Source of the DNA: an uncultured Fibrobacterota bacterium
GTDB lineage: Bacteria; Fibrobacterota; Chitinivibrionia; Chitinivibrionales; FEN-1185
Assembly (NCBI GenBank): GCA_963753345.1
Contig: CAVWBU010000027.1
Span: forward strand, 287,624 to 351,623
DNA length: 64,000 bases
Direction of reading: 5' to 3'
Part shown: positions 1 to 64,000 of the stretch, piece after piece
Numbering within the stretch: position 1 is the first letter of the stretch
Layout of the letters: the number at the start of each line of letters is the position of its first letter
Made by a program: the position numbers and the translations under genes
The notes under the pieces: model-generated
Database searches by the model: none
What the model saw: only the letters and a program-made list of their open reading frames with translations
Told to the model about the DNA's origin: nothing

Positions 1-158
1 TGGAGGTCCCGCAATAGCGGGATGCCGCCCGGACCCGCCGCTACCGCGGCACTGGGCCGTGGCGGCCCGAGGCCGGAGGCCGAGACCGGAAGGACGGCCG
101 CCGCTGCGGAGCAGCGGGGCGCCCAAATCTTTTCTTTCTTTACCTAGTGATATTTTTG

Positions 159-530
159 CTACGCCAGAAACGCATTCCGTATATGATCGATCTTCCCTTT
201 GTAAATGGTGATCACATCGAACCTGGATCTCCGGTTGCCGCCGTGTTCGGCGAGATACTGGCGCGCGAGCCGCGCGATTTTCATCTGTTTTGGCCGCGTC
301 ACCCAGAACGCGGGATTCCCCCGCGCGTCGGAGCGCGCGCATTTTACTTCAATGAACACGAGCGTGTTGTTCGGGTCTGTGGCGATGCAATCGATTTCGC
401 CGCGTTTTGTCCGGTAGTTACGCGAAACAATGGAATACCCGTGGGAAATCAGATAGTCGGCGGCCTCGTCCTCGCCTTCCCTGCCTTTCCGGCAGGTGTC
501 CATCGAGGACATTCCGTCTCCGCCGTTCAT
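159..530 (-). CDS. yraN: YraN-family (UPF0102) endonuclease-fold protein
   Basis: 123-aa ORF with the 'RGEIDCIA...LVFIEVK' core typical of UPF0102/YraN. The ATG at 528-530 overlaps the TGA of the upstream kinase gene (ATGA). Confidence 0.8.
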   Translation of the reverse strand: MNGGDGMSSMDTCRKGREGEDEAADYLISHGYSIVSRNYRTKRGEIDCIATDPNNTLVFIEVKCARSDARGNPAFWVTRPKQMKIARLARQYLAEHGGNRRSRFDVITIYKGKIDHIRNAFLA

Positions 531-1633
531 CAGTGGCCCATCATGTGGTTAAGGAGTATTGCGGCAAGGATGGCAATGAGGACCAGGGAAAGCCACTGGG
601 TTTCGACAAGGTCCAGCCAGTAGCCTTTGTCAAAAAGAAAGAAGACACCCGGCTGACGGCGCAGATGCCGCCGGTCTCCGGAACGCCGGTCGGTGATACG
701 CTTGTCGGATACCCTGTCGCCCGACAGATGTCCGTCGTCATGATTCTTCTGTACCGCGAATGAAACAGTGGTCCGGTCCACGGTTTCATTGATGTCGACC
801 GAATCCAGGTGTTCGAGCATTTCGTCGATCGATTCGTACCGCTCGTTCTTGTCCTTTTTAAGCGCCCTCAGCACGATAAGTTCGAGGCGCTTCGGCGTAT
901 CGCGCCGTTTCACGGAGGGCGGAACCGGGATTTCGTGCACGTGCTTGTAAGCGGTCGCCACCGGGTTGTTGGCGAGGAACGGCGGCCTCTTGGTGAGCAT
1001 TTCGTAAATGACGACGCCCAGCGAGTAGATGTCGGTTTTGCAGTCCACCTCCACGCCTTCGGCCTGCTCGGGTGACATGTACTCGGGCGTGCCCACCGTG
1101 ACGCCGGTCATGGTGATGCCGCTGGACGAGAACATCTTTGCGATGCCGAAATCCGACAGGCGCGCGATGTTCTCTTTGTCAACAAGGATGTTCTGCGGCT
1201 TGATGTCGCGGTGAATAACATCCTGGGCGTGGGCGTAGCGCAGGCCCCGGCAAATCTGCTTCGCCACGTCGATGATCTCCGACGCCGGCAGCGGCTTTTT
1301 TGACTGGATTCGCGCGGAAAGGTTCTCGCCGTCTATAAACTGCATTGCGAAATAGCGGTAGCCCTTGTCCTCGCCGGCTTCATACAGGCTCACGATGTTC
1401 TGGTGTTGCAGGCGCGAAATTGCTTTCGCCTCGATGTCGAACCGTTTGGCAAGCTCGTCGTTGAGCGATAATTGCGGGGGCAGAACCTTGAGGGCAACAA
1501 CGCGGTTGATGGGCTCCTGCATCGCCTTGTAAACGACTCCCATGCCGCCCATTCCCACAATCTGGAGGACCTTGAAATTGCCGATACGCTCGGGGAAAAG
1601 CGAAGGATCGGTGTTTCTTGCAGCGGTGGACAT
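530..1633 (-). CDS. Hanks-type Ser/Thr protein kinase with C-terminal TM anchor
   Basis: GMGGMGVVYKA (G-loop), VALKVL, HRDIKPQN, DFG and GTPEYMSPE are all present. A hydrophobic C-terminal helix (LSLVLIAILAAILL) follows. ATG at 1631-1633. Confidence 0.92.
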   Translation of the reverse strand: MSTAARNTDPSLFPERIGNFKVLQIVGMGGMGVVYKAMQEPINRVVALKVLPPQLSLNDELAKRFDIEAKAISRLQHQNIVSLYEAGEDKGYRYFAMQFIDGENLSARIQSKKPLPASEIIDVAKQICRGLRYAHAQDVIHRDIKPQNILVDKENIARLSDFGIAKMFSSSGITMTGVTVGTPEYMSPEQAEGVEVDCKTDIYSLGVVIYEMLTKRPPFLANNPVATAYKHVHEIPVPPSVKRRDTPKRLELIVLRALKKDKNERYESIDEMLEHLDSVDINETVDRTTVSFAVQKNHDDGHLSGDRVSDKRITDRRSGDRRHLRRQPGVFFLFDKGYWLDLVETQWLSLVLIAILAAILLNHMMGH

Positions 1634-1662
1634 GAATCGAACCTCATTGGTGTACCGGCAGG

Positions 1663-3838
1663 CTACCCTACCCTGTTTCCCTGCACAAGCTTTCTAAAAC
1701 GGATGCCTACAAAGAGTAAAATAGTTAATCCGCCGCACAGAAGTAACAGCCCCGGCCAATCGTTCCGGGTCCACAATGTCTGGTCGAAGAAACTCATTTT
1801 CTTGAACATCGAAAACACGGGACGCGCAACCGTCAGGTGTGAAAGTACCGTGCCGGCCGCGGGCATTTCATCGAAAGGCATCAGGATGCCGGAAAAGAAA
1901 ATCTGCGGTATGAATATGATGGGCAGGAAACTTATGGCCATGTTCACGTTGCGGGAAAACGCGCTGATGCACAGGCCCAGCAGAGAACCTGCGGAGCAGG
2001 CGACGCACAGCAGAACGCCGCTGCTTGTCCCGAGGGAAAAATTCGCAAAAATGCCGTGCAGGCACGCTCCGAAAAACAGCGCCTGGACCACGCCCAGGAG
2101 GCAGAACACCAGTATCTTTGACAGACCGTACGCAATCTTGGAAAGGCCGACGCGGAATTCCCTTTCGACAAGGTCCCACTCGCGTGCGATTTCGCGCACC
2201 GAATTCATGCCGCCCATCCAGATCACCGATATCGATATGCAGAAGTAAAACGACAGCGGCAGAAAATTGCTGTCCGGCTTGAACACGATCGCCAGCAGTA
2301 TGGCGATAAGCGGCGCCTGCAGGAGCACGAGACCGAGCGTCCGCACGTCGCGGACGAGCATGGTGGTGTAGCGGCCCGTAAGAAGCCGCATCTGCCGGAA
2401 AAACGAGACGTTTTTCGGTTTGTACAGCCGAACCGCCTCATCGTAGCCGTTGTTCCCAGATCGTTCTCGCGTTGCGGAAACGGAACGTCCGATCGCGCCT
2501 GCCGCGTTTTCCACCGACAGCGCCCGCGCCTTTTCGTAGACGTCGGCCAGCGCAATGGTGCCGAAGTTCCGGCGCAAATCTTCGGGAGAGCCGGCGAACA
2601 CCAGTTTCCCGCGCGACACAAAAAGGAGCCTGTTGCACAGCTCGATTTGTTCGAGCGTATGCGTGGTGAGGAGAATGGTGTGGCCCTTGTCGCAGATCGC
2701 CCGGAACAGTTCCATAAATTTGTGGGTGAGGCCCGGGTCAAGGCCGGCCAGCGGTTCGTCGAGAAAAATGACCGTCGGCGAAGAAAGCAGTTCGATGCCG
2801 AAATGAACGCGTTTCGCCTCCCCTCCCGACAGATCGGAAATTCTGCGGTTCCCCAGCGCCGAGACATCGAGCAGTTCCATCACTTCACGGATGCGCTCAC
2901 GGTGCTCGGCCGGCAGGCTGTCCCGCGGGAGCCTGAGCACGCTCTGCTCCGTGAATGTTTCGAGCACGGTGAGCTCGTGCCTGAGCAGGTTATGCTGGGA
3001 CACGAATCCGATCGTCGAATTGAACGCGGAGCAGAATTTACGCATCGGAAGCCCGTTGTAGTAGACAACGCCTCCCGAAAGGGGGATCTGGCCGGTGAGC
3101 GCGTTCGCAAGCGTGGACTTTCCCGCCCCGGACGGCCCCAAAATGGCAACAAACTCGCCGGGTTCTATGGACAGCGAAACGTTGTCGACAAGCGCGGTCT
3201 TTCCCCGCGTGACGCCCACGTTGAACGCCTCAATGCGGATCCGGTTGAAATCCTGGGTCTGCTTGAGCGATCCGTTGTCAAGGAAGAAACGGTACGGCCC
3301 GATCTGGACAACGTCGCCGTCGTCAAGCTTCGCTGGCGCGCACGGCTTTGCCGTTGACAAAGGTTCCATTGGTGCTTCCGTGATCCTCCACCGAGCACGC
3401 CTTCCCCGCACCGGACCTGAATGTCGCGTGGAACCGTGACACCAGAGGATGAGGAAGGCAAATCGTGCTTGACGGATCGCGGCCGATGACCACTTCCGAG
3501 GATGCCCGGTCGTACAATGTCTTTTCGGGCGCCGATTCCGCTTCGCGGAACGGGGAAAGCGTCACGTTCTGTTTGTCAATGCGCACCCTGAACTTCGCAA
3601 CGCCGGCGGTTATCACCGCTCCGTCGCACAGCGCGGCAGTATCGACGGGATTCCCGTCAACACGGGTGCCGAACGTGCTGCGGCAGTCTTCGATGAGAAC
3701 CGATTCTTCGCTGATCCGGATGAGCGCGTGGATGCGCGAGACGCCGATGCCCCTCAGGGGTACGTCGCTGGCCGGATCGCGACCCATGGTGACCGTTCGG
3801 ACGGTTCTCGGGAATACGTATTCGGGCGGGGATTGCAT
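1663..3838 (-). pseudogene. FHA-FHA-ABC transporter (fused ATPase + ABC-2 permease, Rv1747-like architecture); reading frame broken once at about 3325-3350
   Basis: ORF 3323..3871 carries FHA domain 1 and the first half of FHA domain 2 (…STNGTFVNGKAV). ORF 1663..3411 starts with the second half (…KLDDGDVVQIGPYRFFL), then Walker A GPSGAGKST, signature LSGGEAKRV, Walker B VIFLDEPLAGLD and six or more TM helices. The ATG at 3836-3838 is preferred over the TTG at 3871. Confidence 0.8.
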
Positions 3839-3842
3839 CGGG

Positions 3843-4433
3843 TTACCGGGCGGCGATCTCTTGCCGGACAATACGTATCACATCGGACTTCGCTTTTTCG
3901 AGATTGTTGTTGACCACGGTATACTCGTACTTCCCTTCCCTCTTTGCGAAATCCATTTCCTTCACTGCGTTTGCTATTCTGAGGTCGATTGCCTCCCTGG
4001 AATCGGTGCCGCGCTTTTCAAGCCGCTGCCGCAATATCTCGATGGACGGCGGGAGGATGAGAATGCCGACGGCCTGCGGATACACAACGTCGAATTTCTT
4101 CTTGCCGATCACGTCGATGTCCATGATGATATGCTTTCCCGATGCGATTGTATCGTCGATGAAACAGCGGGGCGTTCCATAGAAGTGGCCGTGGACCACA
4201 GCCCATTCCGCAAATTCGCCGGCCTCCATTCTCTTTTTGAATTCTCTTTCGGAAAGAAAAAAGTAGTGCACGCCGTCCGTTTCTCCGGTGCGCGGCAACC
4301 GGGTGGTTGCCGAAATCGAATAGACGAGGCCGGGCACGGTTTGTCGCAGATGGTCGAGCAGCGTCGTTTTGCCCGCGCCCGAGGCCGCGGAAAAGACAAA
4401 AATCTTTCCGGGTTTGTTTTGCAAGGACGTCAT
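3843..4433 (-). CDS. gmk: guanylate kinase
   Basis: 196 aa. P-loop SAASGAGKTTL plus the SATTRLPRTGETDGVHYFF motif, with full-length collinearity to Gmk. Confidence 0.95.
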   Translation of the reverse strand: MTSLQNKPGKIFVFSAASGAGKTTLLDHLRQTVPGLVYSISATTRLPRTGETDGVHYFFLSEREFKKRMEAGEFAEWAVVHGHFYGTPRCFIDDTIASGKHIIMDIDVIGKKKFDVVYPQAVGILILPPSIEILRQRLEKRGTDSREAIDLRIANAVKEMDFAKREGKYEYTVVNNNLEKAKSDVIRIVRQEIAAR

Positions 4434-4465
4434 CCTGGTGTGCGGTTCTTGAGCATAAACGGACG

Positions 4466-4978
4466 TCAGGGGTCCTTGATAAATGCGGCAGTGGGCAGCG
4501 GCACACCGCTCAGGTCTACACCAAGGGACAGGTATTTCACAAAATTGCTCAACGGTATCTCCCAGGCGCCGGCGTTATCGATGTTGAGCCGAATGCCTGC
4601 GATAGGAATGCTGCATTCGATGGAATCAAGCGTGTTGGTTGCAGTGTTTATCTGTCGGCACTTCATTCTTTCCATCCAGACCGTGTCCTGCTTGGCAACC
4701 GTGTCCGAAGCGATTGACCACGTGCCGGATTCCTTTTCCATGGTATCGGCGCCGTTGATATTCACATTGATGGAGTAGTCGTGAAGGCTGTCGTAAGACA
4801 TCACGATATGGAAGGTGGAGTCCGGAGTCCAGACAAGCTCGTATCTCCAGGTGCCGATCACCTGTTTCTCCAATTGAGACAGCGGCGGTGCGCTGCGCGG
4901 ACCGGATGGTTTGTCGATGTTGCATGAAACCAAAACCATGGATGCGACAAAAAATAAAAATGCGCAAAGTCGTTTCAT
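4466..4978 (-). CDS. lipoprotein, unknown function
   Basis: Internal ATG at 4976-4978 gives MKRLCAFLFFVASMVLVSC, a signal peptide plus lipobox (LVSC). The longer ORF to 5092 has no signal peptide. Confidence 0.6.
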   Translation of the reverse strand: MKRLCAFLFFVASMVLVSCNIDKPSGPRSAPPLSQLEKQVIGTWRYELVWTPDSTFHIVMSYDSLHDYSINVNINGADTMEKESGTWSIASDTVAKQDTVWMERMKCRQINTATNTLDSIECSIPIAGIRLNIDNAGAWEIPLSNFVKYLSLGVDLSGVPLPTAAFIKDP

Positions 4979-5064
4979 CGTAATAATCCTGGAGATTTTT
5001 TGCATAATGCCGTCTCTTAAATAATATAACTCCTGAGTTTGCATTCGGCCATTTTTTCGCGGGG

Positions 5065-6687
5065 ATGTATTTTGAAATGACCAGGCAACCAAGCACCTTC
5101 CACATCAGACAAATCATGCATGATGAAGCTTCGCACAACAATCGATTGAAAGCCGTTGTCGCAGTACCGCCTGTCAAGGATTTCTACTTTACCAGGCACC
5201 GGTTCTCTTCCCTTGGCGCGAGAACTGTTTTCAAGATCCTCAAGGCCAGCGGCGTTGATGCCGCCTTTCTTGATTTCCCCTCAATGAAGAAGAATGGCCA
5301 ACAGATTGATATTCCTGATGAAATTGCGTACCTCAACCGGTGTATCATTCCGGGCGAAACCGGAAAACTGTCGTATTTTACGAAATATCAGCTATTTGGG
5401 CCTTCAGTTGAGGAATGCGCAGAAATAATTTGCAGTCATCACCCGGCGCTTTGTTTTCTGAGCTGCTTCGCCTTTTCGTACGGCAAGGAACTTATTGATC
5501 TTGCCGGAAATATCAAGAAAGTCAATCCTGATATCGTGGTTGTTGCAGGAGGCGCCGGAGTCACGGCCTATCCGCACTATTTTCTGAGAGACGCAAACAT
5601 TGATTTTGTGCTTTGTGGTGAAGCCGAGGTCAACCTGCACATCTTTCTGGAAGCGGCGGTAGCCAAGACAGTGACTTTCGATCAGGTGCCGAACTTAATG
5701 TGGAAAAAGGACGGGATGGTGCGACAATCCCGTGCCAAAAGCTCCTCCAATTCCACGATGATCGAACCGCTGATCGCCAAAGTGTGGGAAACCAACAAAT
5801 CAGTTTACTTTTCGACGTGTTTGAGCCGGGGATGTCCAAACGAATGCAAGTTTTGCTCCAATTGGATAGTGCATGGGAGGAGTTTTCGAACCGTTGCAAT
5901 CGACAAATTTATCAATGAATTGTGTGGTATTTCAATCGATGAGAACGATGACAGAAGAATTTATGTCAATTTTGAGGACGACAACCTGCTTTTAGCGCCG
6001 GACTACCTTATCGAAGTGATGGCACAGGTCAAAAAGCGGTTGCCGAAGGCGTCATTCCTTGCCGAAAACGGCCTCGACTTCCGGCTGCTCACGCCTGCCT
6101 TGGCCGACGAGCTTGTTTTACTGGGAATGACCTCATTTAACTTCACTCTTTGTTCCGTAAACAAAAACCTTCTGGAACAACAAGGCCGCAGAACTTCCCT
6201 TTCGCATTACGAATCAATCGTCAGGCACGTAGCCGCACAGCATGTTCCAATTCTCTCCTATTTTATTGCAGGACTTGAAGATGATTCAAAGCTTCATTCG
6301 GTGGATACGCTGGCATTCCTTTTTGGCCTGCCGACAACTGTTGGAATTTCAATGTTTTATGCTGTTGCAGGCATATATGGGTTCGAAAATCCAGAGCGGT
6401 TTGATAAAATTGCCCCCTGTATTTGCAATGGTTCGTCAGCATTTCCATGGAATGGCTCACTGTCGACAGAAGAGCTGATAACATCTTTCAGATTAAGCAG
6501 ATACGTCAACCTGCTGAAGTCGGTCAATAAGTCACCAATAGAAACAAAATTGCTGAAAAAAGTCACGGCTGAGCAGAAGCTCTTCACACTTGTCAACAAT
6601 GAGGAAGGTATTTCAATTGTCGAAGTGCCGGAATATCACCGCGGCATGGTGAGAATGTTTTTGCAGAAAGTCAAGCCGGAGGACTGA
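5065..6687 (+). CDS. B12-binding-domain radical SAM protein (class B rSAM), paralogue 1
   Basis: 540 aa. The N-terminal Rossmann-like part (DIVVVAGGAGVT) is followed by the CxxxCxxC cluster motif CPNECKFC. The start is uncertain (alternative ATGs at 5077 and 5116). Confidence 0.85.
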   Translation: MYFEMTRQPSTFHIRQIMHDEASHNNRLKAVVAVPPVKDFYFTRHRFSSLGARTVFKILKASGVDAAFLDFPSMKKNGQQIDIPDEIAYLNRCIIPGETGKLSYFTKYQLFGPSVEECAEIICSHHPALCFLSCFAFSYGKELIDLAGNIKKVNPDIVVVAGGAGVTAYPHYFLRDANIDFVLCGEAEVNLHIFLEAAVAKTVTFDQVPNLMWKKDGMVRQSRAKSSSNSTMIEPLIAKVWETNKSVYFSTCLSRGCPNECKFCSNWIVHGRSFRTVAIDKFINELCGISIDENDDRRIYVNFEDDNLLLAPDYLIEVMAQVKKRLPKASFLAENGLDFRLLTPALADELVLLGMTSFNFTLCSVNKNLLEQQGRRTSLSHYESIVRHVAAQHVPILSYFIAGLEDDSKLHSVDTLAFLFGLPTTVGISMFYAVAGIYGFENPERFDKIAPCICNGSSAFPWNGSLSTEELITSFRLSRYVNLLKSVNKSPIETKLLKKVTAEQKLFTLVNNEEGISIVEVPEYHRGMVRMFLQKVKPED

Positions 6688-6725
6688 CCTAACAAAGCTG
6701 TTCAAAAGTATGATCTAGTTCCGAT

Positions 6726-6786
6726 GTCACCCTGAGCTTGTCGAAGGGTCATCGGGTAAGAGACGGTTCGACAGGCTCACCGTGAC
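6726..6786. repeat. imperfect palindromic (REP/MITE-like) intergenic element, copy 1
   Basis: The arms gtcaccctgagcttgtcgaa and ttcgacaggctcaccgtgac pair at 17 of 20 positions. A related copy in the opposite orientation lies at 37012-37065. Confidence 0.6.
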
Positions 6787-6839
6787 ACATTCAGTGTGGT
6801 ATTCCTTATGAACTACTTAGTAACAACACCGGCACAACA

Positions 6840-7181
6840 TCATCCTTTGAAAATGAAATATACGGCCCCCACAAGGCACAGGCCTGCCCACAGAAAATTG
6901 AGCCTGATCGGCTGACGCATGTACAGAACGGCGAACGGCACAAACACCAGCAGCGTTATAACCTCCTGCAGAATCTTGAGCTGACCGAGGTTCAGCGCCG
7001 AATACCCTATCCTGTTCGCCGGGACCTGGATCATGTACTCGAAGAAAGCAATGGACCAGCTCACAATCGCGGCAATGTACCACTTTCTGTCAAGAAGGTT
7101 TTTCAGGTGAGCATACCATGCAAAGGTCATGAACACGTTGGAAAGAATCAGAAGACCGGCTGTTTTAAGAATTACGGGCAT
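6840..7181 (-). CDS. small DMT-superfamily membrane protein (DUF486-like)
   Basis: 113 aa with four predicted TM helices. The N-terminus MPVILKTAGLLILSNVFMTFAWYAHLK is typical of the DUF486/DMT family. Confidence 0.75.
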   Translation of the reverse strand: MPVILKTAGLLILSNVFMTFAWYAHLKNLLDRKWYIAAIVSWSIAFFEYMIQVPANRIGYSALNLGQLKILQEVITLLVFVPFAVLYMRQPIRLNFLWAGLCLVGAVYFIFKG

Positions 7182-7279
7182 AGGTGAGGAAGCCTCCTGT
7201 TACGAGCTGTTTGCAAATAAGAAATTGTTGCGGATGGAAAGAGAAGCGGGTCCAATGAGAAGCCTGAAATGCCGACATG

Positions 7280-10200
7280 TCAAGCAACGGCTTCAATTTT
7301 CTCGATGTTTTTCCTCCTGAAAGCAAGCCTGAAGCAGTTTCCCGTCGGATCGGTGTCGAGCCAGATACGGCCGCCGTGGGCGTTCATCACCATTTTACAG
7401 AAAAACAGCCCCAGCCCTTTGGAATACTGCGAGCTTGCGCTGCCCGAGCGGACATACTTGTCAAAGACCGCGGATTTTTCTTCTTCCGGAATTGGAACAC
7501 CGGAACTGAAAAAGCTTATGATGCTTTCATCATCGGTGACATCAAGGCTTAACACAACCCGTCCTTCCGCAGGAACGTATTTGGCAGCGTTGTTGAAGAT
7601 ATTCTGCATCACGCGTTCGACAAGATAGGTGTCCGCTTCAATGGCAAAAAGATCATTTGAGTTATCAACGTGCGAAATGGCCACGTTCTTTTCCTCGAAC
7701 ATGATATGCTTGCCCAGAGGCAGCGCCATGGCGAACAGGTTTTTTCCTGTAAGGGTGGCCTTCTTGAGCACAAGTTTGCCCTCTTCCATCTTCCCGATGT
7801 CGAGCAGATTCGACGAAAGGCTTGCTATGCCGGTGCAGCACTCCGAGACAATGCGGCTCGGTCCTGCGGATTTTCGGATCGTTCGGGAATTGTTTCGCAA
7901 GAAGGGAGGCATTGCCTTCGATACCAGCCGTATAATTTTTGATGTCATGCACAATGGTGCCCGCCAGGAGGCCCTTCATCCGCTCCGACTCAACGACTTT
8001 GACGTTGTACTCCTGCAATTCCTTGTTCTTTTCCTCAATGTCGCGCGTCTGTTCCTTCACCTTCTTCTCCAGGGTGCGGTTAAGACGCTTGAACCCGTCC
8101 ATGAGATAGGCATTCCGCAGGAGCGTATCGGCCTGCGCGGATAGAATCTGCGCCGCCTTCTTGGCGGTTTCGGAGAACAGGCCGCTCACCATGTCGTTGC
8201 CGAGGTAAACGCATCCGAGATAATATTCGCCATGGTACAACGGCACGCAGAGAACGGAACGGACCCTCTCTGTGTCTCCACTCAGTGTTTCTTTTGGTGC
8301 ATTTCTGGTAAGAATGATTGTCTTTTGTTTCTTGGTTTCTTCAATGATCTTTTCCGAATAATGCATGTCCCTGGGGTTTATCGATGCTCCGTCAAAATTC
8401 ATTCCCACTGTCTTGCCCGCAATACCGTCATCCTTATTCTCCTCCAGAAAAATATACCCGTATTGAGCGCCGGTCGCCTTGATCATGGCGGAAAGAATTT
8501 GCCCAAGCAAAGCGTCGATGTCGTCTATTTCCCGCATGGACGCGCTCACCTCGTACAGTGTGTCTATGCGAAGCTGGCTCACTTCCGATAGCGAGCCCTG
8601 CTGATCAATTGTTTTCGCCGGAGTATCCTTCTTGTATTCCACGATGACAATATCCGCTTTGTCCTTAAGCCGCTCGGTCTCAAGCTTGGCTCCGCATTGA
8701 TGGAAAAGCCTGTATGCGGCGTTAAACGGTCCCTTGCTTCGCCGGGCAGGTTGCAATCCTCAAGGAATAAACCGTAATCGCGAAGGGACTTGCCTTCTTC
8801 GTAGCGCATGTCGAGAACATGATGCTTCTTGATGGCTTTCTTGAAGAAGTACTTTGCGATGCGCTTTCTTCCCTTGAATGCATGAAACCAGGCGAGACAG
8901 CGCAACGCAGCACCCATGTGCGCGGGATAGACAATGCCACGGAAAAAGGCTTTTCTGCAATTGATGCCAAGGTCTTTGAGAAGTTTCTTTTCGGAAAGAT
9001 CCAGTTGCTTATTGGATTCGTTGGCCAGCCTGTTTCGTTTTTCGGAAATGAGGATTTCGCAATGGGTGGAATAGGCTGAGGCGATGTATTCCTGGTTGAG
9101 GTTTTTTTCTTTGATGGTTCTTAGCGATCGTAATGAAATATCGAAATGATTGCTTGACATTTCATTTAAAAACAAGGACATGTTTGCGAAAGAAATATTC
9201 GCTATCGTCTTTACCAGCGAATCATTCATTTGCTCGGATTTTTGTTTCAATGTCTACTCAAGTCTTCCTTGCCATTTTCGTCCTCCAGGAAGCGAATAAA
9301 GGACAGCAATCGTTCTTGCGAGAATATACACCTCTGATGATCATTGCATTCAATGCTTTGCGCGTTCCTCTTCATTCATGATTTCTTTGCATTTCTGCAA
9401 AGTTGCCAGTATAAAAAGCTAGTATAGCCAAGATGTTCTAAAGGCGTCAACTTGTCCCCAAGAGATCACCAACAGAACTGTAATTCATCAATGCTGCGTA
9501 TCAAATATTCTTCGGACTTTTTCCATATTGCCCCAAAGTAACATGTAGACAATGCCACAAAAACATTCCGCAAATAGCCAGAAGGTCTTTGCGATTAACT
9601 ATTCGCAATGATTTTATTGATTTCTTAAAATAAGCCAACGATCCGTTTCTTCATTAGCAAAACATAAGCGCCAACAATATGGTAAATGTAGGTCTCCGCT
9701 TTTTCGTAGCAATCTGGTAACCTGTCTGCAAGGTTCATTGCTTTAAGATGGACATATATTGCTAGAAGCATATCTTGAAAAAATAACGAATATGACAATT
9801 TGTTGAAAATTCTCAATATAAGCCGAATATTCTGATTGCTCATTTTTGGGGAACAAATGTTTCAAGCCAATTGAAAAGAATAATTGTACTATTGCCTTGT
9901 AACACAAGAAGAACACTTGCAACAATCTTGTTTCCAGGTAACCTGACATTCATTTGTCGTAAGGTTTCCGTAAAGAATTTTATCGAACTATCAAACTCCC
10001 CCATATTATGATAAATCGACCCCACCCTATACTTTATTTCCAATTGTTGATATTTCTCAAGTGCCTCAGGTTTTTCCAGCAATTTCAGGAACGTATTCAA
10101 TGCCTGCTGGTTCCTTCCCGTCATCATCAGCACATTCCCGAACTCCATCTGCACCTTGATCATGTCAACGGGAACAGGCAGACCCAGGCCAGGGCACTGC

Positions 10201-12436
10201 GAAGCCATGAGGGATGTGTTCATGAAATACCGGGTGGCAATGTCAAACGCGACTTTTTCCGTTGCATAACGCGCGGCTTCGTAGCAGATCTCTATGGCCT
10301 TAACGAGGTTTTTGCTCTTGAGGTAATATTCCGCAGCGTTGAATATGAATTCCTTGTCCGAGGCCATTTTTTCTTCATACACACGCGCTATCTTTTCATT
10401 GAGCGCAAATGCATCATCCCGGGACACACGCAGGGCAATGGATTCCTGGACCTTGTCATGTCTGAAGTAAAAGGCATTTTCGGATTTTCTGATGATGAAT
10501 CCGAGGTTTTCGAGCCTGCGCAGTATGCGAGTTACTTCCTCCTTTTCAAAGCCCCCCACTTTCTCCACAATGCCTGATTCGACTTTTCCCTGAACAAGCG
10601 ACGCAAGCATAAGATAACGTTTTTCATTTTCGTTTAATATTTCCAGCCTGGAAAGAACAAGAGAGACAGGGTCGAATTTTTCCGGCAATGATTTAATGTC
10701 TGACTTATTGTACATCCATCCTGTCGGGGAGGGTTTGAGTATTGAGGTGTTCACCAGGTATTGCACTGCTTCGGAAACGGTAAATGGATTGCCGTCTGTC
10801 TTGGCTGGACAGCGCATCATCAAGGACTTCAGCGTCCTGAATTTCCCCTATACGGGACGAAACAAGCTCTTTGATTTCCGCCCTTGAAAACGGCCTGATG
10901 TTGAGAAGCTTTCTTATTCCGATTTTCCTGAGGTCAGTGCCGTACGCAAAAATATCAGCATCCGATTTTTCGGTCCGAAAGGAAATCACGAGCATGCAAA
11001 CAGGCTGCAAAGCGAGGAATCTCTTGAGCACTTCAAAGGAGATCTGGTCTACCCATTGGAAATCGTCTACGAACACAATTGATTGCCGGAAAAGGCTGAT
11101 TGCGGAGAACAGCATGGACAGTACATGGATGATACGTTCAGCTTCTTTTTCCTTTTCTACTTTGTCTATCTCCCCCACTTTTTCAAAATGCCCATGCAAG
11201 TTCCGGGATTATCGAGCAAATAACGCCTGAATAATCGCTAAGGTTTTTCTGAAGGATTTCCTTGAACAGGACTTTTCCCTCTTGATCGACAAAGCGCGAT
11301 TTTTGACAGAAGTTGAAGCACAATGTTGCGGACAACGGAATATGGCTGGCTCGAGCTGAACCTATTGCATTTCGAAGAAAGAAACATTGTTCTATCTTCG
11401 TTTACCTTGGTCCTGAACCGGTCAACGATTTCGGTTTTGCCCATGCCGGATCTTGCCAAAGATCAGAAACGAGGAACCTTTCCCAAACTCCAATTGTTGG
11501 AGCCCATGACAAAGAGCTTCAATTTCCGTGTCCCGGCCGACAAATACTTTTGATCGGCCCGCCGCTATTATGGCGTCCCTTTCGCCTGGAATAAAGGGTT
11601 TGCCTTCTTCCCTGATGCAGAGGATCGCCTGTTCTATGTCGTGCTTGAATCCGCTCGCAGTCTGATACCGGTCGTCAGGGGAAGGTCGCAAGGATTTAAG
11701 AAGAATAGTGTTAAGGTACGCAGGAATGTTCTTAACAGGCTTTACCTCAGTCTTAAGCGTAAATTTGAGAAGTTCTTCAAGGGAATCCTTGTGATCGGGA
11801 AACGGCAGGCTGCCGGAGATCATCCTGTACAGAATGAGTCCAACGCAGAAAAGGTCGGACCGTGAATCTATTTTGAAATCGGTAAACCCCATCTGCTCGG
11901 GCGAAAGATACGGCATGGTTCCCACTATCCTGCCCTCAGGGAGCTTTCGCGCCTCTTCCTCGAGCATGGAAAGACCGAAATCAAGAAGCTCAAGTCCCCG
12001 CTCTTCATTGATGTAAATGTTGTGCGGGTTCAGGTCGCAATGGATTATGCCGCGCGCATGTATATATTCGAGCGCGTCCAGGACCTGGCTGAACATACAA
12101 AAGAGCTTCTTCCGCAGACAGCGCTTTTCTGTTCTCGCAGATTTTTGCAAGGGTCGTTCCGTCACGGTATGGATACAGAATCGAATAGGTGGTATCGTCG
12201 GCAAATGTCTCCGCAGGCCTGGCAATGTTCGGATGGTCGAGCGAAGATACAGTGTCAACTTCTTTCCTGAACCGTATTTTCCTTTGTAAAGCCTCACCGG
12301 AAGCGACTTTTTGCTCGTTGAGCGATTTGAGAAGAAAATGTTCCCCTGTTTCCTTTTTTCGGGTGAGAAATACATCGCTGTCCCGGCTGGAGGAAACAAG
12401 ATTGAGTATGTCGAATTTCTGCTGGAGCGTTTCCAT
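7280..12436 (-). pseudogene. Ser/Thr-kinase - AAA/P-loop ATPase - TPR - GAF - histidine-kinase mega-sensor, fragmented into at least 8 frames
   Basis: Collinear fragments: kinase N-lobe (12005-12436); C-lobe with HCDLNPHN/DFG/SPE (11422-12399); P-loop G-K|SGMGKT split at about 11450; ATPase/TPR pieces (9840-11199); unassignable debris at 9250-9840; then GAF, H-box HDIKN (7665-8756) and HATPase N/G boxes (7280-7954). Frame switches at about 12100, 11450, 11200-11280, 10810, several in 9250-9840, about 8740, and 7871-7874. Confidence 0.8.
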
Positions 12437-12614
12437 AGTTACTTAACGGAATTGATTGGAGGGAACTTCAGACAAAGATTGGCTAACAAGTGTATGATAA
12501 ATTCTATAATTGAAAAGGCTTTTCGGTCAAGGAGAAAAAGGGGTATCTTGAGCCCGTAGGATCTGGTCCTTTGAAAACTCCCCAAGGTATTCGATTATAA
12601 ATCATCTTGTTCCG

Positions 12615-14390
12615 TTACACCTTCTCTTTAAGAGTTTTTGCAAAGGCCTTCATCAGATATGGGTTGGATTTGATGCCCTTGGTTTGGCCCATTTCCTTTA
12701 TTGTTTGCAGCATTCGCGGCTTTGCAGGAAGATGCTGCTCGTAATCATAATAGACCACTATTATTGAAGATTCATTATTCTTGTTGTGTGCTGTCGATTC
12801 ATTTATGCTTTTTTCAAGGTCTGATGTCGAACGTACTTCGTAGAAATTAACACCAAATGCCAGCGCCAGATACCTATAATCAGGGTTTTGAATTTTTGTA
12901 CAAAATTCCAGTTCCCCGCCGTAGGACAAACATTGATTAATCTGGACCATGTTGTAATAATCGTCTTTGAAAATCATCCACGTAATACCCAGTTTGTATT
13001 GCACTGCTGTCAACACCTCATTACCGTGCATCAAAAAAGAGCCGTCGCCGCAAAGACAAAGAACGAATCTATCTGGAGAAGCGCATTTGCCACCGATGCA
13101 TCCGGCAACACTTTGCCCCATTGAGTATCCTGCCGCGGATGTAAAATATCCATTTTGCCGGGCTTTTAGGTGCCGGACTGAAGAAAAGGAGGATGCGCCG
13201 GTATCTGCAAAAACTATTGAATCATCAGGAAGCAATCTTGAAATTTCAGCGTAAATGTATTCTAATTTTAGTGGTACTGTTTTCTCTGCCATCTGGTTAT
13301 TTTGAGAAATATTGGCTGAAATAACATTATCAGCAATTGCTTTTGCAGATCTTGTTGGCGAATATGCAGTTTGTTTTAATTGAGCACCTAACGAGTTTAA
13401 TGTGGCCGGGATGTCTCCTGCAACTGCCAATTCAACAGGAAAGTTCATTGAAAAACGTAAGGTATCTGAATCAATAGACAAAATCTTCGTATTCTTGAAA
13501 AGATCAGGATCATATGCAAGCGTTTCGGCCTCGGAAAAGTCCATTCCTATCGCTAAAACCATATCGCTCTGTCGAATAAGCTTTTCAGCCGACCGGTGAC
13601 CATAATAGTCAATAACTCCCCCGAACAATTCCTGGAACTCGTTGAGAATTCCTTTTGAACCATGGGTTACAATGAACGGAGATTGAATTATATCAACAAT
13701 GGCTTGAAGTTCACCGCTGCAATTAGGATACACGCACCTATTTCCGATACAAATCAGTGGGTTCTTTGCTTCTCTTAACAATGCTATTATGTGCCCTATT
13801 TTGCCATTTTCAACCCGGCAGTCATTTGCAATGCGATATTGATCGGGTTTCATATCCTCATATTCGATTTCCACGCTGAAAAAATCGCTTGGAATCCCTA
13901 AATGCACAGGCCCATAAGGAACTGAAAGTGAATTCCGGAACAATTCTCTCAAATAATCTGGTATTCTATCAGGACTGTACGCTAAAATGGATCTCCTTGT
14001 AATGCAATCAAACAGACGGTTTATCGAATATGAAACTCCGTATCCTGAATCTTCCTGATACGCATTTTTTCCAAAAAGATTTGAAGACACGACTGGAGTT
14101 ATTGCAATCCCCGGAATCGCAGCCTTGAACATCTCTGCAATTCCACTCGCCAGATTTACAGCTCCGGGACCTGCCGTTCCTAAGACAAGGGCTGGTTTTT
14201 GGGAAACTTTGGTATAATCAAGTGCCATGAATCCGGCAGCGCCTTCGTGCTTTACGGATATGAATTTTATTTTTGAATCTTTAAGCGAGCTGAAGAATGA
14301 GAGGTAATGGGAGCCTGAGATACCGAAGGCATGTTCTATGCCTTCGAGTTCCAAACATCTTACAATTGCCTGCGCGACAGTTATTTTCAT
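12615..14390 (-). CDS. thiamine-diphosphate enzyme of the acetolactate-synthase/benzoylformate-decarboxylase family
   Basis: The N-terminal PYR domain has HEGAAGFMA and GPGAVNL. The C-terminal ThDP motif is GDGSFLMHGNE. The ATG at 14388-14390 (MKITVAQAIV…) fits family N-termini better than 14444. Confidence 0.88.
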   Translation of the reverse strand: MKITVAQAIVRCLELEGIEHAFGISGSHYLSFFSSLKDSKIKFISVKHEGAAGFMALDYTKVSQKPALVLGTAGPGAVNLASGIAEMFKAAIPGIAITPVVSSNLFGKNAYQEDSGYGVSYSINRLFDCITRRSILAYSPDRIPDYLRELFRNSLSVPYGPVHLGIPSDFFSVEIEYEDMKPDQYRIANDCRVENGKIGHIIALLREAKNPLICIGNRCVYPNCSGELQAIVDIIQSPFIVTHGSKGILNEFQELFGGVIDYYGHRSAEKLIRQSDMVLAIGMDFSEAETLAYDPDLFKNTKILSIDSDTLRFSMNFPVELAVAGDIPATLNSLGAQLKQTAYSPTRSAKAIADNVISANISQNNQMAEKTVPLKLEYIYAEISRLLPDDSIVFADTGASSFSSVRHLKARQNGYFTSAAGYSMGQSVAGCIGGKCASPDRFVLCLCGDGSFLMHGNEVLTAVQYKLGITWMIFKDDYYNMVQINQCLSYGGELEFCTKIQNPDYRYLALAFGVNFYEVRSTSDLEKSINESTAHNKNNESSIIVVYYDYEQHLPAKPRMLQTIKEMGQTKGIKSNPYLMKAFAKTLKEKV

Positions 14391-14550
14391 TGTGTGCTTT
14401 GCCTTATCAGCGTTGCATTCGATGCTCAAGTTCAGTTCAATCACAAAATCAAAAAATAGTTATTGGTTTTCAACAAAAGTGAAAAAGAAGGATGCTTCGT
14501 TTTTAAAACTGTGTCTATCGTAAGAATGTGCCAAATTCGGAACAAATAAT

Positions 14551-15858
14551 ATGACAAAGGCGCTTGCTCTCATCTCACCCAGGGGCAGCTTTAGCAGCAG
14601 CAATCCGGAATTTAAGAAATTCTGGAACGGCTCGCCCTATACCTCAACTTACCGTCAGGACTGGTCCGGCCTCGGAACCGGTTTGTTAATAGTAGCTGCA
14701 TTGACTCCATCCGAATATGATGTCAAAATTATCGACGAAAATATTGAATCCGTAGACTTTTCTAAAAAATTTGACCTTGTCGGCATTACCGCAATGACAC
14801 AGCAGGCACGTCGGGCATACCAGATTGCAGATGAATTCAGGAAAAGGGGTATGTTGGTAGTTATTGGGGGAATACATGCTACGATTTTGCCGGAGGAAGC
14901 AAAACTGCATTGTGACAGCGTCGTAATCGGCGAATCTGAAAATACCTGGCCAATGTTGCTAAAAGATCTAAAAGCAAAGGCTCTGTTACCCTTTTACAAA
15001 GCGGACAATATTGTAAGCCTTATAAATTCACCCTTACCAAGATATGACCTGCTAAAGAATAAGAAGTATTCGATTGTTTGGCTTCAGACCACCCGTGGAT
15101 GTCCGCACGATTGCGATTTTTGCGCTGCATCAAAGATTTTTGGGGCAAAATACAGGTTCAAAGACATTTATCAGTTAAGACTGGAAATAGAACTAATCCG
15201 AAAAGAACTTGGAAATGTCTTGATCGGTATCGCAGATGACAATATAGCGGTAAATAAGAATCATCTTTCCTTACTATTAGATTACCTCAAGACATCTGGC
15301 ATCAGATGGCTGGGCCAATCAGACATTTCAATTGCCCAGGATAGTGGAATGTTAAACATCGTTCAAAAAAGTAATTGCAAACTTCTGTTGTTAGGACTCG
15401 AAAGTATATCGGCAGAGAACTTAAGGCTTGTCAACAACAACTCCTGGAAGTACAATAAACTTTCAAGTTATTCTTCATATATTGGAAAAATTCAGGAAGC
15501 GGGCATCGGCGTCCTAGGCTCTTTTATTTTCGGCTTTGATTATGACGATGTTACTGTTTTTAAGCAAACTGCGGATTTCGTTTTGCAAAACAACCTTTAT
15601 TATGGTAACTTTAGCATTCTTACCCCATATCCGGGAACAAGATCAAGGGACAGATTAGTAAGAGAAAACAGATTGCTTCCCACTTCCTGGGAGAATTATA
15701 CGCTATGGGATTTAAATTTCATTCCAAAAAGAATGAGCACTTCGGAATTACAAGCAGGATTGTTTGATACTTATAAAATGATTAACACAAGAGAAGCCTT
15801 CGAAAAAAGAGCAATCTTTTTTAAAAATATTTTTAAAAGTCAAATGAGGAAATCTTGA
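14551..15858 (+). CDS. B12-binding-domain radical SAM protein (class B rSAM), paralogue 2
   Basis: 435 aa, frame intact. B12-domain segment DLVGITAMTQQ…VVIGGIHAT, then TTRGCPHDCDFC (CxxxCxxC). Confidence 0.9.
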   Translation: MTKALALISPRGSFSSSNPEFKKFWNGSPYTSTYRQDWSGLGTGLLIVAALTPSEYDVKIIDENIESVDFSKKFDLVGITAMTQQARRAYQIADEFRKRGMLVVIGGIHATILPEEAKLHCDSVVIGESENTWPMLLKDLKAKALLPFYKADNIVSLINSPLPRYDLLKNKKYSIVWLQTTRGCPHDCDFCAASKIFGAKYRFKDIYQLRLEIELIRKELGNVLIGIADDNIAVNKNHLSLLLDYLKTSGIRWLGQSDISIAQDSGMLNIVQKSNCKLLLLGLESISAENLRLVNNNSWKYNKLSSYSSYIGKIQEAGIGVLGSFIFGFDYDDVTVFKQTADFVLQNNLYYGNFSILTPYPGTRSRDRLVRENRLLPTSWENYTLWDLNFIPKRMSTSELQAGLFDTYKMINTREAFEKRAIFFKNIFKSQMRKS

Positions 15859-15882
15859 GAAGAGAATGGTATTTACAAGTAT

Positions 15883-17247
15883 TCAATTTTCTGCGGCAAC
15901 TTGTATTTCGAAATATTCTTCGCACACCAGTCTTGATACTCTTTTTTTGTTTTCTCTGTTTTTGTCTATAAGCTCAACATGTGCACGGATAACATTGTAT
16001 AGCAATTCATCTGATTTGCATTCAACGGTTACTTTGAGCACATTCTCATGCATCTTCATCAACCGTTCCACTTCTGCAGGATAAACTTTATTTCCTCCGA
16101 CATTGAACATTCGTTTTTTACACTCAATGAAATAGACATATCCTTCATCATCCATTTTGCCAATATCCCCGGAATGCAACCAACCATTTTTTATTGTCAA
16201 TTGTGTGGCTTCCGGATTATTATAGTACCCTTTCATCACATTTGCGCCTTTAATGCATATTTCTCCGACTTGCCCTGCCGGAAGGATTGATCATCCGAAT
16301 CGAGGATAGCCACTTCGCAACAGGGCAAAGCACGACCTACCGACCCTTGCTTTACTTTATCTCCGGGACAATGCCACGTACAAATCGGAGATGCTTCGGT
16401 AAGGCCATATCCCTACTTGAATTTCCACATTGAAATCCTTTTTTAAAATAATAGAATACTTTCGGCCAGTCTACTTCCCCCGCTCGATAGAATTTTTACG
16501 CGTGGGAAACTATGGATTTTAAATGTGGCAATTTCTTTAGAAAATAGTATACAAGCGGAATGCTGCATAAATATAGCGTCACTTTATATCGTTCAAGTTC
16601 AGCATTGCTATCTTTCGTATTGTTGAAAAGTTCGCAATATCCTCAATCAAAATATTTCCGCCGACTATAGAAGGAATAATAACGCCTGTCTGCAATGCAA
16701 ACAAATGATGGAATGGGATTATCGAACATGAGAACGGTGTTATCAGATACTTTGGGTTGCATATTATCCCAGCCTCTGCATTCGCCCTCAAACTCTCATT
16801 CGTCAGCATCGCGCCCTTTGCATACCCATCCGCTGCATTGGTGTACAGAATCAGGCACACATCCTCCAGCCCTTCCAACTTCCTTTCCTCCAGCCTGCAA
16901 TCCCTGAATTCAAATTCCTTTTCAAAATCAAACGTGTCCGTGCTTTTATCAATGCGTATGAGTGCGCCCGGCACAGTGTCGGCCATCATTTCGGCAAGTT
17001 CCAGCTTGCCGATGGCCGGATCCACCAGCACGCAGATCTTTCCGGACTTAATAATGCCGAACAGGGCATATACCATCTTGATGTGGTTGGGAGCAAAAAG
17101 ATAGACAAACGGCGAGTTGGAAACGGTCCGCTTATTAAGGCATTCCGCCACAGCGTCAATGTTCTGCCGGATTACATCGGGCGGGTAGGTCTTGTCCCTG
17201 AAGTAGATATTACCAAGATTTAAACTATCGGTGAGAAGCGGCATCAA
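15883..17247 (-). pseudogene. acyl-AMP/acyl-ACP ligase (ANL adenylate-forming family), at least 5 frame breaks
   Basis: The N-terminal fragment 16579-17247 and C-terminal fragment 15883-16239 (KGYYNNPEAT…WLHSGDIG…GGNKVYPAEVE) are in ORFs. My hand translation of 16240-16580 recovers …VKILSSGGSRLAE / KYSIILKKDFNVEIQVG / YGLTEASPICTW…SVGRALP / LPAGQVGEICIKG in alternating frames. Confidence 0.8.
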
Positions 17248-17304
17248 TAAATATTCTGTTTTAAGAATGAGTTCGCATCAATCGAAGTGCTGCTCAAGCA
17301 AAGG

Positions 17305-17574
17305 CTACTTTGAAACAGCCCCTTCTCTTGCCATTTCACCCTCAAGTACGGTCAAGAATTCGTTTAAAGACTCCGCTTCCATGGCTGAAATCGGAATTTC
17401 GATATTCAGTTCGTTCTCAAGTTTTGCCAACACAGCGACAAACTGCATTGAATCAAGGTTCACCTGCTCCCGCAGGTTCTTTGTCGCGTCAATAGTGGCT
17501 GGGTCGATATTGACGACGCTCTGGATAAGGCTGTAAATTTTCTTTCTTGTTGCTTCGTTCAAGTCATCCCCCAC
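17305..17574 (-). CDS. stand-alone acyl carrier protein
   Basis: 89 aa with a GTG start. Phosphopantetheine-attachment context QVNLDSMQFVAVLAKLE (DSx motif). Acidic, four-helix-sized. Confidence 0.8.
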   Translation of the reverse strand: MGDDLNEATRKKIYSLIQSVVNIDPATIDATKNLREQVNLDSMQFVAVLAKLENELNIEIPISAMEAESLNEFLTVLEGEMAREGAVSK

Positions 17575-17746
17575 TTCCGATTAAACCGATCATTTTTGCA
17601 TTGACAATCAATTTTGATCAAGGCGCTTGTCATTGATCATAGAGCACTCCACGTTCAACATCTTGCCCATATTTACCGATTTACGATGAGCTGTAACTTC
17701 TTTTGATTTATTAAGTTCCAGAAATGACATTTCGTATTGGTTTAAG

Positions 17747-18823
17747 TCAGTCATCTGAATATACATGCCTCCCTGCAGAAAGCGATATTCCCAGGTTTGG
17801 AACGCTGTCCAGCTTCTTAAGGAACAAATCCATTTTTTCTCGTGTGATATTTCCCCTGCCCCACGAACACGGCAGAGAATCGTCGAGTGCAAGCAATATT
17901 CCTTCAACCTGGCAGCCGTAAAAAGTGTCCGGCGAAGCAAGCCCGATGTCGAATCCGGCATCAAGCGCAAACGGCAAAGACACGATGCCGCCGTGGTAGA
18001 CAAAGACGTCCTTACGCAGGGGGTCTGTTACCGTCACATTCTGCGGAGCTGAAGCATCGCACACGATGGTGCCGGGCCTAAAATCATCCTGCGAGTACAT
18101 GGGAACGTAGGCGCTTGTCACAAAAATAACGATGTCGGATTGCTGGACCGCCATGTTGTTATCGGTGGATATTTCAATGTTGCTTGTCAACATATCTTTC
18201 CGGCTTTCCTGCAGCGTTTCGAGAGGGCCGATGCTGCGCGCCGTGAGGATCATTCTCTTTACCTTGTTGCCGAAATAGGAAACGCATCCGCTGCCGATAT
18301 CTCCGGAGGCGCCAACTATGCCGATGGTCGCCCTGCTCAAATCAACCCCGAGTTCTGCCGTTGTCTTCTCGATAGAACGGACGATAACGGCCGCGGTCAA
18401 CGTGTTGCCTGAGGTAAGCTTCATTTCATGCTTTTGCGCAAAGTCCTGTTCCCTACCCTGCAGAACGATCGAGGTGAATGCGCCGAGCGCGGCGACCGTG
18501 CATCCGGATTGTGAAGCGATTGAAAGCGCCTGATCGATCTTTTCCACCACCTTTTTAAGCCGTATATCCCTCATGTCCGGCAAAAACGGGACCATGATCA
18601 GGTGCGCATCGAAATAGTTCTTTTTGTCAAAGGTGAGGTTATGCCAATCAATCACTTTATAGGAAGGCGTCCATTCGAACAGCTTGATAAGGAGCTCATC
18701 GCGGTATGTTTTATCCGGACGCAAGTGTTTTATATAGGCCCTGAACAGGGGCATGTCTGCGGGATGCCCGATAAAAGCGACTTTTGCGGTAGGGCCGTGA
18801 TGTAGGTGGGTTGCATTCGTCAT
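17747..18823 (-). CDS. acyl-ACP reductase (cyanobacterial AAR)-like NAD(P)-dependent reductase
   Basis: By-eye collinearity with Synechococcus AAR as I recall it: ALGAFTSIV/ALGGFTSII, TSGNTLTA/TTGNTHTA, IGIVGASGDIGSG/VAVVGATGDIGSA, LTAR, YGCQVEGILLAL/FACFAEAMLLEF (catalytic Cys position), WGRGNITREKM/WGRNQITIEKM. Start at ATG 18823; the ORF is open to 18898. Confidence 0.7.
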   Translation of the reverse strand: MTNATHLHHGPTAKVAFIGHPADMPLFRAYIKHLRPDKTYRDELLIKLFEWTPSYKVIDWHNLTFDKKNYFDAHLIMVPFLPDMRDIRLKKVVEKIDQALSIASQSGCTVAALGAFTSIVLQGREQDFAQKHEMKLTSGNTLTAAVIVRSIEKTTAELGVDLSRATIGIVGASGDIGSGCVSYFGNKVKRMILTARSIGPLETLQESRKDMLTSNIEISTDNNMAVQQSDIVIFVTSAYVPMYSQDDFRPGTIVCDASAPQNVTVTDPLRKDVFVYHGGIVSLPFALDAGFDIGLASPDTFYGCQVEGILLALDDSLPCSWGRGNITREKMDLFLKKLDSVPNLGISLSAGRHVYSDD

Positions 18824-18860
18824 GGGCTGGTCGCGTCCGGTGCCTGAAGCGGTCAGACAG

Positions 18861-19874
18861 TCACAGTGTTTCGAGAATGGAAGCATAGTCCGCTTCACCG
18901 ATCGTGCGGTTGAACTGGATCCGGACGGTCCCGGAACCGGTATCGTGATGAATTTCCCGCGCGGAAAGGGAAATGCCGCCTATTTCAAACGGGTCGTCGT
19001 GCCACTCAAAGGTGCCATCGTATTTGAAAAGCATGCCTCGTGGAGAAATATTAATCAGAAAAACCGGAAGAACGCGCTCGCCGAATATGAGCGACGTATG
19101 CTTTTCGACAAGCTGGCGTTCGTGGGCCCTGTCCGAAGTCGCGGTGAGGGTCTGCACCATTTTTCCCATGTTTGGTTCGCTGAGCGCTTCCTTGAAGATC
19201 AGCCTGCAGTTCTTATGCTTGAGGTCGTTGAACAGCGGCTCCGCATCAAAGGCGATCTCTCCTATTTTAACGGCAACCTGGGCCGCGTCGAAAAGACCGT
19301 CGTAGTAGAACATCATGCCCTTTTGGGAGACATTGACCACATAAGCGCGGATGTCTTTGCCGTTCAGCTTGATGTTGCTGTATTTGCCGATATTATGGCG
19401 GGGGTATTTCCGGTCGTCAACCTGCGACCTGGTCAATTCCTCCTTGATTGCATGGATCATGGAGTCGATGTTGGTCTTCATTTTCTCCTTGAGAATATGA
19501 CCGAGCACCTCCTCGATAACCGGAATGCCGAGATTATAATCGATGGTAAAGTAGATCTTGATGCCTTCGTTCTGAAAGTCCTCAACCTTCCACGTTCCGT
19601 TGATGTTCTCAAAATCGCCGTCTATCGATTCAAACCGCAGCTCGTAGTTGGCAACGTCGTAATAGTCGCGTTCCACCCAGCGCAGCGGCGCCTCTTCAAC
19701 CGTGACGAACCACTCCGATTTTCCGTCGGTCGGGGTTTTCTCAATGACGTTCACCTTGTCGACGTTCTCCATGATGGCTTCGTACCGGGAGTAGTCGGAG
19801 ATGATGGTCCAGGCGAATTCCTTACGCACCTTTCCCTTGAGCACCGCTTCGGTTGAGACTCGTTCGTAGGCCAT
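18861..19874 (-). CDS. SRPBCC (START/cyclase-dehydrase-like) domain fused to two PilZ domains
   Basis: 337 aa. The first ~140 aa have an SRPBCC-like pattern. Two PilZ signatures follow: RKYPR…NVSQKG and RAHER…NISPRG (RxxxR + D/NxSxxG). Confidence 0.8.
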   Translation of the reverse strand: MAYERVSTEAVLKGKVRKEFAWTIISDYSRYEAIMENVDKVNVIEKTPTDGKSEWFVTVEEAPLRWVERDYYDVANYELRFESIDGDFENINGTWKVEDFQNEGIKIYFTIDYNLGIPVIEEVLGHILKEKMKTNIDSMIHAIKEELTRSQVDDRKYPRHNIGKYSNIKLNGKDIRAYVVNVSQKGMMFYYDGLFDAAQVAVKIGEIAFDAEPLFNDLKHKNCRLIFKEALSEPNMGKMVQTLTATSDRAHERQLVEKHTSLIFGERVLPVFLINISPRGMLFKYDGTFEWHDDPFEIGGISLSAREIHHDTGSGTVRIQFNRTIGEADYASILETL

Positions 19875-20133
19875 GACTCAATTGCCCTGCTGGTTATTGT
19901 AGCGCATAAACTGAACCCGCGACAGATTTACTGTTCCGTGAAGAATGTGCATCGGCACCTGATATGATGTCTTCTCCAAGTGATGAAAGTGAGGAGAGAT
20001 TCTGCACGTCAAAGACGCTCATGACGCCAAACACGTTCTCGCTTTTTTTCTCGTCTGCGGCAGCATCCAGGCACTGGTGTGACTACGTTCACCTGGATTC
20101 GGCGTAACAAAGACATATCAAAGATAGAATTTG

Positions 20134-20149
20134 TTGCGCTAAAGCGCAA
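20134..20149 (-). terminator. possible terminator hairpin downstream of the bio operon
   Basis: Palindrome TTGCGCT-AA-AGCGCAA lies 56 nt after the bioG stop. On the minus strand it is followed by caaattctatcttt (T-rich). Short stem, weak call. Confidence 0.3.
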
Positions 20150-20204
20150 GCGCCGTGTTGAGCGTCCCGAGAATTCCCATTTTGCAACTTGCCGTGCGAC
20201 CACC

Positions 20205-20912
20205 CTATGATTCCGCTTTGCAGCCGATGAGCCGCCCTACATCCGGTTCTGCGGGCCCGGCAAAGAACGCGTGCCCGCCCGGCACCGAAACAAATCTGGA
20301 GCCCAAATCATCAGCCAGCGCTTTTCCCGCGGCCACGGGGACAATTGCATCCTCACTGCCGTTAAGAACCATGGAGGCACACCGCAATTTTGCCAGTACC
20401 GGAAGCAGGTTTGCCTGTTCGAGAAACAACAGGCCGGCAGCAAGCGAATTCACGCCGTACCGTGCGGATTGTAAAACATCAGGCGAAAGGCCGGCGGTCA
20501 GCAGAAAATCGCGCAGGACCGTATTCCCGGGTGTCGGAAGCCGTTGTCGCATGGCGGCCAGCACACTTGTCTTCCAGCCGGACCTGAACCCTTCACACCT
20601 GCAGAACGACGGCGTGGCGGACAGAAGAACCAGTTTGTGCGGTTCGCATCGTAGCGCAAGCGCGCCGGCGATTATCGCGCCGGTGGACCATCCGGCAACA
20701 GCGTTCGCCGTTGCAAGTTCATTTTCAAATGTTCGTTCGACTTTCGATACCCAATGGGACAGGAGCGTTTCACCGTCAAAAAGAGACGGCATCAACGGAT
20801 TCACATCCACGTATATGGCGCTGGCGCCGAACAGGGGCTGCAAAAGTTTTGGGCCAATGCCCCACCCTCCGAAAACAAGCCACCTGTCAACCATGGAGTT
20901 TTTTCCATTCAC
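20205..20912 (-). CDS. bioG: pimeloyl-ACP methyl ester esterase, BioG/DUF452-like alpha/beta hydrolase
   Basis: N-terminal LVFGGWG and nucleophile elbow AGWSTG. It is the last gene of the bio operon. The start (20912 or 20894) overlaps the bioF 3' end. Confidence 0.6.
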   Translation of the reverse strand: MNGKNSMVDRWLVFGGWGIGPKLLQPLFGASAIYVDVNPLMPSLFDGETLLSHWVSKVERTFENELATANAVAGWSTGAIIAGALALRCEPHKLVLLSATPSFCRCEGFRSGWKTSVLAAMRQRLPTPGNTVLRDFLLTAGLSPDVLQSARYGVNSLAAGLLFLEQANLLPVLAKLRCASMVLNGSEDAIVPVAAGKALADDLGSRFVSVPGGHAFFAGPAEPDVGRLIGCKAES

Positions 20913-22033
20913 CGAGTGTGTCGATCACAAATGCTATATCTGCGTCCGACAGCCCGGAATGCACCGAGAACCGGACGCGTGCCTTGCCCTGCGGGACCGT
21001 GGGCGGCCGGATGGCCGGCGCCTTAATGCCGCGCGTACGAAGAAAAGCTGAGAGCTCGACGGCTTGTTTATCGCTTCCCGCAAGGCACGGCACGATCTGC
21101 GTCGAGGAATTAAGCGTGTCGAAGCCGCAATCGCGGATTCCCTCTCGCAGAATACGCGCTTTTGTCAATAGTGCCGGGCCGAGCCCGGGGTGTTTGCGGC
21201 AGATGACGCACCGCGGCAAGGTCATGCGCCAGCACCGACTGCGGCAGCCCCGTGGAATAGACAAGGCTGCGCGCCAGGTTGACAAAACAGTCTCTGAAGA
21301 ACGAATTGCCCGCAAAGAAACCGCCCAATCCGGCAACGGCCTTGCTGAGCGTTCCCATCACAACGTCGATCCCGCTCTCCACGCCGCATTCCTCCACCAA
21401 CCCGGCAAGCGTTTTCCCGAACACGCCCGTTGCGTGAGCCTCGTCGACCATCACCATGCAGCCGAACTGCTTTGCAAGCCCGCAGATGTCGGCAAGCGGC
21501 GCCGTGTCGCCGTCCATGCTGAACACGGAATCGGTGACAATGAGCCGTTCCTTCTTTGTGGAGACCGCAAGTCTGTCCCTTAGATCCGTCATGTCGCAAT
21601 GGCAATACCGCACGAGCGCCGCGCCCGACAGGCGCACGCCGTCGAGGATCGAGGCGTGATTGAGCCGGTCGCAGAAGACCTCGGTGTCACGCCCGCACAG
21701 GGCCTGAATGATGCCCAGGTTCGCGCATACCCGGAATTAAACACCAGCGCCGCCTCGGTTTTTTTCCACTGGGCAAGCTCCAGTTCGAGTGCGTCGTAAA
21801 GCGGCGAACGGGTTTCGATGAGACGCGAGGCGAGATTTCCCGAAAAGCAAGAATCCGCCAGACGTTCTGCCTCCGACCTGACCTCGGGATCGGTATGCAG
21901 CGAACAATAGCTGTTGGTCGGCGAGATCGAGGCGCGCGCCGCAAGGCGACGGGCCCATTGTCCTGAACAGGTCGAGGCTTTTTCTGCTGTCAAGTTCCGC
22001 GTCCAGGCGGTCGTATATAGGCGAGTCATTCAT
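20887..22033 (-). pseudogene. bioF: 8-amino-7-oxononanoate synthase, three frame breaks
   Basis: Fragments in ORFs 21737-22249 (MNDSPIYDRL…), 21589-22029 (…NSYCSLHTDPEV…ALVFNSGY), 21110-21637 (…DSVFSMDGD…VDEAHATG…GTLSKA) and 20887-21336 (…IRPPTVPQGKARVRFS). Switches at about 21920, 21722 and 21205. The ATG at 22033 overlaps the bioA stop by 8 nt. Confidence 0.85.
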
Positions 22034-23366
22034 GGAGAATGTCTCTAACTGCTTTGGTGGTGACCGCAAACATGGTACTGATCTGTTCTTCGGTGATAAT
22101 ATACGGCGGGACAAAATACAGCACGTTTCCCAGGGGACGGATGAGAACGCCGTTTTCCAGCGCTTTTTGCGCGATACGGAATGGCACGCGTTTTTCCGGA
22201 AGAAAAGGCGATTTGGTTTTCCTGTCCGCCACAAGTTCGATTGCGCCAATCATGCCGATGGACTTCACGTCCCCGACCTCATCAATGCCGCGCAAGGCTT
22301 CAAGCCCTTTTCTGAAAAACTCCATCTTCGTTTCGAGCGACCCAGGGATATTCTCTTCTCGCATTATGGCAAGTGTTTCGCAGGCCGCTGCGGCAGCAAG
22401 CGGGTTCCCGGTAAAGGAGTGACCGTGAGCCAGTTCCTTTCCCGCAAGGTGATTGCCGCAGAATGCCGCATAGACCTCCTCGCGCGCAACGGTCGCCGCC
22501 ATGGGCAAACAGCCGCCCGTGAGCCCTTTTGCAAGGCACATGATGTCGGGCGTTACGCCGGCATGCTCGCACGCGAAAAGTTTTCCGGTGCGGCCGAAAC
22601 CGGTCGCCACCTCATCGGCAATGGTGAGCACGCCATGGACTTTACAGGCTGCAAAAAGGCGCTTGAGCACCTTGGCCGGATACACGCGCATGCCTGCCGC
22701 GCCCTGAACCATGGGCTCAAAAATGCACGCAGCAATCGTGTCGCCCTTTTCGTCAAGGATGCGTTCAAGCGATTTCATGCATTCGGCGCCGCAGGTCTCT
22801 TTTTCCATGCCGCAAGGGCAGCGGTAGCAGTATGGTGCGTCCGCGTACCACTGCGACTTGAACGCTTTGTGAAAGAGCGAGTGATACGCGGGAATGTTTC
22901 CAACCGACATTGCCCCGAGCGTGTCACCATGGTAGCCGCCGGAGAGCGAAACAAAGGCGGTGCGCGGTTCTCCCCTTGCCGCCCGGTATTGCAGCGCAAT
23001 TTTGAGCGCCACCTCAACCGCTGTGGAACCGTCGTCGGAATAAAAGATGCGCGCAAGTTCCTTCGGCAGCAGCGCCGCAAGCCTGTGCGAAAGTTCGAGC
23101 GCAGGCTCCGAAATAAACCCTGCCATAAGGACGTGTTCAAGTTTGTCCGCTTGATTCTTGACAGCCCTGATTATCCGCGGATGGCAATGCCCCAGAACCG
23201 ACACCCACCATGATCCTATTGCGTCAAGGTAGCGCCTTCCGTTTTTATCGAAAAGGTAAACACCCTCGCCGCGGGTAATCACGGCCGGCGGATAGTCGCG
23301 GACGTCATCCGAACACGTGAAGGGAAACCAGAGACGGTTGAAGGGGTCAGCGGAGGAGTTCATCAC
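22026..23366 (-). CDS. bioA: adenosylmethionine-8-amino-7-oxononanoate aminotransferase
   Basis: 446 aa, intact. Class-III aminotransferase pattern (SWWVSVLGH…, DEVATGFGRTG) in a bio-operon context. Confidence 0.92.
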   Translation of the reverse strand: MMNSSADPFNRLWFPFTCSDDVRDYPPAVITRGEGVYLFDKNGRRYLDAIGSWWVSVLGHCHPRIIRAVKNQADKLEHVLMAGFISEPALELSHRLAALLPKELARIFYSDDGSTAVEVALKIALQYRAARGEPRTAFVSLSGGYHGDTLGAMSVGNIPAYHSLFHKAFKSQWYADAPYCYRCPCGMEKETCGAECMKSLERILDEKGDTIAACIFEPMVQGAAGMRVYPAKVLKRLFAACKVHGVLTIADEVATGFGRTGKLFACEHAGVTPDIMCLAKGLTGGCLPMAATVAREEVYAAFCGNHLAGKELAHGHSFTGNPLAAAAACETLAIMREENIPGSLETKMEFFRKGLEALRGIDEVGDVKSIGMIGAIELVADRKTKSPFLPEKRVPFRIAQKALENGVLIRPLGNVLYFVPPYIITEEQISTMFAVTTKAVRDILHE

Positions 23367-24048
23367 AAAACTCCTTGGTCTTCTTCAAACAGCGGCATCC
23401 ATACGGCACCACGAGAAACGGCACGTTTCGTGCGTAATTGCGAAGCGTTCTGACGTTGTCGCGGTAGATAAAATCATCTCGGACATTATTACGGTTATTG
23501 ATAACCAGGCCCGCCAGCGAAAGGCCGGCGGCCTCAATCGCGCACATGGTGAGAAACGTATGGTTGAGCGTGCCCAGTTCGGGAGTGGTGACGAGAACGA
23601 CGGGCAGCTTGAGCAGCTCCATGAGATTGACAGTGAGCACCGATGGACCAAGCGGAACCATCACTCCCCCTGCGCCCTCAGCGAATACGCATCCGCCGCG
23701 CATACCGGGAAGGCTTCGTATCATGTCAAGACTTCGTTTGATTTTCCGGATTGAAACTTGCGCGTGCGCGCGCTGTGCAGCCAGATGCGGTGAACACGCG
23801 GGAACAAACCGGTACGGAACGTGAATGTGATCCGCGCCAAGGACCAGACCGCCCGACTTTCTGACATATTCAAAGTCCGGAGCGCTAAGCATGCCGTCTT
23901 TCAATTGCCTGCATCCGGTTTGCACCGGTTTCATGTACGAAACCGGAACAAATGCGGCCATCGCCTCAACGAGCAGCCGGCTCACAAATGTTTTTCCGAC
24001 GTCGGTGCCGGTGCCGGTGACAAAAAATCCGATTGACTTAGCCTTCAT
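23347..24048 (-). CDS. bioD: dethiobiotin synthetase
   Basis: 233 aa. N-terminal P-loop FFVTGTGTDVGKT. Overlaps the bioA start by 20 nt. Confidence 0.9.
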   Translation of the reverse strand: MKAKSIGFFVTGTGTDVGKTFVSRLLVEAMAAFVPVSYMKPVQTGCRQLKDGMLSAPDFEYVRKSGGLVLGADHIHVPYRFVPACSPHLAAQRAHAQVSIRKIKRSLDMIRSLPGMRGGCVFAEGAGGVMVPLGPSVLTVNLMELLKLPVVLVTTPELGTLNHTFLTMCAIEAAGLSLAGLVINNRNNVRDDFIYRDNVRTLRNYARNVPFLVVPYGCRCLKKTKEFCDELLR

Positions 24049-24054
24049 ACGAAA

Positions 24055-24819
24055 TCATTTCTTGATTGCAAGTCCATAGGCGACATTGATGGAGAGCGGA
24101 ACCCCGGAAGGCTCGTTATGCCTTTCTCCATATTCCCTGCACAGTCTTATTATTTCCTGCAGAGAAAGGCGCTTCCCCTCGACCGCGGTGCTGCCCGTCT
24201 CGCTCATGTACTTGAGCGCATCCATGGCAGAGGCAAAGCGGTACTGCTTTGCAAAGGATAAATACGTCCGGCAGTCGAATCCCGATGCGGCCAACAGCGC
24301 CGAAAAATCGTCGCGCGAAGGAAGACGTACCGGAACGGAAAGATTGCGCTCCTGGCGCAGGGAAAATATTTCGGCAAAAGAACCTTGCAGAAATGCGGCG
24401 AATACCAGCGCGCCGCCGGCAGCCAGAATGCGGTGCAATTCCCCCATGCCTTTGGATGGATCCGCCAGCCAGTGTAACACCGAGGCGACCACTGCGCCGC
24501 CGAACACCCCGCTTTTGAACGGCAACCCCTCAATGTCGGACTGAACCGCGCCGGAGCTTCTGCGGCAACGCAGCATTCCGTATGCCAGATCGGTGCGCAT
24601 CAATCTGACAGGAACCTTGTGATCGATAAGCAACCCTGCCATGCCGCCTGCGCCGCAGCCGGCGTCAAGCCAAGGCAGGCTTAGCCAGCCCGCGGTCTTT
24701 ACAAGAGGAACAAGCATTGCAAGGATCTGTTTCTGGATATACGCTTCCTCCTGGTATCCGTTTGCTTTTGCGGAAAATGTCGCGGCAATGCAGCGTTTGG
24801 ACGGAATTTGTACAATCAT
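24055..24819 (-). CDS. bioC: malonyl-ACP O-methyltransferase (class I SAM-MTase)
   Basis: 254 aa. SAM motif I LDAGCGAGG. First gene of the bioC-D-A-F-G array. Confidence 0.8.
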   Translation of the reverse strand: MIVQIPSKRCIAATFSAKANGYQEEAYIQKQILAMLVPLVKTAGWLSLPWLDAGCGAGGMAGLLIDHKVPVRLMRTDLAYGMLRCRRSSGAVQSDIEGLPFKSGVFGGAVVASVLHWLADPSKGMGELHRILAAGGALVFAAFLQGSFAEIFSLRQERNLSVPVRLPSRDDFSALLAASGFDCRTYLSFAKQYRFASAMDALKYMSETGSTAVEGKRLSLQEIIRLCREYGERHNEPSGVPLSINVAYGLAIKK

Positions 24820-25094
24820 GGCTTCGGTTCAAAATAACTTACGGACATCGATACCAAGGCGGATGGCCAGCCTCTTCCCGACCCTTTTGACGACATCCGA
24901 TATTCCCGGCTTTGCGGGGATTGAGTTTTTTCCCGTAAAGCAGGGCCGAAACATGTGAAAAATTTACCAGTTGCAGGGCATGTTTTCTATTTGCAAATCA
25001 ACAGGATAAGCGGCAACCATAAACCGGAATCTTCCTTACCGTCAGGAAGAAAAAATACATGCGGAAATCCCGGGAAATATTATAGATTACTCAG

Positions 25095-25137
25095 GGAAAA
25101 AATCCGCGACAGCTTTTCTTTCCTGAAAAAGCGGATT
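25095..25137 (-). terminator. orphan terminator-like hairpin in the bio leader region
   Basis: Arms aatccgc (25101-25107) and gcggatt (25131-25137). On the minus strand a T6 tract follows. There is no upstream minus-strand gene for it to terminate. Confidence 0.35.
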
Positions 25138-25241
25138 GTCCGGGGTGGCTGCCAACCGTTTCGCTTCCGGAGTGAGGGGTAATATATTATTTTTAAAGGC
25201 TATCCCATTCATAGGTAAGGACACCACCCTTCTATATTATT

Positions 25242-26390
25242 ATGTGCCCATCAAACTTCACTATAAAATTTCCTGTTGCCATTGTTGTGTCTGCACTTGC
25301 ATGCCTTGCATTGTTATCGTGCAGCGATTGGATATACAAGCCGAGTCAATTCCTTACCCCGGTACCACCGCCGCCGCCCAATGCATTTGTTTCCAAAGAC
25401 AGTCTTTCCGCTTTTGTCGGTACGCAAAATGTCAAATTGGCATATACGAAAGTGATTGTCGGTGGAACTCAACTGCTGTATTTTGTTGATTTCAATGATA
25501 GCTCGGTTACTCCCAAATTGCTCAAGAAGCCGAGCGACAAGCCGGATTGGGCCGCCTGGTGCCCGATAATTTCTCCTGACGGTAACCTTGTGACATACTA
25601 TCTTGTTGATCCTTCAAACATCAAGCACGCGGCGGCTTATTGCCAGAAGCTCGATACCAGCGCGGTGCCGAATCTTATCGACGATCCGGGCAGCGATCCT
25701 CATTTTTTCAATGATATCAACAAAAATTTATACATTACCTATGCCGATACGACGGATGAGGTGGACGCTACTTACAGCATGTTGACAACCAAGCATACCT
25801 ATCGAGTGCAAATCAGCGCCAGTACAGGGGCGAAAACAGGAACAAAAGATTCCATTGCGCCGTTCCCTTTTTATGGCGGCGTGTCGTACGATGGCGCCTA
25901 CATTTGCACAGGATATATTAACGCTTATATCTTCAATATTTCCACGCAGACCTTTTTCTCTGTCAATACCGGTAAACAGACCTGCAATCCTTCGACGACG
26001 CCGGACTCGCTGCTCACCGGCCGCATGATGTTCCTGAACATCGGCGGCATCCAAAACCTGAATAACATGGGCGCGCTGACGGTAACCAACCTTCCGGAAC
26101 ATCAGTATGTTCTGATTGCGGACACCGCCAACAATCTTGTCAACAGTTTCAACGTCGGCCAGATCCTGCCCGACTATGCAAGCGGTGAATGGCAATGTCC
26201 GAAATGGTCGAACATTTCGAATTTCTTCTGCGCGCTAGCAACAAAATCAACGAGCGGCCAAACCATTGTCTACGACTGTTTTATCGTCTCGATTGCTCCG
26301 ACTACAAGAGCCTTGTTGCTGAATGTCAAGCCCGACCTGCTTCAATTCAACAGCACATCAAAACCCTATGTTTATATAGGGGGAAAATGA
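25242..26390 (+). CDS. lipoprotein with PD40/TolB-like beta-propeller repeats
   Basis: The signal peptide plus lipobox ends in LLSC. Contains an ISPDGNLVTYY-type repeat. 382 aa. Confidence 0.65.
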   Translation: MCPSNFTIKFPVAIVVSALACLALLSCSDWIYKPSQFLTPVPPPPPNAFVSKDSLSAFVGTQNVKLAYTKVIVGGTQLLYFVDFNDSSVTPKLLKKPSDKPDWAAWCPIISPDGNLVTYYLVDPSNIKHAAAYCQKLDTSAVPNLIDDPGSDPHFFNDINKNLYITYADTTDEVDATYSMLTTKHTYRVQISASTGAKTGTKDSIAPFPFYGGVSYDGAYICTGYINAYIFNISTQTFFSVNTGKQTCNPSTTPDSLLTGRMMFLNIGGIQNLNNMGALTVTNLPEHQYVLIADTANNLVNSFNVGQILPDYASGEWQCPKWSNISNFFCALATKSTSGQTIVYDCFIVSIAPTTRALLLNVKPDLLQFNSTSKPYVYIGGK

Positions 26391-27581
26391 CCTCGAATAG
26401 CGCGGGCAAAAACATGCGGATTCCGTTTTTTAACGGGTTTCTATTCCTGGGGATGTTTTTGCCGGCAATCATTTTACTCACGATGTTTACCCTCGACCGG
26501 AACGGCCGCGCCATTGTCACAACAACGCCGTGGGCCTGTGTCGGGGGCTGCGGCGCGGGAGGATCGGGCGGCGCCGGGGGTGCCACGGCAAAATGGATAG
26601 GAAACGGGGTCAGCGGCGGACTTCTCGACATCCAGGCAATGTATTCTTCGACCGCGACAAAAACATCCGATGCAAAGGCCCTTGAACTTCGCTTCAGCAT
26701 CAAGCCGACGTATACCGGCGTTCTGGCGCTCACCGTTCCGTTTTCATCAAAATCAGGTTCCTTGCAAGTGTCGGCCCTCTACTCCCCTACGACGGGGCTT
26801 ATCAATAACGGTCTGGGCGATCTCCGCGTGGACTACATAGGCGCCTTCGGTCTGTCGGGCGACTTCAGCTATGATGTTACGCTCTCGGTTCCGACCGGTT
26901 CCTACACCGCAACGACCGGCGAGGAAAAGGCCCTGCAATATCTTCCGACCAGCCTGCAACTCGGCGCCGGCATCTACAATCTCAGCCTTGATCTTGGAAA
27001 AACAATCGACATGGACAAGAGCCTGGTGCTGATTGATCTCGTCTATTCGTATCCTTTCAACATCAACTTTTACGGAAAAGACCAATATTACAATTTCACT
27101 CCGCAGCAGAAAGACATGATGACCAGTGCGGAAAAGAAACGGTTCTATTATTACTTCAAACCCTATGGAGAAAACGATCTTGGCGGGTACACTCCTCCCA
27201 GCATCATGGCGTCGGCGATTTTATGGATATAGGGGGATAGAGAATTTTGTCCATTCCTTCGGGCTGATGTTTTCCGTCCCGCTCGGAGTCGATTGGATTC
27301 CTTCCATGGGAAACGGAACTCCGTATGATCCTACCCCGGACCCGGATAATCAAGTCTGGAACGCCACCTTATGCTACGGGCTCGAATTCACCCGGTCCAA
27401 TTTTCCGATATTCATCGCGGCGTATCTTCCAATCCATGCAAAGACCGCTTCTGCGACAAATGCCCAGGCAGGAAATCCGTACGATCCGACCCCCATGGAA
27501 GACTGGTCACGCGGGCCGGACTGGAACGACGTGTTTCATCGCTGGTCGGTGTTTGTCGGCGTAAAAACATCTTTATTCTAA
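26387..27581 (+). pseudogene. outer-membrane beta-barrel protein, one frame break at 27219-27222 (T4 run)
   Basis: The ATG at 26387 overlaps the upstream stop (ATGA). Sequence shows alternating beta-strand patterning and a Gly-rich linker. The continuation in ORF 27126-27581 ends …VGVKTSLF (C-terminal Phe, an OMP signature). Confidence 0.65.
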
Positions 27582-27601
27582 TGTAAACGGAAGGCTTCAC
27601 C

Positions 27602-28276
27602 ATGAAAAAATCAATGGCGTTTGCAATCGTATCGGCACTCTGTGCAATGACATTTCTGGGGGTTTCCTGCGGTAACCCAACGTCGGTAAAGACCCCTATT
27701 GCCATTACAAAACCCGGTGCAGGACAAAAAGCCGCGGCAGGAGACACGCTGCTGGTTGCCTGGACCCAACCGGTTGCCAGTCCGAAGATTTCTTACAATT
27801 ACAACTTTGGGGCCGGGTGGCAGCAATTCGCGTCCGTTATCCCGGTTGATAATTATTCCGCAAAAGCCGTTCTCCCCATAACCTCATTTACCGACAGTTT
27901 TCAGATCATGGTCGAAGACAACGGCAATACGTATGCCGCAGGGACCAGCGCTCTCTTTTCCGTCAAGTACATCGTTATCACGTCTCCGACGGCCGGACAG
28001 ACTTTTTCCGTCGGTCAAACCGTCACCATAACATGGAAAGACACTCCGGCCAAGCTGTCCTCTCTTCGAGTCCGACTGTCGACAGACGGCGGCAGGTCAT
28101 TCGGCGAGATGTTGACCTCATCGATAAGCGATCTTTCGCAGACATCCTACGCATGGGTCATCGGTTCAGAACCGGGAGGGTCCTTTTCCTATCCAAGTTC
28201 CTCGTGCGTCCTGAGAATCCAAGACTACACCAACGACCAACTGTTTGACGTCACCGGCACTTTTAGCGTGCAGTAA
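27602..28276 (+). CDS. lipoprotein with two Ig-like/Kre9-type repeats
   Basis: Lipobox LGVSC. Internal duplication: ITKPGAGQKAAAGDTLLVAW / ITSPTAGQTFSVGQTVTITW. Confidence 0.65.
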   Translation: MKKSMAFAIVSALCAMTFLGVSCGNPTSVKTPIAITKPGAGQKAAAGDTLLVAWTQPVASPKISYNYNFGAGWQQFASVIPVDNYSAKAVLPITSFTDSFQIMVEDNGNTYAAGTSALFSVKYIVITSPTAGQTFSVGQTVTITWKDTPAKLSSLRVRLSTDGGRSFGEMLTSSISDLSQTSYAWVIGSEPGGSFSYPSSSCVLRIQDYTNDQLFDVTGTFSVQ

Positions 28277-28315
28277 AGGAAACAGCGGACGCGCCTGCAG
28301 GCGCGCTTGTGCATC

Positions 28316-29416
28316 ATGAGAACGGCACCAACAACACTGTGCATCCTCGGCTGCGGCGGTTTTATCGGCTCGCACCTGTGTGAACGCATCCTCGCGGACA
28401 CAGACTGGCGCATTAGCGGCGTGGACCGGAATCCGGCGAAAATTTCCTCATTCCTCTCCCATCCAAGATTTACGTACGCCAACGTGGACATCGACTCCGC
28501 GGATGCCGTCGACGAATACCTGCGCACCAGCGACGTCGTGGTCTCGCTCGTTGCGCTGTGCAACCCGTCGCTGTACAATACGGTCCCGCTCCAGGTGATC
28601 GACAGCAATTTTTCCAGGCCGCTCAAAATAGTGGAACGCTGCTCAACGCTGCGAAAGCGTCTGGTGCATTTCTCCACCTGCGAAGTGTACGGAACAACGG
28701 TTTCCTTCCGGGCCGGCATGCCGTTCAATTCGAGCACCGACGTTTTCCGCGAGCAGACCACGCCGCTTGTGCTCGGACCCGTGACCGCGCAGCGATGGAC
28801 CTATGCGTGCGCAAAGCAGCTTCTTGAACGCGCCATTTTCGCGCACGGCGTGCAGAACGGCCTGGACTATACTATTGTACGGCCCTTCAATTTTATCGGC
28901 CCCCGCATGGACTTTCTGCCCGGCGTGGACGGCGAGGGCGTTCCGCGCGTGCTCGCCTGCTTTATGGACGCGCTCTTGTCGCAGAAGCCGCTCAAGCTGG
29001 TTGACGGCGGGAGAAACCGCCGAACGTTCACCGATATCCGCGATGCCGTCGACGCCGTCATGGCGATCCTTGCGCGTCCCGAAGAATGCCGCCGCCGCAT
29101 TTTCAACATAGGCAATCCGGCGAACGAGACGACCATTGCAGGTCTGGCGAAAACAATGATCGCCCTGTACCGCGACCTTCGTCCCGAACTGGCGGATTTT
29201 CCCTATTGCACCCAGACCGTCACGTCAATGGAGTTCTACGGCGCGGGCTACGAAGACTCGGACCGCCGCGTGCCCGACATTTCCGTGGCACGAGAGGCGC
29301 TTGGGTGGAAGCCTTCCGTTTCCCTCAAAGACTCGCTCCGTTCGGCAATGGAGTTTTACATCAAGGAATACAGCCGCGCGCGGGCGTGCACGCCCGCATG
29401 CACGGAGGCAGTCTGA
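28316..29416 (+). CDS. ArnA C-terminal-domain-like UDP-glucuronate decarboxylase (extended SDR)
   Basis: GCGGFIGSHL; collinear by eye with the E. coli ArnA decarboxylase domain (FLSHPRFTY…, VVSLVALCNPS, HFSTCEVYG, YACAKQL). ATG at 28316 (TTG at 28307 also open). Confidence 0.78.
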   Translation: MRTAPTTLCILGCGGFIGSHLCERILADTDWRISGVDRNPAKISSFLSHPRFTYANVDIDSADAVDEYLRTSDVVVSLVALCNPSLYNTVPLQVIDSNFSRPLKIVERCSTLRKRLVHFSTCEVYGTTVSFRAGMPFNSSTDVFREQTTPLVLGPVTAQRWTYACAKQLLERAIFAHGVQNGLDYTIVRPFNFIGPRMDFLPGVDGEGVPRVLACFMDALLSQKPLKLVDGGRNRRTFTDIRDAVDAVMAILARPEECRRRIFNIGNPANETTIAGLAKTMIALYRDLRPELADFPYCTQTVTSMEFYGAGYEDSDRRVPDISVAREALGWKPSVSLKDSLRSAMEFYIKEYSRARACTPACTEAV

Positions 29417-30144
29417 TTGACAAGAAGGTATCGGTCGTTGTGCCGGCATACAACGCGGCCCGCACTCTCGAAGAGGTTATTGCGCGGATTCCGCTCAAAT
29501 TATGGGAATCCATATCGCGGGTGTGGATCATCAACGACGGCTCCACAGACGGCACGCGAGGGGTTGTCGACGCGCTGTGCGCCGCGAACGGAAGGATAAG
29601 GGCAAGACATTTCGGCATCAACCGCGGCTACGGCAAGGCAGTGCGCGAAGGACTTTTCCAATGCCGGGAAGATGGATGCGATTTTGCCGTTTGCCTTCAC
29701 GCCGACGGCCAGTATCCGCCGGAGGCGATTCCCGGGTTTGTCGAAACAATGGCCGACCGCGGCATCGACCTTCTGCAGGGCTCGCGCATCGCTTCAGGCA
29801 CTGCCCTGTCGGGAGGAATGCCGGTTTACAAATATGTTGCCAACAGGATTCTGACGTTCTTTGAAAATATCGTATTCGGATTGTCGTTAAGCGATTATCA
29901 CAGCGGCATGCTGCTGTACAGCAGAAAGGCTCTCGATTCGCTGCCGTTTGACCGCTTGAGTGCGAGTTTTGATTTCGACCTCGAAGTGATAGCGGTGTGC
30001 CGCGCCAGGGGCCTTGCAATTGCCGAACTGCCGATTCCAACGCGGTATGCCGGTGAAGTGTCGCATCTCAACCCTGTAACCTATGGCCTGCGGGTGCTGC
30101 GCGTGATGGCGGAATATCTGGCCGGAAGGTACAACACGCTATGA
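29398..30144 (+). CDS. family-2 glycosyltransferase (polyprenyl-phosphate sugar transferase-like)
   Basis: VSVVVPAYN, INDGSTD and a DxD-type HADGQY are present. There is no C-terminal TM segment. The 352-aa ORF upstream extension is out-of-frame overlap with the preceding gene. Confidence 0.8.
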   Translation: MHGGSLIDKKVSVVVPAYNAARTLEEVIARIPLKLWESISRVWIINDGSTDGTRGVVDALCAANGRIRARHFGINRGYGKAVREGLFQCREDGCDFAVCLHADGQYPPEAIPGFVETMADRGIDLLQGSRIASGTALSGGMPVYKYVANRILTFFENIVFGLSLSDYHSGMLLYSRKALDSLPFDRLSASFDFDLEVIAVCRARGLAIAELPIPTRYAGEVSHLNPVTYGLRVLRVMAEYLAGRYNTL

Positions 30145-31043
30145 TCCTTGTAACCGGCGGAACCGGCGCCATGGGCAGCGTGCTTGTGAGGATGCTCGCG
30201 GAACAAAAGAAGAAGGTCCGCGTGATCTGCCTGCCCAACGACCCGTTTACGGCCCGGATCAAGAATATCGCCTTTGACATCCGATATGCCGACATTGCTA
30301 ACAAAGTTGACATCCGCAATGCGTGCGAGGGTGTGGAAACCGTGTACCATCTGGCGGCAATCATCATCTCAAAGGATGAGAAAGCATTTACGGACATCAA
30401 TGTTGAGGGAACGAGAAACATCGTTGCCGAAGCGGCACGGTCGGGAGTGAAACATTTCATCTATGTTTCTTCGGCATCGGTTACCTATCCCGCCCCTACG
30501 CCCTATTCGCTTTCGAAACGCGCGGCAGAGGAAATCGTCAAAACGTCCGGCCTCGTCCACACGATTCTCAGGCCGACGCTTGTGTACGGAGAGAAAGGCG
30601 GCCAGGAATTCGACATGTATCTTGACTACCTGAGGAAATTTCCGGTCGTCCCCTTCATCGGGAACGGCGCCGCGCTCAAGCGGCCGGTGTATGTGGAGGA
30701 TGTCAACGCGGGTATGCTTGCCGCGTGCGGCAACGAAAAATCATTCGGTAAGACCTACAATCTCAGCGGCGGCGAGGCAATCAGCATGATCGGTTTTACG
30801 CGGTTGTGCCTGCGGCTTCTTGGAATGGAACGCAAGCCGGTGCTGTGTCTCCCCGTGTGGCTGTGCAGGGTCATCGCCTTTCTCATGAGACTTGTCATGC
30901 GCGACCCGCCGCTCAAATGGCAGGTGATTGCGGGAATTATTCAGGATGCAAACCTCGATCCGTGGGAGGCTATGGAAGATCTGGGATATGCGCCGATGAA
31001 AGTTTCGGAAGGATTGCCGAAGGTGTTTCCGAGGAAAGCGTAG
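30141..31043 (+). CDS. NAD-dependent epimerase/dehydratase-family SDR
   Basis: MILVTGGTGAMGS, YSLSK (YxxxK). ATGA overlap with the GT2 stop. Confidence 0.85.
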   Translation: MILVTGGTGAMGSVLVRMLAEQKKKVRVICLPNDPFTARIKNIAFDIRYADIANKVDIRNACEGVETVYHLAAIIISKDEKAFTDINVEGTRNIVAEAARSGVKHFIYVSSASVTYPAPTPYSLSKRAAEEIVKTSGLVHTILRPTLVYGEKGGQEFDMYLDYLRKFPVVPFIGNGAALKRPVYVEDVNAGMLAACGNEKSFGKTYNLSGGEAISMIGFTRLCLRLLGMERKPVLCLPVWLCRVIAFLMRLVMRDPPLKWQVIAGIIQDANLDPWEAMEDLGYAPMKVSEGLPKVFPRKA

Positions 31044-31153
31044 ATGCGTGAAAGCGTCGATGTGTGAATGCGTTGATGCGTGTATGCGAAAATTACCGGT
31101 ATTTTCTTACTTTGTCTCTTTGTCACTTTGTTACTTTTCTACAGGAGGTCTTT

Positions 31154-31690
31154 ATGAAACGTCTCATGACCGGTGTTTTCGCCTTTTCATTCGCTCTCAT
31201 GCTTTCATTTTCAGCTTGTGCGCAATCAGATTCGGCTGCCGCTGCCAAGCCGGCCCCCAAGTCCGCAAAGACTGTTAAGGCGGAAAAAGCATCTCCGGCC
31301 GCTGCCGCAAAAACCACGCCGACAAAAGCCTCCGGCGACACCCTTGTCCTCATCGCGCGCATCACCGAAATCCCGGGCAAATTCGCGTCCAACGACCTGT
31401 ACAATTATGTTTACGTCATGAAATACCGGGTCCTGTCGGTGGTGAAAGGCGCGTACAAGCCGCAGGAGATTCTTGTGGGACACTACAATCCGCTCATTCC
31501 CCGTGCCCAGATCAAGGACGCCATGAAGAAGAATGTCGCGGGCACCGTGGAAAAATTCGAAGTGGGCGGCAAGCAGAAACTGTGGCTTGTCACGCCGATT
31601 GAAAAAGTGTGGAAGGACGCGGTGGACGACGAATATTCCGATTCGGACCTTGGTAAATACTACGCCGTGCGGGCCGACATCGTACAATAG
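31154..31690 (+). CDS. lipoprotein, unknown function
   Basis: AGGAGG at 31144-31149 precedes the ATG at 31154. Signal peptide plus lipobox SFSAC, then an Ala/Lys/Pro-rich linker. Confidence 0.65.
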   Translation: MKRLMTGVFAFSFALMLSFSACAQSDSAAAAKPAPKSAKTVKAEKASPAAAAKTTPTKASGDTLVLIARITEIPGKFASNDLYNYVYVMKYRVLSVVKGAYKPQEILVGHYNPLIPRAQIKDAMKKNVAGTVEKFEVGGKQKLWLVTPIEKVWKDAVDDEYSDSDLGKYYAVRADIVQ

Positions 31691-31729
31691 CACGATCCAC
31701 CACACCGGACATCGCTGGGAGAAACTCGC

Positions 31730-33160
31730 ATGGTTTTTTCATCGCAGATATTCCTCTTCTATTTTCTGCCGTTTTTTCTGACGGTCTATTTCCTTCTTCC
31801 GTTCAAGTGGAAGGGAATGTACATCAAGAACGTCTGGATTACGGTGATGAGCTATGTCTTTTACGGCTGGCTTGTACCCTGGTTCACGCTTCTTCTTTTT
31901 ATCACCTCCTACAAAGACTATTTGTGCGCCCAGATCATTGTGAAGCCGGGCATAAAAAAAGAGCGCCGCAAATTCGCGCTCGTATTCGCCATCGTCACCG
32001 ACCTGCTGTTGCTCGGGTTCTTCAAGTACTATATGTTTTTCATGGGCGGCGTTAACGGCCTGCTGCACATTTGCGGCGGTCCGACCCACACGTTTCATAT
32101 TCTGCAGGTGCTTCTGCCTTCGGGCATTTCCTTCTATACGTTCGTGGCGCTTTCGTACGTTATTGACGTTTACAGAGGCGATGCGAAGCAGGCGCCTTCG
32201 TTCGGCGCGTTCTCATGCTTTCTCGGCCTGTTTCCCCACCTCATCGCAGGCCCCATCATTCGCTACCAGAGCGTGGCCGACCAGCTGATGGAGCGCGAGC
32301 ATTCCATTGACAAGTTCGCAAGCGGCGCCGCCATCTTTGTCCTTGGTTTCGCAAAGAAGATCCTGCTTGCCGACACGGCGGCAGGCATCGCCGACGCCGC
32401 GTTCGGCGCAGACGCGCCCGGCATGCTCAACGCTTGGTGGGGTGTTCTCGCCTACTCGTTCCAGATCTACTTTGACTTCTGCGGATATTCGGACATGGCG
32501 GTGGGACTCGCGCGCATGATGGGCATCGAATTCATCAAAAACTTCAACGCGCCGTACCTGTCAAAGAGCATCTCCATTTTCTGGAAGCGATGGCACATAT
32601 CGCTATCGTCCTTTATCATGGATTACTTGTACATCGGACTGCTCGGCGGCAACCGGAGGGGAAAAGTACGCACCTATGTAAACCTCGGCCTCTCGTTTTT
32701 CCTGTGCGGACTCTGGCACGGGGCGAGCACGGCATTTGTTGTCTGGGGACTGTATCAGGGCGCGTTCCTCATTATAGAACGCATTCAGGGCAAGAACACG
32801 GTATATGCCAAGGCCCCGGCCTGGGTTCAGGTCGCATTGACGTTTGTGATAATCCTGTTCGGCTGGGTTGTGTTCCGCGCGCCGACGTTGTCCCAGGCGG
32901 TTCTGTACTGGGGCGCAATGGTGGGAGCAATCAAGGGATCGGCGTCCGCGCCGCTCCTCACGGCGCAGATTTTTTCGGCGCGCCATGTTTGTGAGATGGC
33001 GATATGCGCTCTTTTCGTGTGGCAGCCCGTGCAGGCCTACGAATGGGTGAAAAAAGGCATGACGCCGGCCAAGCTGGCGCTGTGCACTGCAGTGTTCCTG
33101 TACGCCGTTCTCGGCATGTTTACCCAGTCGTTCAGCCCGTTCCTTTACTTCCAGTTTTAA
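31730..33160 (+). CDS. MBOAT-family membrane O-acyltransferase (AlgI/DltB/PatA-like)
   Basis: 476 aa, polytopic. Conserved FWKRWHISLSSF…GGNRRG block containing the catalytic His. Confidence 0.9.
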   Translation: MVFSSQIFLFYFLPFFLTVYFLLPFKWKGMYIKNVWITVMSYVFYGWLVPWFTLLLFITSYKDYLCAQIIVKPGIKKERRKFALVFAIVTDLLLLGFFKYYMFFMGGVNGLLHICGGPTHTFHILQVLLPSGISFYTFVALSYVIDVYRGDAKQAPSFGAFSCFLGLFPHLIAGPIIRYQSVADQLMEREHSIDKFASGAAIFVLGFAKKILLADTAAGIADAAFGADAPGMLNAWWGVLAYSFQIYFDFCGYSDMAVGLARMMGIEFIKNFNAPYLSKSISIFWKRWHISLSSFIMDYLYIGLLGGNRRGKVRTYVNLGLSFFLCGLWHGASTAFVVWGLYQGAFLIIERIQGKNTVYAKAPAWVQVALTFVIILFGWVVFRAPTLSQAVLYWGAMVGAIKGSASAPLLTAQIFSARHVCEMAICALFVWQPVQAYEWVKKGMTPAKLALCTAVFLYAVLGMFTQSFSPFLYFQF

Positions 33161-33178
33161 GCCGGAGAGAAACGCGAC

Positions 33179-34816
33179 ATGAAAAAATCAGCTCTCATAT
33201 TCACGCTGTTCTTCCTGTTTGTCATATTTGCGCTTCCGATAACGCAGGCCGCGTACGAAGTGACGAACGGCAAGCGCATCCAGTTCTTCGATCTGTTCGA
33301 AGACACCTTTGTAACGCCGGTAAAACGCGCCGAAGCCATGAACATGCTTCTCACCCGCATCCAGGCGAGGGTCGATTCCATCGTCTCGGAAGTGGGGCAG
33401 CCGTCCCCCGATTCCGCCGCCGCCTGGGATTCGCAGCGCGAGCAGAGCCAGACCGACGAGGCCATGGTCGACGCGGCCGATCTGCACAAAACGGCCCTCA
33501 CCTATAACCGCCATGTCAAGGCGCCCGAAACATCGAAGCCGGTGGCCGCCATCACCTTATACCAGCAGTCGTTCGATTCACTCATGGCACATCTCCGCGA
33601 CGGCGACAAACCGGCCTCGGCACGCATTTGTGCGGCCTTGCGGGAATCAACATCGCGGCTTGCCGCTCGCTACCGTAAACCGGACATCGCGCACGGCGCG
33701 ATCCTTATTGTAAAGAACCTGCCGGTTATCTTCTGGAATGCAAAGTACTTGCGTCCTTTCGAAAAAGAAATCGAGAACACGTCCATTTTCACCACGTCGA
33801 CCAGACCCGTCATGTTTTTCCTCAGGTACGCGCTGTACCGGGACCTCGGCGAAAAAGGCGTGCTCGGCAGGAACGGATGGTTCTTTTACAAACAGGACGT
33901 CGATTTCCTGATCCGCCCGTACGTGCTCGACAAACGCGCCCTCAAGGTCGATCCGAACGACAAGGTCGTGTCCGACAATCCCATCCAGGCGGCCGTCACC
34001 TTCAAGCGGCAGCTTGCAGAATTCGGCGTCGATCTGCTGGTGGCGGTCATTCCGGGCAAACCGAGCATCTATCCGGACATGCTGGCGGGCAATGCCGACC
34101 CGCGCCTGGTGACGAGCAGGGGGAATTCCCACAAAGCAATCAACGACCTGCGGGCCTCGGGCGTCGAAGCGGTAGACCTTTTTTCGCCGTTTCTCGCGGA
34201 ACGCGCGAACGATTCCATTGCCGGCGACTCCCTGTATCTTTCGAAGGACACCCACTGGCGCGCCCGCGGCGTGCAAACCGCGGCTCGCATCGTCGCGGAG
34301 CGCATCAAGCAGTATCCGTGGTACCGGGCCGGCACAACAGAATACGCCATTGACTCCACCTTCATCGACCGCATCGGCGACGTGGGCGTCATGACCACGC
34401 TGCCCGCGGTAAAAATACACGAACTTTCGGTCTCATTCCCCGTTGAAAAGACGAAATGCTACCAGGTGTATCAGGTGGAACGCGACGAAAAGGGCAACGA
34501 AACCGGCAGGCACCTTTACAAGGACGATTCAAAAAACTCGCAAATCGTGCTCCTCGGCGACAGTTTTTCCCGCATTTACCAGTCCGACGAACCGCGCTCT
34601 GCCGGATGGATCTCGCACCTTGCCTATGAGCTCAAGCAACCCATCGCCTCCATTGTGAGCGACGGCGGCGCATCCACGCTTGTGCGCGAATCGCTGGCGC
34701 GCAAGCCGGGCCTGCTCAAGGGAAAGAAACTCGTGGTCTGGGAGGTTGTCGAGCGCGATTTCCGGTATGGAAACGAAGGCTGGCAAGACGTTCCCCTAAC
34801 CCTGGCAACAAAGTGA
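33179..34816 (+). CDS. AlgJ/AlgX (DHHW/SGNH-like) O-acetyltransferase partner protein
   Basis: N-terminal signal anchor. SKDTHWRARG motif (the DTHW of AlgJ-type proteins). GDSF near the C-terminus. Confidence 0.8.
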   Translation: MKKSALIFTLFFLFVIFALPITQAAYEVTNGKRIQFFDLFEDTFVTPVKRAEAMNMLLTRIQARVDSIVSEVGQPSPDSAAAWDSQREQSQTDEAMVDAADLHKTALTYNRHVKAPETSKPVAAITLYQQSFDSLMAHLRDGDKPASARICAALRESTSRLAARYRKPDIAHGAILIVKNLPVIFWNAKYLRPFEKEIENTSIFTTSTRPVMFFLRYALYRDLGEKGVLGRNGWFFYKQDVDFLIRPYVLDKRALKVDPNDKVVSDNPIQAAVTFKRQLAEFGVDLLVAVIPGKPSIYPDMLAGNADPRLVTSRGNSHKAINDLRASGVEAVDLFSPFLAERANDSIAGDSLYLSKDTHWRARGVQTAARIVAERIKQYPWYRAGTTEYAIDSTFIDRIGDVGVMTTLPAVKIHELSVSFPVEKTKCYQVYQVERDEKGNETGRHLYKDDSKNSQIVLLGDSFSRIYQSDEPRSAGWISHLAYELKQPIASIVSDGGASTLVRESLARKPGLLKGKKLVVWEVVERDFRYGNEGWQDVPLTLATK

Positions 34817-34926
34817 TAAAGGTTCTCTTCGCCCCCCTAACCCCCTATGGGGGCATAGTAAAGAAGCGTTTCACACCGTTCCTTGCCCAGTAGCGGGACG
34901 GGAGCAATTCGAAGGGCTCTTGCATC

Positions 34927-36845
34927 ATGAAAAAGACAGTTCTGATTTGTTCTTTCGCACTCATCGCGAGCCAACTGTTCGCCGCGCCGTTTGAGACCGT
35001 CGCCAAGAATTACAATCGCGTCACGTCAAGGGTCATGATCCGGTCGGTTGCGGTCCCTACGCTGGCAAACCTTGACTACGCGGTGTACACGGCAAACCCC
35101 ATACGGTTCGACCACCAGGCGGTGTCTCCCAAGAAACCGGCAAAGAAAATCGGCCTTGCCGACCTGACGTTTGGGGGCGCGCTCGTATCGCCCTGCGTTT
35201 CCCTTTCGCAAACCCCGCTTTCCGCAGCGGAAAAAGACATGCCGCTTGCCTGGGACCCGCTGCAAAACAAGCTTTGGGAAATCACCAAGTCCGACGAAAT
35301 CTCAAAAATCGGCGCAAAAATAAACGGGGAAAAATGGGCGGATCCGTCCGTGTTCATGGCATACCAGGAGATCGCGGCCGCGTATCTCCACGGTCAGGGA
35401 GACAGCACGCAGGTGTGGGTGAAAATTGAGTTCAAGCCGTGGGTGAAATTCCTCGACCCATCCATCCCCGACGAGGCAAAAGACGGATTCCATGTCGTCT
35501 ACGGCCGGCTTAACGTGGACGGCGTTGACAAAACAATCAAGCAAAAGGCGTTCGATTGGATCCGAAACGACTACCACAAAAACGGTCCTGACAAAAGACC
35601 AGGTTGTCGACTGGGCCAACCTGCTCGCCTCCTACTGGTATCCCAAGCTCAACACCGACGTGGTTGACATGACCGGACAAACGCAACTGGCCCACGCCCG
35701 ATGCGGACAAAGGCGCCATAAAGGAGCTCAAGGGCTTTACGGTGAAAAATCCGCTCGTGGTCATCCGCGGCAACCCGTATGGAACCATCCTGTACAACGT
35801 TTTCCTTGTTGATTTTCCGAAACGAGAAACCAGCAGCAGGCCGTTCAGGCACCGCCTCAGCAGGCCGCCTCGGGACCTGTTACGCTGGACGCATCGGTAT
35901 CCGCCAATTTCAAGGAAAACAACGCAAGGTTCGAATCCGAAGTAAAGACATTCGGCGATTATGCAGTCTGGGCGAAGAAAGACGAGCCGTTCCGGCTGTC
36001 TGCTGCATCATTTGTAAAGGCCTTGCCGGAAAAGCAGATGGGGTTCAAAGGGAAAGGACGACTGGCTGTTTTTCCGCGGTGAAGTTGCTTATCTCAACAG
36101 CGGCGACATGTCGCTTCAGGCGCCGGACAAGAACCCCATCCCCCATCTCGTCGAATTCGCCAAGTTTCTCAAGAGCAGGAACATTTCACTTATCTTTGTG
36201 CCGGTGCCGAACAAGTCAGATGTCTATTTCGAAAAACTGCCGGTCGACAATACTCCCAAGGACCTGTACGAAATTGTCAATCCCTATGCACGAAAGATGC
36301 TGCGTGATCTTCAAAATGCCGGCATCGAAGTGATCGATCTGCTGCCCGCCTTTCTCGCTGCTAAGAAAGAGGACGCCAAGAACAAGGAAGCGGTATATCA
36401 GCGACAGGACACGCATTGGACCGACCGCGGGCTTGAGATTGCGGCGCAGCTGATTTCGGATCGCATCAAGCAATATGCCTGGTATCCGGACGTTGCAAAA
36501 TCTGCCGTCAAGTATTCGGTCAAGGATACAACGTTCATGCGCCAGGGCGATCTTGTCGACAAGCTCGCAGAAGCCGACAAGACTGCCTTCCCCGCCGTTG
36601 AAATCGCGGCGAAACAGGTACACAATCCCGACGGCACCCTGTACAAAGGCGCCAACCCGGATTCGCCCATCATGCTGATCGGCGACAGCTTCACGGGGGT
36701 TTTCGAGCTTGTCGATTGCAAAGCAGCGGGCGTGGGCGCGCACGTTTCGGCGCTCACCGGCATACCGTTGGACATCGTCACGAGCTGGGGGGGCGGGCCT
36801 CTGGTGCGCGACAAGTTCTACCGAGCCGAGAAAGAACATGCTTGA
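34927..36845 (+). pseudogene. second AlgJ/DHHW-like protein, four frame breaks
   Basis: Signal peptide at the N-terminus. RQDTHWTDRG and IGDSF are in the last fragment (36108-36845). Hand translation gives a continuous protein across frames, switching at 35578-35582 (A5 run), about 35688, about 35826 and about 36050. Confidence 0.75.
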
Positions 36846-37011
36846 CAAGAAACGGGTGGTTATTTATATGATGGTCGCGAGGGATCTTTTCAATTACAGC
36901 CAGTTGTGGCAGCCGATGGAAGTCAAATAGATTTGGAAATTGCCGGTTGACGGTTGACAGTTGAGAGTCATTATTTATTAATGTGATTACTAAATCGATG
37001 ACCTATTTGAC

Positions 37012-37065
37012 GTTCGTGGTGAGCTTGTCGAACCATGGACGCCCTTCGACACGCTCAGGGCGAAC
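37012..37065. repeat. imperfect palindromic (REP/MITE-like) intergenic element, copy 2
   Basis: Arms gttcgtggtgagcttgtcgaa and ttcgacacgctcagggcgaac. It shares the tgagcttgtcgaa core with the 6726-6786 copy, and its arms are arranged in the inverse order. Confidence 0.6.
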
Positions 37066-37151
37066 GGTTGTAGTAATGTCATCTATATAGTGACGGGATT
37101 AATAATTGTACTTTCGTAGACAATTTACCTTTAACCTTACAGGAGTGCCTT

Positions 37152-38192
37152 ATGCATAAACGCTTGTTTTTCATTATCGGTTCAGCGCTTTTCTCCTTTT
37201 CCCTTCTTGCCTCCGCGCAGGAAGCTCCGACCGGAGCCGCCGTGTCCCCTACCAAGGACGAACAGAAGGCGCTCGACGGGCTCAAAGGACAAATCAAGGG
37301 GAAGATCGTGTGGTCAACGTCACGCGTGAATTCGAAGCACGACATCTGGATCATGAACGCGGACGGCACAGACCCGAAAGCGGTCACCAACACGCCGGGC
37401 AACGTGGACTGGTTCCCCCGTTTCTCCCCGGACGGCGCCACCATTCTTTTCTGCCGCAGCAATTCGGGATGGGTGCCGGAAAACGACGCGGAGATGAATG
37501 ACAAATGGGATTTGTGGACCGTCAAGCCCGACGGCACCGGCGAGAAAAAAGTGGCGGAGAGCGCCGTGTGGGGAACGTGGCGGCCGACCGGCGATTCCAT
37601 CGTGTTTGCCAGGGCATCAAAGGTGTTTATCAAGTGTCTGGCCACCAGCGAGGAAAAGGAGATATTCGACGCCGAAAAGCAATTCAAGAAGAGCACGTGG
37701 GCGCAGGAACCGGAAATGTCTCCCAACGGCAAATTCCTTGCAATCACCCTTCGCGGCACCAGCCGGCAGACGGGAATATGGAACTTTGCGAAAAAGGAAT
37801 GGTATACCACCGGCGCGGGCTGCGAGATCACCTGGTTTCCGGACAACAAGTCGGTCGTGCGGATGAACGAGGGTCAGGGCAACGGCGGCACCGAAGAGCT
37901 CAAGTTCGACGTTGACGAAAACGGAAAGCCGCTCGCCCTTCCGAGCGGCCTGAGCATCGACAACAAGTTCAGGTTCATGGACCTTCCGGGCAGGCGCTCG
38001 CACGAATATTTCCCGCAGATAAGCCAGGACGGCCAATGGATGGTCTGGTGCGCCACCATCTACGGCCAGGAACACGACATTTACGATTACGAAGTGTATG
38101 TGTGGAAAATCGGGAGCCCGCAGAAGGACGCGGTGCGTCTGACGTTCCATACCGGCAACGACAGGTGGCCCGACATTCACCTTGAGAAGTAG
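37152..38192 (+). CDS. secreted PD40/TolB-like beta-propeller protein
   Basis: AGGAG RBS at 37141 and a signal peptide. Repeated FSPDG / MSPNG / ISQDG propeller-blade motifs. Confidence 0.8.
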   Translation: MHKRLFFIIGSALFSFSLLASAQEAPTGAAVSPTKDEQKALDGLKGQIKGKIVWSTSRVNSKHDIWIMNADGTDPKAVTNTPGNVDWFPRFSPDGATILFCRSNSGWVPENDAEMNDKWDLWTVKPDGTGEKKVAESAVWGTWRPTGDSIVFARASKVFIKCLATSEEKEIFDAEKQFKKSTWAQEPEMSPNGKFLAITLRGTSRQTGIWNFAKKEWYTTGAGCEITWFPDNKSVVRMNEGQGNGGTEELKFDVDENGKPLALPSGLSIDNKFRFMDLPGRRSHEYFPQISQDGQWMVWCATIYGQEHDIYDYEVYVWKIGSPQKDAVRLTFHTGNDRWPDIHLEK

Positions 38193-38217
38193 ATTTCCCG
38201 GCCTTTCCGTTTTTATG

Positions 38218-38250
38218 GGGTTCGCCGCGCGGCGAACCCTATTTTATTTG
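38218..38250 (+). terminator. rho-independent terminator
   Basis: Perfect 10-bp GC-rich stem gggttcgccg/cggcgaaccc followed by tattttatttg, 26 nt after the stop at 38192. Confidence 0.75.
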
Positions 38251-38259
38251 CAATAAATT

Positions 38260-39708
38260 ATGAACAAGTCCTCCCTCAGCAAACCTGCCGTCTGGTGCTT
38301 CACCACCTACTTTACAGAGGGCTTTCCTTTTGGCATCGTACGGATGATGTCGTCGGTGTTCTTCACCGACATCGGCATGCGCGAAAGATACCTCGGCTAT
38401 CTCAACGCGCTCGGTTTGCCGTGGAACGCCAAGTTCCTGTGGGCGCCGCTGGTCGATATCTTTGGCGGCAAGCGGCGATGGATGCAGGGCGTACAAGTTG
38501 CGGTCGTGTTCCTTACAGCAGTTGTCGCCATACTCTGTTTCACGGCGGGAAATGTCCACGGTCCCGTGCTGCCGGATTCAGTCTTTGTCTTCCTGTTTGT
38601 CATCATGGCGTTCGTCGCAGCAACCAACGACATCGTCATCGACGGCTATTACATGGAGGGGCTTACCGACCCCGGGCAACAGGCCGCCTACACGGGCTAC
38701 CGCGTCTTCGCCTACCGGCTGGCGCTCATTGCCGCAAAGTTCGGGATCATTTACACCGTCGGCATTACGGCCAAGGGCATCTCGGGCGGCGGCATGTACG
38801 CTGCCTGGGGCTATGGTTTCTCCGCCGCCGCCGCGGTCATGGGACTGTTCACCTTGTACCATCTGTTTGCACTTCCGAAATTCGATACCGCTCAAAAAAC
38901 CGGCATAACGGTCCGGAAGGCAGCCGGTGATTTCCTCACATCGTTTTCCTCCTATCTGGAAATATCGGAACGGAGATCGCTGTTCGCCCTCACGAGCGGC
39001 ATCGGCGCAGCCGTTGCAACGTTTGCCGTGCTTGTCCTGTGCAAATCCGACATTGTGCCTGCCATGAATTTCGGCATTCTCGCCCTTCTTGCGGTCCTTA
39101 CGGTGCAGGCAAAACCCGCAATCGCGCTCAGCCTTCTTTTCATCATCTGTTACAAAATCGGAGACGAAATAATTTTTTCCATGGGAACTCCGTTTCTCAA
39201 GCGTTACCTGCTCGTATCGAACATTCAACTGGCGTGGATGAGCGGTCTCCTGGGGTTGTTCGGTTCCATCGCCGGGACCACCATCGGCGGATTATGGATC
39301 AAGAAAACAGGCCTTAAAAAAGCGATCTGGCCGCTTACGCTGCTCATGAACGTCAACATTCTCGCGTATATATGGCTTGCATGGCAGCGGCCGTATGCAA
39401 CGGCGCTGTCCGGCATGCTTACCATAGGGACCGTATACTGTTACGAGCAGATCGCGGCCGGGCTCGGCAACGCCGTGCTCATTGTTTACATTCTGCAAAC
39501 ATGCAAGAAGGAATTTAAGGCTGGGCACTATGCGATCGGTTCGGCATTCATGTCGGTGTTCTCAACGATTTTCGGGACCTTCAGCGGGATCATCGTGGAG
39601 CGAATGGGATACACCAATCTCTTTCTCATCGGTTTTCTGGCCACCTTCCCGGCCATGGCGCTCATGTTCTTTGTGAAGATACGGGAACAGGAAGTTGTCC
39701 AACAATAA
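38260..39708 (+). CDS. MFS transporter, AmpG/PAT-family-like
   Basis: 482 aa with about 12-14 TM helices. The N-terminal block FTTYFTEGFPFGIV…LGLPWNAKFLWAPLVD resembles AmpG-type permeases. Confidence 0.75.
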   Translation: MNKSSLSKPAVWCFTTYFTEGFPFGIVRMMSSVFFTDIGMRERYLGYLNALGLPWNAKFLWAPLVDIFGGKRRWMQGVQVAVVFLTAVVAILCFTAGNVHGPVLPDSVFVFLFVIMAFVAATNDIVIDGYYMEGLTDPGQQAAYTGYRVFAYRLALIAAKFGIIYTVGITAKGISGGGMYAAWGYGFSAAAAVMGLFTLYHLFALPKFDTAQKTGITVRKAAGDFLTSFSSYLEISERRSLFALTSGIGAAVATFAVLVLCKSDIVPAMNFGILALLAVLTVQAKPAIALSLLFIICYKIGDEIIFSMGTPFLKRYLLVSNIQLAWMSGLLGLFGSIAGTTIGGLWIKKTGLKKAIWPLTLLMNVNILAYIWLAWQRPYATALSGMLTIGTVYCYEQIAAGLGNAVLIVYILQTCKKEFKAGHYAIGSAFMSVFSTIFGTFSGIIVERMGYTNLFLIGFLATFPAMALMFFVKIREQEVVQQ

Positions 39709-39737
39709 AAACGGAAGCTATATCGCTGATAGCTTCC
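39702..39737 (-). terminator. rho-independent terminator (serves the minus-strand lipoprotein gene; possibly bidirectional)
   Basis: 11-bp stem acggaagctat/atagcttccgt with a 7-nt loop. On the minus strand it is followed by TTTTTATT. It sits between convergent genes. Confidence 0.7.
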
Positions 39738-39762
39738 GTATAAAACCAACCCGACTTCTTAC

Positions 39763-40737
39763 CTATTTTACAAACAGCAACGACCGCGGAAACAGCGGAT
39801 TGCGAATCCGCTGCGGGTGATGGGCGCGCTGCTTGGGCAATGACTTGAGAAGACCGGGCTTTTCGTTGGCAGTCAAGAAATCATCCCACCAAGCAGGATA
39901 GTCATCGTCCGGACAAGTTTGCGGATTGGAATAATACGAATATGCAGCATGTGCGGCATTGCTACTGGTGAACGTCTCGGTATATTGCATTTGTGCATAA
40001 TTTGAGGCATTGGAGATAATCCACTGGATGCTGACCACTTCGTGGGTGACGTTCCCGGTCAAGGTTATCTTGTTTTCTCCGACTTTGTTGACGGTCACGT
40101 TGTAGAGCGCGCTGTCCGCAGAGGCGGGATCGCCAAATATAGAATAGTCCCATTCATCGCTAATGAATTCCGAGGCGTAATCGGGAGAGCCTGACATAAA
40201 GAGATTAATCTGCGAACCGGTGAACTGGTATTCCGCACCCATATCCAGCGTCATTGAATCTTCCATGGCTATTTCCGCGTTCAGCGAACTTACCTCGTCA
40301 GGCAGAAGCGTTCCCGAAATCACCTGATATGATTCCCCTGTATACTTCCAGAGCCCAATAATTCCCGTGCCGGTTCCTACTCTGGTAAGAACAGAGGAAT
40401 ATTCCACTACAGCTCCCGATGTGGTCATCGTATCCGTGGTCGCATTCAACAGCTTGAGGGTATTCCCAGTCAATTCGTAAACAGTGATGCCGGTGGATGC
40501 CTGAAACGTATCCGAATAGGAAACAAGTGAATCTCCCAAGCAGTACTTATCTGAAAAAATAGACTGTGCCGAGGTGGTAAAAACCGTGTCGCCGCTGACG
40601 GTGTAAGTAACGGTGTAATCGTTTACTTTGAAGCCGGAAGGGCCGGTCGGATTGTTGTTTCCCTTACCGCAGGTGAGGAAAATGGCAAGAACCGGAATTG
40701 TCGCGACTGCGAAGCTCCTTGCGAGCGATGTTTTCAT
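39763..40737 (-). CDS. lipoprotein, unknown function
   Basis: Signal peptide plus lipobox FLTC. The mature part is Thr/Ser-rich and beta-rich. I recognise no family. Confidence 0.6.
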   Translation of the reverse strand: MKTSLARSFAVATIPVLAIFLTCGKGNNNPTGPSGFKVNDYTVTYTVSGDTVFTTSAQSIFSDKYCLGDSLVSYSDTFQASTGITVYELTGNTLKLLNATTDTMTTSGAVVEYSSVLTRVGTGTGIIGLWKYTGESYQVISGTLLPDEVSSLNAEIAMEDSMTLDMGAEYQFTGSQINLFMSGSPDYASEFISDEWDYSIFGDPASADSALYNVTVNKVGENKITLTGNVTHEVVSIQWIISNASNYAQMQYTETFTSSNAAHAAYSYYSNPQTCPDDDYPAWWDDFLTANEKPGLLKSLPKQRAHHPQRIRNPLFPRSLLFVK

Positions 40738-40859
40738 CGAGCGCCCTGCCTTTCACGTGAATGGTTGATACAATTTTGCAGGCATATGTCAAATGGTAAC
40801 ATTGCGCTAATCGTTAGTCAATGATCGTCTGAACAGGGATTGACTTTTGAAAATACGCC

Positions 40860-42821
40860 CTACTCCCCCGCCTTTTTCGGCTGCGGCTCCACCCTCATTT
40901 CCTTGGTCTCGCCCGACTTGATGGTCACGATCTTCTGGTACGGCGCAAACCCCGGACGCTTGAACAGGACGATATGATCCCCTTCCGCCAGAGCGATCGG
41001 CGCGGAAGTCGGCGTGTTTCCCTTCATCTCACCGTCAACGTATATCTCCGCCGCGATGTCCGAGTATATCTGCAGCGCCCCGGGTTTCTTTGCCGGCACC
41101 ATGAGATTGAGCATGACAAAATGGGTGTCGTTGCCCGCCACCGTGACAATTGCCATGGCGGGAGTAAGGCCGTTGGCCGAGCCGGTGAATTGATGCACGC
41201 CTTTTGCAAGCCACGCGCCGTCGCTTCTCTGGTCAAGCGTCATGGTCGTGGCGTTGTCGATTTTCACTTCCGCATACACCGGATTCACTTCAACGCGAAC
41301 AAGGCCCTGTTCCGAAACAAGAACCTGGGTGCGCGCATGTGCGCTGTCCCGGGAGAAATGCTGTGTCGACGCAGGCGCGCCGGAATCCCGTGGGCCGTAC
41401 AACGTTACTCCTGCCGGAGCGTTGCCGTTGGCAAGTGTCCGAACGTGTTGCGTGTCGGGCTGCTTATTGGCTGGAGGGGCGGCAGCGCTTTGTTCCGGAA
41501 GATGCGAAACCGAAATGCCCGATGGATGAGTCGACAGCATGTTGTGGACCGCGTCAAACAGACGCACGATCACCCCTCCGTCAAACAGTCGTGACGCGGT
41601 AGTAATGAATGTTCCCGGCCTCCACACATAAAAGGAAACAAGGCCGGCTGCAACCACCGCGGCGAGAAGCGCGGCCGTCAAGAAGAATGTCTTTAAGCCC
41701 CTGCCCTGCCTGCGCTTTGAACGGACCTGGGTCACGACATACTTCTGCACCTTTGCGGTCCTGGCGGTAAGCGTGGTGACCGCGAGATCTTCCGCCTTCT
41801 TGACAGCATGCGAGATCTCCCTGTTCTTCGGATCGCGTTTCTGCGCTTCCCGGTAATGCGCGAGCGCGGTCGCGTGCTTTTCCGCCGCAAAGTACTCGTT
41901 TCCCTTTGTTAAGTAGTAGCGCGCCAGCGACGTTCGCAGATCCGCGATCGTGCCGTTTCTGTCGGCAAAGTACCTTCTGATCATGTCAACCGGATCACGA
42001 ACGCCGAGGTCGAAGAAATGATCCTGAAGCGCCTGAATGAGCGGGCCGAGCGTGGCAAGCCTCTTGGCGTGGTCTTTCTCCAGGCAGGCATGCAGCTGCG
42101 CGGCAAGGTTGGGCGGCAGAGTCTTGTCGATCTCTTCGGCGGACTTTTCCTTGTTCTGGATAATGTTGATGAGCGTGGAAGGAACGTTCTCTCCCGTGAA
42201 AGGGAATTCGCCGGTGATGAGCCTATAGAGAATCACGCCGGCGGCCCAGATGTCCATGCGCGGATCCTTGGACACCTCCCCGTTCACGAGCTCGGGAGAC
42301 ATATACACCGGCGTTCCCACAATGGCGCCCGTGGAGGTGAGCTGCGCCGAGTGCGCTCCCGCATACGCAAGCCCGAAATCCACCACCTTCACCGCGCCGC
42401 CGTTTCCCACCAGGATGTTTGCCGCTTTCACGTCGCGGTGCACCACCCCCTTCTCATGCGCATAGGCAAGCCCGCGCAGCGCCTGATGAAGGATCATCAT
42501 GCCGATTTCCCTCGGAAACTTCTCGTCCTGCAGAAGCTGGTCGAGGTCCGATCCGTCAACATACTCCATGGCGATGTAGAAGGAACCCTTTTCCTCGCCG
42601 AAGTCGTAAATGCGGATGATGTTGTCGTGGGAGAGCGACGCGCCCGCCTGCGCCTCGTTTTCAAATCGCTTGATCTCGTTTTTTGTGGTGACAAGGCCCG
42701 CGGCCATTTCCTTGATGACAACCTGACGCCTGAGGGAAATCTGCGTGGCAAGGTAAAGCCTGCTCATGCCGCCTTTGGCGAGCTCCCTAATATCGGAATA
42801 GTCTTTGAGTGTAAAGGGCAT
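40860..42821 (-). CDS. Hanks-type Ser/Thr kinase - TM - PEGA domain protein
   Basis: VVIKEM, HRDVKAANIL, DFG and GTPVYMSPE. A central TM helix (FFLTAALLAAVVAAGLVSF). C-terminal PEGA pattern: IYSDIAAEIYVDGEMKGNTP…GDHIVLFKRPGF. Confidence 0.9.
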   Translation of the reverse strand: MPFTLKDYSDIRELAKGGMSRLYLATQISLRRQVVIKEMAAGLVTTKNEIKRFENEAQAGASLSHDNIIRIYDFGEEKGSFYIAMEYVDGSDLDQLLQDEKFPREIGMMILHQALRGLAYAHEKGVVHRDVKAANILVGNGGAVKVVDFGLAYAGAHSAQLTSTGAIVGTPVYMSPELVNGEVSKDPRMDIWAAGVILYRLITGEFPFTGENVPSTLINIIQNKEKSAEEIDKTLPPNLAAQLHACLEKDHAKRLATLGPLIQALQDHFFDLGVRDPVDMIRRYFADRNGTIADLRTSLARYYLTKGNEYFAAEKHATALAHYREAQKRDPKNREISHAVKKAEDLAVTTLTARTAKVQKYVVTQVRSKRRQGRGLKTFFLTAALLAAVVAAGLVSFYVWRPGTFITTASRLFDGGVIVRLFDAVHNMLSTHPSGISVSHLPEQSAAAPPANKQPDTQHVRTLANGNAPAGVTLYGPRDSGAPASTQHFSRDSAHARTQVLVSEQGLVRVEVNPVYAEVKIDNATTMTLDQRSDGAWLAKGVHQFTGSANGLTPAMAIVTVAGNDTHFVMLNLMVPAKKPGALQIYSDIAAEIYVDGEMKGNTPTSAPIALAEGDHIVLFKRPGFAPYQKIVTIKSGETKEMRVEPQPKKAGE

Positions 42822-42970
42822 GGTTCAAGGTTGTTCCGTGAAATGAATGCTTTATCGGCAGCCGAGAGTGCGGCCGGTTCGTCCAGTGATTATACTCTAC
42901 GCGTGCTCCGTGAGTCAAACAGCGCACCGCGCCGCCCGCGTTACGAACACCGCTTTTGCAGCCCGGCCGC

Positions 42971-44405
42971 CTACTTTGTAAAGAGCACGCCGACCTTGCG
43001 GAGGCTCTGCGTGAAGTTGCCCCACGACCGGAAGGAGCGCAGCAGCATCATCCAGAGATAGCCCGGCCTCCGGTAGTACCTGCGGTAAAACGTGGACAGA
43101 GAGCGGTTGATCGCCTCGTTTGACAGATGCGGCAACTCAACGGCCGAATGGTGAACGCTGTCGTGTTTGTCCCAGTCCTCGGTGAGGAGGCAGTTGTTGT
43201 CCTTGAGCAGCTTGTAGTAATCGGTGCCGGGCAGCGGCGTGGGCGCCGACACCTGGGTGAATTCCGCGTTGAGTTCGAACGCAAACCGCACGGATTCCTC
43301 CATGGTCTTCCACGGTGTCCCAGTAAAATCCCAGCATGATGCAGTTGAGCACGTCGAGGCCGTGTTTCTTGGCGATGGCCACTCCCCTGCGGATCTCGTC
43401 CTTGGTGGTGTTCTTTCGCATGTGTTTGAGCACGTCCTCGTTGCCGGACTCAACTCCGTACAGCACCATGCGGCAACCGGACTTTTTGAGCCAGAACGCC
43501 ATTTCCTCCGTCATGAGCTGGGCGCGCGCCTGAACCGAATACAGAACGTTCACCTTCCGCTCCACCATGAGTTTGCATATGTCAATCACACGAGAACGGT
43601 CGATGTTGAACGTGTCGTCGTCGATCCGTATCTCCCGCACGCCGCGGTCGTTCACAAGGTATTCAATCTCGCGCACCACGCGTTCCGGGGACATGGCGCG
43701 GAACTTGTGCCCGTAAATGGTCTGTGGATACGAACAGAAAATGCAGCTGAACGGACACCCGCGCGAGGTGATCATGGTCGCGGCCGGAAACGCCACGAAC
43801 ACGCTCTCGTAGAATTTGCGCAGGTCAAGAAGGTCGTACGCGGGAATGGGAAGCCCGTCGAGGTCGGCTATGGGCTCGATATCGGGGTTCACGCGCACCG
43901 CGCCCGTTTGTTCCTTCCAGGTGAGCCCCTTGACGTTTGCGAGGTCCATGCGGTCCGCGAGCGCTGCCAGAAGTTCACCTACCGAATAGTCCCATTCCTT
44001 GCGCAGGATATAATCGACGCACGCCCGCTTTATCTCGTTCTGGTGGAGCGCGGTCACAAACGGCCCGACCCAGACCACGGCAGCGGCCCCGTCCTTGGCG
44101 TGCCTGCTCACCTCCCAGGCCACAGGCGCGTTGATGTGCTCGACCATGATGACAAGCACATCAGGCTTTCTCTTCGAGATTTCCCGTTTTGTCCCGGCGA
44201 GATCGAGCCGTTGCGTGGGACAGTGCAGGTATTCAACCGCATGGCCCGAATTTCGCAGCACCGCGGCGCATGACAGGTTCTGGTAACTGTAAACCTGCTC
44301 GCCCGTTTCGTTGAGACACGGATGGCGCCTGCCGGCCTTCGATACCTTCGAAGCAACGGTCCAGTCAAGAGTCGGTGGCGGTTCAACAAAGAGGATTTTC
44401 GACAT
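42971..44405 (-). pseudogene. B12-binding-domain radical SAM protein, paralogue 3; single frame break in an A4/T4 run at 43325-43328
   Basis: MSKILFVEPPP…, TSRGCPFSCIFC (CxxxCxxC). Deleting one T restores …IMLGF|TGTPWKTMEESVRFAFELN…, which joins ORFs 43137-44498 and 42971-43453. Confidence 0.8.
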
Positions 44406-44578
44406 TAGGCTTTCTAAGGGAATCAGTCGACAATGACCCAGACATGACCCCGGCGAATTTTCCAATGGCCCGGCACCCATTCGTACCGGTGAAACCACGG
44501 CCGCCGCCGGTAGTCCTTACCTAAAAAAATACATCGCTCCGGACAACTTTTTCAACCGGCTGCAACGGACCTCAGACG

Positions 44579-44621
44579 ATGCGGGCGCTCTTCCGTCAAT
44601 CAAACGAAAGAACGCCCGCAT
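44579..44621. other. strong intergenic stem-loop between the RND and rSAM genes
   Basis: The arms atgcgggcgctcttc and gaaagaacgcccgcat form 9 + 4 bp with one mismatch and a 12-nt loop. There is no flanking T-tract on either strand. Confidence 0.5.
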
Positions 44622-44645
44622 TCCGCCATGAGCAACACAACCCGT

Positions 44646-47600
44646 TTACGAAAGGGCAGCCTGTTTCCTCGATTTTGCCTTTGCCCGCCAGTTCTCCCAC
44701 GCGTAGTAGAAGGTCGGCGTAACCACGAGTACGAGCAGCGTATTAAAAAGCAGCCCCCAGAAAATCGCCCAGGCCATGGGCGCCCACCACTGGGTCGTTG
44801 CGGAGCGCGTCACGACTCCCAGGTGAATGAAATCGAGTCCTACACCGGTTGCGATCGGCAGCAGCCCGATCATGGCGGTAATGGCCGTGAGGAGCACAGG
44901 GCGCAAGCGCGTCGCCCCTCCCTCGATAACGGCCTCGCGCAGAGGCCGACCGCTCTTTCTGAGCCTGTTCATGAAATCGATAAGTACGATGCCGTTTTTT
45001 GCCACCACGCCTGCAAGGGCGATGATGCCCACGCCGCTCATGAGGATCGCGAACGTCACGTCTCGGAGGTCAGCCTTGCCTCCGGTGATCAAATTGACAA
45101 ACGCGCTGAATTCATTAGTGATAAGGAGTCCCCAGAAGACACCGCCGAGCGAAAGCAAAATCCCGATCAGGATCAGAAGCGGCTGAAACAGGGAATTGAA
45201 CTGGAACACCATGGTCAGAAACACCAGGCCCATTGCCACGAAGAACGCCTTGATGAGAAAAGCCTGCGATTCGGCCTGCATGCGGTTGCCGCTTCCCGGA
45301 CGGATGGTGTAGCCGAGCGGCGGTCTTACTTTTTTGACCGCAGTCATTGCCAGTTTCTTGGGCCCCCGCTCGTCTTTCTGGCCCGGAGCAAGCTCCGCAG
45401 TGACCAGCACGGTACGCTTCCCGTCGACATGCTTGATGGATAAGATATTGGCGCCCTGGGTGATGGTGGCCACGCTCGTGAGCGGCGCTTCCTTGTTGTC
45501 CTTGGAAATAACGATTTCATTGAGGCCATTGAGGTTTTCCCGAACGGCCGGCCCAAGCCGCACCATGATCTTGTATTCGTCCTTGCCCACGCGGTACTTT
45601 CCCGCTTCGTTTCCGTAGATGGCGCCGCGCACCGCGGAGGCAACATCGAGCGTGGAAAATCCCAGACGTTTTGCCTGTTCCCGGTCGACGTTGACGCGGA
45701 TCTCCGGCCGCGCCGGATCGTAGTCGGTAATAACATTTGTCAATCCAGGCACTTTTTGCACGAGACTTCGTATGCTGTCCGCAAGCATGCTCAGCTGCTG
45801 ATAATCGTCGCCGCTCACCTCAAGTTCCACGGGTTTTCCGGTCGGCGGGCCCATTGCCTGTTTGATGACCTGCAGTTTCCATCCGGGAACCAGTTGGGGA
45901 AGCGTGTCTTCCAGCCAGGTCATGGTTTTGTACGATGACACCTCCCGCTCCTCAAAATCCTTGAACACGATGTCGAGGTACCCCTTGTTGCTTTCAACCT
46001 GGCTGGTCGTCATCCGCGAGGATTTGCCCGAGCCGACGATAGTGCTCACGGTCTTGACCGAAGAAACACTGGCGGGCATGGTCATGGCTATGCGCTCGGG
46101 AGTCCTGATGACGGAGTCGGTGATGGCAATGTCCTGAGATATGGGGCCTTCGATCTGGACAGACGCGACATCCGGCTCGATGACCGGGAAGAACACCACG
46201 CCCGGACCGAATATCATATACATAAAGATGCCGGATATTACAAACGCGATGCAGAAAATGGCAAGAATTATCGGATGGTTGAGTGCACGATGCAGAAGCT
46301 TCCGGTAGAGGTCCTTGAAATGTTCGAACCCGCCTTTGGATCCACCGCCTTCCAAACGGAGCGCTTCCTTATTATTCATCGTGAGCGAAGCAAAGACCGG
46401 ATTGAATATGAACGCGACAAACAGGGAGCCGGACAGTGTGATGCTCACGGTGATGGGCAGGTATTTCAAGAATTCGCCCATGATACCGGGCATGAACAGC
46501 ACCGGCGAAAAAGCCGCAATCGTGGTGAGCGTCGCCGTGAACACCGGCACCATAACTTCCCTGGTGCCGTCGAGTGCGGCCTGGAACCGTGGTTTCCCCA
46601 TACCCAGGTGACGGTAGATGTTTTCCACCACCACGATGCCGTCGTCAACCAGCATGCCGAGGACCATGACAAGCGAGAACAGAACGACCATGTTGAGCGT
46701 GACGCCCATGTAGCTCAGCGCAATGAAACCCATTGCCATGGAAAACGGTATGGCCGTGGAGATGAAAAGCGAGTTGCGCACGCCCAGGAAGAAGCTCAGC
46801 ACCAGGAGCACCAGGATGATGCCCATGAGCAGGTGGTTCTGAAGCTCATCAACCATCTGGCGTATGTTTTTCGACATATCGTAGGTGATTTCGTAATGCG
46901 TGCCGGCCGGCCAGTGCGCCTTGTCTTCATTGAGAATTTGTTTCGCCTCGTCCACGATGCGCACGATGTCTTCGCCGGTTCGTTTCGCCACAGTCAACGT
47001 AAGAGACGGCTTGCCGTTGGTGCGCGAGATGGACTGTCGGTCCCGCGTGTAGGTGAACGCGACATGCGCCACGTCTCTCACGCGGATCATCTTGTTGTTC
47101 ACTGAGCGCACGATCAGGTCGTTGAACTGAGACGGGGCGGTAAGTTCGCCGGTGACCCTTATGGAAAACCGGAAGCCGGAGGCGATCATGGTGCCGCCCG
47201 GCACATTTACATGCTGGGTTGAGATGGCCTTGGAAATGTCCGATAAAGTCAACCCGTACTGCTCCAGAAGCGCAGGATCAACGTCGACGGCGATTTCCTT
47301 GTCCCGTTTGCCCTGGACCTTGGCCTCCAAAACGCCCGGAATCTTCGCCATGCGGTCCTTGAGGTTATCGGCGAGCGATTCGAGGCGTTCCAGGTCGTAG
47401 TCGGAATAGAGCGCAATGTTGACAATGGGAATCGAGCTGATATTCAATTCCTGGGTGATAGGTTCTTCGGCGTCAGGCGGCAGATCACCTTTGGCCTGGT
47501 CCACCTTGTCCTTGACGCGACGCAACGCATCCTCCACCTTGACCGTCGGCTGAAATTCCAGGAAGATGTTGGAGAAGCCCTCATTGCTCGAACTCGTCAT

Positions 47601-47831
47601 TTCCTTGACGCCGTCGACGCCGTCGAGCTTGTCCTCGATTTTCTGCGTGATGAGGTTTTCCACCTCGGGCGGGTTGGCGCCCGCGTATACGGTGGTGACG
47701 TAGATGTACGGTATCTTGATTTCGGGGAACGATTCCCGCTGCATGCCCGCAAAGCTCATCAGGCCGACGACGAAAAGGAGCACGGCCAGGACGATAACCG
47801 ATACGGGGTTCTTAAGTGCAAATTTGGTCAT
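44646..47831 (-). CDS. RND-family efflux pump inner-membrane subunit (AcrB/HAE-type)
   Basis: 1061 aa, intact. 12-TM, two-large-loop organisation with typical N-terminus MTKFALKNPVSVIVLAVLLFVVG. Confidence 0.93.
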   Translation of the reverse strand: MTKFALKNPVSVIVLAVLLFVVGLMSFAGMQRESFPEIKIPYIYVTTVYAGANPPEVENLITQKIEDKLDGVDGVKEMTSSSNEGFSNIFLEFQPTVKVEDALRRVKDKVDQAKGDLPPDAEEPITQELNISSIPIVNIALYSDYDLERLESLADNLKDRMAKIPGVLEAKVQGKRDKEIAVDVDPALLEQYGLTLSDISKAISTQHVNVPGGTMIASGFRFSIRVTGELTAPSQFNDLIVRSVNNKMIRVRDVAHVAFTYTRDRQSISRTNGKPSLTLTVAKRTGEDIVRIVDEAKQILNEDKAHWPAGTHYEITYDMSKNIRQMVDELQNHLLMGIILVLLVLSFFLGVRNSLFISTAIPFSMAMGFIALSYMGVTLNMVVLFSLVMVLGMLVDDGIVVVENIYRHLGMGKPRFQAALDGTREVMVPVFTATLTTIAAFSPVLFMPGIMGEFLKYLPITVSITLSGSLFVAFIFNPVFASLTMNNKEALRLEGGGSKGGFEHFKDLYRKLLHRALNHPIILAIFCIAFVISGIFMYMIFGPGVVFFPVIEPDVASVQIEGPISQDIAITDSVIRTPERIAMTMPASVSSVKTVSTIVGSGKSSRMTTSQVESNKGYLDIVFKDFEEREVSSYKTMTWLEDTLPQLVPGWKLQVIKQAMGPPTGKPVELEVSGDDYQQLSMLADSIRSLVQKVPGLTNVITDYDPARPEIRVNVDREQAKRLGFSTLDVASAVRGAIYGNEAGKYRVGKDEYKIMVRLGPAVRENLNGLNEIVISKDNKEAPLTSVATITQGANILSIKHVDGKRTVLVTAELAPGQKDERGPKKLAMTAVKKVRPPLGYTIRPGSGNRMQAESQAFLIKAFFVAMGLVFLTMVFQFNSLFQPLLILIGILLSLGGVFWGLLITNEFSAFVNLITGGKADLRDVTFAILMSGVGIIALAGVVAKNGIVLIDFMNRLRKSGRPLREAVIEGGATRLRPVLLTAITAMIGLLPIATGVGLDFIHLGVVTRSATTQWWAPMAWAIFWGLLFNTLLVLVVTPTFYYAWENWRAKAKSRKQAALS

Positions 47832-47935
47832 TCAATTCTCTCCTGAGACATGCACAACCTAGGTGCATCCTTGAACTGTGTTTCCTTCTCCCTATGGGAG
47901 AGGGGGAAACAGGAATCAATCAGCTATGGAAATAT

Positions 47936-49006
47936 CTAGAACAGAACTTTTGTCCCATCGCTCACCTGGAACGCGCCGGTAACCACGAGCTTGTCGCCCT
48001 GATGGAGACCGTCTTTGATAAGCGAGCTGTCCTCGCTGGTCGCTCCGATCGAAACCTTCCTCTGCCGGGCGACGCCGTTTTCGACGACCATGGCGCAAAC
48101 GCCGTTCTGCAAACGCACCAGCGCCGAAGACGGGACCACAACGGCATGGTCATACCGGTGCCGAAGAATGCGTGCGCGGCCCACCATGCCCGGCTCAAGC
48201 ATTCCGTCATGATTGGTCAACACGATGCGCGCCGTTACGGTACGCGACTTGGCGTCCACGGCGCGGTCCAGGCTCATGAGGCGGCCGTCAAAGGCAATGT
48301 CGGGATGCTGGAGTAGCCGGAATTCCGCTTTCATCCCTTCTTGGTACCCGAAGGCCTCGGCTTCCGGTATCGCGATGTCCGCCTCGAGCCGGTCAATGCG
48401 GGATACACGGATCGTGGAAACGCCGGGAGCGACTGTCTGGAATCCGTCAATGGATCGGCTCACAAGCATTCCGTCGAAGGGTGCCTGGCACTGGCAGTCC
48501 TCCCACGCGCGCTTTGCTGTGGCCAGCAGCATCTTTGCATTCTGGTAGGCAAGATTGGCAGCGTCCACGGCCGAGCGCCCGAGTGAACCGTTCTGCACAT
48601 TGGCGGTAGCCCGGTCCAGATCGCCCTTCGTGACAGCGACCTGCGCCCTGGCGGCTTCGAGCGCGGAACCGTACTTGTCGCCGTCGATATCACACAACGA
48701 CTCGCCCGCCTTGAACCGGGTGCCGACGGTCCTGATGGAATTAACGCGGCCGCCCTGGGCGGGCGCAACCAGGTTTGCGTCTTCGATGCCGCGCAAATCG
48801 GCCGAGTAGCTGCCCCAGTCTTCAAACGGGCCTTCGTTGACATCCGCAACAACGACTTTGACCACTGCGGAATCGGCGGAATGCCGGGAGTCTGGGCCAT
48901 GCTTTGTCGTGTCTTTCCCGTTGCAACCCATGCTTGCGGCGCATACGATAATGCACAGTGTGCCCGCAGCCGATGTGGTAAGAATCTTCAACGTGCGTGC
49001 AATCAT
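47936..49006 (-). CDS. RND efflux periplasmic adaptor (membrane-fusion protein, HlyD family)
   Basis: Lipobox SMGC. Coiled-coil hairpin and beta-barrel segments. Positioned between the OMF and RND genes. Confidence 0.88.
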   Translation of the reverse strand: MIARTLKILTTSAAGTLCIIVCAASMGCNGKDTTKHGPDSRHSADSAVVKVVVADVNEGPFEDWGSYSADLRGIEDANLVAPAQGGRVNSIRTVGTRFKAGESLCDIDGDKYGSALEAARAQVAVTKGDLDRATANVQNGSLGRSAVDAANLAYQNAKMLLATAKRAWEDCQCQAPFDGMLVSRSIDGFQTVAPGVSTIRVSRIDRLEADIAIPEAEAFGYQEGMKAEFRLLQHPDIAFDGRLMSLDRAVDAKSRTVTARIVLTNHDGMLEPGMVGRARILRHRYDHAVVVPSSALVRLQNGVCAMVVENGVARQRKVSIGATSEDSSLIKDGLHQGDKLVVTGAFQVSDGTKVLF

Positions 49007-49036
49007 AATCCCTCCGGAGTTCTATTACGCAATTGT

Positions 49037-50487
49037 CTACTTGATTTCTATGATTCCTTTGCCCATGGCGACCTGCAGGGCGGCCCGGGAGCGGACCTGG
49101 CGGTACCTTGCGTTGATCACTCCCAGTTCCGCCTGTTTCAGTGTTTCGTCCGACAAGCTGCACATCGGCGAACTGGCCGCTTCCCTGTTTGAAATTGCTG
49201 TTTGTAAGTTCGTAACCGTCCTGAGCCGACGTGAGCATTTCCTTCGAGGAATTCAAGTTACTGTCCGCCGCCGCGCATTCGAGAATGGCGGCACGGACTT
49301 CGATTTCAACCATCTTTTCGCATTGTTGAAACGACGATTTCGAGTTTGTTGGCGTCGCTCATGTACTGAGCGGCCTTTGCGCTGTTGGCGAAACCGTCAA
49401 AGAGCGTCCATTGCGCGCCAACCCCAGAGTCCAACTGGGGCTGCCATTGTTGTTCACAGAGCGACAGATCGGAGTTCATCCTTGTATATCCGGCAGATCC
49501 GGTTGCCGCGATCGTGGGCAGATACATGGACTTTGTAAATCTTTGCCCCGCCCTTGTTGCTTTCCGCAAGAAACTTCATTGCCTTGATGTCGGTGCGATC
49601 CGAAAGGGCGGCCTTAACGGCGTCATCCGGTTGCGGGATCGCTCATGTCTACGATCTGATCGAGCGTCTCAACTGAGTCCAGGGTCACCGTATCGGTAAG
49701 CGGCCGCCCCATCATCGCGTTGAGATTCATCCGCGCTACCTTCGCATCACGAATGGCAATAATGGTCTGTGCAATCTTGATCGGCGACATCCGCCCTGGT
49801 CTTGAGGACTTGCGCCTTGCTTCCAGACCCATTCCGGAAGTTCCGTTCAAGGAAACTGTTCAACTCCTTTTTGCGATCGAATGAGTGGCCCGCGATTTCG
49901 GCCCTCTTCTGGAGCATGACGGTGCCAAAGAATATGTCAAGCGCACCGAGCTGCAAAGTCTGCATATTGCGGGCATAGGAACATTTCGCGGACTTATTAA
50001 AATCATTCGCAACGGTTATGGCTGATCCAACCTTTCCAAAAGTATAAATTGGCTGGCTGAATGAAATGCCGGCGCTATATACATTGGAATTAACCGGGCT
50101 TGATATATCGCTGAAGGATTTCAACATGGGCGCCACGCTTAGCAAAGCCGCCATCATGGCGGAATCCGTGGGGGTGAATGTGCTGGCTTCTTTGGCAAGC
50201 GGCCTGGAAGAACCTGAACTGCCGCCGCCGCCCATGCTGCCGAAAGGAGACCCGTAAGTGTGAACATACGCACCGGTGGCAGAAACATAGGGCAACGCAT
50301 TCGCCCAGTTCTCCCTCACCATCTGATCCGCCTTGATAACCGACTGCTTCATCATCTTCACCGAATCGCTGTTCGTGCAGACTTCCCGTATCACCTGTTC
50401 CAAGCCTAATGTCTGGGAATGCACTTGTATTGAAGCCGCAACCACCATGCCTATCATGAGACTCGGGATCGTCATCTTGCACCGCAT
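49037..50487 (-). pseudogene. TolC-family outer-membrane efflux factor, about 5 frame breaks
   Basis: Collinear fragments in ORFs 49747-50487, 49623-49850, 49306-49569 and 48822-49313, plus a hand-translated tail …LKQAELGVINARYRQVRSRAALQVAMGKGIIEIK* (stop at 49037-49039). Confidence 0.78.
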
Positions 50488-50531
50488 AATCTTTCTCCAT
50501 AAGCTAGACAGGATTTGCCAAGTTTCTCATT

Positions 50532-51189
50532 CTATTTCGTCGTGGTTGTAATTCCCAGTCCTTTGGTCAGAAACTCCATTATGGTTTTCACATGCCCTTC
50601 GATATCGCCCACCTTTCCGGCATTCTTGAATTCGAACATAACGCCGCGAACGATTGACGATACATACTGCGACAGAACCTTGTCATCTATCTGCGAAGTA
50701 ATCTCTCTACGCTTCCGGCCAAGTGTAAAGACTGTTGCGGACAAGTCCAGCATTTCTTTGCTGTAATGCTTGAACCGGGCGGCCAATTCGTGGTGTCTTT
50801 CCTGGAATCGCTGCATGCTGGTTGGCGCTATTGTTTTCAGGTCTGTCATACTCGTGGTAAATGAGAAGTTGTCACTGTAAATCTTGAGAATGGCCCGCAG
50901 CATGGTCTGCAGGTTGTCCAAAATGTGCCGGTCTTCTTTTATTTCGCGTCTTGAGGACTTCCAGAATTTTCTCATGCATCCGGATAAGAATATGGAGGAA
51001 TATTTCTTCTTTGTCTTCGTAGTAATTATAGAGCGAAGCCTTTGAAAAACCGGCTGCTGCGGCGATATCATCAAGCCGCGTCTCATGATAACCTTTCTCC
51101 GCGAATGTCTTCAATGCCGCGTCGAGGATAAGGTTGCTCTTCGCATCACGGACAAGCTGGTCTTTTGCTTCTCTTGGATTGAGTTCCAT
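50532..51189 (-). pseudogene. TetR/AcrR-family regulator, one frame break at about 50945-50960
   Basis: The N-terminal HTH ILDAALKTFAEKGYHETRLDDIAAAAGFSKASLYNYY (ORF 50872-51189) continues in ORF 50532-51086 (…EIKEDRHILDNLQTMLRAIL…). Confidence 0.8.
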
Positions 51190-51191
51190 GT

Positions 51192-51205
51192 TGACTCCTG
51201 AGTCA
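51192..51205. promoter_or_regulatory. 14-bp palindrome overlapping the TetR Shine-Dalgarno sequence; candidate operator
   Basis: TGACTC-CT-GAGTCA lies 3-16 nt upstream of the TetR ATG. The minus-strand reading contains AGGAG. Confidence 0.3.
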
Positions 51206-51496
51206 GATTGGTGACCTAGCGGTTAAATATAACGAATTTTAAGTCAGATGTCAATACTATTTCGTCAGAATGCGTCGGGATATTGTCATGATCGTAATCA
51301 AAAGACCGTGGCTGGTCGGTGAAGTCTGGACGATTTGTCGCTGAACCGAGTGTTGCCTAAGAGAACCGCTTCCTGATTGAAGAACCCCGTTCTGGAGTAT
51401 CAGAAATATTACCCACTGCCGAAGCGTATTTTTACATCATTCACCGGCAGCTCGCGTGCAGAACGAAGCATTCCCGTAAGACGCCTCACTCATCGC

Positions 51497-52906
51497 ATGT
51501 GGTCACAAAACTTCATCATTTCTCGCCCATTGTTCCTTGCAAGCGTGCTTACGGCTATGCTCGCGACCATTGCTCTTGCTTCGGATGTTCCGCAAAAGCA
51601 AGGAATCGTCAAGCCAGGTATTTCCAGGGAGCCATTTTCCATTATCGCAGGCGAGCCCCTGTTTCTCCCCCTCAACCCGCCCCGGTCTCCGCTTTTCAAC
51701 GAATGCGCGTTCTGTGAATCGGGTCGGTCCGAATGGCACTACGACCTGCGTATGCTCAAGCACATGGCATACGAATGCGGGTTTGATTATCTTCTGATGC
51801 GGTTCGACAGAACCTACCGTTTCGGCTCCGTCACGGTGGCGGCCACCTACTATTTCTCCGCGACGCCGCAGTCATTGAGGTTTGATTCGTCTGTTGTTCG
51901 CCTTGGTACTGCGGAGGCAAGAAGAACACTTTTCTTCCCCTGCAAATCCTGCAATACAATGCCCACCCTGCCTGCCTCGGCTGCAATGGACTCCTCCTTC
52001 TTCTCAAAGCTTCAACTCATCGACAGGGCAGAGGCTTTTTCGAAAAGCTTTTCATCTGCGATGCTCGCCGCAAGCCGCGAAGGAGGACTGCGCATCGCGT
52101 TTTCATTCGGCATTGCAGGAACATCCTTTGTGCTTGACGAACGCACAGGCGTGACAACGCTTGCGCTGCCTATAAATGTTCACGGCATAGACACGGGCTG
52201 CGCGGCGTACAAGCTTGCGTTCTACCTTGCCCCATCGAGAGCGGCGGCCGGGGACCGTGACAGGGGCAACGGGCCTGCAATCCGCGACGTCACGCTTTCG
52301 TACACCGAGACGCAGCAGGTTTCAGTCACGTTTACGGCCGCGAGTGACATAGGCCTGCGCGAGGCGCAGTTCAGTTCGGACGCATTCAGGGAAAACATTT
52401 ACTTCAATGGTTCGAAACGCGAAGGAATCACAAAAACACTCCAGTTGGATTCATCGCACTACCGTCTTCAAATCACGGTGTTTGACATTCACGGCAATTC
52501 GGCTTCCGTGTCGTACCCTGTGTTTGAGGCTAGGCGGGAGGCGGGAAGGCTGGTGCAGGCTCGCAGAAAACAAATCGAGCAGGAGCGCGTCTGGGCGGAA
52601 AAAAGCCCTGTCAACGAGGCGCTTTACACCCTCGGGCAATTTGACGGCAACATCGGCATGTGGTTTAAGGCAATTTCGGATGCGCTTGTTTCGGAGGATG
52701 TTCAAAAGAATTCGACGCGGGATTCGATTATGAGAGATGCGGTGATGAAAAAATCGGCGAAGGAACGCACCTCAGCCGCGACTCAGACGAAACCGGACAC
52801 CGGGCAGCCCCGGCGTCGAGGTGATTGGAGAATAATCGGCCGTATACGGAGCGCAGGCTTCTCTCGCAGGGCGGCCCGTGCCGCACAAAATGAATTATAT
52901 TTATAG
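51497..52906 (+). CDS. membrane-anchored/secreted protein, unknown function
   Basis: The ATG at 51497 gives MWSQNFIISRPLFLASVLTAMLATIALA (signal/anchor). No family recognised. The ORF is open from 51377 (TTG). Confidence 0.55.
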   Translation: MWSQNFIISRPLFLASVLTAMLATIALASDVPQKQGIVKPGISREPFSIIAGEPLFLPLNPPRSPLFNECAFCESGRSEWHYDLRMLKHMAYECGFDYLLMRFDRTYRFGSVTVAATYYFSATPQSLRFDSSVVRLGTAEARRTLFFPCKSCNTMPTLPASAAMDSSFFSKLQLIDRAEAFSKSFSSAMLAASREGGLRIAFSFGIAGTSFVLDERTGVTTLALPINVHGIDTGCAAYKLAFYLAPSRAAAGDRDRGNGPAIRDVTLSYTETQQVSVTFTAASDIGLREAQFSSDAFRENIYFNGSKREGITKTLQLDSSHYRLQITVFDIHGNSASVSYPVFEARREAGRLVQARRKQIEQERVWAEKSPVNEALYTLGQFDGNIGMWFKAISDALVSEDVQKNSTRDSIMRDAVMKKSAKERTSAATQTKPDTGQPRRRGDWRIIGRIRSAGFSRRAARAAQNELYL

Positions 52907-52929
52907 GGTACCGAATTGAAGGATGGAGA

Positions 52930-55491
52930 GTGCCTTCTTTTTTCTTTTGTAAAGCGTTTGTCCACACTTGCCGCGGCTGCCTGCTGGCAACGACCCTGCT
53001 CGCCCTTGTCGGTGCGTGCAGTTCCACGCGCGCTCATGTTCATGTCCCGGCGTCCGCTCCCCACATCATCACGTATCCCCGCGACAGCGTGCCGATAGTT
53101 CCTTCCGCAGCCGATCTGCAACCTGCGGCCGATTCCGAAGCGGACGACGATTCTTCGGAGACCGTCGACGACGACACGGTCTACCAGAATCCTTCCGATT
53201 GTATCGAGGAAGCAAAATCCTACTGCGACGACAGCGATTTCGCGGCCGCGGACTCGGCCCTCCGGCAGGCAGTGCATGCCGTGGAAGCCATGGACCAGAG
53301 AGGCGACGCGGGTGCGGAACGGCTGCCGTCGTCCAAGTACTTCGACGAAATCGCGATAATTTACAAACAGAAAATGCCCGCATCCTACTCGCTGCCGGAC
53401 GACATTGCCGCGGCCGTGTTTCAGGGACAGCTGATGCGTTCCATCGACTCGATGAGCGCCGGTCCGCTCGACAGCGTCGCCCTTGCCGCAATCGCCTGCC
53501 AGAAGGGTGTGGAATACGACGTTCCGGTGGTATGGAACCAGCGCGTGCAGCGCGCCCTGTCCTTTTACGTCCGCAACCGCGACGTTACCATCGATCACTG
53601 GTTTTCCCGGGCAACGTACTACGTTTCGTTCATGAGAAAGATGTTTGCCGACAGCGGGCTGCCCAAGGATCTCGCCTATCTTCCTCTCATCGAGAGCGGG
53701 TTCAACCCACTCGCCTACTCGTATGCAAACGCATCGGGGATATGGCAGTTTATCGCGTCAACAGGAAAGCTGTACGGCCTCAGAAGAAGCTTCTGGCTCG
53801 ACGAACGCCGCGACCCTGTCCGCTCCACAGAGGCCGCCATCGGCTATCTCAAGAAGCTTTTCGGCGAGTTCGGCAACTGGCACCTCGCTCTTGCCGCCTA
53901 CAACTGCGGCGAAAACGGCGTTTCGCACAGCATCGCGCGCCACGGGACCAACGACTACTGGCGGCTCAAACGGCTTCCGCGGCAAACCAAGAACTACGTT
54001 CCCTGCTATCTTGCCGCCTTGACAATCGCAAAAAACCCGAAGTGCTTCGGCGTATCGATCAACGCCGCCGACACGCTTTCCCTCGACACGGTCCATGTGA
54101 AGGAGTCCATAAGCCTGAACGACATTGCCGACGGCCTTGGGGTAAACCGCGACGCGCTTGCCAAAATGAACCCGCACATCCTGCGGTGGTGCACGCCCTG
54201 CGACACGAGCGGCGTGCTCGTGTATCTGCCTGCGGGAAAGAAGAGGGCGTGGAACGCTTTCTATGCAAACCTCCCTGCCGAGAAACGCGTGCAGTGGTAT
54301 CGCTACGAAATAAAGCGGGGCGACGATATCGCCGGTGTGGCCTCCCGATACAGCGTTCCCGCAGATGCGCTCTCCTCCATCAACAGGATCACCGCTCCGA
54401 AATTGACGCCCGGTCATCACCTCTTTATTCCGGTGTCGGCGGTTCCTCTTCCGGCGAATGTTGCCTATTCAGCGCCGCCCGAGTCGGAGATCAAGGCGCT
54501 AGATCTTCCCGATTACGAATATTCCGGCATATCAATCCGTCACCGCGTCCGTCCGGGCGATAATCTCGGCAGGATCGCGCGGCGTTACCATGTGCGCGTC
54601 ACCCAGCTCTGCCGCTGGAACCATGTGACCGGAAAAACCATTCTGCGGCCGGGCCGGATCCTGCTGGTGAGCAGGCCGCTGCCTCCTCCTGTTGCGGAAG
54701 CGCCGCCGCCCGCTGTCGCCGCCGCGGCCCCCGTACACGCTCCCGCGGAAACCGCGGCTGCTCCGGCGTCGCCTGCGCAGACCCCGCTGCCTGTTCTGGA
54801 GGCGCCGAAACCCGCATTGCCTGCCGCGACCGCCGCGGCTCCGGCACAGACGCACGTGGTGGAAATAGGGGAAACGCCGTTCTCGGTTTCGCGCAGGTTC
54901 GACATCCGGCTTGGCGAGCTTGCAGCGCTTAACGGCCTCAACCTGGCGCACCCGATCATCAAGATCGGCCAGACCCTCATTGTCAAGGCTCCGGCCGCCG
55001 CCGTTCCCGTTGCGCACACAGCACCCGTTTCCTCTGCCGTGCCTGCCGCAGCTTCCGGAACCGACGCTGCACAACCCGGCACGGCAAAATCCGACTCCGG
55101 CACTCCGATGGTTGGGCAATCCGAGCATAAAGGTCAGGACAAGATCTATGTGATTGCGAAAGGGGAAGATCTTTTCAGAATTTCGCTCAGGTATTCGGTG
55201 AGCGTCGATTCGCTGATGACCGCCAACCGGATCACCGATGTTCTACGTATTCGCGAGGGCGATACGCTTCGCATTCCGCTGTCTGCGGAAACAGTCGCCA
55301 GGTCTGCTGTCGCGCCGCCGCCGGAGACCGGCGTTATTTACTACAAGGTCAAGGACGGCGACACCCTTGTGCGGATTGCCGCGGAATTCGGCGTTCCGGT
55401 GGACAGTCTTTACAAAGAGAATAAGATGAAATCGGACACCGTTCTTATTCCCGGGAAAGTGATACGGGTGGTGAAAGCCTCGGGAATGTAG
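52930..55491 (+). CDS. lipoprotein lytic murein transglycosylase (MltD-like SLT domain) with five LysM domains
   Basis: GTG start preceded by GGAG. Lipobox LVGAC. SLT core LPLIESGFNP…ASGIWQF…AYNCG. Five LysM repeats and a Pro/Ala-rich linker at about 54650-54850. Confidence 0.9.
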   Translation: MPSFFFCKAFVHTCRGCLLATTLLALVGACSSTRAHVHVPASAPHIITYPRDSVPIVPSAADLQPAADSEADDDSSETVDDDTVYQNPSDCIEEAKSYCDDSDFAAADSALRQAVHAVEAMDQRGDAGAERLPSSKYFDEIAIIYKQKMPASYSLPDDIAAAVFQGQLMRSIDSMSAGPLDSVALAAIACQKGVEYDVPVVWNQRVQRALSFYVRNRDVTIDHWFSRATYYVSFMRKMFADSGLPKDLAYLPLIESGFNPLAYSYANASGIWQFIASTGKLYGLRRSFWLDERRDPVRSTEAAIGYLKKLFGEFGNWHLALAAYNCGENGVSHSIARHGTNDYWRLKRLPRQTKNYVPCYLAALTIAKNPKCFGVSINAADTLSLDTVHVKESISLNDIADGLGVNRDALAKMNPHILRWCTPCDTSGVLVYLPAGKKRAWNAFYANLPAEKRVQWYRYEIKRGDDIAGVASRYSVPADALSSINRITAPKLTPGHHLFIPVSAVPLPANVAYSAPPESEIKALDLPDYEYSGISIRHRVRPGDNLGRIARRYHVRVTQLCRWNHVTGKTILRPGRILLVSRPLPPPVAEAPPPAVAAAAPVHAPAETAAAPASPAQTPLPVLEAPKPALPAATAAAPAQTHVVEIGETPFSVSRRFDIRLGELAALNGLNLAHPIIKIGQTLIVKAPAAAVPVAHTAPVSSAVPAAASGTDAAQPGTAKSDSGTPMVGQSEHKGQDKIYVIAKGEDLFRISLRYSVSVDSLMTANRITDVLRIREGDTLRIPLSAETVARSAVAPPPETGVIYYKVKDGDTLVRIAAEFGVPVDSLYKENKMKSDTVLIPGKVIRVVKASGM

Positions 55492-55527
55492 GGACTCCGG
55501 CCGCTTCCGTTTTCCTTCTGGTTTGTT

Positions 55528-56493
55528 ATGAACAACAAAGATTCCCCTATGACAAACATTGGGGCCGCAGGTCCCGGAGCGCACACGCCTCGCCTGCTTT
55601 TCTTTGCAGGCGTCTTCCTTGCTTGCGCGGTTGTGTGCAATGCCGCGCCGTCGGACTCCGCAGCCGTGCAGGATTCCACCTCCGTCAACCAGCCGCCGGT
55701 GCCATCCGGTTCCGAAGAAACCCAGGAGGATGAATTCCAGGACGACATCGACACCATGGTGGAAACGCAGGAACCTTCGGCGGTGGACACGTTCGCATGG
55801 GACAACTGGAAAATCAATAGCGGCCATTTCGAATCGGAAAACTGGGCCGACACGGCGCGGATCGCTCTTGTCGATTCTTCTGCCGGCCGGTTCTACGTCC
55901 ACCCTTTCAAGAACGTGGTGACCTCCGACTTCGGGCTGCGGCGCTGGCTCTGGCACCAGGGCGTTGACATCCGACTATCGCGGGGCGACACCGTTCGAGC
56001 CGCGTTCGACGGGATCGTGCGCGTCACGAAACGGGACCGGCGCGGTTACGGCAAGGTCGTCGTGATCCGTCATCCCTACGGCCTCGAAACCATATACGGC
56101 CACCTGTCGCGCGAATGCGTGGCTGCCAACGCAAAAGTCAAGGCCGGTGACGTGATAGGTCTTGGCGGCAGCACCGGCAGGTCCACGGGCTGCCATTTAC
56201 ATTTCGAAATGCGGTACTACGGAGAACCGTTCGACCCCAACTGCGCCATTGATTTTACCGCGTTCGCGCTCAAGTCGGACACGCTCGTACTCACTAAGGC
56301 CAATTTTGCCTACCTCGCCGAATTGCGCAAGGCACAGTGGCATACGGTGCGCAAGGGCGACACGCTTGGCCGCATCGCGATGCAATATCATACCACGATT
56401 CACACCCTGTGCGATCTCAACGGCATCACGCCGCATTCCCTGCTTCACATAGGAAGAAAAATTCTCGTGTCGGGAAAACTTCCGGGGGCATGA
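55528..56493 (+). CDS. M23-family metallopeptidase with C-terminal LysM
   Basis: HQGVDI (HxxxD) and GCHLHFE (HxH). C-terminal LysM HTVRKGDTLGRIAMQY. Confidence 0.9.
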   Translation: MNNKDSPMTNIGAAGPGAHTPRLLFFAGVFLACAVVCNAAPSDSAAVQDSTSVNQPPVPSGSEETQEDEFQDDIDTMVETQEPSAVDTFAWDNWKINSGHFESENWADTARIALVDSSAGRFYVHPFKNVVTSDFGLRRWLWHQGVDIRLSRGDTVRAAFDGIVRVTKRDRRGYGKVVVIRHPYGLETIYGHLSRECVAANAKVKAGDVIGLGGSTGRSTGCHLHFEMRYYGEPFDPNCAIDFTAFALKSDTLVLTKANFAYLAELRKAQWHTVRKGDTLGRIAMQYHTTIHTLCDLNGITPHSLLHIGRKILVSGKLPGA

Positions 56494-56631
56494 ACGACGG
56501 ACGTACCGGCATGGGTGAAAACGCAGGCACCGTGCCCTGCATGATGGCGCGATACGGGAGGCGGATTTGCGTCCAGCCCGTCCCCATAGTAGTTTGCTAC
56601 GTTACCAAACAAGGTTGTGGCAGGAAAGCCC

Positions 56632-59093
56632 ATGAAAGAATCGGCTGCGGCCGTGCGTCATCGTCGGCGTTGTAATTGCTTCCGTCAATGTTGCCGTCGC
56701 TCAGTCCGGAGGTTTGTCGGAGCGCTCGCTTAAGGTCGCAGAAATCAACCGCCGCATTGACGAACAGGCTTCCAGAAACCGCGCAATCGCCGCGGAGATA
56801 GCCAAACTGCGTTCGGACAGCGCCGCGGCGGATGCCCGCGCCGCCGCAAGAATCGATTCACTCTCGTTGCTTATAACCGGTCTCAACGCGCGGGCCGCGC
56901 GCACCAACGCCATGCCTCGCGTCGCTCCGCCAGCAATCGGCATCATTTACGTCGGCCAAAAACACCCGCGACGCCGAGCGCATGGCGGCCTCCGACAGCA
57001 TGCGCAAGGCAATTGCCGCGTTTGAACCGTCCATTGCCGCCTGGAAAGATTCGGTGGAATCGGCAAAAAGCGGCCTTGAACTCGCCCGCACCGACAGCGC
57101 CGACATCGCCAAGCGGCTTTCCGCCGAATCCGCGCGCATCAGCGACACGACCGCCGCAAAGGAAAAATCGTCAACGGCGCTCTTGGCCAAGGTGGACAGC
57201 ATCGCCGCTTCCATCAGAAAATGTGCCGCCGACAGCGCGGCAGCGGCCATGGTGAACTCAGATTCCATCGCGGCTGCCCGGAAAAGGCTTGCCGACCTCC
57301 GCGTGTACATCGCGGCAAGGGATTCGGCCGTGAAAAGCACGACCGAAGAACTCAACAATTCAAAGCGCGACAGCCTTGCGGCCCAGACGGAGAGCGCCAG
57401 GGAAACGCTGAAACGCGAGCGATCCACAAAGACCCTTGATTCGCTCGTTCCCGTGCTGCAGAACGAGAAGGACAGGTTCCTGCGTATCAGGGAATCGCTG
57501 CAGCTGGACAGCGCGATCGAATCGCTCACGGCCCAGCTCGGCGATTTTCTTAACAAATCGTACGAAGTGCGCAGCGCCGCAACCGGAGAAAAGGCCGAGA
57601 AGGCGCAGCGGCTCGACATTGACAAAGGCAAGCTTGAAGACATGCTGCGCGACGAGGCGTTCGCCGCAGCGGCCGCGAAGATTCCGGGCGCAACGTGGCG
57701 CGACCGCAACGCGCGGGTCGGAACGCTGATCACCGCAACACAGAAGTCTCTCGATTCGGCATCCGCCGAACGCGAAAGAATCGTGCGGGAAGGCATCCTG
57801 AATGGAAAACAGCAGGCCCAGATAAACGCGAATTTTTCCAAGGAGAGCAAACGGCTCGGCGACAGGCTCGCAGCCGCGTGGAAGGACTTGATTAACGCAA
57901 AACCTCGTGTCGCGAAGCTGGAGCAGGACACTGCCGGCGCCATGCGCCGTTTCGAAGCTTTTCAGGACTCCTTCCGGAAAATGCATGCCGCCCTGCTCGC
58001 CGATTCGGTCGCAGCATCGCTGGCTGCAGGCGCCATGCGCCGGTCGTGCGACGCGCTCAAGGCCGCGGGCGCCCAGAGAGAAAACGCGCGCAGGAAGGAA
58101 ATGGCCAGCGCGTCGCTTGCCATTGCGCAGGCCGCCGCTATTCTTCAGAGGGTGCAGGCGTCGCTGAACGATGTGCTTGCGCGCCACCAGGCGGCTCGCA
58201 ACGACAGCGTCCGGATTTACAAGGAAAAAAGCGTTTTCGTCTCCCAGGCCGAGACCGTTGCAGGCGGAAAGCAGGCGGAATTGCGCGGGCTTCAGGACGC
58301 GGTGGATTCGATCGAATCGGCAATAACCGCGGCTCGCGCCGACAGTGCCGCTGCTCTGCGTGACAAACGGGAAGAGGAATCCGCATCCGCCGCCGCAATC
58401 GCCCAGCGCGTTTCCGAAGCGCACAAGGGGGAACTCGCCGTAAAGGATCTGGAACACGAACGGGAAATTGCCGCCACGCCGCCTGCCGCGCCTGCTCCCC
58501 CACCCCCAGCCGCTGCGCCTGCGGTGCCGCAGCCTGTCCCGTCTCCTCAGGGTCAGCAAACCATGAACACGCAGCCGAAGCAATCCGCATCCCAGGAGGT
58601 CGCGCAACGTCAACTTCTCCTCCTGTACGATATGGTTGAAAAAGGAAAAAACGACGCGGCACGCAAGTCCTTTGCCGCAAACCGCAAGCTGCTGGAAAAG
58701 AATCTTGAACCGGAGGCTTTCCAGGCCATCCAGTCAACAATCGAAAGCCTCGAAACTGCACAGCCGCCGGCCCCGGAAAAAACCGCGCCTGCCATGGTAG
58801 CCCCCACGCCACCGCCGCAGCCCCAGCCGGCGCCCGTCGTGTCAACGCCTGTTGCTCCCGTGCCCGACGCGGAGCACAAACCCGCCACGGTCTTTATTAC
58901 GTCGGTGCCGCCGGTCGCAACGGTCTACATGGACGGGCAGCTCATCGGCAAGACAAGCACCGCGAACCTGAACGTGACTTCGGGAAAACATACTATGCAG
59001 TTTGTAAAGGGCGACAAGACCTGCACGCAGGAAATGACGTTTACGGAAGGACAGAATGCGGCGATGTTCGTGAAATTGCCATGCGGGCAATAA
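56632..59093 (+). pseudogene. secreted ~820-aa Ala-rich coiled-coil protein with C-terminal PEGA domain; two frame breaks near the 5' end
   Basis: ATG at 56632 (MKESAAAV). The signal peptide VIVGVVIASVNVAVAQS is recovered in the next frame (break at about 56655). A second break at about 56905-56915 joins ORF 56714-57025 to ORF 56982-59093. PEGA tail: ITSVPPVATVYMDGQLIGKT. Confidence 0.7.
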
Positions 59094-59282
59094 TGGTGAA
59101 AAGTGAGATAAGAAAGCACTCCTTGTCTGTTTTGTAAAAATAGAATTCAGTAGCTGGAAAGGGCTCCGCCCTTTAAATCCCGTAATGAAAATGCTTATTG
59201 TATCCCGCCCTCCCTTCCCTCCCCCGCCGGGGAGGGCTCCAACCGTCAAGATATTGATTTGTAAATATCCGTGGTCCATATT

Positions 59283-59885
59283 TCATTTCAATTTTCTCAA
59301 AAAAGCTTCCAGCCGTTTGATCACCCCATCGCTTTGCCACCGTATTTCCGTAGTGTAAAGAATGTTGAGTTTCTTGGACATGCGAGCGTTTTGCTCGTAG
59401 GTCACGCGAATACTGTCGCTGTGCGGAAGATGCTCGGCCTTGTAGAACCCGGAAAGTTCAACCATTCCGGGAAAAAACGAGTTGTTGGTACGAGACTGAA
59501 CGAGGCTGTAACGGACCAGCCCGCTGTCGGTCTTCAACTCATACTTTATATCAAGCGTGCACCGATAGACGACGTAGTTGTATGCAAACAAATATTGTCG
59601 CCAGTTGCTTCCCTGGGTAATCCTTGTCAGGTCAAGACTCGGACATGCAAGAAATCGCTTGACATGGTCGAAATCAAAACAGGCAACAAGCGCGGAATCA
59701 CGCGGGCAGGCAACTGTGAACGACGCCGTGACATGATAGTCGCACGTGCCAAATTGGTAATTGCGGTCTACACCCGGACGGCAGAGCGCGCCAGCCACCG
59801 CGACTGCGGCAAGGTTTAGGAAGATGGACGGACAAAGGCGGAAGAGGGTTCTTGCTATGCGAGAAATCCTATAGCAAGCATGCAT
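59283..59885 (-). CDS. hypothetical exported protein
   Basis: The ATG at 59885 gives a hydrophobic N-terminus (SIFLNLAAVAVAGALC). I recognise no family. Confidence 0.45.
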   Translation of the reverse strand: MHACYRISRIARTLFRLCPSIFLNLAAVAVAGALCRPGVDRNYQFGTCDYHVTASFTVACPRDSALVACFDFDHVKRFLACPSLDLTRITQGSNWRQYLFAYNYVVYRCTLDIKYELKTDSGLVRYSLVQSRTNNSFFPGMVELSGFYKAEHLPHSDSIRVTYEQNARMSKKLNILYTTEIRWQSDGVIKRLEAFLRKLK

Positions 59886-59954
59886 ATTGTTTAGAACCGA
59901 AAAAGTATGCTGAGGAGGCAGCCAGTCCCACAAAGCAAGCGGTCGCCGGACTCG

Positions 59955-60428
59955 TCAATTAATGTTCTTTCTCTTCTTCCCCGGCATCTTTGACAAAAGC
60001 ATTCTCTTTATCCAGAACGTGCCGGTGGCTTTCACCGAAACGTCGTTGTAGGCGCACGAGGCGGTTACCGTTCCCTGCGAATTGAAGGGAATGTTGATGA
60101 TGTACACGAGAATTTTCCCGTCCTTGCCTGTGGTGAAGCAGCTTTCGTCGGACGACGAAGAATCGACCTCATTCTCGACGTCGGGCAGCTTGCAGGAGAA
60201 ATTGCCGCAGGTGGAGGAGAGTTCTATCCGCTGGTTCGGGATCGGGGCTCCCCCCTTGTAACGAAGGAACGCTTCCACCTTTCCGTGACCGGTTTGGTCG
60301 AAGGAATCCGAGGGGTAAACGAAGGTTTTGACGGAAAGGGATATCGCCAGCCCGGCGTGACTGTCCTGCGCGCACACGCCGGTGAACATCAGCAATGCAC
60401 ATGCGCTAACCAAGGCGGTCGGTCTCAT
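59955..60428 (-). CDS. small secreted protein, Ig-like beta-sandwich suspected
   Basis: Signal peptide MRPTALVSACALLMFTGVCAQ. Beta-strand-rich, 157 aa. Confidence 0.55.
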   Translation of the reverse strand: MRPTALVSACALLMFTGVCAQDSHAGLAISLSVKTFVYPSDSFDQTGHGKVEAFLRYKGGAPIPNQRIELSSTCGNFSCKLPDVENEVDSSSSDESCFTTGKDGKILVYIINIPFNSQGTVTASCAYNDVSVKATGTFWIKRMLLSKMPGKKRKNIN

Positions 60429-60452
60429 CGTCCGGTGCGCGCTCCCGCCGTG

Positions 60453-61187
60453 CTACTTTTCAGCCGCGGCAAGTTTCGTTTCGGCGTATTCCCAGTTGAG
60501 CAGGTTGTCGAGCACGGCTTCGACATACTTCTGCCGCTCATTCTGGTAGTCCATGTAATACGCATGTTCCCATACGTCAACGGTGAGCAGGGGAATATAT
60601 CCTTTGAGCAACGGAGAGTCATGATATTCGCACCGGTAGGCCTTTATCGCCTTCCCGTCGAGCACCACCCAGACCCAGCCCACGCCGAGCTGCATGGCTT
60701 CGTCGATGAACTGCTTGCGGAACGCCTGATACGATCCGAACGAGCCGTCGATCATCGAGCCGATCTTCCCCTTCGGCTGCCCGCCCGCCTTCGGCTTGAG
60801 ACTCATCCAGTACCAGTTGTGGTTGTACAGCAGTATCGAGTATTGGAACACCGCTTCCGCAAACCGTATTCCTCCCTGGTTCGCCGCAATAAGCTCCTCG
60901 AGCGTCTGATTTTGAAACTCCGGATGCGCGCCGATCCAGCCCTTCAGCTGGTTGTAGTAACTCATGTGGTGTTTGTTGTAGTGAAGGTCCACCGTACGCG
61001 CCGAAATTGATGGCGCGAGCGCGTCTTGCGCATAAGGCAGCGTCACCATGGAAATCGTTTTCACCGGCGCCGGTTTTGCCGGCTGGGCCGCCGGCGTTTG
61101 CCCGGCGAACAAACTTCCGCCCTGAGAAGCAAGTGCAACGGCTGCCGCGATCTTGACAAAATCTCTTCTGCTCACGTTGTGTTCCAT
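60453..61187 (-). CDS. Fe/Mn superoxide dismutase with twin-arginine (Tat) signal peptide
   Basis: SRRDFVK Tat motif. Metal-ligand contexts HYNKHH and DVWEHAYY. Confidence 0.92.
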   Translation of the reverse strand: MEHNVSRRDFVKIAAAVALASQGGSLFAGQTPAAQPAKPAPVKTISMVTLPYAQDALAPSISARTVDLHYNKHHMSYYNQLKGWIGAHPEFQNQTLEELIAANQGGIRFAEAVFQYSILLYNHNWYWMSLKPKAGGQPKGKIGSMIDGSFGSYQAFRKQFIDEAMQLGVGWVWVVLDGKAIKAYRCEYHDSPLLKGYIPLLTVDVWEHAYYMDYQNERQKYVEAVLDNLLNWEYAETKLAAAEK

Positions 61188-61302
61188 GCTGTTTCCTCTC
61201 TGTTTTCACGGAGCGCCACGCTCCCCAATCCTTCACCGCTGCAGACGGTATAAATATAACTGGTATCACAAAGCAGCGTGCCACCTGTTGTATTTTCCTA
61301 TC

Positions 61303-63063
61303 ATGAAAATCCTCACCGCATCCACGGCCGGGTTCTGCATGGGCGTGCGCCGCGCGGTGGACCTCGCGCTCGAACAGGCCGCCAAGTCGCCGCAAGGTGT
61401 GCTCACGCTTGGCCCGCTCATCCACAACAATCAGACCGTGGAAATGCTCCGCGAGCGCCGCATCGTCGCCATCGACGAATCGAAACAGGTGCCGCCGGAA
61501 TCGACCATTCTCATCAGCGCGCACGGCACGCCGCCCGCGGTACAGAAATCCTGGGAGCCGCGCGGGCATGTGATCGACGGAACATGCCCGAAAGTAAAGA
61601 CCGTGCACAAGGTGATCGAAAAATACAGAGACCAGGGATTCGCGATCGTCATCGCGGGCGACAAGGGCCATTCCGAAGTGGTGGGCCTGCAAGGATACGC
61701 CGGTCAGGCCGGACACCTGATCTGCTCGTCCGAAGACGTTGGCGGTCTGCCCGAATGCAAGAAGATCTGCCTTGTCTCGCAGACGACATTCGACAGCGAA
61801 ACGTTCGATGAAATCGCCGGCCGCATCCGTACGCGATACGGCGAGCAGGCGGAGGTGGTTGTCAAGAAAACGATCTGCTCGGCGACCGACCGGCGCCAGA
61901 GCGAGACGCGCGAACTCGCCGCAAAGGTGGACGCCATGATCGTGGTCGGCGGAAGAAACAGTGCGAACACAAAAAGGCTCGCGGCCATTGCCGGGGAAAC
62001 GGGTAAGCCCGTGCAGTGGGTGGAGACCGAGCTTGACATCGACTGGGACGCAATTGCCGCCTTGGCAACCGTCGGCATCACCGCGGGCGCCTCTACGCCC
62101 AACTGGATGATTAGCCGCATCACCGAGTACCTTACGTACATGGACAGCACTCGTAAAAAAACGGCTGTGAGTTTTCTGCGCTACCTCATAGACCTGTTTT
62201 CCTCGCTCAACATCTTTGTCGCCGCGGGCGCATCGTGCATGTACTATGCGTCATGCATGCTGCAGAAATCCGCGCCCGGCATTGCCGGCGCCGCGGTCGC
62301 CTTCCTTTATTTTCTCTCCATGTACCTGTGGAACAGCCTGGGAAGCATGGAAATGACCCAGCACCTCGGGATCGGACGATACCGGTTCTACCGCAGCAAC
62401 AAACCGCTGCTGTATTCGCTGGTTGCCGCGTGCATGCTGGTGCTTCTCGGCGTGAGCTTTCTGCAAAGCAAAACTCTTTTCTATCTCATGCTGCTCAGCT
62501 CTCTTGCGGGAAGCGTGTACCACATCACCATCGTACCCGGCCCGCTCAGGCGGCTGTTGCGGTACAGCAGGCTTCGGGACGTGCCCATGTCGCGCGACCT
62601 GTTCGTGGCACTTGCCTGGGCCGTGGTGCTCACGCTCATGCCGCATGCGGCCGCGGAAACCCTCAACCTCACGCCGGCCACCGGCCTCGCGTTCGCGCTC
62701 TTGTTCGTGCTCGCGTTCCTCCGCTCGCTCATGTTTGACTTGCGCGACATAGAGGGAGACAGGATCATGGGCCGCGAAACGCTCGTCACCATCATCGGCG
62801 AAGATTATGCCCGCAAGACGATCATGGCCGCCACGGCCGCCGCGTGCGGACTGTGCGCGGTCTCTCCCCTGCTCATGCCGGAGTCCGCGCGCGGAAGGGT
62901 GTATTACATGTTTCTTTTTCAGATGGTGCCGATACTGTACCTTTACATTTTCACACGGCTCAATCGAGGACAAAAATTCGGCAGATCGGTGTTATTCGCG
63001 ATTTTTGCCGACGTGCCGTTTTTTCTTTCGGGGTTTGCGGCTTGGGCGGCGTCGTTTTTATAA
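61303..63063 (+). CDS. ispH: 4-hydroxy-3-methylbut-2-enyl diphosphate reductase (IspH/LytB) fused to a 9-TM UbiA-fold prenyltransferase-like domain
   Basis: All three IspH cluster Cys contexts are present (GFCMGVRRA, DGTCPKV, TICSAT), plus VGGRNSANT, in residues 1-~285. The C-terminal ~300 aa has 9 hydrophobic helices and FDLRDIEGDRIMGRETL (UbiA motif 2). ATG at 61303. Confidence 0.85.
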   Translation: MKILTASTAGFCMGVRRAVDLALEQAAKSPQGVLTLGPLIHNNQTVEMLRERRIVAIDESKQVPPESTILISAHGTPPAVQKSWEPRGHVIDGTCPKVKTVHKVIEKYRDQGFAIVIAGDKGHSEVVGLQGYAGQAGHLICSSEDVGGLPECKKICLVSQTTFDSETFDEIAGRIRTRYGEQAEVVVKKTICSATDRRQSETRELAAKVDAMIVVGGRNSANTKRLAAIAGETGKPVQWVETELDIDWDAIAALATVGITAGASTPNWMISRITEYLTYMDSTRKKTAVSFLRYLIDLFSSLNIFVAAGASCMYYASCMLQKSAPGIAGAAVAFLYFLSMYLWNSLGSMEMTQHLGIGRYRFYRSNKPLLYSLVAACMLVLLGVSFLQSKTLFYLMLLSSLAGSVYHITIVPGPLRRLLRYSRLRDVPMSRDLFVALAWAVVLTLMPHAAAETLNLTPATGLAFALLFVLAFLRSLMFDLRDIEGDRIMGRETLVTIIGEDYARKTIMAATAAACGLCAVSPLLMPESARGRVYYMFLFQMVPILYLYIFTRLNRGQKFGRSVLFAIFADVPFFLSGFAAWAASFL

Positions 63064-63121
63064 TTAGTTTATATCAATAAAATTCACATATTGGTGGGGG
63101 AAGTATCCCCCTCGCTTCAGC

Positions 63122-63168
63122 CCGGCCGCACAGCTTCACAAACCAGGATTTCAAATGTGTGCGGCCGG
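63122..63168. other. 11-bp-stem inverted repeat in the ispH-NYN intergenic region
   Basis: ccggccgcaca (63122-63132) pairs with tgtgcggccgg (63158-63168), leaving a 25-nt loop. Confidence 0.5.
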
Positions 63169-63288
63169 CCCTCCGCTACCCCCTCCTGGGTGCACCCCGA
63201 GAGGGAACAGTGGCAAGAATCAAGCAGATGTGTGGGGGCACCCGAGGAGAGCGATGGTATAGGCGCAATAGCGGGATAGGGAGCAAAA

Positions 63289-63789
63289 ATGGAAAAAGTA
63301 AATTTTGCATTCATTGATGGTCAAAACCTGAATCTTGGAATTCAACGCCTTGGTTGGAAACTGGATCTAAAAAGGTTCCGTATATATTTGAAAGAAAAAT
63401 ATGGGATTTCAAAAGCTTACTATTTTATTGGCTATCTCCCTGAAAACCAAAATCTTTATAAATCCCTTCAGGAATTCGGATACGTTTTGATTTTCAAGCC
63501 TACAATGAAAACCCCTGACGGGAAAATCAAAGGGAACTGTGATGCCGAACTTGTTCTTCAGGCTATGATTGATTTTCCACATTATGACAAAGCCGTAATT
63601 GTGACCAGTGACGGAGATTTCAGTTGTTTAGTTGAATATTTCTATAGACAAAACAAACTGGAAGTAATCTTGTCTCCCGGCAGGGAGCACTGCTCAAGCT
63701 TGCTAAGAAAAGCGGGGAGAGAAAAGATTCAATTTTTGGACGATTTGAGGAATAAACTCGAGTTTCTAAAAGAAAAAGCACCGCTATAG
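63289..63789 (+). CDS. NYN-domain (LabA/PIN-like) putative ribonuclease
   Basis: 166 aa. FIDGQNL N-terminal motif and VTSDGDF acidic motif. Markedly more AT-rich than the upstream gene. Confidence 0.8.
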   Translation: MEKVNFAFIDGQNLNLGIQRLGWKLDLKRFRIYLKEKYGISKAYYFIGYLPENQNLYKSLQEFGYVLIFKPTMKTPDGKIKGNCDAELVLQAMIDFPHYDKAVIVTSDGDFSCLVEYFYRQNKLEVILSPGREHCSSLLRKAGREKIQFLDDLRNKLEFLKEKAPL

Positions 63790-63803
63790 GACGAAACCTA
63801 TAG
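63784..63803 (+). terminator. possible terminator hairpin overlapping the NYN stop codon
   Basis: ctatagg/cctatag, a 7-bp stem with a 6-nt loop. A TTTT run follows only after 10 nt. Weak call. Confidence 0.3.
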
Positions 63804-64000
63804 AAGTGCCTTTTCATCGTAATCTTACTTTTAATATACGCCTTTCTTCGCCAAAATTCAAGCTCTTTCATTGCCATTGATGTCCTGAGTCAGCAACAAT
63901 GCACAACAGCCACGTTACGCAAGGCCCTTCGGGCACATGGCCAGCGTTTGAATAAGACGTGTCATGTCGCTTTGCTCCGTCACGTTTTCTAACGCTGGCC

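Follow-up and report, generated by a model that had tools for sequence, protein, structure and literature searches.

We found that a stretch of DNA from an uncultured Fibrobacterota bacterium (FEN-1185) carries a gene cassette whose gene order is common to 26 related loci, nearly all of them labelled Fibrobacterota. In our preferred reading, to which as a whole we assign a probability of roughly 0.5, the locus is a copy of a mobile cassette, largely restricted to Fibrobacterota, that would direct the activation of a fatty acid, its reduction to an aldehyde and, sometimes, extension of that aldehyde, beside a putative c-di-GMP-binding lipid carrier and sensor kinases. Positions are those of the window, the whole 64,000-nt stretch of contig CAVWBU010000027.1 that we analysed, in which the cassette is read at 7280-19874 with the following features:

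7280-12436, minus strand: giant sensor protein (Ser/Thr kinase-AAA_16-TPR-GAF-HATPase), located by tblastn with the 1,719-aa L004 ortholog
12615-14390, minus strand: ALS-superfamily ThDP enzyme, 591 aa, intact (TPP_enzyme_N, M and C)
14551-15858, plus strand: B12-binding (class B) radical SAM enzyme, 435 aa, intact (PF02310, 52.8 bits; PF04055, 36.6 bits; motif CPHDCDFC)
15876-17247, minus strand: ANL (acyl-AMP-forming) ligase, frameshifted (PF00501 and FadD/MenE-type NCBIfam matches on fragments)
17305-17574, minus strand: dedicated acyl carrier protein (PF00550, 43 bits; DSM serine), likely start 17562, ~84 aa
17609-18823, minus strand: AAR-like NADPH thioester reductase (TIGR04058, fold, motifs); current ORF 17747-18823, 358 aa
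18861-19874, minus strand: SRPBCC(START)-PilZ-PilZ fusion, 337 aa, intact (PF03364, 58.7 bits; PF07238, 27.5 bits)
19875-20204, no strand: upstream cassette boundary, an intergenic spacer to the bioH-like gene of a bio operon (ORF map)

A first-pass annotation had described 12615-19874 as an orphan cluster of six genes. All six are real ORFs of the superfamilies it gave, and its domain assignments were borne out by Pfam and NCBIfam. Its boundaries were too narrow, as the conserved unit runs downstream to ~7280 through the frameshifted kinase gene, and "orphan" is wrong given the recurrence of the cassette. The shared order is (response-regulator/histidine kinase, RR-HK), SRPBCC-PilZ, AAR-like reductase, ACP, ANL ligase, B12-radical SAM (present or absent), ThDP enzyme (present or absent) and a giant Ser/Thr-kinase/AAA/TPR/GAF/histidine kinase, with reductase identities of 46-95% across the loci that keep it; in L086 and L087 the layout is identical to that of the window and every gene is intact. 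The core consists of SRPBCC-PilZ, reductase, ACP and ligase, usually with kinases, while the ThDP and radical SAM enzymes are variable, lineage-dependent accessories. We observed directly which genes are there and what domains they encode, their catalytic motifs and folds, the synteny, and that the ThDP and radical SAM genes occur in some loci but not in others. In the window, L004, L007 and L008 the GC content of the cassette is 5-15 points below that of the flanking DNA, and its genomic contexts differ between loci. None of the observations that the first-pass annotation had listed as counting against it was made: the genes do occur together in related loci, and, as it had supposed of a cluster of such composition, there was no match to a characterised pathway. 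Literature and database searches likewise returned no characterised equivalent of the cassette. No single member of the cassette has been characterised either, which counts against the preferred reading.

The reductase resembles AAR in sequence, fold and motifs. Its best NCBIfam match was TIGR04058 (118 bits; cutoff 449.7), followed by PigE (83 bits; cutoff 850), its best PDB match was AAR (6jzq, E 1e-23), and in Foldseek its AF2 model (pLDDT 89.4) matched AAR with TM 0.76-0.81, compared to 0.3-0.45 for GluTR/AroE. Thus, the protein is closer to AAR than to shikimate dehydrogenase/GluTR, the other affinity that had been entertained for it. Cys304, GASGDIG and R196 are invariant. We rejected cyanobacterial AAR proper, since 118 bits is far under the cutoff and ADO, sought as a partner of the reductase, was not found. 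The reductase has in common with the AAR of the AAR-ADO alkane pathway, its closest relative in sequence and fold, the catalytic Cys as well as two motifs, GxSGDIG and TAR, and like it stands alone and is presumed to act on acyl-ACP, but the identity is ~25-34%. Moreover, whereas cyanobacterial AAR draws on FAS acyl-ACP, the reductase here comes with a dedicated ACP and ligase and pairs with SRPBCC-PilZ and sensor kinases. The ORF at 17747-18823 exists as annotated but is not whole: a 1-bp (+1) insertion near 17753 leaves 358 aa, compared to 404-419 aa in orthologs, and removes ~46 C-terminal residues that by orthology are encoded to ~17609.

The ACP, 72-82% identical to those of L004, L001 and L086, is a holo-type carrier bearing the DSM serine. 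Ligase orthologs are intact at 453-477 aa, and cassette ligases score best to FadD-type models; in L029 a KS-AT-DH-ER-KR-ACP PKS without a release domain stands in place of ACP and ligase. The PKS replacement and the FadD-type scores point to a fatty-type substrate class, most likely a saturated acid. The short ligases, together with ACP scores for DltC and AmcB equal to those for fatty-acid ACPs, leave room for a non-fatty acid.

The enzymatic core would thus amount to a carboxylic acid reductase split over three proteins: the ANL ligase would adenylate a carboxylic acid and load it onto the dedicated ACP, and the AAR-like enzyme would take the acyl group on its conserved cysteine and reduce it with NADPH to the free aldehyde. 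CARs (A-T-R) and LuxC/D/E also proceed by acid adenylation, thioester tethering and NADPH reduction to aldehyde, the overall logic proposed here, although the cassette uses three separate proteins and a reductase of AAR fold in contrast to the SDR-type R domain of CAR or ALDH-type LuxC. In the window variant, the ALS-like ThDP enzyme would join the aldehyde to an acyl anion derived from a 2-oxo acid, yielding an acyloin (alpha-hydroxyketone), while changes to the carbon skeleton would fall to the B12-radical SAM enzyme. Substrate, step order and product of this acid, acyl-ACP, aldehyde and acyloin chemistry are all predictions.

The two accessory enzymes limit how far the scheme may be generalised. 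The ThDP enzyme is present in 11 of the 26 loci and the window-type radical SAM enzyme in five, so that the first-pass route from acid through aldehyde and acyloin to a radical SAM product can, as a fixed pathway with both steps, describe at most one variant, and the acyloin step is not general. The radical SAM protein is 96% identical to its L086 ortholog and has a weak Pfam match to DUF4070; it reached no NCBIfam equivalog cutoff (best, BchE, 80 bits compared to 481). The ThDP enzyme shares with ALS/AHAS-family carboligases (acetolactate synthase; PDB entries BbmA and CsmA) the three-domain architecture, the catalytic HE Glu and GDG, and its best PDB match was BbmA (8x3x; 222 bits, compared to 161 bits for ALS). 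It differs from them in two respects. The 'NN' metal motif is replaced by DD (as in the window), ED, EN or NK, and the protein belongs to a clade of its own, specific to the cassette, in which ~45 proteins share 40% identity or more with it.

Could the ThDP enzyme and its neighbours simply be unrelated? Directly upstream, and in the same orientation, is a bioC-D-A-F-bioH-like operon, and public pipelines call the ThDP protein acetolactate synthase, so one might suppose a housekeeping acetolactate synthase next to an ACP, ligase and reductase that serve biotin (pimeloyl-ACP) synthesis. However, outside the window/L006/L086 lineage the cassette has neighbours other than the bio operon, and the ThDP protein missed every ALS equivalog cutoff in NCBIfam, its clade being confined to cassette-type contigs and separated by a drop to at most 32% identity from generic ALS. 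The synteny data thus largely refute this supposition, which we consider very improbable.

Two other chemistries are better candidates, although we hold both to be unlikely. In prodigiosin and koreenceine biosynthesis, AAR-type domains are proposed to offload intermediates from the ACP in the form of aldehydes (PMC8341465, PMC6498172). PigE and KecF reduce a thioester tethered to a carrier by means of an AAR/COG5322-type domain, as is proposed for the reductase here. In prodigiosin MAP biosynthesis, which also includes a ThDP enzyme, PigD acts on the thioester before the AAR-like N-terminal domain of PigE reduces it (PMC8341465). By analogy, and given that PigE is the second NCBIfam match of the reductase, the ThDP enzyme might act first, adding a 2-oxo-acid-derived acyl group to an ACP-tethered acyl or enoyl chain, with subsequent reductive release of a branched aldehyde by the AAR-like enzyme. 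In contrast to PigD, however, the ThDP enzyme here is ALS-like, with no PigD-type match seen, and optional; it is missing from many loci that keep reductase, ACP and ligase, and thus the reductase cannot depend on it. Moreover, PigE and KecF each carry a fused aminotransferase, a domain that here is neither fused nor adjacent. Slightly less probable still is offloading by other means, either four-electron reduction to an alcohol or TAD-like amidation, giving a fatty alcohol or amide instead of an aldehyde or acyloin. The carmabin TAD, which has the AAR fold (TM ~0.75) and the catalytic Cys, is proposed to amidate instead of reduce (bioRxiv 10.1101/2024.10.28.620694), and L019 has an extra SDR/NAD_binding_4-type reductase within the cassette. 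Yet the reductase is much nearer AAR than TAD (E 1e-23 compared to 1e-18; identity 25% compared to 16%), retains the AAR-type ILTAR motif along with the invariant R196, and like AAR is not fused to other domains.

The SRPBCC-PilZ gene always adjoins the reductase gene and often starts 4-18 nt past the RR-HK gene. Its family has 86 members only, many on contigs equal in size to those of the AAR and ThDP matches. The AF2 model (pLDDT 83.7) consists of an SRPBCC fold and two barrel-plus-helix units, and Foldseek matched it to TTHA0849 (TMt 0.93) and to the tandem-PilZ receptor PlzA (E 4e-7). In the Pfam search no single PilZ stretch exceeded the threshold; RxxxR and NxSxxG each occur twice (RKYPR/NVSQKG and RAHER/NISPRG). 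The domain 1 motifs are kept in 21 of 21 orthologs, and domain 2 is absent or degenerate in about half, which, like the Pfam result, counts against the preferred reading. The protein thus shares with PilZ receptors (PlzA, YcgR) the RxxxR and (D/N)xSxxG motifs and the beta-barrel-plus-helix fold, in a tandem arrangement resembling PlzA, but differs in its N-terminal SRPBCC/START lipid-binding domain, an architecture of which we found no description in the literature searched. We predict that it would hold a hydrophobic product in the START-like pocket and that the canonical PilZ domain(s) would couple the pathway to c-di-GMP.

Since the ligase, the reductase 3' end and the giant kinase are frameshifted, the window copy is either inactive or mis-assembled. 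The first-pass suggestion that a broken ligase might silence the cluster is weak, because frameshifts also affect the kinase, the reductase tail and nearby bioF, while L086 and L087, of identical layout, are intact. The ligase frame switches repeatedly at ~16240-16770 and again near 15964; compared to the intact 477-aa L004 ortholog its N- and C-terminal parts are well conserved and the middle is scrambled, and 19 of its 20 gaps relative to L086 are not multiples of 3. The kinase gene (~1,700 codons) has at least six frame switches, with tblastn HSPs of the L004 kinase in alternating frames (51-78% identity). We give about even odds to assembly or consensus errors (e.g. long-read, mixed-strain) and a cassette functional in the organism: the window comes from a 353-kb MAG contig, relatives, among them L006 (~99% nucleotide identity in neighbouring genes), L086 and L087, have all four genes in intact form, and the indels fall in stretches where strains diverge strongly (identity to L006 is 92.8% for bioF and 99.2-99.4% for its neighbours). 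Against this, most indels are outside homopolymers and respect gene boundaries, ThDP, radical SAM, SRPBCC-PilZ, bioA, bioC and bioD read through without interruption, their gaps relative to L086 being only paired and mutually compensating, and long ORFs are intact across the rest of the window, a pattern that fits gene-specific decay.

The window copy also lacks an RR-HK, none being found in the whole window by tblastn, which together with the broken ligase and kinase genes counts against the preferred reading. Most relatives carry the RR-HK gene where the window has the spacer and bioH-like gene, a boundary common to L006, L086 and L087. The giant kinase, whose Pfam domains we read from the intact ortholog, follows on the downstream side in 15 of the 26 loci, and the two sensor kinases, missed in the first-pass annotation, accompany the core more consistently than any other partner. 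A possible alpha-hydroxyketone lipid beside sensor kinases recalls, by functional analogy only, the CqsA/LqsA autoinducer systems, although the two enzymes that name these systems are PLP-dependent acyl-CoA transferases with no homology to any cassette protein and a signal role here is speculative. Because the cassette is normally bracketed by RR-HK and the giant STK-HK, we predict a link to these kinases, such that the product would probably be made under, or feed into, a dedicated signalling circuit.

We found that all six genes proposed by the first-pass annotation to form an orphan acyl-ACP/aldehyde cluster (SRPBCC-PilZ protein, reductase, ACP, ligase, radical SAM enzyme and ThDP enzyme) were present in the window at the positions given for them, based on an ORF map and HMM scans, and that the conserved unit extends beyond them to a giant kinase gene (12436-7280, minus strand). 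The features of the region are:

5065-6687, plus strand: second B12-binding radical SAM protein, 540 aa, different from the cassette radical SAM protein and convergent with the giant kinase gene
7280-12436, minus strand: Ser/Thr kinase-AAA_16-TPR-GAF-HATPase/histidine kinase, about 1,700 codons, at least six frame switches
12615-14390, minus strand: ThDP enzyme, intact, three domains (TPP_enzyme_N, M, C)
14551-15858, plus strand: B12-binding radical SAM protein, intact (PF02310 and PF04055; cluster motif CPHDCDFC)
15883-17247, minus strand: ANL ligase in two fragments (AMP-binding, PF00501)
17305-17574, minus strand: ACP (PP-binding carrier protein, DSM serine)
17747-18823, minus strand: AAR-like reductase ORF, 358 aa (top NCBIfam match TIGR04058, then the N-terminal part of PigE)
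18822-19856, plus strand: 344-aa ORF antisense to the whole SRPBCC-PilZ gene (ORF map)
18861-19874, minus strand: SRPBCC-PilZ protein, 337 aa (Polyketide_cyc/SRPBCC 58.7 bits, PilZ 27.5 bits)
20887-22033, minus strand: bioF of the adjoining biotin operon, three unbalanced 1-bp indels

The antisense ORF showed no sign of being a gene and probably arose as a side effect of codon composition. A scan for promoters and terminators gave no interpretable result; promoter-like sites were in excess, as is typical of AT-rich DNA.

The cluster is not an orphan, since the cassette recurs in related loci. We scored 26 such loci by tblastn for the cassette genes, with many of the absences falling at contig ends. 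ACP and ligase genes lay beside the reductase gene in 20 of the 26, as well as in one rearranged locus; SRPBCC(-PilZ) was found in 21, an upstream response-regulator/HisKA/HATPase gene in 16, and the giant kinase downstream in 15. In contrast, the ThDP enzyme was present in 11/26 loci and a radical SAM gene of the window type in 5/26; in several loci (for instance L009 and L012) the ligase gene is followed directly by the kinase gene. Other loci carry different tailoring genes: an Epimerase/NAD_binding_4-type SDR with a different B12-radical SAM-like protein in L019, and a distant radical SAM protein in L018. Thus, based on these counts, the core consists of SRPBCC-PilZ, reductase, ACP and ligase, usually flanked by two kinases, and the ThDP and radical SAM enzymes, which the first-pass annotation had listed in the cluster, are accessories. 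In two relatives, L086 and L087, the layout of the window is matched exactly, bio operon included, and every gene is intact (ligase 453, reductase 419 and BioF 381 aa). The superfamily of every cassette enzyme is known and each chemistry has precedent, and our searches found no characterised example of this combination of genes. We conclude that the cassette is conserved, uncharacterised and largely restricted to the phylum. We also note that the second radical SAM protein of the window has a 61%-identical ortholog in the same post-kinase position only in L018 (18549-20078, minus strand).

The assignment of the reductase to the AAR type held when set against the shikimate and GluTR families. 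An AF2 model (pLDDT 89.4, pTM 0.89) adopts the two-domain AAR fold, and Foldseek matched it to AAR (6jzu/6jzq) with TM 0.76-0.81 and E 1e-23, compared to TM of only 0.3-0.45 for GluTR and shikimate dehydrogenase (AroE). By sequence, the top match among solved structures was likewise AAR 6jzq (E 1e-23), with PigE next. The Cys of an 'FGC' motif aligned with catalytic Cys294 in the 'FAC' of SeAAR, an ILTAR motif is common to the window reductase and AAR in the alignment to 6jzq, and C304, G171-G177 (GASGDIG, the NADPH-binding Rossmann motif) and R196 were invariant in 16 reductase sequences. While the reductase thus resembles AAR in catalytic Cys, Rossmann motif and fold, it differs in its equivalog score and in its partner: both the window reductase (118.4 bits) and the intact L086 ortholog (116 bits) fell below the curated TIGR04058 cutoff of 449.7, and tblastn with two cyanobacterial ADO queries detected no ADO in the window or the 26 related loci (best E 1.3). 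We found 365 homologs at E ≤ 0.001 in a collection of 5.8 billion proteins, the best 120 of which were all at least 50% identical; the sources named were Chitinivibrionales, Chitinispirillaceae, Fibrobacterota, and single Latescibacteria and Polyangiaceae MAGs. Among species-representative genomes, there were 24 reductase loci at 46-95% identity, after which the next relatives were cyanobacterial AARs, only 29-34% identical. One related locus, L028, carries a second AAR-like gene after the ACP gene (4255-4770, plus strand; 47% identity, truncated at the end of the contig), which looks like a tandem paralog replacing the ligase.

The partners of the reductase bear on its substrate. Orthologs of the ANL ligase are intact short ANL enzymes of 453-477 aa (the window copy is not an intact ORF); their highest scores were to FadD and MenE models (none reaching the cutoff) and to luciferase, 4CL and FadD structures, which gave no firm call of substrate. 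L029 has, in place of the ACP and ligase genes, a gene for a 2,093-aa highly reducing type I PKS (7263-13544, minus strand; KS-AT-DH-ER-KR-ACP). This PKS has no TE or release domain, and its gene is convergent with that of the AAR-like reductase. Such an arrangement is consistent with a saturated chain of the fatty type being released reductively from its ACP. Literature searches for standalone AARs in PKS release (AAR, reductive release and polyketide) returned nothing relevant. In L001/L007, a DDE_Tnp_1 transposase (IS) lies between the ACP and ligase genes (11672-12691, minus strand) of an otherwise intact cassette; the gene call for the radical SAM protein there is truncated, at 325 aa.

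The SRPBCC-PilZ protein combines two domains that are themselves canonical. It scored 58.7 bits to PF03364 (cutoff 23.4) and, as a whole protein, 27.5 bits to PilZ (PF07238; cutoff 22.5), with no single stretch above the PilZ threshold. Its model (pLDDT 83.7) has a helix-grip domain (1-149) followed by two beta-barrel-plus-helix units, and Foldseek matched it to TTHA0849 (2d4r; TM 0.93 on the target, rmsd 1.6), as well as to polyketide ARO/CYCs and the tandem-PilZ c-di-GMP receptor PlzA (7mie, E 4e-7). The c-di-GMP-binding motifs RxxxR and (D/N)xSxxG occur in domain 1 as RKYPR...NVSQKG and in domain 2 as RAHER...NISPRG. Those of domain 1 were kept in 21/21 orthologs, with R155, R159, S183 and G186 invariant across 45 sequences, while the second PilZ unit was absent or degenerate in about half of the orthologs. 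The family is limited to 86 members, a large share of which lie on contigs size-matched to those of the AAR and ThDP matches, and the gene often begins 4-18 nt past the gene for the response-regulator histidine kinase. The searched literature contained no description of an SRPBCC-PilZ fusion, and no paper linking c-di-GMP or PilZ to fatty aldehydes was found.

Of the accessory enzymes, the ThDP protein is ALS-like, yet it is not ALS. It shares the ThDP architecture and cofactor motifs of ALS, with the catalytic glutamate (HE) and the GDG conserved, but fell below every ALS equivalog cutoff (PRK08322, 294.8 versus 509 bits; TIGR00118, 262.6 versus 538). In the window, the metal-binding 'NN' of the ThDP motif (GDG...NN) is replaced by DD, and relatives have ED, EN, NK or DN there. 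The closest solved structures were BbmA (222 bits) and CsmA, which ranked before, or interspersed with, true ALS (161 bits); we use these as PDB names only, since nothing relevant to their role was found in the literature searched. The clade comprises about 45 proteins that are at least 40% identical, followed by a drop to at most 32% (generic ALS). Cassettes that are otherwise closely related carry one of two types of ThDP enzyme, which share about 45% identity: the window, L086, L008 and L013 have one type, and L004, L007, L020 and others have the second. This explains why ThDP identity between the window and L007 is only 45% when reductase identity between them is 83%. A segment swap by horizontal transfer in the window genome, considered in view of the low identity of its ThDP, radical SAM and ligase genes to L007, was partly withdrawn, because L086 shares the segment at 85-96% identity; the difference lies in the two types distributed among lineages, not in an event unique to this genome. 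The cassette radical SAM protein exceeded both cutoffs (PF02310, 52.8 bits; PF04055, 36.6 bits) and its CPHDCDFC fits CxxxCxxC, and it reached none of the named subfamilies compared (BchE, HpnJ, HpnR, PhpK and others; best BchE, 80.5 versus 481 bits).

Several genes of the window copy are broken. The first-pass annotation had recognised the damage to the ligase, which we confirmed, but had missed that to the reductase: compared to L006, a strain about 99% identical in this gene, and the relative L086 (87%), the window carries a single additional base near 17753, which yields 358 aa instead of 404-419. Aligned to L086, the ligase gene shows 20 gaps, of which 19 have lengths not divisible by three, and bioF shows three single-base indels (near 21923, 21725 and 21200); the fragments of the giant kinase are 51-78% identical to an intact 1,719-aa ortholog in L004. 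The ThDP, radical SAM, SRPBCC-PilZ, ACP, bioA, bioC, bioD and bioH-like genes are uninterrupted ORFs in which gaps relative to L086 come as compensating pairs, and ORFs of up to 1,061 aa occur at 26-64 kb of the window. The main alternative to real decay is an assembly error or mixed-strain consensus. The source is a MAG contig, and the indels lie in tracts of unusual strain-level divergence, as in bioF, a divergent allele with 92.8% nucleotide identity to L006 compared to 99.2-99.4% for the flanking genes, which favours such an artefact; against it, most indels fall outside homopolymers and are confined by gene boundaries, which favours decay. In either case, the suggestion that a broken ligase may silence the cluster could hold only for this strain, since L086 and L087 have all genes intact.

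In the window (8000-18000), L004, L007 and L008, GC content drops by 5-15 points from the flanks to the cassette, and the L086 cassette shows the same gradient relative to its bio genes. Its contexts also vary, with a bioC-bioD-bioA-bioF-bioH-like operon directly upstream in the window, and HD-GYP/RR/STAS or glycosyltransferase genes elsewhere. The low GC and differing contexts suggest horizontal exchange within Fibrobacterota and island-like behaviour. We rejected a link to the biotin pathway because the bio operon adjoins the cassette only in the window-type lineage. Genes for HD-GYP-type (HD_5) phosphodiesterases and receivers lie just upstream in L001 (1385-2642, minus strand) and L004 (5773-7574, minus strand; with STAS), but we dropped them as a part of the cassette since they are not general across loci and are absent from the window.

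Gene content, motifs, folds and synteny are what we observed, and from them we infer substrate, order of steps, product and kinase role; the best-supported reading is that the cassette follows the logic of a carboxylic acid reductase split into ligase, ACP and AAR-like enzyme. The ligase would load an acid onto the ACP, and the AAR-like enzyme would release the aldehyde with NADPH. The SRPBCC-PilZ protein is a putative c-di-GMP-responsive factor that would either bind the hydrophobic product or regulate the reductase, a role that might resemble the way AAR passes its aldehyde on to a partner. In variants with a ThDP enzyme, ALS-type carboligation with a 2-oxo acid could yield an acyloin, and the radical SAM protein may further modify the carbon skeleton.

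Two main alternatives concern the release step. One is an order like that of PigD and PigE, in which the ThDP step precedes reductive release. Reduction of carrier-bound thioesters by AAR-type domains is known outside cyanobacteria: the domain of PigE acts in this way after the ThDP enzyme PigD (PMC8341465), and KecF is predicted to carry out an AAR-type reduction of a carrier-bound thioester in the koreenceine pathway (PMC6498172). The match to PigE (NF053554) reached 83 bits against a cutoff of 850 and was confined to the reductase part (profile positions 78-314 of 837), and the AAR-like protein has no class III aminotransferase fusion of the PigE type. The other is offloading chemistry different from aldehyde formation, which the carmabin 'TAD' paper indicates an AAR fold may serve (bioRxiv 10.1101/2024.10.28.620694); that domain was the next Foldseek match to the reductase model (TM about 0.75), behind AAR itself.

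Beyond the split reductase logic, the cassette might be a self-contained lipid-signal module, in which a fatty aldehyde or ThDP-made alpha-hydroxyketone produced on the private ACP would pass to a c-di-GMP-gated START carrier, and the co-inherited kinases would sense the product or control its synthesis. This would amount to a quorum-sensing-like or developmental system of Fibrobacterota, with CAI-1/LAI-1-type chemistry achieved by unrelated enzymes; we consider it unlikely, with a probability of roughly 0.15.

The conserved combination is a split acid-to-aldehyde system with a START-PilZ receptor and two sensor kinases, to which ThDP, B12-radical SAM, SDR or PKS tailoring is added interchangeably, and the intact locus of the L086 type offers a template that could be used directly for heterologous expression. 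If our reading is correct, c-di-GMP signalling would be tied directly to lipid-aldehyde or acyloin metabolism, the range of trans-acting release enzymes of the AAR type would widen beyond cyanobacteria, and the cassette would provide a first handle on the specialised metabolism or signalling of the largely uncultured Chitinivibrionales and Chitinispirillaceae.

Follow-up and report, generated by a model that had tools for sequence, protein, structure and literature searches.

A predicted AAR-like thioester reductase of Fibrobacterota, encoded with START-PilZ, ACP, and ThDP-enzyme genes and without an aldehyde-deformylating oxygenase

The window analyzed here, the whole stretch of 64,000 nucleotides, carries on its minus strand at 17747-18823 a gene whose product is, judged from its sequence and predicted structure, a full-length homologue of cyanobacterial acyl-ACP reductase (AAR) with a conserved active site, but not an AAR orthologue. 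We refer to it as AARL, for AAR-like thioester reductase. AARL appears to form its own branch within the AAR superfamily, one in which the alkane-pathway partner, aldehyde-deformylating oxygenase (ADO), is replaced by a START-type lipid-binding protein with PilZ domains. On balance, and with only slightly more confidence than doubt, we favor a signaling-linked module in which a split carboxylic-acid reductase would supply an aldehyde to the START protein and from there to a ThDP-dependent condensation.

As assembled, the ORF ends at a stop at 17747. Comparison with a 97%-identical contig (L086) traced this stop to a 1-bp insertion, a single extra T at 17753. With that T deleted, the gene extends over 17608-18823 and encodes a protein of 404 aa, equal in length to its closest homologues (P0001 to P0004). 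An earlier sequence-only reading of this DNA did not state the strand of the gene and placed its end at 17747; the gene end is 17608. The motifs by which that reading recognized an AAR homologue (GASGDIGSG, LTAR, WGRGNITREKM, and YGCQVEGIL) are all present in the minus-strand translation of 17747-18823, and the homology proves highly significant in a formal alignment. A phmmer comparison with the PDB AAR entry 6JZU gave an E value of 3.3e-25 over residues 52 to 333, and the NCBIfam model TIGR04058 gave an E value of 3.4e-34, at 118.7 bits, which does not reach the equivalog cutoff of 449.7 bits. An AlphaFold2 model of AARL (pLDDT, 89.9; pTM, 0.90) has the three-domain AAR fold, and a fold search with it returned the AAR structures 6JZU, 6JZY, 6JZZ, and 6JZQ as the top PDB matches (E = 5e-25; TM, 0.75 to 0.82). 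Identity to AARs is 26% in the structural alignment and 29 to 34% by tblastn, and AARL carries an extra C-terminal tail of ∼46 aa relative to AAR.

The catalytic cysteine, which had been proposed in the sequence-only reading, is confirmed by proper alignment. Cys304 of AARL aligns with Cys294, the acyl-enzyme cysteine of Synechococcus elongatus AAR (SeAAR; orf1594, PDB 6JZQ and 6JZU), and is invariant in 129 of 129 superfamily representatives. The active-site residues of AARL are H20, G171/G174/G177, R196, D256, C304, E307, and R323; the residues of AAR retained in the alignment are H7, the G162/165/168 loop, R189, R314, the D244-x-x-x-P248 pair, N250, and E297. The dinucleotide loop, GxxGDIG in both proteins, reads GASGDIG in AARL and 162-GATGDIG-168 in AAR. 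The 2'-phosphate pocket of AAR is formed by R189, R193, and R314, and AARL keeps two of these three arginines (as R196 and R323), R193 being replaced by Pro200. The AAR tunnel residues Y23, Y26, and Y247 are all substituted; Y247, which AAR needs for stearoyl-CoA binding, is an alanine. Given the changes at R193 and Y247, the cofactor and chain-length preferences of AARL may therefore differ from those of AAR. The surface with which AAR contacts ADO comprises a basic helix (R73 to H91), R118, and Y247 (PMC7089970). On this surface AARL keeps R73 and K80 but has Ile, Ser, and His in place of H87, H91, and R118, in addition to the alanine at Y247.

The superfamily to which AARL belongs is much larger than the cyanobacterial alkane pathway suggests for AAR: we found 2,094 representatives at E ≤ 1e-3 (∼2,100 clusters at 50% identity), most of them noncyanobacterial. 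AAR itself is familiar almost exclusively as one of the two enzymes of cyanobacterial alkane synthesis and as a tool for biofuel production. In a neighbor-joining tree, which is rough and has no support values, AARL and Fibrobacterota proteins form one clade and the cyanobacterial AARs another, tight one. This mainly Fibrobacterota clade, the TIGR04058 score, and the loss of several ADO-docking residues together argue that AARL is not an AAR orthologue. The description "cyanobacterial-type" given in the sequence-only reading overstates the relationship, AARL belonging to a separate clade of the AAR superfamily.

Searches with tblastn and with an ADO HMM (E ≤ 10) covered the 64-kb window and 35 related noncyanobacterial loci (596 kb with the window) and found no ADO, in agreement with the absence of such a partner noted earlier. 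In 52 of 54 cyanobacterial control loci the same probes located ADO immediately upstream of AAR; the remaining two loci lie at the ends of contigs, and a partial ADO is present in one. If AARL were a true alkane-pathway AAR with its ADO gene at another place in the genome, the full-length homology and the intact active site would be accounted for, and only 64 kb of the source genome was covered by the search. Such an enzyme would not be expected, however, to fall so far below the equivalog cutoff in a clade apart from the cyanobacterial AARs, to have substitutions at H87, H91, R118, and Y247, and to lack ADO where the controls have it, nor to have another conserved partner, an SRPBCC protein, encoded in the adjoining position and fused to the reductase in relatives (see below). 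We regard this explanation as extremely unlikely.

A different case can be made that AARL does not form an aldehyde at all but resembles the terminal amidation domain (TAD) in catalyzing offloading or amidation, or else is an amino-acid or shikimate-type dehydrogenase. Many homologues carry the JGI label "predicted amino acid dehydrogenase," and the only Pfam match of AARL, to Shikimate_DH, is sub-threshold. The second-best structural match is the TAD of carmabin CarI (PDB 9E4S to 9E50), which shares with AARL the superfamily, the overall fold, and an invariant Cys beside the nicotinamide. TAD is a dimeric, NRPS-terminal, NAD-specific domain, in which an Asp blocks the 2'-phosphate, and it has a DDSGcisP loop with an invariant Asp (bioRxiv 10.1101/2024.10.28.620694). 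AARL, unlike TAD, stands alone and is not fused to an NRPS, has DASAP in place of the TAD loop DDSGP, and retains the AAR-type phosphate-binding residues R196 and R323. The similarity is also weak (E = 3.5e-5 to 9E4X, with 15 to 17% identity), and structures of amino-acid dehydrogenases reach a TM of only ∼0.4. It is thus very unlikely, in our estimation, that AARL has one of these other activities.

Immediately downstream of AARL, at 17305-17574 on the minus strand, is a gene for a dedicated ACP (Pfam PP-binding, E = 4.9e-11) with a DSM phosphopantetheine-attachment serine; the ACP gene has this position in 19 of 22 related loci. Beyond it, at 15873-17247 (minus strand), lies a gene for an ANL-superfamily acyl-ACP/CoA ligase of the fatty-acid/MenE type, recognized from matches of its fragments to AMP-binding and FadD-type models. 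Frame changes read from the sequence indicate that it is broken by at least four frameshifts in the assembly; the intact orthologue in locus L001 has 465 aa and scores 207 bits against a long-chain fatty-acid-CoA ligase model. The ligase gene, which is present in 17 of the 22 loci, had been missed in the sequence-only reading, as had the SRPBCC-PilZ gene and the giant kinase gene described below. A type I PKS is found in place of the ACP and ligase in L025 and L085, L088 has a type II KS/KR/DH/ACP set, and L087 and L169 are without a dedicated ACP and ligase. The ACP downstream of AARL (19 of the 22 loci) and the ligase (17 of 22), together with the PKS or type II set found elsewhere, suggest that AARL acts on a carrier-bound acyl thioester.

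AARL, its own ACP, and the ligase would then make up a three-protein "split carboxylic-acid reductase." The ligase would adenylate a free, probably fatty, acid and load it onto the ACP; the acyl group would be transferred to Cys304 of AARL, and the acyl-enzyme reduced by NADPH to a free aldehyde. As in AAR, the mechanism would be ping-pong, with the aldehyde released from the carrier-bound thioester into a hydrophobic partner. The overall conversion, in which an acid is reduced to an aldehyde at the expense of ATP and NADPH through adenylate and thioester intermediates, would be that of carboxylic-acid reductase (CAR; A-PCP-R) and of the fatty-acid reductase LuxC/LuxE. CAR consists of a single polypeptide whose R domain is of the SDR type, and LuxC belongs to the aldehyde dehydrogenase family. 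The system described here differs from both in having three separate proteins and an AAR-type reductase that is a member of neither family.

The product of the gene directly upstream of AARL, at 18861-19874 on the minus strand, combines a START/SRPBCC domain with two PilZ domains and is a candidate receptor for c-di-GMP. Pfam identified Polyketide_cyc (PF03364; 58.7 bits, cutoff 23.4) and PilZ (27.5 bits, cutoff 22.5), and the top PDB match is the START protein TTHA0849 (E = 6e-14). The PilZ motifs RxxxR and (D/N)xSxxG occur twice at canonical spacing, as RKYPR155/NVSQKG181 and RAHER249/NISPRG275, and at least one motif pair is kept in 17 of 18 orthologues. The gene adjoins AARL in 18 of 21 assessable related loci. 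In distant relatives the SRPBCC domain is fused to AARL: such fusions make up 9 of the 10 longer relatives tested, some of them also containing PilZ or HTH-PilZ, and 13 fusions fall in two clades of the tree. AARL differs from AAR both in having its own ACP and ligase and in having a START-PilZ protein as its partner. We propose that the aldehyde, instead of being deformylated, passes to this neighboring lipid-binding protein and that the transfer is controlled by c-di-GMP through the two PilZ domains. The SRPBCC protein may serve as an acceptor, chaperone, sensor, or enzyme.

The ACP, ThDP enzyme, and radical SAM enzyme that had been listed as neighbors of AARL are all encoded in the cluster. 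The ThDP enzyme (12615-14444, minus strand) has three TPP domains in Pfam, and its probable true start gives a protein of 591 aa. It scores under every NCBIfam cutoff, those of the ALS equivalogs included (best score, 294.8 bits versus a cutoff of 509). Of the PDB structures, BbmA (E = 6e-65) and ALS (E = 1.5e-46) match it best, and the nearest solved relatives are BbmA/CsmA (8X3X and 8X3Z). At the edge of its subfamily the score falls sharply, from 368 to 240 bits. Even members at 35 to 40% identity, in L087 and L169, adjoin SRPBCC and AARL genes; no such neighbors accompany the first protein beyond the edge (L170) or 78 generic ALS-like loci. The 78 loci, which serve as negative controls, came from a metagenome scan with the ThDP alignment that was swamped by generic ALS motifs; the one subfamily locus that it yielded, L089, has the gene arrangement of L022. 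By these comparisons, the ThDP subfamily is discrete and is found only beside these AARL reductases. Such a dedicated subfamily, like the conserved SRPBCC-PilZ partner, lends support to the inference made in the sequence-only reading that the aldehyde has a different fate here.

The B12-binding radical SAM enzyme (14551-15858, plus strand; Pfam B12-binding and Radical_SAM) is intact and is an accessory member of the cluster. It has only weak matches to the BchE, HpnJ, and P-methylase families, and orthologues are present in L005, L016, L018, and L027. The ThDP gene occurs in 10 of 23 close-family loci and the radical SAM gene in 5 of 23, and so neither is obligatory. In this lineage, we suggest, the dedicated ALS-like carboligase would use the aldehyde; most simply, its acyloin condensation with an acyl anion derived from pyruvate would yield an α-hydroxyketone, and the product would be tailored further by the B12-radical SAM enzyme.

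AAR-like reductases with nonalkane fates are already known, in PigE and KecF. AARL has the features of their superfamily, COG5322 (AAR, the N-terminal domain of PigE, and the C-terminal domain of KecF), namely, full-length homology and a conserved Cys beside an NAD(P)-binding Rossmann domain. It matches the PigE model with an E value of 1.2e-23, in the N-terminal region only (model positions 78 to 314 of 837). In the MAP branch of prodigiosin synthesis, the pyruvate-using ThDP enzyme PigD forms a thioester that is reduced by the AAR-like N-domain of PigE (PMC8341465); the COG5322 domain of KecF, in koreenceine synthesis, is predicted to carry out the same kind of reduction (PMC6498172). AARL would resemble both in reducing a carrier or CoA thioester to an aldehyde. 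In PigE and KecF the reductase domain is joined to a class III/I aminotransferase, and pyrroles or tetrahydropyridines result, whereas AARL stands alone, and the only aminotransferases nearby are those of the biotin operon. The ALS-like ThDP enzyme with its own subfamily, the SRPBCC-PilZ partner, and the sensor-kinase context in Fibrobacterota are further differences from the Pig system.

The order of reactions might nevertheless follow that of PigD and PigE: the ThDP enzyme would act first, on an ACP-bound chain (e.g., by Stetter-type addition or acyl-anion addition, with an enoyl or 2-oxo thioester as the acceptor), and AARL would then release the modified chain as a keto-aldehyde. The PigE match favors this order, and the tight linkage of AARL to the ThDP enzyme is compatible with either one. 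On the other hand, the ThDP enzyme has ALS-like best matches with no PigD-type match seen, it has no aminotransferase alongside, and L087 and L169 have no dedicated ACP and ligase. ALS-type enzymes classically attack free carbonyl acceptors, which also counts against a PigD-like order. We consider that order improbable and prefer reduction by AARL followed by ThDP-dependent condensation.

On the far side of the ThDP gene, at 7313-12436 (minus strand), is the gene for a giant sensor protein with the organization Ser/Thr kinase-AAA16-TPR-GAF-(His kinase), which is multiply frameshifted in the assembly. A tblastn search with the orthologue from L003 covered 7313-12415 in several frames, and the fragments have Pfam matches to Pkinase, TPR, and GAF. 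An orthologue borders the cluster in 14 of 22 related loci, and L085 and L169 have one as well. Sensor kinases are a consistent feature of the gene neighborhoods of this branch. We propose that the module is wired to this STK-GAF-His-kinase and, in relatives, to a REC-His-kinase.

With the same enzymology, the product could instead be a bulk or structural lipid (a fatty alcohol, wax, ether/vinyl-ether lipid precursor, or pigment), made as an output of c-di-GMP and phosphorelay signaling and not itself a signal. Consistent with such a role, regulatory domains are fused to enzymes (PilZ-SRPBCC-AARL, HTH-PilZ-SRPBCC-AARL, and, in L084, REC-aldehyde dehydrogenase), and lipid-handling genes are found nearby: L088 has a PlsC-type acyltransferase and an aryl-polyene-like type II FAS/PKS set, and L003, L017, and L088 each have an SDR/NAD_binding_4 reductase. 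The cluster in the window, however, contains no acyltransferase or wax-synthase genes, and the biosynthetic sets are small, include a dedicated ACP, and are interspersed with genes for sensor kinases, single-domain REC proteins, and a FadL-type channel, a layout that is also like that of autoinducer loci. A bulk lipid is possible, then, though we lean against it.

Among autoinducer systems, those of CqsA and LqsA (CAI-1 and LAI-1) offer an analogy: there too, genes for sensor kinases and response regulators border a small biosynthetic locus. The AARL module would also make a similar product, a long-chain α-hydroxyketone, if the ThDP enzyme carries out an acyloin condensation. Its enzymes, however, have no homology to CqsA and LqsA, which belong to the PLP-dependent acyl-CoA transferases. 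Taken to its limit, the comparison would make the AARL-ThDP pair an unrecognized long-chain α-hydroxyketone (acyloin) signal synthase, the START-PilZ protein a c-di-GMP-gated carrier, and the STK-GAF/7TM histidine kinases the receptors, a speculation that we rate as doubtful.

If the indels in the ligase, kinase, and AARL C terminus are real, the system may be inactive in this genome, and the frameshifts in these genes (at least four, several, and one, respectively) are what would be seen in a decaying, nonfunctional pseudogene array. Yet bioF, in an otherwise intact biotin operon, is broken five times by the same kind of 1-bp indels, and in the 97%-identical contig both bioF and AARL are intact; the frameshifts therefore point to assembly error. 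Several of the indels are located at A/T homopolymers, and the ThDP, radical SAM, ACP, and SRPBCC genes are intact in this assembly. Decay of the cluster is unlikely in view of these observations.

Other features of the locus were also considered. The low-GC part of the cluster (0.40 to 0.43) was rejected as a genome-specific foreign island, the same genes being low in GC in L005 too. Plus-strand ORFs across the locus (e.g., 18822-19856, 344 aa) were judged spurious, since none of them matches a known family and all run antisense to genes with good support. Between 12 and 20.4 kb there are 30 promoter-like sites, compared with a shuffle mean of 14.0 (standard deviation, 3.5), none of which helped to define operons, and a scan of the same region for terminator-like sites gave no excess over background. 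In the literature on PilZ with SRPBCC or on COG5322, we found no earlier description of the AARL module, only the papers on KecF and transaminase fusions.

If the favored reading is confirmed, c-di-GMP and phosphorelay signaling would be linked directly to fatty-aldehyde chemistry, and the module would offer biocatalysis a natural ATP- and NADPH-driven, three-protein acid-to-aldehyde reductase together with an aldehyde carboligase. Should the acyloin-signal reading prove true, CAI-1/LAI-1-like signals would be made by thioester reduction and ThDP carboligation instead of by a PLP enzyme, and Fibrobacterota and several other phyla would use lipid-aldehyde-based signaling, either between cells or within them. 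For the poorly studied Chitinivibrionia and Fibrobacterota, confirmation of the module would open an experimentally testable way to lipid-derived metabolites or signals not yet known.

The reductase gene at 17747-18823 (minus strand) is real, and its 358-aa translation contains every motif quoted in the sequence-only reading, which had called it a homologue of the cyanobacterial acyl-ACP reductase (AAR). That homology was borne out far above chance by family-model, crystal-structure, and fold matches. The protein (AARL, for AAR-like thioester reductase) gave significant alignments both to the NCBIfam long-chain acyl-ACP reductase HMM, TIGR04058 (E = 3.4e-34), and to the crystallized AAR from Synechococcus elongatus (SeAAR; 6JZU/6JZQ; E = 3e-25, residues 52-333). 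In the latter, the Cys of FYGCQVEG, already proposed as catalytic, aligns to Cys294, the acyl-enzyme nucleophile of AAR (PMC7089970). Prediction with AlphaFold2 from 13 homologues gave a confident model (pLDDT 89.9, pTM 0.90); its top PDB matches were four AAR entries (E = 5e-25, TM 0.75-0.82), followed by the carmabin TAD domain, with amino acid and shikimate dehydrogenases lower, at a TM of about 0.4 only.

AARL is nevertheless a member of the AAR superfamily and not an AAR orthologue, and the earlier label "cyanobacterial-type" is too strong. Its TIGR04058 score is 118.7 bits versus a curated cutoff of 449.7, and in a rough neighbor-joining (NJ) tree it clusters with Fibrobacterota, Chitinivibrionales, and Chitinispirillaceae proteins, the cyanobacterial AARs forming a separate tight clade. 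When 1.84 billion representatives were searched exhaustively, 2,094 relatives passed E ≤ 1e-3, of which 1,159 also passed E ≤ 1e-10; over 150 relatives score at least as high as the cyanobacterial AARs. Genome matches at 46-95% identity all come from Fibrobacterota-type MAGs, the top one (95%) from a Chitinivibrionales MAG; beyond these, identity is 36-37% in Desulfobacterales and then 29-34% in cyanobacteria. At one Chitinivibrionales MAG locus (L024, 2764-4770), an ACP lies between two AARL paralogues. Mapped onto SeAAR, with key residues taken from PMC7089970, AARL retains H7, G162/G165/G168, R189, D244, P248, N250, C294, E297, and R314. R193 is replaced by Pro, and Y247, needed in AAR for binding of stearoyl-CoA and ADO (PMC7089970), by Ala; at the tunnel exit, Y23 is Arg and Y26 is Leu; at the ADO contacts, H87 is Ile, H91 is Ser, and R118 is His. 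Judged by these residues, the catalytic machinery is kept, but not the partner surface or the acyl tunnel.

The absence of an aldehyde-deformylating oxygenase (ADO) partner, also claimed from the sequence, was upheld for the 64-kb window and 35 related non-cyanobacterial loci by a sequence probe and an HMM. The probe, the S. elongatus ADO (SeADO) sequence, was run on the window and all fetched loci and was validated by its matches: in 52 of 54 cyanobacterial loci it detected an ADO (58-69% identity) directly upstream of AAR; the other two loci lie at contig edges, one with a partial ADO. It had no match in the window or any Fibrobacterota-type locus. The HMM, built from 50 of the cyanobacterial ADOs, recovered held-out and truncated cyanobacterial ADOs as a positive control and found nothing at E ≤ 10 across the 596 kb of the window and the 35 loci. 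Typical cyanobacterial ADO and AAR genes were seen in four loci labeled as Bradyrhizobium, Klebsiella, and Pimelobacter MAGs (L036, L064, L070, and L080), which are probably mis-binned or mislabeled contigs; AAR alone is visible in L064, since that locus begins at a contig edge.

The evolutionarily conserved partner of the AARL branch is an SRPBCC protein, not ADO, as natural fusions, conserved PilZ motifs, and adjacency show. In minus-strand order, the cluster comprises a START/SRPBCC gene with two PilZ domains (SRPBCC-PilZ-PilZ, 18861-19874), AARL (17608-18823), an ACP (17305-17574), an ANL ligase (15873-17247), a B12-rSAM enzyme on the opposite (plus) strand (14551-15858), an ALS-like ThDP enzyme (12615-14444), and a giant STK-AAA16-TPR-GAF kinase (7313-12436); a biotin operon lies upstream. 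Among 22 distinct related loci (L005-L025 and L027), SRPBCC(-PilZ) adjoins AARL at 18 of the 21 assessable; an ACP is present at 19 of the 22, the ligase at 17, a REC-His-kinase not found in the window at 15, the giant kinase at 14, the ThDP enzyme at 9, and an orthologous rSAM at 4. Of 10 longer superfamily members tested, nine proved to be natural fusions, of the types SRPBCC-AARL, PilZ-SRPBCC-AARL, and HTH-PilZ-SRPBCC-AARL, and thirteen SRPBCC-AARL-type fusions are spread over two clades of the rough NJ tree. Canonical RxxxR and (D/N)xSxxG motifs occur in both PilZ domains of the window protein, and 17 of 18 SRPBCC-PilZ orthologues keep at least one such pair. The closest structure to the START domain is TTHA0849. 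By analogy with AAR-to-ADO channeling (PMC7089970), the SRPBCC protein may receive the aldehyde.

The ThDP neighbor noted at first reading proved to be a dedicated AARL partner where present, but not a universal one. The enzyme scores under every ALS, pyruvate oxidase, and Xsc cutoff, and a sharp score break delimits its subfamily (49 proteins, 35-100% identity, 368-1339 bits; all others ≤240 bits). Members in far more distant systems still adjoin SRPBCC and AARL. At one such locus, L087, identity to the window proteins is 40% for AARL and 35% for ThDP, and a distinctive C-terminal tail is common to the pair; 7TM His-kinases, a REC protein, and a FadL-type channel are also encoded there. The last member before the gap, L169, has the order SRPBCC-PilZ, AARL, ThDP, giant kinase, REC-kinase; no AARL was found near the first homologue past the gap (L170) or in 78 generic ALS-like metagenome loci.

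The distal part of the cluster may differ in history. Identity to loci L001/L005 is 77-85% for SRPBCC, AARL, and ACP and drops to 41-54% for the ligase, rSAM, ThDP, and kinase genes, a pattern suggestive of mosaicism or recombination in the cluster. GC content is low in the distal genes (ThDP 0.415, rSAM 0.397, ligase 0.428), 0.50-0.52 in AARL and SRPBCC, and 0.55-0.58 in the bio operon, with the same trend in L005. An IS element (DDE_Tnp_1 transposase) lies between ACP and ligase in L001/L005 (11672-12691), at the exact junction where similarity to the window falls. Weak second matches to the B12-rSAM (43311-43877, minus strand; 26%, 61 bits) and kinase/ATPase (42183-42821, minus strand; 26%, 92 bits) queries occur elsewhere in the window.

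Acyl-chain supply is lineage dependent, and the reductase/START pair with signaling proteins is recurrent. The intact ligase orthologue resembles fatty acid and MenE-type CoA ligases, unlike amino acid adenylation domains. At two loci, the place of ACP and ligase beside AARL is taken by a type I PKS encoded on the opposite strand (L025, 7263-13544; L085, 11077-16197), which implies that, in some lineages, AARL can release chains bound to a PKS; both retain the giant kinase, and L085 retains SRPBCC-PilZ. Besides an SRPBCC-AARL fusion and a 7TM-GAF kinase, locus L088 carries a PlsC-type acyltransferase and an aryl-polyene-like KS/KS/KR/DH/ACP set in which a REC protein is embedded. L084 likewise has a 7TM-GAF kinase and an SRPBCC-AARL fusion; 4 kb downstream is a response-regulator (REC)/aldehyde-dehydrogenase fusion (15464-17428), which hints at phosphorelay control over aldehyde levels. 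Directly upstream of the L084 SRPBCC-AARL fusion is a soluble acyl-ACP-desaturase-type diiron protein (PF03405; 8962-9960), ferritin-like, as is ADO. An extended-SDR/NAD_binding_4 ("male sterility"-type) reductase gene, which could convert aldehyde to alcohol, recurs in part of the clusters (L003, 12766-13326; L017, 11400-12380; L088, 16128-17213).

The nearest AARL homologues are 404 aa long, with the same start Met and ∼46 extra C-terminal residues. Logan contig L086, 97% identical in DNA to window positions 17437-22226, encodes an intact 404-aa AARL with 100% identity across the 358 residues. Ten single-base indels distinguish the window from L086. Removal of one, an inserted T at 17753, gives a 404-aa ORF ending at 17608; five break bioF (21110-22249), which is intact in L086 (381 aa), within an otherwise intact bioC-bioD-bioA operon. 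Multiple frameshifts also occur in the ligase and giant kinase genes, and the ThDP, rSAM, ACP, and SRPBCC genes are intact. Several frameshifts fall on A/T homopolymers, and the indels are probably clustered assembly errors, a likelier reading than recent or real decay. A 344-aa ORF at 18822-19856 (plus strand), unsupported and antisense to SRPBCC-PilZ, was taken as spurious.

A possible route can be inferred from three observed features, namely, catalytic-residue conservation, the fold, and the neighboring carrier protein. The ligase and ACP would load an acid; a thioester on AARL Cys304 would be formed and reduced by NAD(P)H to the aldehyde; the START-PilZ protein would take up or escort the hydrophobic product under c-di-GMP control; the ThDP enzyme would condense the aldehyde to an α-hydroxyketone, the simplest partner being an acyl anion derived from pyruvate; and the rSAM enzyme would tailor the product. 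PigD/PigE is a precedent for one thioester pathway shared by a ThDP enzyme and an AAR-like reductase (PMC8341465), and it would also fit the reverse order, with the ThDP enzyme acting before AARL. The general idea of non-alkane AAR-like enzymes is already known, because such fates are documented for PigE (PMC8341465), KecF (PMC6498172), and TAD (bioRxiv 10.1101/2024.10.28.620694); in the literature searched we found no description of a stand-alone, START/PilZ-partnered, kinase-embedded family with a private ThDP subfamily. The product of the proposed route may be a signal or, alternatively, a regulated structural lipid.

Follow-up and report, generated by a model that had tools for sequence, protein, structure and literature searches.

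A predicted c-di-GMP effector joining an SRPBCC domain to two PilZ domains, encoded beside an acyl-ACP-reductase-like cassette in uncultured Fibrobacterota

Introduction

PilZ domains are the most widespread receptors of c-di-GMP, and it is the partner or fused domain that sets what they control; motility, transcription and the secretion of polysaccharides are known outputs, together with a few kinases and methyltransferases. In BcsA and Alg44, c-di-GMP on the PilZ domain turns on synthesis by neighbouring gene products. HapZ and MapZ are single-domain PilZ adaptors of Pseudomonas aeruginosa, and MapZ acts with CheR1. HapZ acts with the histidine kinase SagS (PMC12564702). In xPilZ–PilZ effectors only the C-terminal domain binds c-di-GMP, and these proteins act on the flagellar motor, on DNA or on fimbriae rather than on lipid. 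Tandem canonical PilZ–PilZ proteins exist in alphaproteobacteria (10.1101/814665), where Bll4394 and Blr5568 of Bradyrhizobium and SMc00999 of Sinorhizobium carry two PilZ domains by tandem duplication.

Two further groups of described systems bear on the locus analysed here. TTHA0849, Coq10 and RatA/PasT share the helix-grip fold with its hydrophobic cavity, as single-domain proteins of about 150 residues. [quoted passage not shown]

The protein described here, encoded in a 64-kb stretch of DNA that we refer to as the window, is best read as a predicted cytoplasmic c-di-GMP effector of three domains, in which an N-terminal SRPBCC (helix-grip) domain precedes two PilZ domains. It differs from xPilZ–PilZ effectors in having c-di-GMP motifs in both PilZ domains and a third, unrelated domain in front of them. 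The alphaproteobacterial tandem proteins, in contrast, are PilZ-only, lack an SRPBCC or other N-terminal ligand domain, belong to a different phylum and show no apparent sequence kinship with it beyond the domain family. The original prediction had considered the architecture unusual, which applies to the SRPBCC fusion, but tandem canonical PilZ domains as such are known. BcsA and Alg44 are polysaccharide synthases of the membrane in which PilZ is either joined to the catalytic subunit or placed next to it; in the present protein the partner of PilZ is a soluble lipid-binding fold, and a small lipid is presumed to be the product. The SRPBCC domain itself belongs to a subfamily separate from TTHA0849, Coq10 and RatA/PasT and is tied to gene cassettes for an AAR-like enzyme. 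The combination of AAR-like reductase and ThDP enzyme in the cassette parallels that of the PigE N-terminal domain and PigD; unlike the AAR–ADO and PigD/PigE pathways, however, it comprises no ADO and no aminotransferase domain, and its own ligase and acyl carrier protein (ACP) supply the substrate. Neither of those pathways has an SRPBCC–PilZ component.

Results

A single reading frame encodes three folded domains

The original prediction had placed the fusion at positions 18861–19874, an interval that corresponds exactly to one open reading frame, with the strand corrected to minus. The gene starts with ATG, encodes 337 residues and ends with a stop codon at 18861–18863, and its first methionine is almost invariant across the alignment of relatives. 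The features of the gene are the following.

18861–19874, minus strand: whole SRPBCC–PilZ–PilZ gene, 337 residues plus stop codon (reading frame and translation)
19428–19874, minus strand: SRPBCC (helix-grip) domain, residues 1–149 (PF03364, AlphaFold2, Foldseek)
19140–19427, minus strand: PilZ-1, residues 150–245 (PF07238, AlphaFold2, Foldseek)
19398–19412, minus strand: RxxxR motif 1, RKYPR, residues 155–159; R155 and R159 invariant
19317–19334, minus strand: [D/N]hSxxG motif 1, NVSQKG, residues 181–186; S183 and G186 invariant
18864–19139, minus strand: PilZ-2, residues 246–337, an internal duplicate of PilZ-1 (AlphaFold2, Foldseek)
19116–19130, minus strand: RxxxR motif 2, RAHER, residues 249–253; invariant in the 23 aligned two-motif members
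19035–19052, minus strand: [D/N]hSxxG motif 2, NISPRG, residues 275–280; invariant in the 23 aligned two-motif members

An overlapping plus-strand reading frame of 344 residues (18822–19856) has no Pfam match and is judged a shadow frame. An exact-sequence look-up of the 337-residue protein found no record.

The AlphaFold2 model of the full protein, a check that the original prediction had proposed, contains three well-folded domains with a mean pLDDT of 87.9; its pTM is only 0.51, so that the arrangement of the domains relative to one another, and hence the interdomain clamp proposed below, is not confidently predicted.

The N-terminal domain belongs to a distinct SRPBCC subfamily

That the N-terminal part is an SRPBCC domain, as had been proposed, is borne out by both profile and structure comparisons. 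The Pfam profile Polyketide_cyc (PF03364) matches residues 19–139 with E = 9.1e-16 (58.7 bits against a cutoff of 23.4), and Polyketide_cyc2 also matches (31 bits against 27.4). In the model, a seven-stranded sheet is accompanied by a long C-terminal helix (residues 118–149), the element that forms the lid of helix-grip pockets. Foldseek aligns the domain with TTHA0849 (2d4r) at E = 6e-12, with a TM score (target) of 0.93, an rmsd of 1.7 Å and 23% identity, and TTHA0849 is also the sole match of a PDB sequence search with the whole protein. Among the relatives, W55, W66 and W95 are invariant and F81 and F88 are conserved, a pattern in the alignment that is compatible with a putative hydrophobic pocket.

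Foldseek ranks 3–14 are mostly polyketide ARO/CYC enzymes, which, together with the ACP encoded in the operon and a near-invariant Gly-Asp pair at residues 86–87 within the fold, might indicate a catalytic role for the domain, as a cyclase, dehydratase or aromatase of the TcmN/ZhuI type that would act on an ACP-bound intermediate under c-di-GMP regulation. The ARO/CYC structures among the matches listed, however, are only 10–16% identical to the domain, as against 23% for the closest structure, that of the non-enzymatic START-like protein TTHA0849, and neither the cluster in the window nor the loci examined contain a gene for a ketosynthase or chain-length factor. A polyketide ARO/CYC role is for these reasons judged very improbable.

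The annotation that many relatives carry in JGI, ribosome-associated toxin RatA, fares worse still. It agrees with a weak match to NCBIfam NF007999, but that match scores 27.8 bits against an equivalog cutoff of 258, no antitoxin-like partner is encoded nearby, and the genes conserved around it serve lipid metabolism and signalling; by score and gene context, this identity is effectively refuted.

Both PilZ domains keep the putative c-di-GMP-binding motifs

Each PilZ domain is predicted as a barrel with a C-terminal helix. PilZ-1 has six strands (residues 160–227) and a helix (233–245), with block-mean pLDDT values of 63–94; residues 241–250 average 73; and PilZ-2 has strands at 254–321 and a helix at 327–336, with block means of 84–96 from residue 251. 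Modelled separately, the C-terminal 190 residues reach a pLDDT of 88.1, and Foldseek matches this model (residues 148–337) to PlzA, MotI, YcgR and MrkH across both barrels, over 200–230 columns. The best matches are 7mie (E = 1.4e-7), 5vx6, 1yln/2rde, 5y6f and 5kgo, and further ones include Alg44 (4rt0), BcsA (4p00/5ej1) and MapZ (5xly/5y4r). Against two-domain xPilZ–PilZ structures the RMSD is 8–15 Å, which means that the relative orientation of the two domains either differs or is not predicted.

The original prediction had read two intact PilZ signatures, and both are present as listed above. The first RxxxR sits six residues past the C-terminal helix of the SRPBCC domain, and the second lies in the linker that follows the PilZ-1 helix. 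YcgR, PlzD/VCA0042, MotI/DgrA, MrkH and Borrelia PlzA likewise have their RxxxR in the linker between domains, an arrangement suggestive of a domain-closure switch driven by c-di-GMP. In a six-frame search of reading frames of at least 80 residues across the window, the combined pattern RxxxR...[DN]xSxxG matched just twice, both times in this protein.

The profile evidence is uneven. For the whole protein, SRPBCC and the first PilZ domain exceed their thresholds; PF07238 gives one call (27.5 bits against a cutoff of 22.5, residues 154–198), which covers the motif-bearing half only (profile positions 2–47 of 102). When the domains are excised, PilZ-1 scores 19.0 bits (positions 2–48 of 102) and PilZ-2 13.9 bits (E = 0.07), both below the same cutoff; the assignment of the second domain rests on internal duplication, motifs and predicted fold. 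The best PDB match for a profile of 23 PilZ-2 copies was PA4608/MapZ, itself a PilZ protein, and this match was marginal (E = 0.08). The two halves align by BLASTP without gaps over 90 residues with 26% identity (E = 3e-16), and their sequences strongly support an origin of the two barrels by internal duplication.

R155, R159, S183 and G186 do not vary in any of the 63 aligned relatives, at a mean PilZ-1 identity of just 25–41%; position 181 is N in 53 of these sequences and D in 10, and the h position of the first motif is occupied by I, V, L, A or F in the 40 two-motif relatives. In PilZ-2 the motif residues are invariant in all 23 aligned two-motif members, at a mean column identity of 32%. 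About 119 family members share a fixed R-to-G span of 32 residues, which is alike in both copies. Taken together, the alignments and the model strongly support that both barrels retain the putative c-di-GMP-binding motifs RxxxR and [D/N]hSxxG, along with their own C-terminal helices.

We also weighed the reading that neither PilZ domain binds c-di-GMP, or only one does, and that they instead serve as interaction modules that tether an SRPBCC lipid carrier or enzyme to partners, in the manner of xPilZ and of PilZ domains that do not bind the nucleotide. The restriction of the Pfam match to the N-terminal half of the model would fit it, as would the loss of the PilZ-2 motifs in about 8 long relatives, which form one subclade, and the precedent of the known tandem PilZ proteins, which usually have one non-canonical domain (10.1101/2020.02.11.943704). 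Motifs that persist while PilZ-1 identity falls as low as 25% and PilZ-2 columns average 32% are nevertheless hard to reconcile with a loss of nucleotide binding, and we consider this explanation decidedly unlikely.

The family is confined largely to uncultured Fibrobacterota

We gathered about 120 relatives with one or two PilZ domains each, essentially all from uncultured Fibrobacterota. Searches returned 86 homologues at E ≤ 1e-3, the best of them 99% identical, and full-length relatives range from 85% to about 40% identity. One orthologue, HUI90645.1, has 339 residues. Database names for them are limited to SRPBCC family protein or RatA toxin. In full-text literature searches we found no paper that treats PilZ jointly with SRPBCC, START or polyketide cyclase, and a literature search for the neighbouring cassette turned up nothing that matches it. 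As the original prediction had suspected, the architecture thus appears to be uncharacterized. Because all members come from uncultured metagenome-assembled genomes (MAGs), work on them must be heterologous.

A conserved cassette follows the gene

On the same strand, and beginning 37 nt past the SRPBCC–PilZ–PilZ stop codon, an AAR-like gene is followed by genes for an ACP and a ligase. The neighbourhood comprises the following features.

17747–18823, minus strand: acyl-ACP-reductase-like thioester reductase, gene 1 (matches to TIGR04058 and the PigE N-terminal domain)
17305–17574, minus strand: acyl carrier protein with a DSM phosphopantetheine site, gene 2 (translation; PP-binding Pfam on orthologues)
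15883–17247, minus strand: AMP-binding fatty-acid ligase, gene 3, frame-broken (PF00501)
14551–15858, plus strand: B12-binding radical-SAM gene, convergent (Pfam; 79% identical to the L001 orthologue)
12615–14390, minus strand: ThDP-dependent acetolactate-synthase-like enzyme (TPP_enzyme_N, _M and _C; position conserved in relatives)
7280–12436, minus strand: giant Ser/Thr-kinase/AAA_16/TPR/GAF/histidine-kinase, frame-broken (tblastn, Pfam)

The order is strongly conserved among relatives: REC-histidine kinase, SRPBCC–PilZ gene, AAR-like gene, ACP and acyl-AMP ligase, after which come, in some relatives' loci only, the B12 radical-SAM gene, then the ThDP enzyme and the Ser/Thr-kinase/GAF/histidine-kinase of about 1700 residues. 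The AAR-like gene adjoins the SRPBCC–PilZ gene in about 17 of 22 species loci, the AAR-like/ACP/ligase order behind it is kept in more than 15 Fibrobacterota species, and the cassette order of the window recurs in loci L001, L002, L004–L016 and L022.

The AAR-like protein scores 118 bits with TIGR04058 against a cutoff of 449.7 and is hence not an equivalog; it also matches the PigE N-terminal domain, again far below cutoff. Its L001 orthologue aligns over the full length with the cyanobacterial AAR 6jzq (E = 1.5e-23), including the GxxGxxG region and a Cys in the 'fACfaE' segment, which we take to be the position of the AAR catalytic Cys. By these sequence matches it is an AAR homologue with probably related chemistry. 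NCBIfam searches with the cassette neighbours, and with intact ligase, ThDP, radical-SAM and REC-histidine-kinase orthologues, reached no curated cutoff. The conserved cluster probably makes a lipid derived from a fatty aldehyde under kinase control. In the present genome, tblastn with the intact L001 orthologue recovers the ligase as pieces in two frames with internal stops, and the giant kinase, whose domain list is read from intact orthologues of about 1700 residues, as pieces in several frames with GAF and HATPase_c on C-terminal fragments; if these breaks are real and not sequencing errors, the pathway is defective in this strain.

SRPBCC proteins without PilZ occur in the same setting. 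Stand-alone proteins 54% and 42% identical to the N-terminal domain directly precede AAR-like genes in L027 and L028; the latter (P0114) lies on a contig of about 1 kb on which the gene after SRPBCC matches the AAR-like protein. Another stand-alone SRPBCC, P0104, also on a contig of about 1 kb, offered nothing informative on its neighbours. The PilZ-free SRPBCC/AAR-like/ACP/ligase cassettes include one in a contig from a Desulfobacteraceae MAG. The fused and stand-alone domains have in common the signature EW..APL.W.E.D / GDF..G.W / Y.LGIPVIEE, and it is strongly supported that they form a distinct subfamily whose PilZ-free members are encoded just upstream of the AAR-like/ACP/acyl-AMP-ligase cassette.

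This context raises the possibility, which we hold to be somewhat doubtful, that the protein is in the first place a metabolic component. The AAR-like reductase would then depend on the SRPBCC domain as an obligatory accessory or carrier subunit, which takes over the insoluble aldehyde as ADO takes aldehyde from AAR, and the PilZ domains would be an allosteric on-switch like those of BcsA and Alg44; lipid would be made only at high c-di-GMP, and the neighbouring kinases would separately control transcription. The kinase-free cassettes with same-subfamily stand-alone SRPBCC proteins (L027, L028) agree with such a role, as do the tight 37-nt junction, the presence of the PilZ-gated biosynthetic enzymes Alg44 and BcsA among the structural matches, and the SRPBCC domain being the best-conserved part of the protein (mean identity 67%, against 41% for PilZ-1 and 36% for PilZ-2). 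It is harder to square with a distant single-PilZ clade that keeps the REC-histidine-kinase neighbour yet has no cassette within 10 kb, its next genes being flagellar FliD/FliS or a glycosyltransferase with MacAB–TolC, or with L017, in which the cassette lies 7 kb off, beyond the giant kinase.

A histidine kinase precedes the gene in most relatives

A gene for a REC-HisKA-HATPase kinase, which is the most conserved neighbour among relatives and is absent from the original prediction, lies directly upstream of the SRPBCC–PilZ gene in about 20 of 22 related species, with 2–20 nt between the kinase stop and the SRPBCC–PilZ start in many loci. The pair is kept where the cassette is absent (L019–L021 and L024). 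The likely output accordingly shifts towards two-component signalling. In this respect the family resembles HapZ and MapZ, which are soluble c-di-GMP relays to a signalling enzyme; those adaptors have no second ligand-binding domain, however, and in the window the kinase gene is not adjacent. In this genome a bio operon, whose bioF is frame-broken as well, stands in place of the kinase gene; the original description of the SRPBCC–PilZ–PilZ gene as first in an acyl-ACP cluster holds here but not for most relatives.

A terminator scan of 17200–20400 found none convincing after the bioH-like gene, and read-through from the bio operon may therefore occur. A sigma-70 scan of the same interval detected no minus-strand promoter-like site in the 330-bp upstream gap, with a consensus that may not suit this phylum. 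Rfam searches found no c-di-GMP riboswitch or other RNA, either across the whole window at gathering thresholds or in 19700–20400 at E ≤ 1.

Further genes linked to c-di-GMP accompany some relatives: in L001, L004 and L017 an HD-GYP-type HD_5 gene and a REC gene adjoin the locus, and P0079 has a GGDEF gene nearby. Within the 64-kb window itself the GGDEF motif has no match, and matches to EAL- or GYP-type patterns are short, scattered and at chance level.

Discussion

We lean, with moderate confidence, towards a mechanism in which the lipid of the cassette sits in the SRPBCC pocket, c-di-GMP is bound by the PilZ domains, and the protein either gates the hand-off of that lipid or signals to a neighbouring kinase. 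In the pathway suggested by the gene content, the ligase would charge the ACP with a fatty acid, the AAR-like enzyme would free the acyl chain reductively as an aldehyde, and the ThDP enzyme would probably couple this aldehyde to a unit derived from a 2-oxoacid, with the hydrophobic, reactive intermediate or product kept in the SRPBCC pocket. On the model of PlzD and YcgR, c-di-GMP would clamp each linker to its barrel and compact the protein, which may alter access to the pocket or bare a docking surface. The protein could in this way integrate the presence of lipid with a high level of c-di-GMP.

The associations with the cassette and with the kinase point to two different outputs: the lipid may be retained or handed off depending on c-di-GMP, or a signal may pass to the REC-HisKA-HATPase kinase, for which HapZ with SagS would be a precedent. 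If the PilZ tandem does serve a lipid-binding helix-grip domain, lipid metabolism or sensing would join the outputs of PilZ, in a rare case in which a single polypeptide could read two small molecules. The locus also flags an uncharacterized biosynthetic cassette of SRPBCC, AAR-like reductase, ACP and ligase.

A bolder extension, which we regard as unlikely, would see in the whole locus a Fibrobacterota-specific circuit, complete in itself, for a lipid signal. The ligase, ACP, AAR-like and ThDP enzymes would make an acyloin (of the alpha-hydroxyketone type) or a related signal derived from a fatty aldehyde; the SRPBCC–PilZ–PilZ protein would serve inside the cell as carrier or receptor of this signal, releasing or reporting the lipid only at a given c-di-GMP level; and the combined information would go to the REC-histidine kinase and the giant Ser/Thr-kinase/GAF/histidine-kinase. 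Were this so, the protein would be unprecedented among PilZ effectors in taking a second small-molecule input and would tie c-di-GMP directly to the production or sensing of a lipid autoinducer.

The members of this family also offer a clear and testable evolutionary series, from SRPBCC alone to SRPBCC with one PilZ domain, then with two, and then with a degenerate second copy.

Domain composition and predicted fold

The original prediction placed an SRPBCC domain, a helix-grip fold for hydrophobic ligands, and two PilZ domains, sensors of c-di-GMP, at 18861-19874; this interval is exactly one ORF, its strand now corrected to minus.

18861-19874, minus strand: SRPBCC-PilZ-PilZ ORF (the target), ATG start, 337 codons, stop at 18861-18863

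It aligns end to end with its relatives, and with zero indels to the 97%-identical short-read contig L026. A search of 5.8 billion clustered proteins returned 86 homologues at E ≤ 1e-3, the closest 99% identical and the full-length relatives ranging from 85% to about 40% identity. At E ≤ 1e-30, an exhaustive HMMER search of 1.84 billion representatives gave 35 clusters; at E ≤ 1e-3 it gave 518, whose weaker members are SRPBCC proteins of the ordinary kind, about 150 aa long. An overlapping plus-strand ORF (18822-19856, 344 aa), with no Pfam match or other support, was set aside as a shadow ORF.

In Pfam, a Polyketide_cyc (PF03364) match spans residues 19-139 with E 9e-16 and 58.7 bits, where the cutoff is 23.4; Polyketide_cyc2 is called as well. 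PilZ (PF07238) is called once, at residues 154-198 (27.5 bits; cutoff 22.5), in a match covering just the motif-bearing N-terminal half of the model; C-terminal segments scanned singly reach 19.0 and 13.9 bits, each below threshold. Profile searches thus recover the SRPBCC domain and, in the whole protein, PilZ-1, and give no call for PilZ-2. The two PilZ segments share 26% identity over 90 ungapped residues (E 3e-16) and represent an internal duplication; both predicted signatures are intact.

Residues 155-159 and 181-186: PilZ-1 motifs RKYPR and NVSQKG (RxxxR and [D/N]hSxxG)
Residues 249-253 and 275-280: PilZ-2 motifs RAHER and NISPRG (RxxxR and [D/N]hSxxG)

RxxxR and [D/N]hSxxG span 32 residues in both copies, and these are the only two such pairs among the six-frame ORFs of the window. 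R155, R159, S183 and G186 are invariant across a 63-sequence alignment, with a mean PilZ-1 identity of 41% to long and 25% to short relatives, and the four PilZ-2 motif residues are invariant in 23 two-motif relatives, at a mean column identity of 32%; the SRPBCC domain is the best-conserved part (67% mean identity among long relatives). In view of this invariance, we regard a loss of nucleotide binding by the PilZ domains of the target as quite improbable.

An AlphaFold2 model built on the family alignment (mean pLDDT 87.9) shows a helix-grip domain with a long terminal helix (118-149), followed by a pair of six-stranded barrels that each close with a C-terminal helix (233-245 in the first, 327-336 in the second). 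In a Foldseek search of the PDB with the full model, the top match is START-like TTHA0849 (2d4r; E 6e-12, TM 0.93 of the target, rmsd 1.7 Å), in line with the predicted N-terminal SRPBCC domain, followed by ARO/CYC and Bet v 1 proteins. Residues 148-337 modelled separately (pLDDT 88.1) match Borrelia PlzA with c-di-GMP (7mie; E 1.4e-7), MotI/DgrA, VCA0042/PlzD, PP4397, YcgR and MrkH over 200-230 columns, as well as the single PilZ domains of Alg44, MapZ and BcsA. With RMSDs of 8-15 Å for these matches and a pTM of 0.51-0.60, the predicted models support the individual domain folds and not the geometry between domains.

Family composition and taxonomic spread

Among 228 collected proteins, 40 carry two intact motif sets, 8 are long proteins without PilZ-2 motifs, 71 have a single PilZ domain (about 250-280 aa) and about 100 are SRPBCC only. 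This domain distribution among relatives, rather than a phylogeny, is what suggests a series from SRPBCC through SRPBCC-PilZ to SRPBCC-PilZ-PilZ, with PilZ-2 decaying in one subclade.

A single-peptide-pattern scan of one genome per GTDB species found 23 loci, all in MAGs or single-cell genomes, a count that carries no inference on absence from cultured species. Twenty of them are labelled Fibrobacterota, Chitinivibrionales (an order within that phylum), Chitinispirillaceae, Fibrobacteria or a related name; the other three are a short contig in a 'Bacteroidetes' bin and Syntrophobacter and Desulfobacteraceae contigs, the latter two matching the SRPBCC part only. The SRPBCC-PilZ family is confined to one poorly studied phylum. 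On the 'Bacteroidetes'-binned contig (L018), the SRPBCC-PilZ gene (1521-2639) is frameshifted and just a remnant of about 50 aa of the neighbouring reductase gene precedes the acyl carrier protein (ACP) gene; the picture is that of a copy in decay, or of an error-containing contig placed in the wrong bin.

Source annotations name the relatives 'SRPBCC family protein', as for HUI90645.1 (77% identical to the target) and the single-PilZ MBN2037234.1, or, at JGI, 'ribosome-associated toxin RatA'. We rejected the RatA label, which scores 27.8 bits against an NCBIfam cutoff of 258. A catalytic SRPBCC protein or a toxin takes what little probability the other readings leave.

Gene neighbourhood

A 37-nt gap separates the target from a gene for an acyl-ACP-reductase-like (AAR-like) protein, which opens a cassette with ACP and ligase genes.

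17747-18823, minus strand: AAR-like reductase, first gene downstream of the target
17305-17574, minus strand: ACP, downstream of the AAR-like gene
15883-17247, minus strand: AMP-binding ligase, downstream of ACP
14551-15858, plus strand: B12/radical-SAM gene, convergent
12615-14390, minus strand: ThDP acetolactate-synthase-like enzyme
7280-12436, minus strand: very large Ser/Thr-kinase/AAA_16/TPR/GAF/histidine-kinase gene (giant kinase)

This order is repeated on the contigs of the homologues P0003, P0039 and P0079 and, by tblastn, in loci L004-L016 and L022. PilZ-less SRPBCC proteins of the same subfamily (P0098 and P0114, 54% and 42% identical to the N-terminal domain of the target) lie directly upstream of AAR-like genes and share with the target the signatures EW..APL.W.E.D, GDF..G.W and Y.LGIPVIEE; in locus L027 the order is SRPBCC, AAR-like, ACP, ligase and GMC oxidoreductase, with no kinase nearby. 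Because PilZ-less members adjoin AAR-like genes, and in L027 do so without a kinase, the SRPBCC domain belongs to the cassette.

The PilZ-bearing form, by the same kind of reasoning, is tied to a kinase. A REC-HisKA-HATPase histidine kinase (REC-HK) gene lies upstream of SRPBCC-PilZ in about 20 of the 22 informative species loci, ending 2-270 nt and often just 2-20 nt before it, and the most divergent single-PilZ members (25-38% identity; L019-L021 and L024) keep this neighbour and not the cassette, having FliD/FliS or glycosyltransferase and MacAB-TolC genes downstream. The cassette and REC-HK links point functional inference in different directions. In the window (19875-24819, minus strand) and L026, the REC-HK position is taken by a biotin operon (bioC, bioD, bioA, bioF and bioH-like) and a 330-nt gap, while an 85%-identical relative, L004, retains REC-HK (8888-9982); a recent rearrangement has thus parted the target from the neighbour that is best conserved elsewhere.

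An HD-GYP-type HD_5 gene and a REC gene lie near the locus in L001, L004 and L017, and a GGDEF gene near P0079; in the window, a motif search found no c-di-GMP turnover gene and Rfam no riboswitch. FliD and FliS genes lie 3' of the single-PilZ form in a Fibrobacter sp. MAG (L024 8737-11146), and FlhB-FlhA-FlhF-FlhG-FliA and HDOD protein genes 5' of the two-PilZ form P0039, so that a link to motility is possible.

Probable cassette chemistry

An alignment with cyanobacterial acyl-ACP reductase (6jzq/6jzu; E 1.5e-23) extends over the whole AAR-like protein and takes in the nucleotide-binding glycine motif and a Cys in an 'fACfaE' segment, which we take to be the catalytic position of AAR. [quoted passage not shown] By analogy, the ligase would load a fatty acid onto ACP, the AAR-like reductase would release an aldehyde and the ThDP enzyme would carboligate it with a 2-oxoacid-derived unit. 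The cassette genes all score below the cutoffs of the NCBIfam models, which therefore assign them no product.

A candidate dual-input effector

The architecture, motif conservation and synteny of the family are established. Tandem canonical PilZ-PilZ proteins are already described in alphaproteobacteria (10.1101/814665), and a large survey states that one domain of a tandem is usually non-canonical (10.1101/2020.02.11.943704); the passages searched in both mention no polyketide-cyclase, lipid-binding, SRPBCC or START partners. Full-text literature searches found no paper connecting PilZ with SRPBCC-type domains, which agrees with the original prediction of an uncharacterised architecture, and relatives are named for SRPBCC or RatA only. 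What is new about the target is the domain fused to a PilZ effector, and its genomic context.

In the predicted model, R155 lies six residues past the SRPBCC lid helix and R249 four residues past the PilZ-1 helix, each RxxxR falling in a linker directly after a helix. Because of this placement, c-di-GMP on binding may clamp the linkers against their barrels and bring the three domains closer together, by analogy with PlzD/YcgR-type proteins. The SRPBCC pocket would hold a hydrophobic intermediate or product of the cassette, and the tighter arrangement could change access to the pocket or offer the AAR-like enzyme or REC-HK a surface to dock on. The residue preceding RxxxR, Leu in VCA0042 and Arg in PP4397, affects monomer versus dimer c-di-GMP binding; both copies of the target have Asp there, which would favour monomeric binding.

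We lean somewhat towards a dual-input effector responding to a putative lipid and to c-di-GMP. A purely metabolic gate, like BcsA or Alg44, would fit the cassette link and the matches to those single PilZ domains, and with the REC-HK link pointing elsewhere we consider it unlikely. For the dual-input effector, HapZ with SagS offers a precedent, a PilZ adaptor that works with a histidine kinase (PMC12564702).

Frame breaks and further features of the locus

The bioF-like gene (8-amino-7-oxononanoate synthase; 20887-22029, minus strand) is split over three frames in the window, whereas L026 has an intact copy of 381 aa. The two sequences differ by nine indels, of which bioF contains five. The ligase gene (15883-17247, minus strand) occupies two frames with internal stops, and the giant kinase (7280-12436, minus strand) at least four pieces with several frameshifts and internal stops, each broken piece being 48-80% identical to intact L001 orthologues and lying in the low-GC part of the cluster. 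Real pseudogenisation, bioF included, possibly explains these breaks; assembly indel error is the simpler explanation, because the pieces are highly similar and bioF is intact in the 97%-identical short-read contig.

PilZ-less cassettes (SRPBCC, AAR-like, ACP, AMP-ligase) lie at L027 8001-12550 and L028 155-1071 (metagenome contigs) and L025 4-2589 (a Desulfobacteraceae MAG contig); we looked for a curated family or paper on this cassette and found none. The B12/radical-SAM gene is present in only some related loci. The ThDP enzyme of the window (12615-14390, minus strand) is just 43% identical to that of L001 (15357-17129), against 59-80% for neighbouring genes, and the enzymes of L004 (16670-18439) and L001 share 86% identity, which suggests two paralogue types swapped among close relatives. 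The ligase, radical-SAM, ThDP and giant-kinase genes (8000-18000) have a GC content of 0.40-0.46, against 0.55-0.60 in flanks such as the bio operon; the dip recurs at 12600-21000 in L001 and L004 (0.35 in the L001 radical-SAM gene), and may reflect composition bias or a foreign origin of that half of the cluster. Beyond the giant kinase, at 530-6687, are three more genes that may or may not form one system with the cluster.

5065-6687, plus strand: second B12-binding radical-SAM gene
1663-3411, minus strand: ABC-2 transporter fusion
530-1633, minus strand: stand-alone Ser/Thr protein kinase

Follow-up and report, generated by a model that had tools for sequence, protein, structure and literature searches.

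An IspH-UbiA fusion protein from Chitinivibrionales with a degenerate first Asp-rich motif in its membrane domain

IspH is the exit point of the MEP pathway and a target for antibacterial and antiparasitic drugs. In the 64-kb stretch of DNA analysed here (the window), which belongs to a member of the Chitinivibrionales (Fibrobacterota), the ispH reading frame continues into a membrane domain of the UbiA fold in which the first Asp-rich motif is degenerate. The locus raises the questions of whether such a fusion is genuine, whether it stands alone and what a membrane domain of this kind may do for IspH.

The fusion gene and its junction

The whole gene (61303..63063, + strand) is an open reading frame of 586 codons with an ATG start and a TAA stop. 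The ATG at 61303 is also the point where the alignments with homologues and with E. coli IspH begin. The IspH/LytB domain, i.e. the [4Fe-4S] HMBPP reductase (residues 3-277; 61309..62133, +), matched the Pfam profile PF02401 (LYTB) with E=4e-85 over profile positions 1-266 of 267, and its score with the NCBIfam model TIGR00216 (ispH) was 276 bits against a cut-off of 187.85. The nine-TM UbiA-fold domain (residues 286-586; 62158..63060, +) was assigned by PF01040, an AF2 model and Foldseek; the Pfam match to PF01040 (UbiA) covered residues 373-558 (E=2e-10, 40.7 bits, gathering threshold 34.2 bits). The NCBIfam model NF000907 matched the IspH part of the protein only. A sequence-only reading had described a complete IspH joined in one frame to a UbiA-fold domain with nine TM helices; both Pfam profiles above their cut-offs and the agreement of the PF01040 profile, the AF2 model and the Foldseek matches confirm this description. 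It is near certain that the protein is a real member of the published IspH-UbiA fusion family with a Chitinivibrionales host. The assignment rests on the domain order in one polypeptide and on the homology of the membrane domain to other IspH-UbiA proteins and not to stand-alone UbiA families.

Mapping on E. coli IspH showed that the catalytic residues of the IspH half are all kept (C12, H41, H74, C95, H123, E125, T161/T162, C192, S220, N222 and S264). They correspond to the three [4Fe-4S] cysteines and to H41, H74, H124, E126, T167, S225, N227 and S269 in E. coli numbering. The Fe-S ligands are encoded on the + strand at 61336..61338 (Cys12, E. coli C12), 61585..61587 (Cys95, E. coli C96) and 61876..61878 (Cys192, E. 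coli C197). The three cysteines noticed in the sequence-only reading are thus borne out, together with the completeness of the domain, by this alignment and by the TIGR00216 score. The comparison with 3dnf gave E=1.4e-54. The position of E. coli S226 is Ala in the window protein, as in 66 of the 93 full-length fusions (the window protein and 92 representatives), and Gly in Aquifex IspH. The catalytic residues are kept in all 93 sequences, save for 13 alignment gaps at C12 which probably reflect miscalled N-terminal starts. In a neighbour-joining tree, the IspH domain of the window protein grouped with the stand-alone IspHs of Fibrobacterota and not with the other fusions (96.5% bootstrap). A tblastn search found no second ispH within the 64-kb window.

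The two domains are linked by a connector (residues 278-303; 62134..62211, +), which was delimited by the AF2 secondary structure and is read in the same frame in locus L001. In the model, the last IspH helix ends within this connector and is followed, after a break of 3 residues, by a helix (residues 288-301) running into TM1. The distance from GAS[T]P to Gly309 in TM1 was 47 aa in 68 of the 92 full-length fusions (range 43-50), and the length of the connector is thus near-constant although the fusions share only about 31-43% sequence identity.

The merging of two adjacent genes by a lost stop codon or a frameshift is practically excluded as an explanation of the junction. Locus L001, from an independent Chitinivibrionales MAG, crosses the junction in one uninterrupted frame, the 92 full-length fusion representatives (at most 50% mutual identity) come from many samples and assemblers, and the connector is of constant length. 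The same architecture is found in more than 100 protein clusters, and the fusion claimed from the letters of the sequence withstood this test. The L001 protein shares 94.5% aa identity with the window protein over the 381 residues covered. The fusion is under purifying selection; dN/dS between the two genes was 0.13 for IspH and 0.07 for the first 96 codons of the membrane domain. Two loci that look split were dismissed: an N-run scaffold gap sits exactly at the junction in L011, and L003 is a frameshifted long-read contig.

Extent and earlier description of the family

The sequence-only reading had held the fusion to be unfamiliar, which is not so. IspH-UbiA 'Rosetta stone' fusions were published in 2015 (Rao, O'Dowd, Li, Wang and Oldfield, Chem Sci; PMC4746011), and the architecture is widespread in anaerobes. 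By the measure that this reading had itself proposed, its novelty falls: IspH stands ahead of a UbiA-like domain in at least 114 of the 150 best representative clusters. Rao et al. reported 47 sequences, mainly from Desulfobacterales, with a domain of the class PT_UbiA_5 and of unknown function; attempts to express IspH-UbiA failed, and activity was reported for none (PMC4746011). The same authors raised localisation and sensing as roles and stated that the sulfate reducers also have a separate UbiA/MenA (PMC4746011). In the literature searched, we found no treatment of IspH-UbiA after 2015 save a passing mention in a 2025 JBC paper. Chitinivibrio appears only in the NadA-ortholog table of D'Angelo et al. 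(2022), who tested NadA and IspG and not IspH, and the lipocone paper mentions UbiA and IspH in passing only.

A profile of the C-terminal domain found 215 representative clusters at E<=1e-30. The best 150 of these comprise 92 full fusions, 22 fragments bearing a piece of IspH and 36 others, most of which begin in the IspH tail or in the middle of the membrane domain. This composition of the best 150 clusters means that the membrane domain hardly ever occurs on its own. Three candidates for a free-standing domain were rejected, namely P0038 (IspH lies just upstream of the scaffold gap in L011), the frameshifted copy in L003 and P0069, a 997-bp fragment. Matches outside the window clade reached E values down to 1e-64, with fusions of the Thermodesulfobacteriota type at about 1e-55; Desulfobacteraceae are among the relatives. 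Hosts found in this study are Fibrobacterota (the window), Nitrospirota, Nitrospinota, Thermodesulfobacteriota and Ca. Edwardsbacteria. PF02401 and PF01040 are already precomputed on the fusion proteins in public resources. The database name of every fusion examined is plain IspH, and the architecture is hidden in public annotation for that reason.

The window protein is hence a new, unusually motif-poor member of the family and not a new kind of protein. What goes beyond the 2015 paper is the weak first motif across the whole family, the near-obligate fusion and the near-fixed connector length. No conserved gene neighbourhood was found: the neighbours differ among the window, L002, L003, L004-L007 and L008, not one of them has a link to isoprenoids, and no isoprenoid or acceptor-pathway gene is a conserved neighbour in any locus examined.

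Fold and motifs of the membrane domain

The AF2 models were confident for both the full-length protein (pLDDT 88.2, pTM 0.82) and the C-terminal domain (pLDDT 85.8), which showed nine membrane-length helices and, on the cytoplasmic side, the two short cap segments that belong to the UbiA fold. Among solved structures, ApUbiA matched best (4od4; TM 0.65/0.72, E=3.5e-5, Foldseek), and the other top Foldseek matches were AfUbiA (4tq3), DGGGP synthase (7bpu/6m31) and UBIAD1 (8djk). Sequence identity to the solved UbiA structures is 13-16%. A family profile aligned with solved UbiA enzymes over motif 2 only (chlorophyll synthase, E=0.002; DGGGPS, E=0.3).

The remnant of Asp-rich motif 1, M340-Y-L-W-N344-S-L-G-S348-M-E350-M-T352-Q-H354 (62320..62364, +), is located at the cytoplasmic end of TM2. 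Its segment WNSLGSMEMT aligns with the NDxxDxxxD of the canonical UbiA proteins P0052 and P0053, and NDLADIEEDAIN of P0053 in turn aligns on NDFYDRDIDAIN of the solved chlorophyll synthase. It follows from this alignment that the Asn is kept and that the three Asp are replaced by S345, S348 and T352. The degenerate motif 1 (WNSLGSMEM) of the sequence-only reading is confirmed in this way, with N344 as the sole canonical residue left. Conservation within the window clade is 100% for N, 88% for S348 and 85% each for E350 and T352. Family members outside this clade have an acid at N+4 in 65% and an Asp at N+8 in 16% of cases; most of them retain N-x-x-x-D, whereas the window clade is devoid of any first-motif Asp. 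Judged from these alignments, the weak first motif is a family-wide trait and the Chitinivibrionales clade is its extreme case.

Asp-rich motif 2 with the cap helix, F478-D479-L-R-D482-I-E-G-D486-R-I-M-G490-R-E492-T493-L (62734..62784, +), lines up with the corresponding motif of chlorophyll synthase and of DGGGPS. Across about 57 clade members, the segment FDLRDIEGDRIMGRETL (residues 478-494) shows practically no variation apart from isolated single substitutions. The intact second motif seen before any alignment, D479xxD482xxxD486, is therefore both present and conserved. A change of Q484 to E as a compensating motif 2 carboxylate for the lost N+4 acid was considered and dropped (Fisher p=0.12, from sequences that are not phylogenetically independent).

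Tyr406 (62518..62520, +), conserved in 99-100% of the family, is the near-universal active-site Tyr of UbiA proteins and aligns via P0053 with the YS.P motif of chlorophyll synthase. Its counterpart in AfUbiA is Y139, the role of which has been described (PMC4106721). The TM4-5 loop carries the motif R423-L-R425-D-V-P428-M-S430-R431-D432 (62569..62598, +), with the family consensus [RK]L[KR]DIPxS[KR]D and 94-100% conservation of P428, S430 and K/R431. Position 425 is basic (R in the window, K in most members) and aligns with the position of the diphosphate-binding Lys (K146 in AfUbiA), which lies in the conserved LK of canonical UbiA proteins. Across the family, conservation amounts to 91% for N344, 99% for Y406, S430 and W439, 100% for K/R431, 94% for R474 and 91% for T493, and to 100% for D486, 99% for G490 and 95% for E492, the last three counted over 139 family representatives other than the window clade. 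These near-invariant polar residues of active-site type span five or more phyla.

Possible roles of the membrane domain and comparison with known systems

We infer catalysis by the membrane domain, its substrate and the cooperation of the two domains from the pattern described above. The most likely reading, to which we give about an even chance, is that a working IspH is held on a membrane domain which binds an isoprenoid diphosphate and carries out an altered chemistry of the ionisation type. The N-terminal domain would act as an HMBPP reductase at the cytoplasmic face of the membrane, and the connector of fixed length would hold it rigidly on the nine-TM domain, whose cavity would open to the cytoplasmic side. 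This topology fits, since both motifs of AfUbiA face the cytoplasm (PMC4106721), the side where IspH must sit. The diphosphate would still be bound via Mg2+ on D479, D482 and D486 of motif 2. N344, Y406, K/R425 and the family-specific S430-K/R431, R474 and E492 would be further ligands, and a Ser/Glu arrangement of S348 and E350 may replace the lost motif 1 Asp in the window clade. The reaction, unlike canonical aromatic prenyl transfer, would use a product made from the IPP/DMAPP which IspH supplies locally.

The loss of the first-motif Asp need not mean inactivity, since the UbiA-type terpene synthases Fma-TC, EriG and Tps1A/Tps2A, with NxxxG/AxxxD as motif I and QDxxDxxxD as motif II, are active and have no Asp at N+1 and N+4 (PMC9835599). 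Several observations weaken the catalytic reading. Motif 1 of AfUbiA provides the Mg2+ ligands N68 and D72, GPP binding is lost in the D72A mutant and the corresponding mutant of MenA is inactive (PMC4106721); the D72 equivalent is Ser in the window protein. The motif-I Asp D100 of Tps1A is essential (PMC9835599), and N+8, the position to which we assign D100 in NxxxG/AxxxD, is Thr in the window protein. Direct channelling is not obvious because UbiA enzymes do not usually take C5 donors such as the products of IspH, and the lack of conserved isoprenoid or acceptor-pathway neighbours in the loci examined speaks in the same direction.

The two options of the sequence-only reading, an atypical reaction or membrane tethering by a dead domain, are both still live, although the near-invariant polar residues, the fixed connector and the activity of terpene synthases lacking the same Asp make a catalytically dead domain the disfavoured one. 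That the UbiA-fold domain is non-catalytic, serving as a membrane anchor or as a prenyl-diphosphate sensor that tunes IspH, seems possible to us but somewhat improbable. An anchor would bring IspH close to electron donors bound to the membrane or to consumers of isoprenoids, and a sensor would correspond, in bacteria and in cis, to UBIAD1, which senses GGPP and controls HMG-CoA reductase. Such roles would suit the absence of all three motif 1 Asp in the window clade and the looseness of this motif family-wide, the end of GPP binding in AfUbiA upon loss of D72, the UBIAD1-HMGCR complex (8djk) among the structural matches and the absence of acceptor-pathway genes near the loci examined. An obligate fusion with a fixed connector is as compatible with an allosteric or positional role as with catalysis, and localisation and sensing were also proposed by Rao et al. 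(PMC4746011). A pure anchor, however, has no need for near-invariant N344, Y406, D486, E492, S430-K431 and R474 over at least five phyla. The Tyr to which carbocation stabilisation is ascribed is still present, and active UbiA-fold enzymes with a similar loss in motif 1 exist (PMC9835599). A sensor would keep the binding residues too, and the sequence data thus do not separate it from an enzyme. It is unlikely, in our view, that the domain is no prenyltransferase at all but a prenyl-diphosphate-sensing or terpene-synthase-like module, coupled rigidly to IspH, which sets the output of the last MEP step by the isoprenoid status of the membrane. If so, control of the UBIAD1-HMGCR kind would have an in-cis bacterial analogue across five or more anaerobic phyla, and its most derived form would be found in the Chitinivibrionales clade, which lacks any first-motif Asp.

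We regard it as very unlikely that an ordinary member of a characterised UbiA subfamily (DGGGP synthase, MenA, UbiA or heme O synthase) was fused to IspH. The best NCBIfam matches, to the archaeal-type prenyltransferase and DGGGPS models, and the presence of DGGGPS among the fold matches point that way, as do the orthologues of G1PDH, GGGPS and DGGGPS reported for Chitinivibrio and Chitinispirillum (PMC6431249). These NCBIfam matches are weak, however (15-34 bits against cut-offs of 238-522 bits), identity to solved UbiA proteins is as low as given above with a profile alignment over motif 2 only, the canonical first motif is absent and sulfate reducers have a separate UbiA/MenA according to Rao et al. 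(PMC4746011). Chitinispirillum KMQ50515.1 is annotated as DGGGP synthase and Chitinivibrio WP_022637605.1 as UbiA prenyltransferase, and neither is named IspH; judged by annotation names alone, both appear to be genes separate from the fusion. The identity of the fused domain with the reported DGGGPS orthologue was dismissed on the same annotation names alone.

IspH proteins always welded to a membrane domain of prenyltransferase fold have been known as a family for a decade, and their distribution extends far beyond the 47 sequences, mostly from Desulfobacterales, of the first report. Across this family the canonical metal-binding motif 1 is dispensable, while other polar residues are invariant and provide named targets for mutation. 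The wide family, the obligate fusion, the fixed connector and the motif pattern argue for a conserved IspH-dependent function other than ordinary prenyl transfer.

The window protein shares with the fusions of Rao et al. the order of an N-terminal IspH and a C-terminal nine-TM UbiA-like domain, a length of about 575-590 aa and an anaerobic host, which is a member of Fibrobacterota (Chitinivibrionales) here and of Desulfobacterales there. Its membrane domain is only about 31% identical to those of other IspH-UbiA fusions. The 'two DXXXD repeats' of Rao et al. are represented in the window by D482...D486 of motif 2, whereas the clade has no DxxxD at the first position. Clostridia, Fusobacteria and Thermotogae contain IspH-RPS1 fusions, also described by Rao et al. 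2015 (PMC4746011), which similarly extend IspH at its C-terminus in anaerobic hosts, but their partner consists of four to six soluble S1 RNA-binding repeats and not of a membrane domain.

Canonical UbiA proteins (AfUbiA 4TQ3, ApUbiA 4OD4, DGGGP synthase, MenA, chlorophyll synthase) have the same nine-TM fold with motif sites at the cytoplasmic ends of TM2 and TM6, and they share with the window protein the conserved Asn, the active-site Tyr present in nearly all UbiA proteins, a basic residue (Lys/Arg) in the TM4-5 loop and a second motif of the form DxxDxxxD. In the window protein, unlike in them, the Asp residues of NDxxDxxxD are missing, among them the counterpart of the Mg2+ ligand D72 of AfUbiA; its family has additional invariant S430-K/R431, W439, R474 and E492-T493 and is always fused to IspH. 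A comparison by motif only relates the protein to UbiA-type terpene synthases through N344 with a non-acidic N+4, DxxDxxxD and the Tyr; its N+8 is Thr instead of Asp, and Phe instead of Gln precedes motif II. Those enzymes belong to fungal or actinobacterial secondary metabolism and have no IspH fusion. A further parallel is the complex of UBIAD1 with HMG-CoA reductase (8DJK), in which a UbiA-fold membrane protein is likewise in physical association with an enzyme that controls flux in the synthesis of isoprenoid precursors; it is a eukaryotic, non-covalent assembly of the mevalonate pathway, and the active site of UBIAD1 is canonical.

Architecture of the fusion protein and its junction

The fusion gene (61303-63063, + strand) consists of one ORF, 586 codons long, with an ATG start. 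A mechanical ORF list gave an upstream start, TTG at 61153; the alignment with IspH from E. coli and Aquifex starts at Met1 of the ATG version. The N-terminal half carries a LYTB domain (PF02401, residues 3-277, E=4e-85), and the protein scored 276 bits against the NCBIfam ispH model TIGR00216 (cut-off 187.85). According to the E. coli IspH alignment, the cluster cysteines C12, C95 and C192 are present and H41, H74, H123, E125, T161/T162, S220, N222 and S264 are also kept, which confirms the complete IspH described in the sequence-only reading. The catalytic residues were kept in all 93 full-length fusions (the window protein and 92 representatives), save for gaps at C12 in 13 sequences, which probably reflect miscalled starts.

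The C-terminal half matched UbiA (PF01040, residues 373-558, E=2e-10) with 40.7 bits, above the gathering score of 34.2. AlphaFold2 models, built with family alignments as input, reached pLDDT 88.2 and pTM 0.82 for the full-length protein and pLDDT 85.8 and pTM 0.85 for the C-terminal domain; they contain nine helices of membrane length and, following TM2 and TM6, short cap helices. A Foldseek search of the PDB matched ApUbiA (4od4, TM 0.65/0.72), AfUbiA (4tq3/4tq4), DGGGP synthase (7bpu and 6m31) and UBIAD1 (8djk), all with 12-16% identity. Motif 2 (F478-DLRDIEGDRIMGRETL) lies where TM6 ends and was aligned with its counterparts in chlorophyll synthase and DGGGPS. At the end of TM2, where canonical homologues have NDxxDxxxD, the window protein reads W-N344-S-L-G-S348-M-E350-M-T352; motif 1 of the canonical UbiA protein P0053 (NDLADIEEDAIN) was aligned onto NDFYDRDIDAIN of the solved chlorophyll synthase. 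The nine-helix UbiA fold, the intact motif 2 and the degenerate motif 1 (WNSLGSMEM) noticed from the sequence alone were thus all upheld.

The uninterrupted reading frame proposed earlier was recovered in an independent Chitinivibrionales MAG contig (L001), which crosses the junction in one frame through ...ITEYLTYMDSTRKKTAVSFL... and encodes a product with 94.5% amino acid identity to the window protein across the 381 residues covered. The dN/dS ratio between the two was 0.13 in IspH and 0.07 over the initial 96 codons of the membrane domain; the latter value comes from few differences (3 non-synonymous and 12 synonymous). Two loci with apparently split ispH and ubiA-like genes were rejected as such, L011 (1612-3517) because its junction falls in a scaffold gap filled with N, and L003 (8977-10753 of a long contig) because of a frameshift. 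Their halves are listed by gene callers as separate proteins (P0038, P0035 and P0319), which could mislead surveys of domain architecture. An origin of the fusion as an artefact is therefore most improbable, since L001 reads through and both splits are assembly faults. Between the IspH GAS[T]P motif and Gly309 of TM1, 68 of the 92 full-length fusions have a spacing of 47 residues (overall range 43-50), even though the sequences are only about 43% identical to the window protein in IspH and about 31% in the membrane domain; the connector is thus fixed rather than a floppy tether.

Size, spread and relatives of the fusion family

The sequence-only reading took the combination of IspH with a UbiA-fold domain to be unfamiliar, which did not hold: 47 IspH-UbiA sequences, mainly from Desulfobacterales, were reported in 2015 (Rao et al. 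2015; PMC4746011). The UbiA-like domain, C-terminal to IspH, was assigned there to CDD class PT_UbiA_5 and credited with 'two DXXXD repeats'. Expression failed and the function was left without assignment; the roles proposed were membrane localisation, sensing, or feeding a prenyltransferase locally with IPP/DMAPP. Our literature search found no later paper treating the fusion; the term occurred once more, in passing, in a 2025 JBC article.

A word-index search with the C-terminal domain returned 53 relatives at 45-61% identity. Almost all of them lie on short metagenome contigs, and both Pfam domains occur in many; those with names belong to Chitinispirillaceae, Chitinivibrionales or 'Fibrobacter sp.' MAGs. 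Against 1.84 billion representatives, a profile search yielded 2197 matches at E<=1e-3, of which 215 reached E<=1e-30. The best 150 comprised 92 full-length fusions, 22 fragments with a piece of IspH and 36 others, most of which start in the IspH C-terminal helix (e.g. VTAGASTPNW...) or part-way through the membrane domain. Among these 150 matches, the domain is thus practically never free-standing. Named members come from Nitrospinota, Nitrospirota, Thermodesulfobacteriota, Desulfobacteraceae and Ca. Edwardsbacteria, as well as from 'Desulfovibrionales' and Deltaproteobacteria MAGs. By these searches, the family is much larger than the 47 published sequences. The window protein is a new member of it, phylogenetically distinct and poor in motifs, and the value of the present analysis lies in a sharper description of the family rather than in the window locus.

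In an NJ distance tree, the IspH of the window's clade grouped with stand-alone Fibrobacterota IspHs (P0209, P0221 and others; 96.5% bootstrap), apart from the IspH domains of other fusions; elsewhere in the tree, fused and stand-alone IspHs were interleaved. This suggests that the fused protein is the ordinary IspH of the lineage and that gain or loss of the membrane domain occurred more than once. The stand-alone IspHs nearest to the IspH domain of the window protein, which belong to the 96.5% group and are encoded in L009 (53% identity; a metagenome assembly of unknown taxon) and L010 (48%; labelled as a Fibrobacterota MAG), share a conserved ackA - LptD_2 - (radical SAM) - ispH - HIT arrangement (L009 1-6257; L010 1266-6204).

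Genomic surroundings

Neither the window nor five other loci contained anything tying the fusion gene to a particular isoprenoid end-product, and no second ispH was found within the 64-kb window. A divergent gene for a Fe/Mn superoxide dismutase with a TAT signal peptide (60453-61187, - strand) lies upstream, and 115 bp form the whole intergenic region between it and the oxygen-sensitive ispH fusion. Directly downstream (about 63200-64000), the GC content is 0.40-0.43, down from 0.55-0.62, in a stretch containing an NYN-domain gene (63289-63789), which may mark the edge of foreign or mobile DNA.

Chitinivibrio and Chitinispirillum were reported to have G1PDH, GGGPS and DGGGPS orthologues (PMC6431249). 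The fused domain is probably not this DGGGPS, since those entries bear the names DGGGP synthase and UbiA prenyltransferase, not IspH, a separation made by annotation names only.

The window also contains three separate B12-binding radical-SAM genes (5065-6687, +; 14551-15858, +; 43137-44498, -) and two PEGA-domain protein genes (56982-59093, +; 40860-42821, -), one product being an Ala/Pro-rich, probably coiled-coil protein of 703 aa and the other a Ser/Thr kinase-TPR-PEGA protein. Two more Ser/Thr kinases are encoded at 530-1633 and 11422-12399 (both -), and at 52930-56493 (+) the gene for a lytic transglycosylase (SLT) carrying five LysM repeats precedes that for a LysM-containing M23 peptidase. 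A biotin-synthesis-like cluster (class-III aminotransferase, dethiobiotin-synthetase-like AAA_26 and methyltransferase; 22026-24819) and an RND efflux set (AcrB, HlyD-type and OEP; 44646-50487) are both on the - strand.

Conserved residues and likely function

A weak motif 1 is a trait of the whole fusion family. Among 139 representatives outside the window's clade, the motif-1 Asn is present in 91%, N+1 is R, H, N or Q, N+4 (equivalent to the AfUbiA Mg2+ ligand D72) is D or E in only 65%, and Asp occupies N+8 in 16%. The extreme case is the window's clade of about 57 sequences, with SMYLWNSLxSxExTxH and no Asp (S348 88% and E350 85% conserved). Position 484 is Glu in this clade and Gln in 76% of the other members; across the family, its change was not significantly associated with loss of the N+4 acid. 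Near-invariant polar residues throughout the family were N344, Y406, W439, R474, D479, D482, D486, G490, E492 and T493, together with the loop motif [KR]-D-I-P428-x-S430-[KR]431. The alignments have thus shown strong constraint on residues of active-site type. The Tyr equivalent to Y406 is 97% conserved in the whole UbiA superfamily and was proposed to stabilise a carbocation (PMC4106721). The cavity-forming motifs of solved UbiA homologues face the cytoplasm (PMC4106721), and by analogy the IspH half must lie on that side.

The reading we favour, with roughly an even chance of being right, is that an active IspH is held at the membrane and coupled to a UbiA-fold domain which would still bind, and probably transform, an isoprenoid diphosphate through non-canonical metal ligation. 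It is based on the intact IspH, the constrained active-site-type residues, the obligate fixed fusion and the precedent of active terpene synthases. Ranked second, and clearly less probable, is a membrane domain acting as a non-catalytic anchor or prenyl-diphosphate sensor. The N68A, D72A, R22A and K146A substitutions each abolish GPP binding in AfUbiA, and equivalent MenA mutants are dead (PMC4106721); the Ser at the D72 position of the window protein is in favour of this alternative and also counts against canonical prenyl transfer. An ordinary prenyltransferase merely fused to IspH is unlikely, as the domain scored 15-34 bits with the NCBIfam archaeal-type prenyltransferase and DGGGPS models against cut-offs of 238-522 and consequently belongs to no curated subfamily.

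Canonical UbiA enzymes lack the S430-K/R431, W439, R474 and E492-T493 that are invariant family-wide in the fusion proteins (P0054-P0199). The N-x-x-x-S...E of the window protein is reminiscent, as a resemblance only, of (N,D)Dxx(S,T)xxxE, the metal motif in class I terpene synthases (PMC9835599). The active UbiA-type terpene synthases Tps1A/2A, Fma-TC and EriG have NxxxG/AxxxD as motif I and QDxxDxxxD as motif II (PMC9835599); the Asp residues at N+1 and N+4 are therefore dispensable for ionisation of prenyl diphosphate in the UbiA fold, which argues against a dead domain in the fusion, as does the three-Asp motif II that the window protein has in common with these enzymes.
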